Source: Octopus vulgaris (taxonomy: Eukaryota). From it: a stretch of 64,000 nt of DNA. The DNA is taken from NCBI GenBank assembly GCA_951406725.2, contig OX597820.1:58838001-58902000 (forward strand), given 5' to 3'. Positions 1-64,000 of this stretch are shown piece by piece (within the stretch, counting starts at the first letter, position 1; each line of letters opens with the position of its first letter). The notes under the pieces are model-generated. The model ran no database searches, was not told the DNA's origin, and saw only the letters and a list, made by a program, of their open reading frames with translations. Made by a program: the position numbers and the translations under genes.

Positions 1-394
1 AAGGAGACAGTTCTATGTCTGGTGGCCGAAATGAAAGATATTATATGAAGCACATTACTGAAAGAACCGAAGACATCCACTTGCCTCTTTCGCCAAACCA
101 TCAAAATTCTCATGTTTTCTTTGGAGAGAAAAGCTGTTGGCGGAAAGAAAGGTATGGTTTCCAGTTAAGTTGTTAAGTGTTTGAGAATGGTAAGAATGGC
201 CCCAGTTAATAGACCTGTCCCCAGCCTGTTCTTGTGGGCTGAAATCACTGTCATGAGAATGTACTCTCCCTTAGAAGTCAAGATAGTTTTGGCTCTGTAG
301 GGTCCGTTAATCAACTCTTGGTGGCTTCTCCTTACTGGGAAATTTTCAATTCATTTCCTTTGTATATTTTGTATATTTGTTTTCTGTGTAAGTT

Positions 395-426
<32 letters not shown>

Positions 427-1368
427 TTCTACTATCATTCTTGATGTTGTCTTGTCCTTCTCGGTCTCATATCCACCGAACCAATGAAAGTGGCTGCTTG
501 AAAGAGTAATGAAATTTCCCTCAAATTACACATAACAAGACTCATTGAATAAAAGCACTCCCAGATATCACGTGTCTTCTGTTCGACACTTCCAGACACA
601 TTGTCAGAGAAAAGACTGAATTATCATGGCTGCTGTGTCCTTAATCATAGGAGTGCCCCTTCAAAATTTACCAGAAGATAAAAAGCAACAACAGCATCAT
701 CGTCGTCGTCGGAAGTAGCGTAACTTAACGCATAACTGCATCTCTCCTCTGTCTAGTTGTCTGTCTGTCTCTCTGGTTGTCTGCCTGTCTGCCTTCTGCG
801 TGCGTACCTGCCTACCTGCCTGCCTGTCTGCTTGCCTGTATAGCTTTGTCCGTGACTGTGTTCGACTGACCCCTGCCTGTTGTTCTCTATTATAACAAGA
901 TGTATTTAGCTTAATCAAAGCCTGACTGGTTTTCAATCAGCAATTTGGAATTTGTTTGAATTTTTCTTAAATGTGATGTGTAGTTCTTGGGACGATTGAT
1001 TAGATTTTCCATGGCGTCATGCCTCAGTTTGAAAGACCCCGTTATGTTGTTTATTAAAACCTGATTGAAAACAGAATCCAGGTTCAAATTGAGGTAGAGA
1101 CATGCTACAACTGCAATATCCTTACCATAACATTCCATCTTGGAATATTATATTATAATTTCTAATATTGGCAGAAGAGAACATCCACTTTGGAGAGAAC
1201 TGACTTTGTAACCTTCGATAGATGAACGGGAAAGGTGAGTTTGATAGCGTTTGAATGTAAAAGGCGAAGGGGTGTAACAACTGCAAGGAAGTTTATCCGT
1301 CACTTTCTTGAATTTACTAATCCACTGAATTAATAACTTTTTTGTTATAATATCATCTCTGGTTGCAG

Positions 1369-1563
1369 GTGCAATGGTACAATTATTTGGCTGAAACAAA
1401 ATACCACCTTCCTTATCAGAAAGACACTATAGCTTTTACTATAATTGGTCGACCTGATATGTTTGAGAAAGCATTTAAAACATTCGTATGTAACAACACC
1501 AGCAAGCCACATATTGATACTGACTACAAGTTTATCATGTTTTATATGAAGAAGATCCAACAG
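1369..1563 (+). CDS. MMACHC: MMACHC-like paralogue A, exon 2 (VQWYNYLAETKYHLPYQKDTIAFTIIGRPDMFEKAFKTFVC...MKKIQQ)
   Basis: ttgcag|GTG acceptor and CAG|gtaagc donor, phase 0/0, 195 nt (same as human exon 2). Matches human VAWYNELL..FHLP...TLAFLV..PAMFDRALKPF. Exon 1 not seen; probably upstream of the window. Confidence 0.88.
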
Positions 1564-1691
1564 GTAAGCTTTTGAACATAATCCAAGAGTTAATCTAAAC
1601 TCAAGCCAAATTTTCAATACAGAACGATAGAATGATAAAACTGCATATACACACATCTTTGATCCATTTAACAGAAAGAAAGTCTCTAGAC

Positions 1692-4597
1692 CAGGGGTGG
1701 GCAAACTACGGCCCGCCATAGGTTTTCATGCGGCCCGCCGAGAGCTTTTATGAATCCCAACGTCTATGCAGATACTTCGTAACTGTTTCAGTTGTACGGT
1801 AATTCACAATAGTTTGCATTTTATTTCAGTTCACTGTTTCGCGCCTTCACAAAATTGTCCGCTGTTTGTTTGTTTCAGCTACCGTGAAGCGATGAAAAAT
1901 TTCGAGAAATATTCCCATGACATCATAATAAAACACATTTCCGGGTGAAGATATCTTTTCTGTGTTTTCTCGTCAGACCCTACAAAAACAAAAATTAATA
2001 GAACAATGAAACAAGTATTGTAGCAATACAACGAGTCAATCGATATGCTTGAAACATTCAAATAAATAAATCACGTGATAGATGGTGAAGAGGGCATGAT
2101 GGACGATGCGTTCGTTCCAATGAAGAAGCCGGCCATGTTAATAAAAGGGCTTGAACCAGCTTTTTCTGGACACAGAGAGCTGTGGTTGGTTATCATTCAC
2201 TCTATCGATTATTTGAATTTAGTACAGACACGAGTGTTTCAAACTAGCTTTTGTTGTCTGATAAAATTTACCCAAAATGAGTTGTTCGAAGCTATCTAAA
2301 AAGCGAAACATTGAAGAGCAATGTCGTGTTTTTAATGAAAATTGCACTGAAAAGTATTTCTTTACCGACGTTGGAGTGAAAGCTGCATGTTTGATTTGTT
2401 CTGAAACAGTTGCTGTGTTCAAGGAATATAATTTGAAACGCCACTTTCAAACGAAGCACGCCAATTTTGGACACAATTTATCAAAACAAGAACTGCAAAA
2501 GAAAGCAAATGATCTGACAAAACGTTTGAAGCAACAGCAAAATGTGTTTGATAAAACTTCCTCTTTACAAAGGAACGCGACAAAAGCAAGTTTTATATTG
2601 GCCAACAAAATTGCAAAGCAAAACAAGTCATTCGCAGAAGCAGAATTTATCAAAGATTGTATGGTTGATGCTGTCAGCGTTGTGTGTTCTGAAGTTAAGT
2701 CAAAAGTAGAAGCCATTTCCCTGTCACGAAGAACTATTGTTCGTCGCATTGATGCAATTGCCGTGAATATTCATGAACAGCTGTTAACAGCCAGTGGTCG
2801 ATTTCAGTGGTTTTCTATTGCTTTAGATGAGAGTACTGATATTCAGGATACTGCTCAGTTACTCATTTACATCAGAGAAATTGACGAAAACTTTGAAATT
2901 ACAGAGGAATTGTTATCTATGGCGTCTCTCAAAGACACTACTACTGGAAAAGATTTGTTCAACAGTGTCATTAACAGTTCAATCAGGTCTGGATTAACCC
3001 TAAATAAACTGGCCAGCATTACAACCGATGGAGCTCCTTCACTCACCGGTAAACATTCCGGCCTTGTGAAGTTGTTGAATGACAAAATCAAAGATTTTCC
3101 ACTACACAGTGTGTTGTCTTTTCACTGCATCATACATCAAGAAAGCCTTTGTAAGTCATCTTTAAAACTCAAACATGTCATCGAACCTGTGGTGCGTGCA
3201 GTGAATTTAATAAGATCACGGAGATTGAAACACAGGCAATTCCGAAGTTTCTTGGAGGATGTGGAGGCTGATTTTACTGATGTGCTGTACTACACAAATG
3301 TCCGCTGGTTAAGCATTGGAAAAGTTCTTAAGAGAGTATGGGACCTCAAAGCAGAGATTCTTATGTTTCTCAAAATGCAAGACATCTCCTGTGACTTTTT
3401 AAACGAAATGGGGAGTGACGAATGGGTTTGTGATTTTGCATTTGCTGTGGACATAAATCAGAAGCTGAATGAACTTAACACAAAACTGCAAGTCAAAGGT
3501 ATATTTGCTCATGAATTGTACCTGGAAGTGAAAGCTTTTCAATGGAAGCTTGGACTTTTTACCAAGCAGCTGAATGAACAAAAATTTATTCACTTCCCTC
3601 TGCTGAAAACACAGTCTGTTACACAAGAATCATCGGACAAGTACAGTTCCCAGTTGATGGCTTTACAAAAGGAATTCATTAGAAGATTTGCTGATTTCAA
3701 GGCAGTTGAAGGCCTGTTCGATTTGCTTAACTCACCTCTTGCCTGTGACATTGAAACAACTACCGAGGAACTGCAGATAGAACTGATTCATTTGCAAGCT
3801 GACAATTCTTTAAAGATGATGTTTGAAAGTAAACCACTGGTCGAGTTTTATGCTTCTCTACATTCAAAAAAGTTTCAAGATCTAAAAAAATTTGCAAGAA
3901 AGATGTTTGTGTTGTTTGCATCAACTTACATATGTGAGCAGACTTTCTCCATCATGAAAATTAACAAGGGGAAGAATCGATCACTTCTCATAGACTCAAA
4001 TCTTCAGTCAGTGTTAAGAATCAGCACAAGCAACTTGACACCTAATTTTGACAAACTGGTAAATGACGGTAGTCAGTTGCATCATTCTCATTGACATTGT
4101 TATTTACAGAGCCGCTTTGTTTTTCAAATAAATGCTTCAGGTGACGTTTCTAATTTCAGATATCAATTCATATTAATAAACTGTTATTTCTCTTTAAAAT
4201 CTTTTATTTTGGGTATCCTAGAATTTAAGTATAATATTCATCATGGTTGTCCATAATATTAAGAGGAGGTTGTCCACAATTAGTGCAGATTTTACTAGGA
4301 AAATTCCGTTCCTGGCAATTTGTAAGCAATAACAGGCTGTCCAAAATAGCCGAGGTTCCTGTAATAATTTCAACTATAGGAGCAAATAACCGAAAAACAT
4401 GAACCCGATACTCTAAAAAATAAATTAAATCACTTAAACCAGGAATATTTCACAAAATTTCCTTTCAATCAATTGTATGTTTATAGGTCTATAACCGCCT
4501 TTAAAAATATTTTCACTTGATTTTTTATAAATGAGGCCCGCCAAGGTTCCAAAGACGCACTGTGCGGCCCGCGATCAAAAAAGTTCGCCCACCCCTG
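1692..4597 (+). mobile_element. hAT DNA transposon, Buster/Charlie/SPIN (GTF2IRD2-like) type, copy 1, both ends present
   Basis: TIRs CAGGGGTGGGCAAACT (1692) and AGTTCGCCCACCCCTG (ends 4597). The 8-bp flanks are CTCTAGAC and CCTTAGAC, which are not identical. Contains an uninterrupted 605-aa transposase ORF. Confidence 0.95.
2277..4094 (+). CDS. hAT transposase, 605 aa
   Basis: BED-like CLIC...HFQTKH zinc finger; catalytic LDES, TTDGA and CEQTFS; CxxH (HCIIHQ); VRWLS; C-terminal hAT dimerisation region. Confidence 0.93.
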   Translation: MSCSKLSKKRNIEEQCRVFNENCTEKYFFTDVGVKAACLICSETVAVFKEYNLKRHFQTKHANFGHNLSKQELQKKANDLTKRLKQQQNVFDKTSSLQRNATKASFILANKIAKQNKSFAEAEFIKDCMVDAVSVVCSEVKSKVEAISLSRRTIVRRIDAIAVNIHEQLLTASGRFQWFSIALDESTDIQDTAQLLIYIREIDENFEITEELLSMASLKDTTTGKDLFNSVINSSIRSGLTLNKLASITTDGAPSLTGKHSGLVKLLNDKIKDFPLHSVLSFHCIIHQESLCKSSLKLKHVIEPVVRAVNLIRSRRLKHRQFRSFLEDVEADFTDVLYYTNVRWLSIGKVLKRVWDLKAEILMFLKMQDISCDFLNEMGSDEWVCDFAFAVDINQKLNELNTKLQVKGIFAHELYLEVKAFQWKLGLFTKQLNEQKFIHFPLLKTQSVTQESSDKYSSQLMALQKEFIRRFADFKAVEGLFDLLNSPLACDIETTTEELQIELIHLQADNSLKMMFESKPLVEFYASLHSKKFQDLKKFARKMFVLFASTYICEQTFSIMKINKGKNRSLLIDSNLQSVLRISTSNLTPNFDKLVNDGSQLHHSH

Positions 4598-4695
4598 CCT
4601 TAGACACTCCAAAAGGCAATATCCATCATTGCTACAACTGTTTCTTTTACAGTTACAAATATTATCTAATTCCGTCCACTTTCTTTATATTTCAG

Positions 4696-5037
4696 ACAAT
4701 TTATGGTGTTGCTATTCATCCACTGTATGGAGGATGGGTTAGATTCCCAGGTGTCATCGTATTTAAGAATGTTAAACTACCCAGAAATTTCCGTTGTCGG
4801 TCACCCCCAGACGTGATTCCTAGCATCAAAAAAAGAATAAAATTATTAAATGAATACAATAATGACTGGGCGAGTTGGAAATTCGCAGATATCATTCCAG
4901 TGGTGAAGAAATATACTCCAGAAGCAAAAGCATACTTTTCGATATTTGGAAAAAAGCGCGAAGAATTCGTAAAGGATGTCAAAAAGTATTGCACCAATTC
5001 TATGCCGAAGTTCGAAAGATACGTTAAAGTGGTTTAA
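4696..5037 (+). CDS. MMACHC: MMACHC-like terminal exon 4 (TIYGVAIHPLYGGWVRFPGVIVF...YVKVV*), assigned to paralogue B
   Basis: ttcag|ACA acceptor, phase 0. Matches human RISGVCIHPRFGGWF...RI.LL..FN.HW..W...Y..E.KAYFS.....R. Much closer to paralogue C exon 4 than to the exon at 10786. Confidence 0.88.
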   Translation, partial: TIYGVAIHPLYGGWVRFPGVIVFKNVKLPRNFRCRSPPDVIPSIKKRIKLLNEYNNDWASWKFADIIPVVKKYTPEAKAYFSIFGKKREEFVKDVKKYCTNSMPKFERYVKVV

Positions 5038-5099
5038 TTATTAACTAGTGTTTCACTAACTTCAAATATCAACTAGCATTTATGATTTCCTTACTAATG

Positions 5100-5882
5100 G
5101 TACTCTTTTACTTGTTTCATTCATTTGACTGTGGCCATGCTGGAGCACCGCCTTTAGTCGAGCAAATTGACCCCAGGACTCATTCTATCGGTCTCTTTTA
5201 CCGAACCGCTAAGTTACGGGGACGTAAACACCAGCATCGGTTGTCAAGCGATGTTGGGGGAGGGGACAAACACAGACACACAAACATACACACACACACA
5301 TATATATATATATACATAATTAATCAATATAGGGTGGCAAAAAAAATTTTCTTAGAATTTATTTGCCACCAGCGGCCTAGTGGGAAAAAATTAAATAGTC
5401 ATAGACCATTTATAAGTTCAACATCACAATCAAGGAATGGCCATAATAGGTCATTCACCCACTAGAAATAACAGCCAAAGCTTCAACCGCAAAATAACAT
5501 TAATTCCGCAAACCAGGAGAAAGTTAAAAAAAACATTTACCCTGTAATTTCTTATACGATGCACCGTTTCATCTATTGTTTAATGGTAAACTAACCTGAT
5601 TAAATTAAATCAAGCCAATCTTCCATAGGCCGATAGATTCGTCAGTAAGAAACAGCCAAGTTCCGAGCAGATATTATCACGAGGCAACTCTATCCCTGCC
5701 TCGGCAATATCTGACCTAAAATTTTCAAATCATCGCACTGGAGTGCCAAATCCACTCAGAAGGCTTTGGTCGGTTCGAAGCTATAGTAGAAGACACTTGG
5801 CCAAGGTGCCACGCAGTGGGACTGAACCCGGAACCATGTAGTTGGTAAGCAAGCTACTTACCACACAGCCAGTCCTACGCCT
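5100..5882 (-). mobile_element. tRNA-derived SINE family 1, split by an unrelated insertion (about 5320-5745)
   Basis: Head GGCGTAGGACTGGCTGTGTGGTAAGTAGC at the right end and tail ...CAGTCAAATGAATGAAACAAGTAAAAGAG at the left end. Same family at 19755, 23497, 33100 and 54300. Confidence 0.75.
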
Positions 5883-7190
5883 ATCTATATTTAGTAAAAA
5901 ATTGTTTCTTGCATATCTCCTCTTCACTATAATTCTCTTGCATTTATAAAAATAGGATCACATGCGGTCGTATCGTGTAAGAGACACGGTCGCACGTGGT
6001 CATATTCTTAATGAAATATTACAGACCACATAATACATGCAGCGGCAATAGAACACACGTGGAATGACAACAATATTTCTTTTTGAGATATATACATTAT
6101 TTATTTTACATATTTTACAATCATGTTGGTTGGAAGTTTGTAAGTGTTAGCATGTTTTTGTGTCTGTGTGTTCGTGAGGCATAAAAGGTACTGACCAGAG
6201 GAATAACAATGGAATTTAGTTCACAGTTCATGTTGTTGGTATCAGCCTAGCAACAGGTAGTAGCAGATGGCTTAAGGTAGTTCTTAGAAGAACTAGAACT
6301 CAAGACAGATAATTGATTTACCGTTTATGAGGTACACGGTGTGTAAGCGTTCCATATCAAGATGTTGCGTCTCGTAGTTGAGATTAATTGAATCACTTGT
6401 TGTGTTTATCTTTCTCTTGATATGAATATACTTCCAGATATATTAACTGTAGCCGTTTTTCCCGTGGTGAGATTTTCACCTAACCGCTATAGCTGAATCT
6501 GTAGTTGTCTTGTGTACAAATTAAATCTTCGATGTTTGGCGATGAGTTGTGACTGTCGCTTGGTTTTTGCTGCGTCTTCATATAAAACCTGTGCTTTCAT
6601 ATGATTACTGGCCATATCGATTCGGCCTGTCATTGGGTATTAGTCACGGGGAGTCAGAGGGTAGTAATGATCCTGGGTTTGTATATCTAAAAGAAATAAT
6701 ACTCTTACAGACAGGTGAAATTATTATTATTATTGATTCAGAAATATATCTAAAATTCGTGGACAGGAGGGCAATAACTATCAGCTTAAAATTCAAACCA
6801 TATTTGAACTTTTATACGGCTGCAAGTCCTTCCGTGTCCGTAGTGGATCAGAATTTTCAAAACAACCATTATGGATTTCTGCAAGTTCCTTCCTGTTCAG
6901 TGCACATTTGTGTGTGCGCGCATATGTGTGTATCCCCGAAGCATACCGTACATCCTCGAGTATAATCCGCAAAATTCCCCAAAATTTAAAGGTCAAAATC
7001 CCTAGTGCGTACTATTTACGAGGTTAAAAATGAAAGATATTTCGAAGAAATGCCCAAGTCTCTATTTGCTGTCCGGCAATGTTTATTCAGATGCATTTTT
7101 TATATTTTACATTTTTATATTTTACATTTTTATATTTTTATATTTATATGTATATGGTTAAATAATCTTTTTCACAATTATAACAAATTT

Positions 7191-7306
7191 AATTCTCTGA
7201 AGAGGCCGTGGGGCATCCTTGTTAATGCCTCATTTATACCTGCCTTTATGGCTTATAGGTTAAATGAGGTATGACAGCCCTCACTGCCGAAACAGCTGTC
7301 AGATTT
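7191..7306 (+). ncRNA. Type I hammerhead ribozyme motif (Penelope-associated type), long stem II
   Basis: aattct-CTGAAGA-ggc[...gcctcattta...taaatgaggt...]gcc-GAAA-cagctg-TC-agattt; palindromic stem III. Confidence 0.7.
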
Positions 7307-7486
7307 GATTTAATTACATATTATATTTGAAATTTTATACTTATATCTCTTTGTCTATTTACTTTTACTGTATATTTTGTATAATGCCTTTACTGATATG
7401 TAATGGTGTAATAAAGTATTGATTGGGTATCATCTGATGGTTGATGTTTTATTGATTTAAGTATGTTTCTCCATTTTCTAATTTTG

Positions 7487-7528
<42 letters not shown>

Positions 7529-7582
7529 ATATTTCGGTACTCCAGCAATGGCTTCAGTCAAATGACTGAAATGAATAAAAGA

Positions 7583-7626
<44 letters not shown>

Positions 7627-8059
7627 TAAGGCTACCATTGGTTTCATGTCAAGAAGAGTTGGATATCTAAATATCTTAACAATTCTCAATCCCATCACAT
7701 GGATAAAAGTGGTTCGCCTCAATTTTGGTAAACAATCTTGTTTCATTCAAGGATTCACTCATAAGTTAGCGTAAATAAAACAACGAAACAATGAATCAAG
7801 GGGCGCTACTCTAGAAGGCATTTCTTTGAGTATGTCTCCCTTGTGTTTTCCATATTTGTATGATCTAAGCAAGGTGTTTTGTGCTTGTATGTTGGGGCTA
7901 ATCCTTCTTTGTGTGGAATTTTTGATATTTCTTCTTTATTGTGTGAAGTTTGTGTTCTATGTGTGTTTACGTATGTAGAGCTGCTATCCTGGCAGGGTTG
8001 CCCTTGTTTGTAGTTATCCACGTTTATAGGGGGGGGGGGGGTCTTCTGTTAAGTATTTT

Positions 8060-8330
8060 AGAGTAAAATATTGCTTATGTGAAGGTTTCATATCTAATGT
8101 TTAAGATGTTGCCTGTTGTTTGAATAATATTTAATTTTCAGTAATGCAGAGTTCACATTTGGTGCCCCGTCCTCTGTATCTTTTTTTTTTCTTTTTTTTT
8201 TTGGCTTTAGCAATGATTTTTCATTCTATCTGGGGGTGTTTCCCCAGACAGACATTATCTTATCCACTGATGGACATTGAAAGATGGTTTGAAGAAGCCT
8301 AATTTCTCAAGATTGGTATTTAGGCAGAGT
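8060..8330 (-). mobile_element. Degenerate Penelope-like element, GIY-YIG C-terminal fragment
   Basis: Minus-strand remnant KIIAKAK...YRGRGTKCELCITE, resembling the PLE W.I...Y....C.LC..EK motif. Confidence 0.5.
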
Positions 8331-8334
8331 GTTA

Positions 8335-9505
8335 TACATATCCCAGGGCCCCATTAATTACAAGTATAAACCTGAACTTGTAATCTGGATATAGAGTAAC
8401 TACAGATTTCTCAATAATTCAGCTCAGATATTCTCTTTTTCACTGATCTTCAGCTTTATGCTAACATCCGCTGGTCAGCTAATTTCCACAACTGTACACA
8501 GCTTCTCTTCTTTATCCCAAATCCTTATATCAGGTGTGTTGTGCTTACATTTTATTGAGGTCTTCACTGAGACATTCCACCAGTACTCCTTTTAGTATGA
8601 GTGGCTATGGCTTCTACCATACTGTGGGTCCTTATTTGTTTGTCCTTGGGGTTATCCTTCCGACGGATTTCATTATAGAATGTCCTAGCTACAACATCAC
8701 GTCTCAAAGAGAGATAATACCGTGATGACATTTTCAAACAACTACTTATGATGTGGGTGATATCTTTGCTGTTATCTCCACAACGTCTGCATCGGTTGTC
8801 ACATTTTACTGCTTTTCCTGCATCTCTATCCCGTTTGTGCATCAGGTATTTGGTTCATATTTCCTGTTCCTAGATTGCAAACGCATATCCTTCAAAGTGG
8901 GAGGTAGTAATCCGCCTATTGGTCCATAATAGACTGCTTTGATGATCAATGTTACTATCATCTCGGAGCTTTCTACTAACATATCTATGCATAGTCTTCT
9001 GCTCATATAAGCTCATCTTTTCATCTGATGATACGTTGCGGTAGAGTCGTGCGACTTCTTTGGGCATGTGTTCTAGGTAATGAGACAAGGAATGTTGCTC
9101 AAGGACTGCCTTCCAGCTCTTACGATGTTATCAGCTTCATGTATGCAAACTTGGTCAAGGGATGCACTTCGACACTTGGTGATTAAAAGATGTTGCCGAA
9201 GGGATATGATACGACATTCAAAGGTATTTTGGATTGATGTTAAAGCCTCTGCTGCCTTGTTTTCGTTTTAGGTAGAAGCGGTCTACGTTACTGTTTATGT
9301 GGAAATTATGTGTGCTTGTTAGTATTTTTCGGATTTTCACGTCAATGGCTCGGATCTCATCAAACGTCTAATCAAGCAGCCCAAATGTTGGTATGAGTAC
9401 TGGAACTGCAAACACATTGTGGGCTATTATTTTATTGAATGCAGAGAGTTCTGGGGTCCAAATTTCCTTTATTCAGCTGTAATATTCTTTAGTGACACGT
9501 GTTTT
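8335..9505 (-). mobile_element. Degenerate R4/Dong-like non-LTR retrotransposon (RT C-terminus, CCHC, RLE)
   Basis: EGYAFAI.EQEI, CRRC...HIISSC, R.D and P.I motifs with stops and frameshifts. Confidence 0.75.
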
Positions 9506-9600
9506 ATTACAGGTGCCATTGTATGTATGTATGTATGTATGTATGTATGTATATATGTATGTGTAGGTAGGTAGGTAGGTTGGTAGGTAGGTAGGAATGC

Positions 9601-10004
9601 GGCGATCTCGCAGAATCGTTAGCACGCCGGACGAAATGCTTAGCGGTATTTCGTCTGCCCCTACGTTCTGAGTTCAAATTCCGCCGAGGCTGACTTTGCC
9701 TTTCATCCTTTCGGGGTCGATTAAATAAGCACCAGTTACGCACTGGGGGTCGATGTAATCGACTTAATACCTATGTCTGTCCTTGTTTGTTCCCTCTGTG
9801 TTTAGCCCCTTGTGGGTAATAAAGAAATAGGTATTTCGTCTGCCCCTACGTTCTGAGTTCAAATTCCGCCGGGGCTGACTTTGCCTTTCATCCTTTCGGG
9901 GTCGATTAAATAAGTACTAGTTACGCACTGGGGTCGATATAATCGACTTAATACCTATGTCTGTCCTCTCTGTGTTTAGCCCCTTGTGGCTAGTAAAGAA
10001 ATAG
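9601..10004 (+). mobile_element. SINE family 2 with a tandemly repeated body+tail unit
   Basis: GGCGATCTCGCAGAATCGTTAGC head, GCCTTTCATCCTTTCGGGGTCGA central block, ...AGCCCCTTGTGGGTAATAAAGAAA tail; the body is repeated. Same family at 49826 and 55220. Confidence 0.8.
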
Positions 10005-10411
10005 GTAGGTACGTAGGTACGATTGCGTATGATTGTATATATGTGTGTGTGTATAAATAAATAAATATGTATGTATGAATGTATGTGTGCATGTTAACTC
10101 AGTATTGAGGATTCTGTTGTTTCATGTAACCGTTGAGATTCGATTTGCGACCTGAAAGTAAGTATTGAGTGCACAAGAGAAAGTGACTGTGAACTGTCTT
10201 AAAGGAGAAAATTGAGATTACGAGAAAACGCAATTTTATTCATTTGCACAACACTGCCATTTCTCAAAATGATTTGAAATAAAATACGATATTTCTTTTC
10301 GTGGTTTGGCTTGGTTTGCATCATTGGATTTCTGAAAGAGTTACTATTCTTTTAATGTTATAACTATTATGAGGAATTTGGAAGAAAATCTTTAGAATTT
10401 ACTTTCAAGCT

Positions 10412-10786
10412 TCATAGACACAAACAAAATCCCCCAAAAGGTATAAAGGCTGGAAGAATATTCTTAAAGTAATACGCGAATCGCACTTCTTTGCATGAAT
10501 GTTTCGTTTCTCTAACTATTGAAATTGTCTGACTTAATTTTGAAGAGAAATATTGTTTTGCTTCCTCAGAAAACGGTTGCCTTCCCGGCATAAAAGAAGC
10601 ATGTCGCCATTCCATAGTACCATTGTGAAGTGACTGTAGAATATAACTTCTAGGTTCATGAGATGGAAGGGCATCGAATGGGAGAGGATAAAGAAGACTG
10701 GGCAGTTTGAAATCTGGAAAAACAATCACTGCTGGGACAGTAAACCATGCGCCATACTTGTGATGGACTGCAAATTCAAGTGGCTT
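10412..10786 (-). CDS. MMACHC: MMACHC-like paralogue A, terminal exon 4 (KPLEFAVHHKYGAWFTVPAVIVFPD...FSEEAKQYFSS...CLCL*)
   Basis: tttacag|AAG acceptor, phase 0. Matches H..YG.WF, P.D.LP and SEE.K.YFS of human exon 4. Confidence 0.82.
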   Translation of the reverse strand, partial: KPLEFAVHHKYGAWFTVPAVIVFPDFKLPSLLYPLPFDALPSHEPRSYILQSLHNGTMEWRHASFMPGRQPFSEEAKQYFSSKLSQTISIVRETKHSCKEVRFAYYFKNILPAFIPFGGFCLCL

Positions 10787-12171
10787 CTGTAAATAGACGA
10801 GAAAACATCATGAGGACACATAATATTAATTTCTGGCCATTTTTAAAAAAATTATTATCTAATCTTTGGTGTTGACGTCACCGATTTTTTTAATTATGAA
10901 GAATGATAAAATAAATTCCATTTTTGCCAGCGTAAAAGTATAAAAGTATAAAATAATTGTTTTGACAATATAAAGCTCAAAGGTACAAAGGTAAAGACAG
11001 GGCCAGCCTAAACTTACCACCTACCCTCATTCTTCTGTGAAAAAAATAAGTTGACACGCCCAATTACCAAGGGCTTAAATACTGGGCTGTGTACCTTAGA
11101 TATTATATTGTCAAGCGAAAGGATTAAATGCAGTAATGCCAAAAGCGCCCAAAATGCTTTCAAACCTTGTGCCCACTTATCTAAAGAGAAACACCTACAA
11201 GCTTGTTTACCAATTGCTATACGCATGAATAAATTCCAAACACTAACATATCCCCAAATTTAATCAATGAAAAATTTTCCAAAACCCCTTTCCATAACAA
11301 CTGACTACAAAAACCTAATTACTATTCACTAGAGTAGCGGGTGGGGGCGGTTCGCCCCGGGCGGCACTTTTAAAGAGGTGGCACTTTTGGGTCTGCTGTA
11401 GGCTATAGATGATTTGAACTCAACAGAAACTATATAAAAGCAAGACCGACGATGGGTTGGCTGGCCGAAACTTCGAAGTCGCTGTCAACAACATTCTTGT
11501 GTAAGAATACAAAATTTGCACTTTACAAAAGAATGGAGTGACCCATCAGATTAATATGAAATTGATTTTATTATAACTGAACATAAAAACAAACACTAAT
11601 ATATGTACATACATGCGCGTGTGTGTGTGTGTGTGTGTGGACGGCGAATTTCGAAATAAACATGTCGTGCTAAAGCAATCCTTCAAATTTCTCAATTCAT
11701 TTTAAAAACTTTATTCTCACCAGAGAGAATTGTATGATGTTGAGGTCATAAGAAGTTAAAAACTTCGAGAACGTGAAATAATTCCTTTTAGTCTCGAAGC
11801 AAATGCAGCTACAAATAATAGCGTTTAAATACTGGGTTAAAACAGCTATGGGTAGAAAAGTCCCACGAGGAGCCTTAAACTTTTTCTATCCGAAGGAGTT
11901 CTAATCTAATATTCACACTCTATAATTTATAGCTTTATGTGCTTCGAGATTCACTTTGCAATCCTGTCATCTTTCAGGCTCGTACACATTACACTACACA
12001 AGCATGTTCGATTACTGTATTATCCGAGTGTGACACTCATTGTAGCTCGCAAATAAATATTGTTTATTAAATATTTATCTCTCGTTGGATGGAATATATA
12101 TTTGTAGATACAGCCAATAATGGAACGGTACACACATACATACATACATACATACATACGTACATACATGC

Positions 12172-12206
<35 letters not shown>

Positions 12207-12288
12207 TTATTTGAGCGAATAAAATCCAAACTTACAAGGAAAAAGAATTCAATTAGAAATATTAAATCAAATTCCACACAATATAATA

Positions 12289-12678
12289 TATATATAAAAT
12301 ATTAGAAAAAAAAACACCTTTTATCAATTCAAAATGAATAACTAAATTACATCTAGAAAATTACATATAATAGAAAATTAAAAATTAAAATAACAATTAA
12401 ATAGTAAAGATTAAGTAAATTACAAAAATAATATAATGTATATAATAGGTAGAAAAACGACACGTGTTTCGCTGCTATATTTAAGAAATGATTATAGTAG
12501 TAGAGAAATCACTTGCATATAAATATAGTCGCTCATCAGGTTAAAAATATAATCTTTACTTTTTAACTGTTATTTTAATTTTAACTTTTCTATTATACGT
12601 AATTTTCTAGATGGTGTAATTTAATTATTCATTTTGAATTGATAAAAGGTGTTTTTTTTCTAATATTTTATATATATA
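12289..12678. repeat. AT-rich foldback with arms of about 125 bp, enclosing a hammerhead motif
   Basis: Arm about 12289-12413 is the imperfect reverse complement of about 12550-12678. Confidence 0.8.
12456..12542 (-). ncRNA. Type I hammerhead ribozyme motif
   Basis: Minus strand aac-CTGATGA-gc[ctatattta...taaatatag]gc-GAAA-cacgtg-TC-gtt. Confidence 0.65.
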
Positions 12679-12706
12679 TATATATAATTTATGATGATGA
12701 TGATGA

Positions 12707-12752
<46 letters not shown>

Positions 12753-13028
12753 TCAAAATGCGGGTGAAAAAATTGGATATTAATTTGATAACATCAATTT
12801 TAACACCAGTGGTCTAGCATATAAAAAAAACTGAGATTCAGTAAATAGTATTTCATACATAAATATAAGTGAGAATTTTTTTTAACCACTATGTGGAAAA
12901 CCTTATGCTAGAAGATACACTATGGTCTTAACCACTAAGAATTGTTCTCCAGAAAATTTAGCACATCAGAAACGTAAGCGAGTAAGACAAATGAAAAGTA
13001 ACAAAAAGTGTTACTCACTCTTACTCTC

Positions 13029-13104
<76 letters not shown>

Positions 13105-13114
13105 ACTTTCTCTC

Positions 13115-13179
<65 letters not shown>

Positions 13180-13676
13180 TTCTCTCTGTCTCACTCACTC
13201 TCTCTGATACGCAAGAGAGCGCATAGGTGCAAAACAAAATGGGAAAAAATAGGGGAAAAAGTAGTACTCGAATACTAAAAGTGGAGCGAAATGCTACTTT
13301 ACTGGAGTCCAAAGAATAAAAATACCTTAAAAACTGTTACTCAGAGTAGTCTGAATTATCACAACAGCTTGATGAACGGCTAAGTGAAACTGCAGCAAGA
13401 GGGTTTTTTTTGTTTTGGCTTCAATGAAATAGTATATACATGTGTGTGTGTGTGTGTGTGTGCACGCACAGACGTTTGTGTATCCGTGCATGTGTTTGCG
13501 CGCGTGTGTGTGCATGTGCGTGTGCGTGTACGGTGCTCTGCACCGTTTTTTATACTTTATAGGAAAACAGTTGCAGCGTGGAAGATGTTTGCAAGCCATT
13601 CAAGAACACAGAAAAACCGTTAGTTTCACTTCAACATTTAAATTTCGCAACCATCTCAGCTAGCAGGACATACTAC

Positions 13677-13718
13677 CCTGGACTGATGACGGGCAAGACC
13701 CAGAAACATGTCTCCAGG
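13677..13718 (+). ncRNA. Minimal type I hammerhead ribozyme motif
   Basis: cctgga-CTGATGA-cgggcaagaccca-GAAA-catg-TC-tccagg; perfect 6-bp stem I, palindromic stem III. Confidence 0.75.
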
Positions 13719-14021
13719 TGCTAACCCTAGCTGGCGGGGGTGCTTGCCTCCCCTTTGCAAATATAAGGACACAGGAAATGTGTCAAAGCCGACAGTATAC
13801 AACCACTATGTCGCCCCACCACCGCTCATGTCTCTCTGAGACATTTAGAAATTCAATATTTCTAATTTAAATTTCATTTGTATTAAAATATTTTCGTCGT
13901 TTTGAAACCGCGACCTATTCATCGACAAAACTTCGAGCTGCATCTCACTTGCTATGCAAGTATATTTTCGTAATTTATAGGAAAAATTATCGATCAACAA
14001 GAATCGGTTATGTCTACTTAC

Positions 14022-14165
14022 CTTTGTCTGTGGCCAAGTATAATGCAGGACATCAGCTTGAGTATATCGGTAAGCAACACCTGTGACGTGTGCGGCTATA
14101 TTGGTATTAAGATTGCTGTGATGTCCACGTACGTTTCCGAGAATAATATCGACGTTGTTGTATTT
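14022..14165 (-). CDS. MMACHC: MMACHC-like paralogue A, exon 3 (KYNNVDIILGNVRGHHSNLNTNIAAHVTGVAYRYTQADVLHYTWPQTK)
   Basis: Not in the ORF track; translated by hand. tttcag|AAA acceptor, AAG|gtaagt donor, 144 nt, phase 0/0. AAHVTGVAY.Y..ADV...W matches human [21 protein letters not shown]. Confidence 0.88.
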
Positions 14166-14603
14166 CTGAAACCGTTAGAGCAAAAAAAAAAAAAAAAAAA
14201 CGAAAAAGAAATCGATTGAATTTATTGATACAACAGGTACAGGCGTGACTGGGATTGGGGGTGTTTTCCAATCATGTAATCTTGGGTTCAATTCCAGTAT
14301 GCCTCACTCTGTGCGAGTGTCTTCTCCCCGGTAACTCTGGGCGGAGTATCTATGTATGTGTGATTGTGTTGTGCTACTCCCATCGTTTAACAACTGTTCT
14401 TGGTTTGTTTATGTCCCCATGAATTAGCGGTTCGGCAAAAAGCGACCGATAGAATAAGTACCAAAGTTAAAACGGAAATGGGCTCGGAACGGTGATATAT
14501 CTCTCTGCTGTCAGACAGTGTTATGCGTCGATTAGAGAAACATCTCAGTCGCAACAATAAAACGTGCAGGTCTTGCACAAAGGGGGATAAACGCAAGGAG
14601 ATA

Positions 14604-14676
<73 letters not shown>

Positions 14677-15737
14677 TCCAGATAGCGTCAAAACACGAGC
14701 AAAACAAAAAACTGTTCTCAGTATTTAAGGAAGCTGACAAATACAAACAAGAAATCATACCACCTAATAAACATGAAGAAGAAGAAGAAGAAGATGAAGA
14801 AACAACAAAAGCTATAAAACAAATGAAATCCAAACTAAAAATAGAACAGCAACGAACCATGATAAAACGATGGCAAGAAAAGCCCCTTCATGGTAAATAC
14901 TGGACTAAACTAAACGCAAAAGAAATAGACAAAGAAAAATCCCAGCAATGGTTGAGAAGCTCAGGACTCAAAGCAGAAACAGAGGGATTTTTAATTGCAG
15001 CACAAGACCAAAGCCTCCCCACCAGAAATTACCAAAAACATGTAATGAAAAGAAATATTACAAGTAACTGCAGAATATGTGGAAATGGACAAGAAACAAT
15101 AAATCATATTATCTCTAGCTGCCCAGTCCTGGCTAAGAAGGAATATATTCACAGACATGACAGAGTTGGAACCTACATACATTGGAAGCTATGCCAACAT
15201 TATGGAATAACAACAGAAAAAAGATGGTATAGGCACACACCAGAAAAGGTCACAGAAAACGAGAAAGCAACCATACTCTGGGATATGCCGATACACACAG
15301 ATAGAGAAATTAAGGCCAACAGACCAGATATAGTTGTCAGAGACCATGAAGAAAAAAATGCTTTCTAATTGATGTATCAATACCGGCTGATGACAACGTG
15401 TCTCTAAAAGAAATGGAGAAACTCTCAAAATACAAAGACCTGGAAATAGAGGTAACTAGAATGTGGAATCTGAAAACAGAAACAATTCCTATCATAGTAG
15501 GTGCATTAGGCATGATAAAAAAATATTCAGACAAATACATAACAAAAACACCAGGACTTACAAACACATATAACATACAGAAAATTGCACTACTAGGCAC
15601 TGCACACATCCTACGCAGAACACTTTCCATACAAAAACCATCAGAGCATCACAACAAATCACAGCACATACACAAGGCACACAGAGCTGCGCTCGGTAGT
15701 GGAGTGAAAGCACGCTATAAAAATAAAAATAAAACTA

Positions 15738-15740
<3 letters not shown>
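14677..15740 (+). mobile_element. 5'-truncated Dong/R4-like LINE inserted in (AAT)n
   Basis: ETEGFLIAAQDQ, CRIC...HIISSC, RHD, RPDIV..IDV...K..KY (RLE); one frameshift near 15360; (AAT)n on both sides. Confidence 0.9.
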
Positions 15741-15796
<56 letters not shown>

Positions 15797-16223
15797 TAAT
15801 AATAATAATAATAATAATAATAATTCGGGTCAAGGGACAATAGCTTGATGTTCTTTACAAATCCTACGGCTGATGTTCAAGTTTTGTAGTAAAATATGCG
15901 TAAGAAAACAATTCAAGACGGTCGAAGATCTGAAGAGAAAAGATTGTAAGGAAAATATTTGTAGCGAACAGCTACAGAATAGCTAAGCTAGGATTCGAGA
16001 CCAAATCCACATTTCTCCACATTGTCAAGCAAGTATTCGGTCTATTGTCTCAGTCCTGCACTCAGAAATTAATGAGATTGAGTTGACCTCTCACACCTTT
16101 TCTCCAGTCATAGAATGAACCATGGAACCAGAATATATTTTACTGCAACTACAAACAATGTGTATACACAAACAACGCGACGACGTTGTGTATTTCTTAT
16201 GTATTTTAACGAATATAATATTA

Positions 16224-16592
16224 CTAGCAGTATCGCCCGGCGTTGCTCGGGTTTGTAAGGGAAATAACTATAAAGCATTTTTAGAGAGTTATAGCTAAAA
16301 AATGTAAAAAAAATGGTAAATTTTATTTTTAGTTAAAAAGGTCGAGTTGCGTCCCCTAGACAGTCTGTGGTTTGTGTTTCTGATTCTCGACCCCATGTCG
16401 AATTTATCGATTTTTTTCAGAACTGAGGGAACTTTTCAAAATTTTCGCTGCGTTAGTTTTGAATTATGACATTGGGCTATGTGTGTGTCAAGTTTCATCA
16501 GAATCGGTTGAAAGCCGTGGTCAGGGTGAGGGTACAACCTAACAGACACACAGAAACACACACAGACAAACTGCCGTTTATATATAGAGAGA
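16224..16592 (-). mobile_element. Non-autonomous Helitron
   Basis: Minus strand starts 5'-TC, has subterminal hairpin CCCGAGCAACGCCGGG, ends CTAG-3', and sits in an A|T site. Confidence 0.75.
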
Positions 16593-16599
16593 TAATCGT

Positions 16600-16855
16600 G
16601 GAGGCGCGTGGCTTAGTGGTTAGTGTGTCAGCGTCACGATCGTAAGATTGTGGTTTCGATTCCTGGACCGGGCGATGCTTTGTGTTCCTGGGCAAAACAT
16701 TTCATTTCACGTTGCTACAGTTCACTCAGCTGGCAAAAATGAGTAATGCTGCAATGGACTGACGTCCTGTCCAGCTAGGGAACACATACGCCATAGAAAC
16801 CGGGAAACCGGGCCCATGAGCCTGGCTAGGCTTTAAAAGGGCGCATTTATTTATT
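16600..16855 (+). mobile_element. tRNA-derived SINE with V-domain-like central block
   Basis: A/B box-like head GGAGGCGCGTGGCTTAGTGG...GGTTTCGATTCC; CTGCAATGGACTGACGTCCTGTCCAG; (TTTA) tail. Confidence 0.65.
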
Positions 16856-17180
16856 AATATTCTAATGAACTTAATAAATGACCGTATCAAGCAGCTTTTC
16901 CGCTTTAGTCATTTCTCCGCTGCATCATGACATTATTATTTTATCGTTGTTACATATTTGTATGAGTGCCGCCGGATGTGAGACACTGTAGAGGTGAGGA
17001 GATGGGGGAAGAAAAACATTTATGCTCGGTAAGGTTATGCAGAGATGTGATGCATCTAGCTTGTTCCCAAAGAACAAAGATTGCTTTGATAGTGATAAAA
17101 ATAAAAACACTGCGATACATAGAGAGGGTGAAAAACTGTACGTTTATGTTAGAATGAGATTTTTGCCAGTCAGTCTAGAG

Positions 17181-19673
17181 CAGGGGTGGGCGAACTTTTT
17201 TGATCGTGGGCCGCACAGTGCGTCTTTGGAACCTTGGCGGGCCTCATTTATAAAAATCGAGTGAAAATATTTTTAAAGGCGGTTATAGACCTATAAACAT
17301 ACAATTGATTGAAAGGAAATTTTGTGAAATATTCCTGGTTTAAGTGATTTAATTTATTTTTTAGAGTATCGGGTTCATGTTTTTCGGTTATTTGCTCCTA
17401 TAGTTGAAATTATTACAGGAACCTCGGTTATTTTGGACAGCCTGTTATCGCTTACAAATTGCCAGGAACGGAATTTTCCTAGTAAAATCTGCACTAATTG
17501 TGGACAACCTCCTCTTAATATTATGGACAACCATGATGAATATTATACTTAAATTCTAGGATACCCAAAATAAAAGATTTTAAAGAGAAATAACAGTTTA
17601 TTAATATGAATTGATATCTGAAATTAGAAACGTCACCTGAAGCATTTATTTGAAGAACAAAGCGGCTCTGTAAATAACAATGTCAATGAGAATGATGCAG
17701 CTGACTACTGTCATTTACCAGTTTGTCAAAATTAGGTGTCAAGTTGCTTGTGCTGATTCTTAACACTGACTGAAGATTTGAGTCTGTGAGAAGTGATCGA
17801 TTCTTCCCCTTGTTAATTTTCATGATGGAGAAAGTCTGCTCACATATGTAAGTTGATGCAAACAACACAAACATCTTTCTTGCAAATTTTTTTAGATTTT
17901 GAAACTTTTTTGAATGTAGAGAAGCATAAAACTCGACCAGTGGTTTACTTTCAAACATCATCTTTAAAGAATTGTCGGCTTGCAAATGAATCAGTTCTAT
18001 CTGCAGTTCCTCGGTAGTTGTTTCAATGTCACAGGCAAGAGGTGAGTTAAGCAAATCGAACAGGCCTTCAACTGCCTTGAAATCAGCAAATCTTCTAATG
18101 AATTCCTTTTGTAAAGCCATCAACTGGGAACTATACTTGTCCGATGATTCTTGTGTAACTGACTGTGTTTTCAGCAGAGGGAAGTGAATAATTTTTTGCT
18201 CATTCAGCTGCTTGGCAAAAAGTCCGAGCTTCCATTGAAAAGCTTTCACTTCCAGGTACAATTCATGAGCAAATATACCTTTGCTTTGCAGTTTTGTGTT
18301 AAGTTAATTCAGCTTCTGCATTATGTCCACAGCAAATGCAAAATCACAAACCCATTCGTCACTCTCCATTTCGTTTAAAAAGTCACAGGAGATGTCTTGC
18401 ATTTTGAGAAACATAAGAATCTCTGCTTTGAGGTCCCATAATCTCTTAAGAACTTTTCCAATGCTTAACCAGCGGACATTTGTGTAGTACAGCACATCAG
18501 TAAAATCAGCCTCCACATCCTCCAAGAAACTTCGGAATTGCCTGTGTTTCAATCCCCGTGATCTTATTAAATTCACTGCACGCACCACAGGTTCGATGAC
18601 ATGTTTGAGTTTTAAAGATGACTTACAAAGGCTTTTTTGATGTATGATGCAGTGAAAAGACAAGACACTGTGTAGTGGAAAATCTTCTTTGATTTTGTCA
18701 TTCAACAACTTCACAAGGCCGGAATGTTTACTGGTGAGTGAAGGAGCTCCATCGGTTGTAATGCTGGCCAGTTTATTTAGGGTTAATCCAGACCTGATTG
18801 AACTGTTAATGACACTGTTGAACAAATCTTTTCCAGTAGTAGTGTCTTTGAGAGACGCCATAGATAACAATTCCTCTGTAATTTCAAAGTTTTCGTGAAT
18901 TTCTCTGATGTAAATGAGTAACTGAGCAGTATCCTGAATATCAGTACTCTCATCTAAAGCAATAGAAAACCACTGAAATCGACCACTGGCTGTTAACAGC
19001 TGTTCATGAATACTTACGGCAATTGCATCAATGCGACGAACAATAGTTCTTCGTGACAGGGAAATGGCTTCTACTTTTGACTTAACTTCAGGACACACAA
19101 CGCTGACAGCATCAACCATACAATCTTTGATAAATTCTGCTTCTGCGAATGACTTGTTTTGCTTTGCAATTTTGTTGGCCAATATAAAACTTGCTTTTGT
19201 CGCGTTCCTTTGTAAAGAGGAAGTTTTATCAAACACATTTTGCTGTTGCTTCAAACGTTTTGTCAGATCATTTGCTTTCTTTTGCAGTTCTTGTTTTGAT
19301 AAATTGTGTCCAAAATTGGCGTGCTTCGTTTGAAAGTGGCGTTTCAAATTATATTCCTTGAACACAGCAACTGTTTCAGAACAAATCAAACATGCAGCTT
19401 TCACTCCAACGTCGGTAAAGAAATACTTTTCAGTCCAATTTTCATTAAAAACACGACATTCTTCTTCAATTTTTCGCTTTTTAGATAGCTTCGAACAACT
19501 CATTTTGGGTAAATTTTATCAGACAACAAAAGCTAGTTTGAAACACTCGTGTCTGTACTAAATTCAAATAATCGATAGAGTGAATGATAACCAACCACAG
19601 CTCTGTGTCCAGAAAAAGCTGGTTCAAGCCCTTTTATTAACATGGCCGTCTTCTTCATTGGAACGAAACGCAT
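17181..19673 (-). mobile_element. hAT transposon copy 2, inverted relative to copy 1, left end deleted
   Basis: Right TIR at 17181. Near-identical to 2105-4597; similarity stops at about 19673. Flank GTCTAGAG, which is CTCTAGAC on the element strand. Confidence 0.95.
17683..19503 (-). pseudogene. hAT transposase with one in-frame premature stop (GAA>TAA at about 18304)
   Basis: ORFs 18304..19503 and 17683..18261 are in the same frame and together match the 605-aa copy. Confidence 0.9.
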
Positions 19674-19754
19674 TAGTATGTGTTAAACGAATGCATTATT
19701 GAGGACTTCTATATAATCAGATACCTTTGTTGTTATAGAAATTAAAGATATATA

Positions 19755-20095
19755 GGCGTAGGAGTGGCTGTGTTCTGGGTTCAGTCTCACTGCGTGGTAC
19801 CTTGGGCAAGTGTCTTCAACTATAGCCTCGGGCCGACCAAAGCCTTGTGAGTGGATTTGGTAGACAGAAACTGAAAGAAGCCCGTCGTATATATGTGTAT
19901 ATATATATATATGTGTTTGTGTGTGTGTGTGTGTATGTTTGTGTGTCTGTGTTTGCCCCCCCCCCCCAACATCGCTTAACAACCGATACTGGAGTGTTTC
20001 CGTCCTGGGGTTGATTTGCTCGACCAAAGGCAATGCTCCAGCATGACCACAGTCAAATGACTGAAACAAGTAAAAGAGTAAAAGAGTAAAAGAGT
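19755..20095 (+). mobile_element. SINE family 1 (internally deleted)
   Basis: GGCGTAGGAGTGGCTGTG head and (GTAAAAGA)n tail. Confidence 0.8.
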
Positions 20096-21826
20096 TTATT
20101 TTCTACCACATGCAGCAAATGATAAAAGAACTGCATTCGCTGGCTAGCTGAAGCATTCACGTGACTTAAACTGATCAATAGAAGGCTGAGTATTCTCACG
20201 TCGAATCCAGTTTGGATGGTAGACTTAACTGTTGTTCAGTTTAATGCTACCACCTGACCCTTGTCTGTCTTTGGCATAGTCCTTTCTGTTGCACATATTT
20301 AGACTATCTTTACTGTCTAAAGAAAACAAGATATATCCCCAGAGGCTGTCTCCCACTTCAGCTAATCATCACTCATGGTTTCATACTGTCCCCATCAAAT
20401 AGACTTACAGATTGTGTGAAGAGGTATGAACAATGTCTTTCCTCTTCTAACAATGAATGCAACAGAATTTATTAATTCTCCATAAATAGTACCCCTACTT
20501 TAGTTCTCATTTTTTTTTTAGGCTGCCGTCCTCTTGGCACCCAGGCCAAATTCCTGGTGCACTACTCCCGCCACTAACCACCACAAACAGAGACCATTTC
20601 TTGAAGCAAATTCAAAACAACTGTATTTCACAAATAAAACTTAACCTAATGAACCCATTATTTTTGGGCTTTTTTTTTACATCCATCTTTTGGCCACTTC
20701 ATTATCGCCCCAAAGGGGTAGTGGAAAGGGCAGAGGGAGGGTGCATTGGGAACCACTTCTCAACTTATTGCCAAACTAAATCCATTTCATTCTGAATCAC
20801 TTCACAATACGTTATGCAAATCTGTGGCATACATGTTAAAAACATCCTATGTCAGACATATGGGTTATGACATTGAACCCAATTTAGCAGAGCGCACACG
20901 CACGCACGCACTCGCACTCACACTCACACAAACACACACCATCATCACCACCACCACACCTAAAATATTGGAAGAGAGAGAAGGAGGGAGAAAGAGAGAG
21001 AGGAGGGAGGGAGAAAAAAGAGAGAGACATTAATAAAAGCGAAATTCTGTCTCTTCGTCTGGGACCCTTGTAGCTCAGTCTACATTTTATCTACATAAAT
21101 ATGTTATACCTTTTTGGAATCAGGATGAACTCGGGATTGAAAATCCGCCCTTCATTTAGTTCTTGAACATTCAGCATTAGGATCTGATTTTAAAATGTTT
21201 GGGTTGCTATTTCTAGTAAGTAAAACGACAGCGAGAGGTTTCAATAAAGGGAAAAAATTCATAGTGTTTGTATAGCATAACTCGAACCTTGTAACAGGAG
21301 ATGTCAGACAATGGTTATACTAATATTGGATTATATTAGGGCTCTAGTATTTAAACCTCTCAATATTAGACTGGTTTGTTAATACGAATACTGGACTCTC
21401 TTATGTCACGGTTCAAAATGTCGAACTGTGTTAGTGTTCCCAATACAGGATTGCGTTCAGGTTTCCTGTACTGGACTGTCTTAATGCCCTAAATACCGGA
21501 CTTTATTTAAAAATCTATTACTGAATCAATTAAGGCCAACAAATCACACAGTCGTTAGAGCTCCCAGCTCGGAGGTTTTAGGCCTTGGTTTCGTGCATCT
21601 AGAATGTAAAATAAGAACAAAAGCATACATTCAACAACATACGAATTTTTTCCCTTTGACAGCGGGACGTTGCAAAGAGAGGAAACAAACAGTCCGCCAT
21701 TATGTCCTTCCCAGAGATGGCATTTATACATCGCTCTCTCTCACTTTTCTAATTTTTTGTGTGGTGTGGTGTTTGTGTGTTTGCATGTGTTTATGTGTGT
21801 GTGTTTGCATGTGTTTCTCTGTGTGT

Positions 21827-21899
<73 letters not shown>

Positions 21900-23004
21900 G
21901 GCTGCACGCTCTGCTCAACTGGGTTCAAACTTATAACCTTTAAGTCTAACATAGGATACTTTTAACATGTATGCAACAGAAGCATACACTACTGTGAATA
22001 AGAGCACCAACAACGTATTGTACTTTAGTGAGAATGGTCACTAGTTTAAAGTGTGAAAGTGTTCGCGGAAAAGTCTGGTAATTGTGCTTTTGAGAAGTAT
22101 GTGTAATAGAATATCAGAAGGCATTTTTTAAACAAATAATTTAATTTATTAAATTATTACATGAGCTGACGAGTAAAAAGAGTGTAGCCTGTGTGTGTGT
22201 GTGAATCAGGGAAAGCATTATAACACGTTTTGAACAATAGATTAAGTTGGAAGTCATTACAAGCGAATAGGAACGGGGCTTGCTTAAACGAAAATATACC
22301 GTTCATTATGAGGCAGAGTTGTGGCTGAAGTCATCCAGAATTTCGCAGAGCGAAGTGAGAATAAATGAAATAGGTTGTTCAAGAGGTGACAAGTCGAGAG
22401 TCGATATAACTCAAAGTTAGCTGCGAGAAGTTGGTGGTGACAAACGAAGAGCTGTTCCAGGTTGAAAGAGGGATGTTGCTGGTCCGCCATCTTTTCGTCA
22501 ACCGCTTAAAACTCCCCACTTTTCTTCATGGGCACAGAACTGCCTCTAGTATACATAGGCGCCCAGCCCTGATTGGCTGGCGTATACCATAGCAAAAGGT
22601 TTCTACGACACAACAATAAAAATAACTTTCCTGGCACGCTACAGTACTATCAAGAACCACAACAAAACAAACAATGCAACATTAGCAACAGCAACAGCAA
22701 CAACTGAGATCAACAGCTGTTGCATTGGGAAGAAAACCAACAGCAGCCAGAAGAACAGCTAGTAAGAGCAGCAGACAAAAGAATTACAACACCATCATCA
22801 CCGCCGCCACCACCGTCACCACCGTCGCCGCCGCCGCCGCCACCATCGCCGCCGCCAAAACTGCAGCCACTGTTATTTCCACCACCATCCCCATCATCTA
22901 AAACAACAAGATCGACTGTGAAATTGCAGAATCAAGTACAACAGCAAAAAGTAGCCAGTAATTTCAGCTGCATTAATTACGACAGTAGTAACATCACCAC
23001 TCAC

Positions 23005-23035
<31 letters not shown>

Positions 23036-23137
23036 ACGGCATCAGCCACGGCATCAGTAGCAACAACAACATTAAAGCTTAATAAAGCAGACAATAAGAA
23101 ATGTTAAATTATTGTATATTTGATAAACCTTACTGAC

Positions 23138-23287
23138 CTTATTTGCAGGCCAGGTATCCCTTGGGACATCTCTTCGCTGATAGTAATATGCGGCCCCCGA
23201 CACGTGTGCTGCTGTCTGTGATAAAACAAGAGGATGTCCGGGGCCCAGCATCTTGTAACTAGACAGGAAATCAGTCTCAGGATATAT
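23138..23287 (-). CDS. MMACHC: MMACHC-like paralogue B, exon 3 ([50 protein letters not shown])
   Basis: atacag|ATA acceptor, AAG|gtcagt donor, 150 nt, phase 0/0. [18 protein letters not shown] is nearly identical to human [18 protein letters not shown]. Confidence 0.93.
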
Positions 23288-23496
23288 CTGTATTAAAAAA
23301 AAAAAAAATTCAAATAGGAAAGAGTTCAAATCTACAGCGAAGTGAAGAGGGATTCACATGAGCGTGTGTAATTGGGTGTCGCAAGCATCGTTGTGACAGA
23401 CAACTGTGTAATATATAGGTAGGATGCACAAATTACATATTAAATAATATCATTAAAACGGTATTATGAAGCATACATTTGTGTAACATATATTCA

Positions 23497-23890
23497 GGCG
23501 CAGGTGTGGCTGTGTGGTAAGTAGCTTAGCAACCACATGGTTCCGGGTTCAGTCCCACTGCGTGGTATCTTGGGCAAGTGTCTTCTACTATAGCCTAGGG
23601 CCGACCAAAGCCTTGTGAGTGGATTTGGTAGACGGAAATTGAAAGAAGCCCGTCGTATATATGTATATATATATATGTGTGTGTAAATTTTTGTGTGTCT
23701 GTGTTTGTCCCCCTTGACAACCGATGCTGGTGTGTTTACGTCACCGTCACTTAGCGGTTCGGCAAAAGAGACCGATAGAATAAGTACTGGGCTTACAAAG
23801 AATAAGTCCCGGGGTCGATTTGTTCGACTAAAGGCGGTGCTCCAGCATGGCTGCAGTCAAATGACTGAAACAAGTAAAAGTGTAAAAGTG
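23497..23890 (+). mobile_element. SINE family 1, full length
   Basis: GGCGCAGGTGTGGCTGTGTGGTAAG head, GGTTCAGTCC B-box-like motif, internal (TA/TG)n, GTAAAAGT tail. Confidence 0.85.
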
Positions 23891-24743
23891 TGTAATATAA
23901 CACATCACGGCCAGACTTCCGCCCCCGCCCCACCGCCACCCTTAAAATTTTTTTTTTTCGTCACAAACCCCACTTCTCGAGGGAATACGAATCTGCAAAA
24001 ATATTGGCAAAAATCGACATTTCTAAATTACCCCCCACCCCAATTTCTGTCATTTCCTCTTTCCACATTCGTTTGCGCAAATTTATTGTTTTCATATTCG
24101 TTTTCTACACATATTTTTTTACACCTATAGACCGTTTTTAATTTTTCGTTTTGGTGACCGGGCGCTAAACTAGATCCTAAAAGTTAAGAGTGAATAAAAC
24201 AGATCGTGTGAACTGTCCGACAGTCCTCTCCCCACCCCTTCCAAAAAAAAACACTTTTCTTCCCCACAAATTTCTTTACAGTCGTAATCTATGCTGTCTG
24301 AAAGATATTTCTGTGAAATTTCATTGAAAGATATCCATTTTCCTGAAAGTTATGAAGGGAAAAATCGGATCTTGTAAATTTTCCGAAAGTCCTCACTCCA
24401 CCCGTTCGTTTGCGTACATTTTTCTTCTCATATTCGTTTTCTACACATTGTTTTACACCTTGTAGACTGTTTCTTTTTTGTTTTAGTGACCGGGTCTTAA
24501 ACTATAACATTGACAGTAGTATCTAGCTCAAATCAGGATGCGCATACACACACTTCCGCTCGTACATGCACTCACACAGGTGACGTTAGCCATCCACCCA
24601 ATCCAGTCAATCTCGGCTGTAGTTGGTATAATTTTTTATGGTTGGAAGATAACCTCATGAATAATATGTTGTTGCGCTCGTCTCAAGACGGGTGGTTCGC
24701 AGACAGTCTAACCCGCTCGACGTCTATATCACTCATTTCTACA

Positions 24744-25066
<323 letters not shown>

Positions 25067-26069
25067 CCGGTGTTTTTCAAACGATGAATAGCTTTGCGTA
25101 ACCATGGTCTGTTTTGTTCTCTTACTTTATTATCATCTTATGATAATCATCTCAAAATAATGACTTTTATGACTCGTATTACTACCTCAGTCAATCTAAA
25201 TGTATATATTTGTCGTTACCTGTCATAAATAGCCTTTTTTATTTGCAATGTGCATTTTCGTTGATTTTTCATATTTTACCCCATATATATATATATATAT
25301 ACCTGCCAGAGGGAGTGTTTGTCCAGGATAGGACTACACAGCCACAGCAGGAAATGTACCAGGACATGAAATATAAAAGCCGGACTAGACTACAAAAAAA
25401 AAAAAAAAAAATGCGCTACTCCATTGTCTCCCGAGACAGAAAGGATTCCAATATATATATGTATATGTATGTATGTATTTGTGTGTCTGTGTTTGTTTCC
25501 CCACCATCGCTTGACAACCGATGTTGGTATGTTTATGTCCCCGTAACAATAGCGGTTCGTCAAAAGAGACCGATAAAATAAGTGCCAGGCTTTCGAAGAA
25601 TAAGTCCTGGAGTCATTTTTTCGACTAAAGGCGGTGCTCCAGCATGGCCGCAGTCAAATGACTGAAGCAAATAAAAGAATAAATCCTCCCAAACATATAC
25701 GCATATATTAAATATGTGTATATTAAATGTCCCTGGCACTTATTTCACTGCTCCTGGTTGGAAGAAGTGTAAAGTGGCCTCGGTGGAATTTGAACGTAGA
25801 ACCCTAAGAAACGTATATAAACACATTCGTCTAACAATCTACGTATTTGTCAACTCCACTGCTCTATCATGATATAAAACAGACGATTTCGTTCTTGGCT
25901 CCAAGATTACAATTTACGAAGAAGTCTGTGACTGCACATTATAACCGGTATTACATTTATCGTTATTCTATGAAAGCCAATGGAACGTGAGGCAATGCTC
26001 ATTTAGAATACCCTGATGGAGAGGATTAATGCAGTTTAAGTTTAGCTCAAATTCCTGCATAGATAAGCA

Positions 26070-26395
26070 CACTTTGAGATAACTTCAAATATATTTGGGA
26101 TATATTTGCCATATAAAAAAAAGGCCATTTTCACAGTGGTTTACCATGGAGAAAATTCTCACTTTAAGCAACAGGTGTTAAAACACAACAATAATTTTAG
26201 AATGCTTCCTGTGAATCGATGAACGAATTTCAAGCATCTTAACTATTGTCAATACTGGATACCAAGTGCGACAACTCTGAAATGACTTGGTGTTGCCTAA
26301 AACAAGAATTTTTCTCCATGGCAAAATGTAGTGGAAAAGGCCTTTTTACCAGTCAAATATGTTTCAAACATATTTGGACTAATCTGAAAGTTTGT
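26070..26395. mobile_element. Old MITE-like element with long imperfect inverted arms
   Basis: CCATGGAGAAAATTCT / AGAATTTTTCTCCATGG, AAAAGGCCATTTTCAC / GTGGAAAAGGCCTTTT and CAAATATATTTG / CAAACATATTTG pair across the element. Confidence 0.55.
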
Positions 26396-27315
26396 TGATT
26401 CCACAGCACTGCTTCGTGTCTCTAATATATAACCTGCATAGTCTGAGCATGAAAGAAAGAGCCAAGAGACTGAAATTTTGGGAAAGAAGGATTGGGTGTA
26501 AAAAAATTGGTGTTTAGACTAAAGTGTACATATATTGGAAAAGGAAATATAGAATTATCTATGAGTCGTTTTTTGTTTGGTTCTTGCGTCAGTTCAGTCT
26601 TGATTGAGCCGAATTATACTCCAGATATGAGCATCTCGGTCAATTCTTTTCTCAGAAACAATATATCTAGATCACCCTGATCCAGTGTCCCTCCACTATT
26701 TAGATGGTAGGTTGTAAATTTATGGAAATTTGGTTACTATTTCTGACAGGTCGAGTGACCAAGTATATGCTTCCTTTTTATCAAACTTTAATGTAGATGT
26801 AGTTAGCCCTTTTATATGATTAAGGGCATTCTAGCTGTGACTATAATGTCAGCATAAGAATATACTATCAGATACGCTTTTCTAAAAACACAATTGAGTA
26901 TTATTTAACCTTTTGCCAGTTTTGTCTATCATATGTGATATATTTTGCCGGTGTCCTGCATCAGACTTGGTACACATTCCCAATTCTTTTTATCCGTTAG
27001 AGGAACTTGGAATTATTGAAACGAAAGATTGCTATTACTCAAGGGTTAACTAAAAGTCTGGAAACAAACATGGACATTTAGGACAAATTTATGAAAATGC
27101 TTTGGACAAGCAGGCTTAAGCGAGATACCTCTGCTGTTTCTAAAGGTCCAGCAAATACATAATAAACTTTTATGGAAAAACAAAATGGGAAAATTGTGAC
27201 GTTCATGCTGCTTTTTGTAAAGTTAACTGATTTTAATCAATGAATTGGTTTCAGTCTAAACACCCCACCGATCAACAGAGCACTAATCGTAAATGTGAAA
27301 TATTTAGAGACTTAC

Positions 27316-27522
27316 AGCGAAGAATTTCTTGAAATACTTTTGGTTACAGTTATCAGTCGGGTCTCCGTCTAGGAGAACGGTAACATTTGATTTACAAATA
27401 CATGGAAGCAACGTTTTCTCGAACATATCTGGTGCTGCAACAACAGTTAGGGCCAGTGTATTTCGACTGTATTTCAGACGGAACGAGGGTTTCATTGATT
27501 TAATATCGTTGTAGCATCTCAC
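27316..27522 (-). CDS. MMACHC: MMACHC-like paralogue B, exon 2 (VRCYNDIKSMKPSFRLKYSRNTLALTVVAAPDMFEK...DPTDNCNQKYFKKFFA)
   Basis: atccag|GTG acceptor, GCT|gtaagt donor, 207 nt, phase 0/0. TLA.V..P.MF and DP.D.C match human. Confidence 0.9.
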
Positions 27523-28094
27523 CTGGATAAAAGAACAATATATATATAGAGAGAGAGAATTCAGGTAATATCTCGTTTGAAGAAGTAATAGGTATAAGCA
27601 ATTAATGCTCAAGTTGTTTGCTGCCTAAAACTCGAACTTGAACTGAAATCTAAGGGTTTTTGTGTTATAGCTGGCTAATGACGATTGGATATAGTCTGCT
27701 TATCATTTGAAAAGATACATTATTAACAGAATAAAAGTATAAATAAGCAAACAACGATTGAGTTGTTACATAAGTACAGGTCATAAAGAGGAAGTAAAAA
27801 ATAAATGTTTGTAACTAACCAGTTTCAACCTTCGTATACTGGTAGAATGTGTCACATAAAACATCTTGGCGTTGGTGAGAAAATTCTGTATTTTGGAAAT
27901 TATTTCTTGTTAAAGTTGTCGTATTTCGGTAATTTCAACCAATCAATGACGTGTATTCAGCTGAATAAAATTACTGCTGTTGTTTGTGATAACAACTTAT
28001 TTATGACATCGATTGTGCGTTTGTACTGGTTTTAGCTTTAAGATTTTAGAGTTAGGGTTAGGGTTTTAGGGTTTGACAGCATCATAACAAAAGC

Positions 28095-28760
28095 CTACTG
28101 GAAGCAGAACGGAAGAATTCCTAGTACTGTTAGCCGGAGTGTGGTAACACTGCTGAGAAAGGACGCCGACAATGGGGACGTCCTAAGGAATTTTTGGTCC
28201 AAAACGCTACTGAACACAGAATCTAAAATTTTGGTCAAGATATTAGCGAAAAGGTTGGCGTTTGTCGTTGGTAGTCTGATCGAGGATGCACAAACGTGCG
28301 CAGTCCTGAGCAGGTCTATCCACGACAACCTCCACCCTATACGATACATCATAGAGAGGGCTGGGACTAAAGCTGGCTTCGATGGTGTCCTGATCTTTTT
28401 ATATCAGTCGAAAGCTTTCGATAGAGTAGACCATCGCTACTTGGAAGACGTCCTTAAAGCAGTCGATTTCTGACCCGTTTTCTGAGGCTGGATTGCTGCA
28501 ATGCACAGCGGCACCTGCTCGGTGGTCAAAGTAAATGGCTACCTACTGGAACCGTTTAGTATCGCACATTCGGTTCGTCAGGGCTACCCACTGTCACCTC
28601 TTCTATATGTCCTGGCTCTCGAGCCACTTCTGCGGAAGTTGGAACAGTTAAGAGGTCTCCCTTTCTAAATTGGACTCGGAAGGGTAGTGTCAGCGTACGC
28701 GGACGACGTCACTATCATGGTGTTGGACGCCTCCAAAGTGGAGACGGTCAACTCCATTGT
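28095..28760 (+). mobile_element. Tx1/L1-clade LINE RT fragment (degenerate)
   Basis: LLNTESKILVKILAKRL, KAFDRVDH, VRQGYPLSP, SAYADD; contains stops. Confidence 0.85.
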
Positions 28761-29350
28761 AACGACCCGATGCTGTTGCTCCATGTCCACATTGGCACAT
28801 TCGGGAGGTCGAGTCGGTACCTGTCAGACAGTTGCAAACGTCTGAGCAGGTCTTTGAGGCATTTACATCCCCACCTATTCCCAACTCTACCCACAGTCTC
28901 GGTGCACGTCTAAGGTAGCGTTCCAATCCCCCACTAAAAGTAAAGGTCGGAACATTCCCAGGAAAACCTCTAGATGTCGAAAGAAATCCAGCCGACCTGT
29001 TCAGGACGGTGCATAAGCTGTTATCAGTCGAAAAGAACACCCATTACTGCCATCGACATCCAAGACGACCAGCCTACCTTCCGGGTCTAGGAATATTGTT
29101 CTTACTTTGATGTCCAGACTCATCCGAAAAAGCACCGCGGTACCTCCTCGGCACATTCTCGGCAGACACGGAGAAAAATAAATGTCGAATTGTCCGCCGA
29201 ACATGTGCTCGAGGACCCGTAGGTTGTGGAGTCTGGTCTCATGATAGCTATGATATCTACATTCTATGTCTTGATGTCATCTAACAAGTAGCCTTGTTTC
29301 CAAGGTGACCCCTAGCCACGCACATTTATACAACCTATTCTAAGCATGTT
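28761..29350 (-). mobile_element. Tx1/L1-clade LINE APE endonuclease fragment
   Basis: GGTAVLF...DPEGRLVVLDV...FRLITAYAP; PTFTFS...YL.R. Confidence 0.7.
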
Positions 29351-29558
29351 CCTATCGAAAGTTGTATTTTATACACGAAAGGAAAATAAAAAGAATGAGA
29401 GAGAGAGAGGGGGGGGAGAGAGAGAGTCACCTACTGTTCGAAAGTTGGTTAGATAGATAGATAGATAGATAGATTGATAGATAGATTGATAGATAATTTT
29501 CTTTATTAGCCACACAGGGCCGAATAGAGGGGACAAAATACAATGTAGAGCTTTTCTT

Positions 29559-29641
<83 letters not shown>

Positions 29642-29643
<2 letters not shown>

Positions 29644-30880
29644 AAGATATGTTTCTTTATTAGCCACACAGGGGCTGAACACAGACGGGACAAATTACAA
29701 GGTAGAGCTTTTGTTTTTGGGGAGAAAAAGGGGGTAGGTTTTCGATCAAAAGGGATCGTAAAAAGGAAATAAAAGAAAAAAGACGATCAATAGGGATCGT
29801 GTATCAAAGAAATATCATGATATAGAGTGTAAAGGGGGAAACAGATGAGGTTTATTCGTGGAAAGAAAAGCCTACGGAAAATGTGCTCGTGGCTAGACAC
29901 TATGATGGTGACGTCGTCCGCGTATGCAGATACGCTCGTCCCGCATACCAGTTGTCGCGGGATGCCCCACAGAGTTGCCAGCTTCCGCAATAATGGCTCG
30001 AGAGTCAATACGTATAGAAGCGATGAGAGGGGGCATCCCTGACGGACCGAACGTGCAATGTCGAAAGGTCTCGATAGATGTCCATTTACGCGAATTACCG
30101 AACGGATGCCTCTGTACAAAGCGGCTATCCAGCCGCGGAAGACGGGACCGAAACCAGCCGCTCCGAGGACAGCCTCCAAGTATCGATGGTCCACCCTATC
30201 GAAAAATTTCGATTGATCCAAATTGATCAGGGCCCCACCCATGCTAGGTTCCTTAACTACCTTGTCTATGATGTAGCGTATCAGGTGGAGGTTGTCATGG
30301 ATGTTCCGGCCCGGCACGGCGCACGTTTGAGCCTTGTCGACCAGTTTCTCGATAACAAGCGCCAACCTCTTGGCTAACACCTTGGCCAAAATTTTCAAGT
30401 CTGCATTGAGCAGAGTGATGAGCCTAAAGTTATCTATTACACCCCCTTGTTTAGATCTTTCTTCAGCAGTGTTACGGCTCCTCGGCTCAAAAAATCAGGA
30501 ATGTTCCCATTTTGCTGCCAGTTGCAGTACACCGCTGCCAAGACGTCTCCAAACAAGTCTGGTATACAGCTGTAAAGCTCGTAGGGTAGACCATCCAAAC
30601 CCGGCGATTTGTCCCTCGAGCATTCTTCCATCGCGTCCTGCACTTCCGCCGCCGTGATGGCACCTTCACAGCGCCCTGCTTCTCTTGTCGGGAGTCGTGG
30701 TAGGCTGTGTAGGTAGGCTCTGAAGTCCACCATACGTTCTTGCCCGCCACTCGTCCCGAACAGTCGGGCAAAATGCTGCTGAAAGGCCTCACACATTTTA
30801 CTTGGCTCGAGCAATTCGCGCCCCTGTTCATCTACCAGAGACCGAATGGTGGCTTTGTTGCCCTGTTGCGCCTCTGCCAC
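29642..30880 (-). mobile_element. Tx1-like LINE, 5'-truncated and internally deleted, within (GATA)n
   Basis: KSPGLDGLPYELY, SVRQGCPLS and SAYADD, then a jump to the 3' UTR ending ...GTGGCTAATAAAGAAA; (GATA)n on both sides. Confidence 0.9.
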
Positions 30881-30902
30881 ATAGATAGATAAACAGATAG
30901 AT

Positions 30903-30940
<38 letters not shown>

Positions 30941-30962
30941 ACAAATAGATAGATAGATAAAC

Positions 30963-31030
<68 letters not shown>

Positions 31031-31869
31031 GGATAGATAGATATCCGTTTACTACATGTTGTTTTTTTCATATTCGTTTATTAAATGTTGTTTTACACCT
31101 ATTACACAATTTTTTTTTTTCATTTTTTTGCTCAGGTCAAACACTGGGGATTAACCACGGCCCACATATGTTGGGATTTTTTCCAATGTTTTTCACCAAA
31201 GTCTTCAGGATGATGGGAAGCATTTTCACGAGCATTTTTCTACTCCCGGCTCCCCTCACCAGCCCAGTTCGAAACGATTTTGGCCATGCACGCACTTAAA
31301 AACCCGCGAGAGAAACATTTTCGGTTTAAAAAAAAAATTGTTAATAATTTCAGAGGAAAATGTATGATTTAAGGGAGATCTGGCTGTTGTTTCTAGCACA
31401 TCCTCAAACCTCCCTCCTCGTTTCTTTCTTACACATCTATTGATATTTTTCCGTATTTTTCTCTCCATAAACAAATTTTATGGAATGATGATGTCAAAGT
31501 AACGCACTTGTAGTCCCAACCGAGCGAGACTGTTATGTGTGTGTGTAAAAAAAACCCTGAAAATGACGCGTACATTATTAAATATGCTAAGACAATCTGA
31601 AAACAATAGAAACTTTTAAAAGTTTACCGGTTTTTAGGGAATTTTTGAGCTAAATGAAACGGAAGTTAATTAGTCCGATGATGATTTTCAAAGTTAACTT
31701 AAAAGTTAAATCATTAACAAAAATGTTAACTTCGTTAATTAACGATTAACGGATTGTAGCGGGATGTGAAGCAAAAGGTATTGGTGAAGCAAATGAATAT
31801 AGGTGTGTTGGACGACATCAAAGGAAAACAATGAGGAAAGCTTCGGAATGTAGCTTAAATAATTTATTT

Positions 31870-32459
31870 GACCAACACTTGCATTTACATGTTGGATACA
31901 CAAAATAAATCGAGATGGTGACTGCACTCCAGAAATAAGACGGCAGGTAGTACTAGGCAGAGAGGCAATGGTCAGCATGAGCAGGGTCTGGAAGAGTAGA
32001 GACATCAGACTCGCTACCAAATGCAGATTGGTGAATGCAATTGTCTTCAAAATAGCAACATATGGATGCAAGACCTGGACACTAAAGAAAGCTGACCAGA
32101 AGAGAATTAATGCATTCGAGCTTTGGTTTGGAGAAGACTTTTACGTCCATGGACTGCGAGGCTCACCAATGGAGAAGTTCTTAAGCAGATCAGGCCGAAA
32201 ATGTCGCTAGAAGCTAGGATCACCAAGCATAGATTGGCATATTTCGGTCATGTTATACGGAGAAGATCCCTGGAGAAGGACATCATGCTCGGAATGGTCA
32301 GTGGCAAGAGAGGAAGAGGCCGACCAAGAACCCGCTGGCTTGACACCATCAAGAGGGATACCGGAATGGACATAGCCAATCTGAAAGAAGCGGCTCAGGA
32401 TAGAACTGACTGGAGGACACTGATCCAACGAGTAATCGAGAGTCGACTTCGACTGAGCG

Positions 32460-32460
<1 letters not shown>
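31870..32460 (+). mobile_element. RTE-clade LINE 3' fragment with (GATA)n tail
   Basis: TKCRLVNAIVF..ATYGC.TWTL, YFGHVIRR, GKRGRGRPRTRWLD. Confidence 0.85.
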
Positions 32461-32547
<87 letters not shown>

Positions 32548-32674
32548 TACACAAAGCTACATGAAGTTTACCAACTGCTTCGAGTTGGGCGAAATCTCGA
32601 CGTGATATGTATGACATGTCACCTCGGCCGCTGTAGGATTAACGCACTTACGCCCAGCTCAAGGGTGTATATAT

Positions 32675-32878
32675 GCAAAAGTAGGTTTACAGTTATCGCG
32701 TAGGCACTTTAAATTTCTTTTAATACATTTCTTTTATGACATTTAAATTTTTATTTTACAATTAACAAAATTGTTATAAAATATTGGTTTCATATTTTTC
32801 TATAATGAAGATTTAAACTGTTTATATATGAATTCGAAAGAGTTTAATAACTGTAAACCTACTTTTTGGCCACCTTGG

Positions 32879-32883
<5 letters not shown>
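32675..32883. mobile_element. Tc1/mariner-type MITE remnant
   Basis: AAAAGTAGGTTTACAGTTA / TAACTGTAAACCTACTTTT inverted repeat. Confidence 0.5.
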
Positions 32884-32922
<39 letters not shown>

Positions 32923-33099
32923 TTGATAGAGAGCATTGAGAGACACCAGAGACCAGATGTAGACGGAAGAAAACAACTACTGACCCAACCTGACTGCAGC
33001 TTAAACAATGACAAACGACGACAGCAACACCAACACCAACACTAACTAACCACTCTGTGACTGCTGCTACAATCACACCTAGAACAATTATATTCAAAC

Positions 33100-33388
33100 A
33101 GGCGCAGGAGTGGCTGTGTGGTAAGTAGCTTGCTTACCAACCACATGGTTCCGGGTTCAGTGCCTTCTACTATAGCCGCGGGCCGACCAAAGCCTTGTGA
33201 GTGGATTTGGTAGACGGAAACTGAAAGAAGCCCGTCTGGCGATTTTTTTTTCCTCTGTCTTCCCTTCTCTGGATTTTTCCTTCTCCTATGTTTCCGACGA
33301 AGAGCTCCGCTCGAAACGTTAAACCCTCCTTCTTTCCTGAGCGTCCAATAATACTATATTTTTTGTGCTTTCTTGTTTGAATTAACTT

Positions 33389-33427
<39 letters not shown>

Positions 33428-33607
33428 AATTGCGTCTATGATTATGTGTCTATGTTTGCCACCCCACCAACATCGCTTGACAACCGTCACTTAGCGGTTC
33501 GATAGATTAAGTACCAGGTTTACAAAGACTAAGTCCTGGGGTCGATTTGCTCGACTAAAGGCGGTGCTCCAGCATGGCCGCAGTCAAATGACTGAAACAA
33601 ATAAAAG
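33100..33607 (+). mobile_element. SINE family 1 with a nested Penelope-like fragment carrying a degenerate hammerhead (33290-33324)
   Basis: SINE head and tail interrupted at about 33236-33390; gttt-CCGACGA-agagctccgctc-GAAAcgTT-aaac. Confidence 0.65.
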
Positions 33608-34744
33608 AAAAACCCTCGATGTTTTGTCGTTCGTAGTAACGACAGCATTTTCTTTGTGTTTACGGGAAGGATAAAAATTTTATTTAATCTCACCTATTCA
33701 GTGTTCTTCGTAACACACCCTTTCGGGGAGCAATAAAATAGGTACCAGTTGAGCACTGGGATCGATGGAATCGACCTCCTCTACCCTTCCAAATTTACTG
33801 CCCTTGTGCCAAAGTAAGAAAGGATTGTATAACGTATACTGTTTTGTGACCGTGGTGTACGATTTCAAGAGAAATTTGCCTGCTATTTCTAATTGCTTGA
33901 ACAACTCCGTAGAGACACCAGCGTTGGTGTCTATATCAGTCATGGGCAAACTGCGATCCGTAGGGCTTTCTGAATGACACACCAACGAACAATTACTTTA
34001 ACTTACCTTTTAGTACTGCAGCTTGTTTGGTGATGGTCCAGTCTCATACAGACTAAATCTCAAAAATGTTGCCCATGTCTGTTCTAAACCAATTGTAGCA
34101 AATAACAAAGATTTCCAGCCAAGTGTTGATTGTTGTTATTGTTGTTGTTAAGCAACAAGACGGGTAAGGGTGATTAGGTGATGTCTAGGGCTTAGGGGCG
34201 GGAGACCCCAGACCTTGGAAAAAAAAAACTTTGGTCGTCTTGTTGTAATCGAGGTCTCTTCGTTGACGCCCGACATCACTGGGAGGTGGCCCTCGAAGTC
34301 GCTGGAAATGGAGATCTCCAGGTCCAATTTGTTGAACGGCGCCAAGTGTTGAGGCTCTAATCTGTCTTCCACTTGACAGATATAAAATCACAATTAACCA
34401 GGCGCTGGCATGGCAGTGTAGTGAGAAATTCGCTATCCAACCACATGATTTTGGGTTCAGTTTCACTGCGTCGCATTTTGGGCAACGCAATGGCGTAGCT
34501 AACAGGGGAGCAATAGGAGCCCCCACCACCACCACCACCACTGAGCACATTTTTCAAAATTGGCGCCTTTTCAACAATTTAAAAAAAAATTCTTTAGTTC
34601 ACTTGTGCGATAAAAGTCGAATCTCTTTTTTCTTGTATGATTCACATGGCTTTTGGAAGACCTTTTCAGGAGTCATTACTTTATTTGACCAGCCTCCCGT
34701 CTTTAGGAGTGACTGTGTGGTTAGTAGCTTGCTTCCTAAAAATG

Positions 34745-35600
34745 GCCGGGTACAGGTACCCGGTGATACTTGAGGGACGCCCCCCCCCCACAAGTGATAC
34801 ATATGCCTGGAGCCTGGCCATATCAGGAAGAACTGTACCAAGGGCCGTGGTAAGGCCCTGCAGCATGAAAAAGAGAAAGTGCTCGCCGCCCCTTCTTTGG
34901 AGGGGGTGACGGTGGAAGTCGTAGTGGAAGTTGCCTTCACGAAAAGAAAAGAAAGGTGAGCAACAATGGTTGCTCACCAAAGAATGTACAGGCGGCGGAG
35001 GAGGGTAGCGATCCCCCGCGTCTGTCGACGTAGCCCCCTGCTCCCGCAGTCTCAAAAAGAAAGAGGAGAAAGAGGAGCAGAAGACGGCCGGCGGATGTTC
35101 CTGGGCCGCCGACGGAGCCGCAGGTGGGATGTGTGCCACCTGCGGATAGGGCTCCGTCAGTGGGAAGTGTGCCACTGACGGAGCAGTGTGAGGTCCCTTC
35201 CTGTGAAGAGGAAGTGTTTCTCTTCCTTTACCACGAGGTGAGTAAATTTTTGGACGGCTTGGGTGACCGAGAACGTGTGTACTCGGTCTGCCCAAGTAGT
35301 CCGATATGGCCTCCACAGGTGGCTGCGGGGGTAGTAACGGAAAGCATTTTGTCAAAGGTCACAGCGACCTTTGACAAGAAAGAATTTGCTTTCCTCTTTG
35401 CAGGCCCCGACTTGTCGTTGCAGAGTTGTCTGCAGGCAGCAAGTCACATTGCTTGGGGGACCTGACAAAGAGAATTGTTGTAAATCTATGTGCTGCCCTT
35501 GTGAAAATTAAATGAAATAAAGTAGCTTGTAAGAGGTTTTAGTGCCTCCTTCTTGTAAGAGGTTTGAAACCTCATATTGATTTTTAAAAAAAGAAAATGT
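34745..35600 (+). mobile_element. Degenerate LINE ORF1-like fragment with zinc knuckle
   Basis: GRPPPK*YICLEPGHIRKNCTK (CCHC with the first Cys mutated) in a GC-rich stretch. Confidence 0.55.
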
Positions 35601-35827
35601 TTTCGAGAAAAATCCAATCGGCGGGTGTTGGGTTTCGTCTCTCATTTATTCATTCTATTTCATTTTCATTCATTAATATGTTTGTCCAGCTCGCAAAGCT
35701 ACACAATCTTTGTACTGTCTATATGACCAATTTTATGAAATAAAGTAGCTTGCTTACAAACCACATGCTTCCGGGTTCAGTCCTACTGCGTAGCACCTTG
35801 GGCAGGTGTCTTCTACTATAGCCTTGG

Positions 35828-36081
35828 GCCCTGGCCTGAAAGTCGTCCTGAACAGACGGGTCAGGTACTCCTCGTCGACGTCCAGGTTCGCCCCGAGCTC
35901 GTCGTCGTACCTCCCCTCCACTAATCCCCTATAGAATGCTTTAGTTGTGATGAAGTCACTCAAGGTCGACCCAGGACGGCAGAGTTGCTTGAGAGCAGCG
36001 CGACACTCGCGGTGCCATTCGCCCTTCCTCGGCCTCTTTTTGATCCACGATTGCAGTTCGGTCATGGAGACGAGCTGCGGG

Positions 36082-36082
<1 letters not shown>
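35828..36082 (-). mobile_element. Tx1-like ORF2 fragment abutting (GATA)n
   Basis: WHRECRAALKQL...TKAFYRGLV, post-RT region of Tx1/L1-type ORF2. Confidence 0.6.
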
Positions 36083-36167
<85 letters not shown>

Positions 36168-36456
36168 TGATTGATTAATTGATTGATTGATAGATCGATT
36201 TTATTGTGTTCAACTTTAGATACAAAATAACAGTTGTGTACTTCCTTTTAAATTATATCTTCTTCGGCTTTCGATTATAAACACAAAATTAAAATGTATA
36301 ATGAGTTAATAATTGTTTGGTATGTGTCGCGTCACCTTTTTATTATGTGCTCGCTCCTCCGAAATTTGGAACCTGGCTACGCTGCTGGGATATCTTCCCG
36401 GGCCAACCAAAGCCTTGTGAGTAGATTTGGTTGCCGGAAACTGTAAGAAGCCCGTG

Positions 36457-36519
<63 letters not shown>

Positions 36520-36571
36520 AGATAGGTAGACAGACAGACAGACAAATAAAGAGATAGAATGACAGATAGAC

Positions 36572-36622
<51 letters not shown>

Positions 36623-36637
36623 CAAACAGACAGACAG

Positions 36638-36797
<160 letters not shown>

Positions 36798-36819
36798 GTA
36801 ATAGATAGATAGATAGATA

Positions 36820-37172
36820 AGTTTCTTTATTGGCCACACAGGACTGCACACAGATGGGACAAGTTACAAGGTAGAGCTTTTCTTTTGGGGGATGAAAAAA
36901 AAACAAAAGACAAAAAACAAAAGAAACAAAAAAAAGGTGGCGTAGGCAAAAGCGATCGTAAAAGGGAAAAAAAGAACAAAAAATAATAAAAAAAAGGAAA
37001 AGGAACAAAAGAAAAAAAGAAGAAAAAAAGGGAGGGGGAAGGGGAAGAGGAAAAAAACCGTCAATAGGGATCGTGTATCACAGTGTTATGATGTATGGTG
37101 TAAAGGGGAAAGCAAGTAAGGTTTATCCGTGGGAAGAAAAGCCTACGAAAAAGACCACGGTAACCTTGGTCA
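36820..37172 (-). mobile_element. Tx1-like LINE 3' UTR with (CTAT)n tail
   Basis: Homologous to 29645-29880 (GATCCCTATTGA, GCTCTACCTTGTAA..GTCCC, AATAAAGAAA). Confidence 0.75.
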
Positions 37173-37430
37173 ATATTGTTATATGTTACCACATTTGTTT
37201 GCAAGTGGGTAACCCTCTGTTTTCAATTTCTGGGTTCATAGGATTATGCTCAAGGTGGCTTCGTCATTCATACGTGCTACATACGTACAGTATCACTGGG
37301 TACTTGCTGCATTCACCCATCTTTTTTAAAACATTCGCTAGACAAAACTTGCCTCTCGTCATTTTAGTTATCGTGTGCTGAAAAAGACTTTGGCACGGTA
37401 CAAATGCACCTATAACTGGTCACAGATATG

Positions 37431-37464
<34 letters not shown>

Positions 37465-37883
37465 AACTTTAGGTTAGTTGAAATATCTTTGTTACATATT
37501 TCAACTTCTAAAGGCATATTCACTGCAGTTAATGTTTAAAAAAAATTCTCTCTTATAGAAAAAATGTGTAAAAACACCATTTCTGTCCAGTGCTGCACTT
37601 TCCGATTCCCAGGCGCTGCGCTTCGAGATTTTTAGCTATTGTCAATGGAAAATATCGAAGAGAGGTAACTCTGGACACCTCTAAAGTCGTCGCTTTAACT
37701 AAAACCAGTCAACAACATTGACTGATTTGCGCTATTAGACCGCCAAGTCGAAAGGAATTCGTCGTTGTCGGTGCCAAGCAGTGAATAGATATAGGCGAAC
37801 TTTAGATTATTTAAAATACGTTTGTGACATATTTCAACTTTTCAAGTCAAATTCACTGCAGTTCGGATGGAGACGAGCTGCGG

Positions 37884-37970
<87 letters not shown>

Positions 37971-39090
37971 TGATTGATTGAATTGATTGATTGATAGATC
38001 GATTTGTATGTGTCCTAGTTTTTGCCCACCACCACCGCTTGGCAACCGGTATTGGTTTGTTTACATCTCCGTGATTTATTGTTTTGGCATAAAAGTGACT
38101 GATAGAATTAAGTAACAGATTTTTTTTTTTTTCAGAAAAAAGAAAAAGTATCGGGTTCGATTTGCTTAACTAAGATCCTCAAGGTGGCACCCCAGCATGA
38201 GAGCAATCTAAACAAATAAAAAATAACCCTGACAGACACTGAGAAACGGATCATTGCCACAGCAATAGCTTCCTTAGTCCCATTCGTTACATTTGCGATA
38301 CGAAAAGTAAGTTTCGCCATAGCAAGTAATTACAGGGGGTTTCAAATTTTGGCACAAGGTCAGCTATTCTAAGGGAAGGGGATAGTTGATTACATCGAGC
38401 CCAGTGCTCAGCTGGTACTTATTATATCGACTTCGAAAAGATGAAAGGTAAACTCGACCTCAGCGGAATTTGAGCTGAGAATCTATAGAGCCAGAAGAAA
38501 TGTCATTAAGTATTTTGTCCGACGCGCAAACGATTCAACGAAATTGACGCTTTTCTACCAGTTCGCTGCCTTTAGCCTTTCTTGTTCGCACACAGAAACA
38601 TCAAAAGCATACATATATATGCACACACTAGATAAAAACACAATCAGGCATACGTTTTTCCTGACAAACCCGTACACGTTCATACATGCGCATACAAATA
38701 CTCAAAACTACATACGTGCATCAAACAACCACACGCTCACGCACCCATCCATGCATCCTAAACACGTACAGGCACACGCGCTCATGCAGAAGGCACTAAC
38801 GCGCGCGCGCATGCACACATACGCACATATTTATACACATATAAGTGACTGACAGGCAGGTGATACATATACTTGACACCATACACCAGCATATTCACGC
38901 ATGTGAGGACTCACACATGGTTGATACGTATTGACACACACACACACACACACGCACCAAGAAACGGATGCCATAAGCTTTCAACCACACGCTAGCTTAA
39001 AAACATACACATCTTCTACACCCACACACGCTTAACAGATACACATGAATAGGTATCAGGCACTCACATCTACACACTCATGCAGATGGT

Positions 39091-39121
<31 letters not shown>

Positions 39122-39605
39122 AACACACACGCACACACACATGCATACACACACAAACACACACATCTTTGTCGACCATTTATCTGATGTTCCACAAGTC
39201 CCTTCAAAGACCGGCCAGGTAGTTAGGCACCACCAGGTTCCTGTCCACCCACGAAGTCCAAAATCTTCTTGTTAATGCATTTGGTGTCGCTGGAATATCG
39301 CTTTCAATTCAAATAACACTCCCCTTGACCAATAGCTGCCAAGTTGCTGGTAATTATTTTCATGCATCTCTCCATTCAATTAACTGAGCTCGACAAATGA
39401 GGTTTCTGTAAGAAGCCTACGAAACTTGAAGTCGCACGGGGCCGAATGAAACTGTCTTAAATAATTATGTTTGGTGGTGGTGGTGGGCATTTAATTGTTT
39501 TCAAATGAAAGAAACAAAACGGAACGTGAAGTCTTTAATTTTCTTTATTGATCCCTTTATACATATCTATCCATCTATCAATATTATTGAGAGTAAGAGA
39601 TAGAT

Positions 39606-39650
<45 letters not shown>

Positions 39651-40030
39651 AATGAAGGAAAGGAGGAAGGAAGGAAGCATGGAAGAGGGACTGTTTGTGC
39701 TTTATGTGCATGTGAATATGACTGTGATGTATACGAAAGATTACATTTTTGGGCAACTGCTTAGCACATGTGCAATATAGTTCAATAGTCATTTACGTTT
39801 GCATCTTGCGAGTTTAAGGGCTTCACCATCTCTTTGTTCATTTGACATTCTACAGCTATCTCCTGCTTTTGGATTGCAAAAGGCATAACCAAGAGAGGCT
39901 ACAGTTCATGTTAATATTATTATCCTCCCCAAGCTTGCAGGAAGCATATCCAAGTATAACCTTTTTATTGTATGCAGAGTGTTTCTCTTCCAGGTCTTTG
40001 TTGACGTGGGATATTGATACGCGTATGGAT

Positions 40031-40505
40031 TTACAGGAGAATACCTTAGATATCTTCATCCTTCTGTGAAAAATTCGTCAGTGTCAGTTTTTCTATGGAA
40101 GTTTGCCGTTGATGTCAGGATATTACTGGTTTTAATGTCCAATTTTATTGTCTATAGAGCAGGTTTCCTCTAAAGACCAGTCAAGTATCCCAAATGTATC
40201 TGAACCAACACAGCAGATGCGTTGTAGGGCTGTTGTGTACATACACCACAACACCCCTTTGTATCGTCTATCTGTCCGAATATTTTGTTATCCTCAATTG
40301 CGCTTTTTGTTCCTTTTTATATTTATATATTCATTTAGCGGTGTACGTGCACACATGTTCTCTGTGTAGAATTGGACATTAAAACCAGCAATATCCTGAC
40401 ATCAACGGCAAACTTCCATAGAAAAACTGACACTGACGAATTTTTCAAAGAAGAAAAGGATGAAAAGATCTAAGATCAGTGCAGATCTCTGGTATTCTCC
40501 TGTAA
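40031..40505. repeat. Foldback/MITE-like element with 78-bp near-perfect inverted arms
   Basis: 40067-40144 versus 40370-40447 (one mismatch seen); outer TTACAGGAGAATACC / GGTATTCTCCTGTAA. Confidence 0.8.
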
Positions 40506-40681
40506 TACGTATGTATGTATGTATGTATGTATGTATGTATGTATGTATGTATGTGTCTATGTATATATGTACGTATGTATATAAGTACGTACGTACGTCC
40601 GTACGTATGTATGCATGTATGTATGTATGTATGTATGTATGTACGTACGTACGTACGTATGTATGTATGTCGCTCTCTCTC

Positions 40682-40717
<36 letters not shown>

Positions 40718-41931
40718 TGTATATGTCTGGTCACTTTCGAGTGCTACTGGTAACATGTAACCCAGTACAACCTGCTGCATGGTCGGGTCGTCGGCGACTA
40801 AACCGGCAACCCCACCAAGCTTGCTTGGTGAAGAGGGTTTTTATTGGACACCCTGCGGGATAAAAAACAAAACCCGTCAAAGGACGGAGGAATTCTTGAG
40901 AGTCAACGGCCATCCAATAAATGTCTTAAGGCTGTATCATGCGCGGGGACATAGAAATAATCGGACTGAATACCCGATCGCGCGGTTAAACCATTGGGAG
41001 TGAAGGGATCCTAGCCTTTGGTAGGGCATCCTTCTAGGAGAAGGTAACTCAGGTAACTGGGATAACTCCGACATAAAACCTGCAGCTCAGTGGTTACCGA
41101 TGATGTTGACTTGTTCTTCTTTTCGGATTATGGCTGTTGTTGCTTAGTGAGTGGGATTAACTCAGTGCACAGCCTTTCCTCACTTAAAAAAAATCTTCTT
41201 GCACAGGCATTGCACGATAACAACATTGATTTAGCTTCATGCAATGGCCATACTCGATAACGAGGGGGCAGCCACCATGTATGTATATATATGCCTGTTA
41301 TGTATGTATGCACGTATGAGTGCCTGTATGTATGTATGTATGTATGTATGTATGTGTCTTTATGTTTGTATGCATGTATGTATATGTATGTACGTACGTA
41401 CGTATGTATGTATGTGTCTATGTATATATGTATGTATGCATATAAGTACGTACGTACGTATGTATGTATGTATGTATGTATGTATGTATGTATGTATGTA
41501 TGTATGTATGTATGTATGTATGCATGCATGCATGCATGTATGTATGTATGTATGTATGTATGTATGTATGTATGTATGTATGTATGTATGTATGTATGTA
41601 TGTATGTAGAAAGTTAATTTGGCTTATATGAAATCTACTAATGAAAAGTAAAAAAGAAGACAAAAACAAAGACAAAAGCAATAGATATGAGTTTGGTGGA
41701 AAATTTAACTTGGAAAAGCAGAATCTAGGAAATTGTGACAATCTATGTTAGCAAATAGCATGTATAATAAGTTTATGCAGAAGTTATAAATATAGTTATC
41801 GTGAGTTAGCGGTGAAGTTTTAAGTTTTAGTCAAGACATCTTGGTCGGAAAAAATCGATATCTTTTCAGAACGCATTCTTATTTCTCCGACGATGTGTTC
41901 CACTAGAAAATTTTTGAACGTGTCTCCTTGC

Positions 41932-61705
<19,774 letters not shown>

Positions 61706-61931
61706 TTTCCTGCTGTTCACGGGTTAGCGCCTTTTTGATAAATGCAGTATAGCAAGCGGAGACGATTGCGTGTTTCACCGTGTGCATGGTGGGGTTGGGG
61801 GGAGGGAGGGAATGCAATTGAATAAGAAACCATTGTAAAATCATGTCCTGTTGACAAACATTTCTGTATATCACAGCGAACAATTTCACTTATCGCTATA
61901 AACAATGTTGCAAATGAACGACGGCCTCCCC

Positions 61932-61964
<33 letters not shown>

Positions 61965-62300
61965 ACTCTCTCTCTCTCTCTCTCAGCCTCTCGCTTTCTC
62001 TCTCTGTCTCTCTTTCTCATACAAACACAAACGCATACACGCACTCATACACACACAAGACTTTTATATTCGTTCACATAAACTGTATTACATGTTTTTA
62101 ATTCCTGCTCATGGTGAACAATGTTATTTTTGGCATAGGATGGCCAACCCACAGCGTACATTTAAGATATGCATAAATATAAACATGACTGCGTATGTAT
62201 TTATATGTATGTATACATGCATGCATGTATGTATGTATGTATGTATGTATGTATGTATGTATGTATGTATGTATGTATGTATGTATGTATGTATATATAA

Positions 62301-62361
<61 letters not shown>

Positions 62362-62363
<2 letters not shown>

Positions 62364-62722
62364 AATTATTGTATACAGTGCTCAGGTGCACCACAACTTG
62401 TCAGAAAGTGCGTATAAAGTATATGCAGTAATGTACAAATGTCTGGAAAGCGAACAATGTATGAGTCAGATACATGCCTGTGTGTATAGAGGGGAGAAAA
62501 TCAGGTGTAGTGTTGGCGAATCTCAGAAAGCATGGAAGTTTTGAAGGATGCAGTGCTCCGACAACTAACAACTGATGCCGGCAGTTTGTTCTATGCTTCA
62601 GCAACTCTCAGCGTGAAAAAATGCTTTCTTAAGTCATGGGAGCTGTGCTGTTTTCTGACTTTGTAAATATGTCTACGGGTGTTAGACGGGTGGAGTTTGA
62701 AAAGGTGCTCAGAGTTATTGTT
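62362..62722 (-). mobile_element. CR1/L2-group LINE 3' end with (ATT)n tail
   Basis: KHFFTLRVAEA*NKLPASVV...SFK. Confidence 0.7.
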
Positions 62723-62790
62723 TGTAAGATGGTTAATAATTTTATATGTATGTATGTATGTATGTATATGTGTGTGTGTATATGTGTGTG

Positions 62791-62846
<56 letters not shown>

Positions 62847-62914
62847 CATCTATCTATCTATCTATCTTGTCTGTATGCCTGCTTGTCTATCTTTCTACAT
62901 ACATACATATATGT

Positions 62915-64000
62915 TCCCACTGATACTGATGTGAGGGAAACGAACGAAGTTGACTCCCAACACAAAATCGCAGACATAACCTTCACTGCCACCGACATCG
63001 TAGCAGCAATAAATGAGGTCAAACATTACTCTGCTGTAGGCCCTGATAGATTTCCCGCTAGTCTCCTGAAGATATGTAGATATTAACTTGCAGTCCCTCT
63101 GACCAACCTCTGGAGAAACTCGTTAGACGCAGGTTATATACCGAAACAGTTTCTATCCCAGTCGGTCATCCCGGTTTTCAAACAGGGAAACAGATCCCTC
63201 GCAGTCAACTATCGCCCAATCTCACTCACCTCCCACATCATTAAAGTGTTTGAAAGAGTGTTAAGATCAAGGATAGCTGACTTCCTGGAGACCCACAAAC
63301 TCCTAAATTCAAATCAGCATGTCTTTCGCTGTGGCAGGGACTGTCTAACACAGCTCTTACACCACATTGAAGATGTACTCAAAGCCTTGGGAACAGGTTC
63401 GAACTCTGACGTCATATATCTTGACTTCAGTAAAGCGTTCGACAGGGTAGACCATAACATCCTACTCTCAAAATTGGCAAACGTTGGAATCCGTGGAAAA
63501 GTTCTACACTGGATTCAGTATTTCCTGGCGAATAGAACACAACATGTTGTAGTTGATGGAGTCCACTCAAACCCAGCAAAAGACACCAGCGGTGTTCCCC
63601 AGGGAACTTTTTTGGGTCCGCTACTCTTCATAATTTACGTAAACGACCTTTCCAGTGTCGTACATCACTGCAAAGTGAAAATATTCGCTGATGACACTAA
63701 GCTCCAGCAAATCGTCAATGAAGAAGCAGACCGAACTCAACTCCAGTCTGATCTATATGCTGTGAGTCAATGGGCAGACAGAAACAAAATGCAACTGAAT
63801 GAGGGAAAATTTGAGCTAATGCATTTTGGAAGAAATTCCTCAATAAAACAACCATACTCTCTTCCTTCAGGGGAACCGCTCACAGCCTCTAACAATATCA
63901 GAGACCTGGGTGTAATTGTTGATGACGATCTCAGTTGGAGTGCACACATCAACAAGAAGGTCGATATAGCTCGTAGGATGAGTTCCTGGATCTTAAGAAC
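62915..64000 (+). mobile_element. CR1-group LINE RT region, runs off the window
   Basis: GPDRFPA, NYRPISLTS, YLDFSKAFDRVDH, SGVPQGTFLGPLLF, IFADD, RDLGV; one stop at 63084. Confidence 0.9.

Follow-up and report, generated by a model that had tools for sequence, protein, structure and literature searches.

We confirmed that a rearrangement marked by a hAT transposon has exchanged the 3' halves of two paralogous genes, here called A and B, in duplicates of both genes carried by the window, i.e. the whole stretch of 64,000 nucleotides analyzed (G000:C7:58838001-58902000 of the 2.8-Gb assembly; coordinates that are negative or exceed the window length refer to the 582 kb analyzed around it). The best reading of this exchange, to which we assign a probability of about 0.55, is ectopic recombination between two local hAT copies in the duplicates, which would then have become pseudogenes. 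The genes belong to the MMACHC family (CblC; Pfam PF16690), which acts in vitamin B12 processing; proteins of this family recorded under Octopus vulgaris are 100% identical to genes neighboring the window. The exons and the native proteins all matched this family, and the Pfam MMACHC profile detected five of the six A and B exons of the window at E ≤ 1.7e-9 and exon 3 of A weakly (E 0.039). The exons and segments concerned are as follows.

1369 to 1563, plus strand: exon 2 of MMACHC paralogue A, duplicate copy
14022 to 14165, minus strand: exon 3 of paralogue A
10412 to 10786, minus strand: exon 4 of paralogue A
27316 to 27522, minus strand: exon 2 of paralogue B
23138 to 23287, minus strand: exon 3 of paralogue B, identical to native B
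4696 to 5037, plus strand: exon 4 of paralogue B, with a single synonymous change relative to native B
30977 to 31058, no strand: position of a 5.7-kb deletion by which the window copy lost B exon 1 together with its upstream region
41935 to 61705, minus strand: duplicate of paralogue C in an inverted flank, with exons near 61622-61705, 49158-49364, 45103-45252 and 41935-42300
4598 to 17180, no strand: core segment S (B exon 4, A exon 4 and A exon 3), in the direction of the core natively joined to intact B

The pairing of these six exons into A (1369, 14165 and 10786) and B (27522, 23287 and 4696), as proposed in the first-pass annotation, was borne out at those places by the intact native genes, by the proteins P0001 and P0066, and by RNA-type contigs. 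An intact, element-free B (P0001) lies ~165 kb upstream of the window (–170542 to –158374), an intact, element-free A lies ~200 kb downstream (195695 to ~207140), and an intact C (P0002) was located at –196767 to –183476. The locus (58.64–59.06 Mb) contains at least three intact divergent MMACHC paralogues, and it differs from other MMACHC/CblC genes in this respect and in having exon-4 matches on another contig; two such matches (45% identity) were found on contig 2, at G000:C2:24443677-24443979 and 24491526-24491828. P0066 contains A exons 2-3-4 in the native order and is 83–90% identical; it therefore comes from another species, and the exon order checked there, in this one protein, is the native one. 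In a protein tree, B grouped with C and two Argonauta proteins, which suggests a possible octopod-wide expansion of MMACHC, and A fell outside on a long branch with an uncertain place. Exon 4 of the C duplicate (42250–42300, minus strand) showed dense substitutions in the conserved motif at the start of the exon relative to native C, together with small in-frame indels, and both reversed copies were identical. Intron 1 of B in the window carries a 2.7-kb insert at 27809–30500 that is absent from native B, with inverted arms of 627 bp that are 69% alike (28097–28723 and 29897–30522).

The exchange is bounded by two hAT copies in opposite orientation, about 98.3–98.5% identical to each other, and by their target sites.

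1684 to 1691, plus strand: target site d (A intron 2), left of hAT copy 1
1692 to 4597, plus strand: hAT copy 1, 2906 bp, full length with both termini
2277 to 4094, plus strand: open 605-aa transposase reading frame in copy 1
4598 to 4605, plus strand: target site t (B intron 3), right of copy 1, differing from d at 2 of 8 positions
17173 to 17180, minus strand: target site d, second occurrence, adjoining the right end of copy 2, an exact match to 1684-1691
17181 to 19673, minus strand: hAT copy 2, without element bases 1-414
19672 to 19790, minus strand: deletion junction to B intron 3 at the end of copy 2, with 2-bp microhomology

Three of the four target-site copies are present and exchanged, the fourth is absent, and native A and native B each have a single target. 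The exact partner of d that had been placed at the right end of copy 2 was found there, at 17173–17180 on the minus strand. The first-pass annotation had not recorded the loss of the fourth copy together with the left end of copy 2: the deletion at 19672–19790 removed 414 bp of the element and 96 bp of the intron, this target-site copy included, and its junction was found at two places in a genome search. In native A, the 1691 flank and the 17180 flank meet at a single target site carrying one substitution, and this empty site showed neither a doubled target nor an excision footprint. In native B, t is present once, in intron 3 at window coordinate –158810, and the sequence upstream of t is the flank of the truncated end of copy 2. 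The flanks of both elements thus map to the empty sites of the native genes, in agreement with the reciprocal, hAT-bounded exon exchange with exchanged target sites that had been claimed.

The 8-mer match taken alone is weak because the family prefers similar targets. A chance match is conceivable for the 8-mer, but it was ruled out by alignments of the 176-bp and ~225-bp flanks to the empty sites. A mutated single target duplication at copy 1 was also ruled out, since its two flanks belong to different native genes. Beside the empty target, native A (200068–200200, compared with window 17050–17180) differs from both element-bearing copies at 12 of 132 sites, well above the 3.4% core average; this excess divergence could be repair scarring or chance.

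The element shows the features of the hAT superfamily, with short TIRs and 8-bp target sites centered on TA. Presumably it is of the Spin/Charlie/Buster type, with which it shares the short TIRs, the 8-bp TA-centered sites, a transposase of ~605 aa and the Spin-doc zinc finger. In the copy 1 transposase, the Spin-doc zinc finger scored above the cut-off and Dimer_Tnp_hAT below it (E 0.007), and the frame (2277–4094) is fully open although the family is ~1% from its consensus; the copy 2 frame has a stop after codon 399. A genome search returned 28 internal element matches that were 96–99% identical to copy 1 (copy 1 itself aside), and internally deleted short derivatives are common in the family. 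Both termini were detected in 16 of the 24 non-local copies, and the other 8 were set aside. Among these 16 two-ended copies, the 8-bp target duplications were exact in 13, carried one difference in one, and carried 3 and 4 differences in the remaining two. Mismatched 8-bp flanks elsewhere in the family were seen at L113 (G000:C11:39.24 Mb; 3 differences), L118 (C14:24.19 Mb; 4 differences) and the short copy L009 (C4:171.88 Mb; 3 differences), which are candidates for further element-bounded rearrangements. The target choice is biased, with the same 8-mer as d at 1 of 23 independent other sites (read by eye; L099 and L105 entered once). L099 and L105 (G000:C11:34.66 and 34.76 Mb), which have the same left flank, form a 100/100 pair and lie ~94 kb apart, are another local duplication. 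A transposase transcript contig from run X16 was rejected as local expression, because its loose end matches another copy (L115 context).

The window forms the central unit of a segmental duplication of ~120 kb, some blocks of which are inverted or tripled. With X for the 67-kb block of C and B exons 1–3, S for the core of 12.6–15.4 kb, Y for the 43-kb block of A exons 2–1, and h and h' for the full and truncated elements, the order is: X, S, h', X-reversed; Y-reversed, h, S, h', X-reversed; gap; Y-reversed, S-reversed, h, Y. The X-to-Y junction at ~–39.9k (–39913/–39894) is element-free with a short filler, and an ordinary tandem duplication would look the same. Each swapped junction occurs twice in the 582 kb: the arrangement of A exon 2, element and B exon 4 at 1692 and again, inverted, near 218.4k–215.5k, and that of A exon 3, truncated element and B intron at 17181 and again at –145.8k. 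The duplicate elements differ at 42 of 2886 sites (1.46%) and at 23 of 2493 sites (0.92%), with 7–16 private substitutions per local copy. The window core carries 71 private substitutions among 6213 compared sites, and therefore is a real third sequence and not a mosaic of the other two; it differs by 2.3% from the upstream core, to which it is closer along most of its length, and by 3.5% from the other core.

The first-pass annotation had described a stand-alone 12.6-kb inversion, which was not supported as such, because this unit is embedded in the larger duplication, itself inverted and tripled, and has a core that runs collinear with native B. Since the core is in the ancestral direction, the segments reversed relative to the chromosome are the flanks, and the flipped part could equally be these ~160-kb flanks. 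Two routes both fit the order: a 12.6-kb flip within one duplicate followed by a larger flip, or a ~160-kb flip between adjacent duplicates followed by unequal exchange. Similarly, the statement that flipping the core back would yield two genes was correct for the exon order, which is restored, but not for the genes, which lack start codons and whose intact counterparts lie elsewhere.

We infer the following order of events, in which recombination is preferred over transposition. An ancestral unit would have held paralogues C, B and A, with B and A convergent, and ~120 kb of it would have been duplicated. A young hAT would then have inserted into A intron 2, and a second copy in the opposite orientation, probably a local hop of the first, into B intron 3. 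Ectopic recombination would have inverted the DNA between the copies (12.6 kb if they lay in one unit, ~160 kb if in neighboring units), which would have swapped the target sites as well as the 3' halves of both genes. Subsequently, a microhomology deletion of 0.5 kb would have taken the left end of one element, and unequal exchange would have generated a further copy, the unit of the window. The chimeras would now be 5'-truncated pseudogenes, and intact A, B and C persist.

The flanks have diverged by 1.8–3.5%, compared with 0.9–1.6% for the elements; together with the empty A site, this is as expected if duplication came first. The local element copies are 0.9–1.6% apart, and their medians to other copies are 1.6–1.8%. 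In a tree of 27 copies (L120 was omitted as a short fragment), which was mostly a star, the four local copies fell inside an open group of seven copies. A single origin of the local copies was not rejected (p-AU 0.32), and they formed one clade in 16% of bootstrap trees; their clustering was matched by only 3 of 500 shuffles. All four share two variants (sites 1232 and 2786), and two further variants, found only in the window's own element pair, hint at conversion.

Several observations count against ectopic recombination as we propose it. In a chimera scan, the shared variants were mosaic, and the switch point expected of ectopic recombination was not seen. One unequal crossover without conversion does not predict the pair ages (1.46% versus 0.92%) or the closeness of the cores (2.3% versus 3.5%), and the near identity of the flanking blocks (0.02% over 67 kb) beside an assembly gap is a further difficulty. 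Moreover, the rearrangement as found is not balanced, given the ~120-kb duplicated and partly tripled region and the 0.5-kb end deletion, although the surrounding duplication and the deletion may be separate events.

A possible, though somewhat unlikely, alternative is the aberrant transposition of a single element (a hybrid element insertion or sister-chromatid transposition), in which its left end on one sister chromatid and its right end on the other would jointly have entered B intron 3. Re-replication and end joining, of the sort described for maize composite insertions, could then have given rise to the two junctions and to the duplicated flanks in a single event. According to the available part of the Galileo report (PMC2775673), ectopic recombination and hybrid element insertion leave the same target-site pattern and are distinguished by whether the copies are chimeric or identical at origin. 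The two shared variants and the p-AU value fit hybrid-end transposition equally well, the local clustering agrees with it, and site t fits the target pattern of the family. The upstream arrangement (B, core, element, B reversed) and the downstream arrangement (A, core, element, A reversed) correspond to the two reciprocal palindromic products that such an event would give, closed by the one element-free junction at ~–39.9 kb. However, native A should then show an excision footprint, unless the target lay on a homologue lacking the element, and re-replicated flanks of 67 kb and 43 kb are needed, compared with the 10 kb or more given in the available part of 10.1101/2020.01.07.897926. In addition, the low bootstrap value for a local clade argues against this account, and two more local flips are required for the assembled order. 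The two candidate mechanisms named in the first-pass annotation, ectopic recombination and alternative transposition, both retain support, and ectopic recombination remains our preferred reading.

The stronger version, in which one hAT transposition with re-replication made the exon-swap junctions and the whole ~120-kb inverted MMACHC duplication in one step, appears doubtful. If true, the maize Ac composite insertion would have a naturally occurring and inherited parallel in an animal, and the family may have made such one-step events repeatedly, as 2 of the 16 other two-ended copies also have mismatched target sites.

Comparisons with known systems are drawn from the available parts of the cited reports. 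Inversion 2z3 of Drosophila buzzatii, generated by Galileo (PMC2775673), likewise has copies of a TIR element in opposite orientation, exchanged target duplications and single targets in the non-inverted state. In contrast, the octopus element is a hAT, both breakpoints are intronic and fall within paralogous genes, the non-inverted arrangement survives alongside as a paralogue, a deletion has removed one end of an element and one target copy, and the copies show mosaic variants with no chimeric switch point. In the chimeric genes and inversions generated by Ac/fAc at maize p1/p2, including P-oo (PMC1592236; PMC8225341), an intronic hAT also joins exons of linked paralogues, with precise junctions at the element ends and 8-bp target sites. 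Those chimeras arise from reversed ends of two elements, keep a promoter and are expressed, whereas the octopus exchange is reciprocal, natural and old, and its products lack exon 1. Composite insertions and sister-chromatid transpositions of Ac (PMC4270019; 10.1101/2020.01.07.897926) likewise involve duplicated host DNA bordered by element ends, inverted duplications and a repair junction free of the element. However, those events begin with two elements lying close together and leave behind an excision footprint, whereas the octopus locus has no footprint and duplicated flanks of 67 and 43 kb.

We also considered the possibility that the junctions are real but that the unit of the window is the arrangement of another haplotype stitched into the scaffold; the true locus would then have two units, maybe polymorphic in orientation. 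This reading would explain why the blocks flanking the window differ from their twins by only 6 isolated substitutions in 28.0 kb and 7 in 39.5 kb, and why 32 kb are present three times around a 100-N gap at 102306 (G000:C7:58940306-58940405), the surroundings of which are likely unmerged contig ends. An inverted 4-kb piece adjoins this gap. However, the repeated blocks differ by ~0.02% over 67 kb but by 0.19–0.33% over 35 kb, the divergence climbs smoothly toward the core (0.02%, then 0.4%, then ~2%) as in arrays formed by unequal crossover, and the sequence runs from the upstream cluster through the window with no N gap. False duplication is therefore improbable as an account of the whole unit, and the copy number of the middle unit and the flanking blocks may be recent or inflated by assembly.

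A mis-join through the 2.5-kb repeat, the caveat attached to the first-pass annotation, would imply two ordinary insertions with intact target duplications, and we consider it highly improbable because each junction occurs twice with private variants. The same error would be needed four times, once for each element copy, and two of these copies adjoin cores whose native junctions are free of the repeat and anchor them. Furthermore, derived variants common to both truncated copies extend from site 438 at the B end as far as sites 2431 and 2637 at the A end, with support of 100/98. We compared contigs over window positions 1000–5095 in four runs (the small-share metagenome runs X17–X20 were left out). 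No single record in these runs spans the whole element, so the linkage from flank to flank rests on the assembly. A contig of run X4, from another sample and study, matches 1000–1713 with 0 differences and reaches 22 bases into the element, below the 31-base bridge rule, and in both X4 and X8 (a second organism) the contig over B exon 4 stops exactly at 4598. From these stops, we infer that native and element-joined left neighbors of 4598 both exist in X4 and X8, and the contig breakpoints suggest that another individual and a second organism also have the element-to-B junction. The 1691/1692 boundary was crossed by none of the X8 contigs among those listed.

The chimeras are most likely dead duplicates without functional products. 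Both lack a start exon, and no promoter or start exon was kept. In A of the window, exon 1 lies 3.7 kb upstream of exon 2, outside the window, and its first 49 coding nucleotides with the ATG are gone, replaced by unrelated sequence. Exon 1 is missing altogether from the downstream A duplicate, whose B exon 4 carries a stop; in the upstream duplicate, B exon 3 is lost and A exon 4 has an insertion. Purifying selection was not seen on the A exons of the window: relative to native A, they carry 15 nonsynonymous changes over 529 sites and 3 synonymous changes over 140 sites (ratio 1.3). The 14 residue differences comprise 11 that arose in the window copy, 2 that arose in native A and 1 of ambiguous polarity. 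The B exons differ from native B by 3 nonsynonymous and 2 synonymous changes, too few to judge. In the contigs of two RNA-type runs (X10 and X16, whose RNA nature is a guess), B exon 4 runs into the end of B exon 3 in both, so that the ancestral B joint anticipated in the first-pass annotation was recovered; no chimeric joint appeared in either set, although A exon 2 is uncovered in both and contigs cannot prove absence.

It is very unlikely that exon shuffling has made a functional product here, or that the locus acts as a reversible switch, with new MMACHC isoforms or a transposase–MMACHC fusion as the outcome: the splice sites are intact, all joins are in phase 0 and the 2.5-kb repeats are still nearly identical, but without start exons and under relaxed selection the predicted products would include one lacking exon 3 and another containing two, and the downstream stop and the RNA-type contigs speak further against it. 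A public gene model, P0067, joins the transposase tail of copy 2 (17720–17875, minus strand) to A exons 3–4 (14022–14165 and 10622–10789), but it is labeled a hypothetical prediction. We found no support for the reversible or polymorphic inversion proposed earlier.

The searched literature, which lacks most subscription papers, yielded no report of an octopus MMACHC cluster, and none of the listed matches on hAT rearrangements in cephalopods concerned this locus, judging from titles and the beginnings of abstracts. The biological weight of the finding is limited because the products look like dead duplicates and this class of mechanism is established in Drosophila and maize. Nevertheless, the locus offers an unusually complete transposon-anchored record, with empty sites, both swapped junctions and later duplicates within 450 kb, and it links a young hAT burst to the local remodeling of a cephalopod gene cluster. 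Its weight would rise if the entire duplication proved to stem from a single aberrant transposition, or if chimeric transcription came to light.
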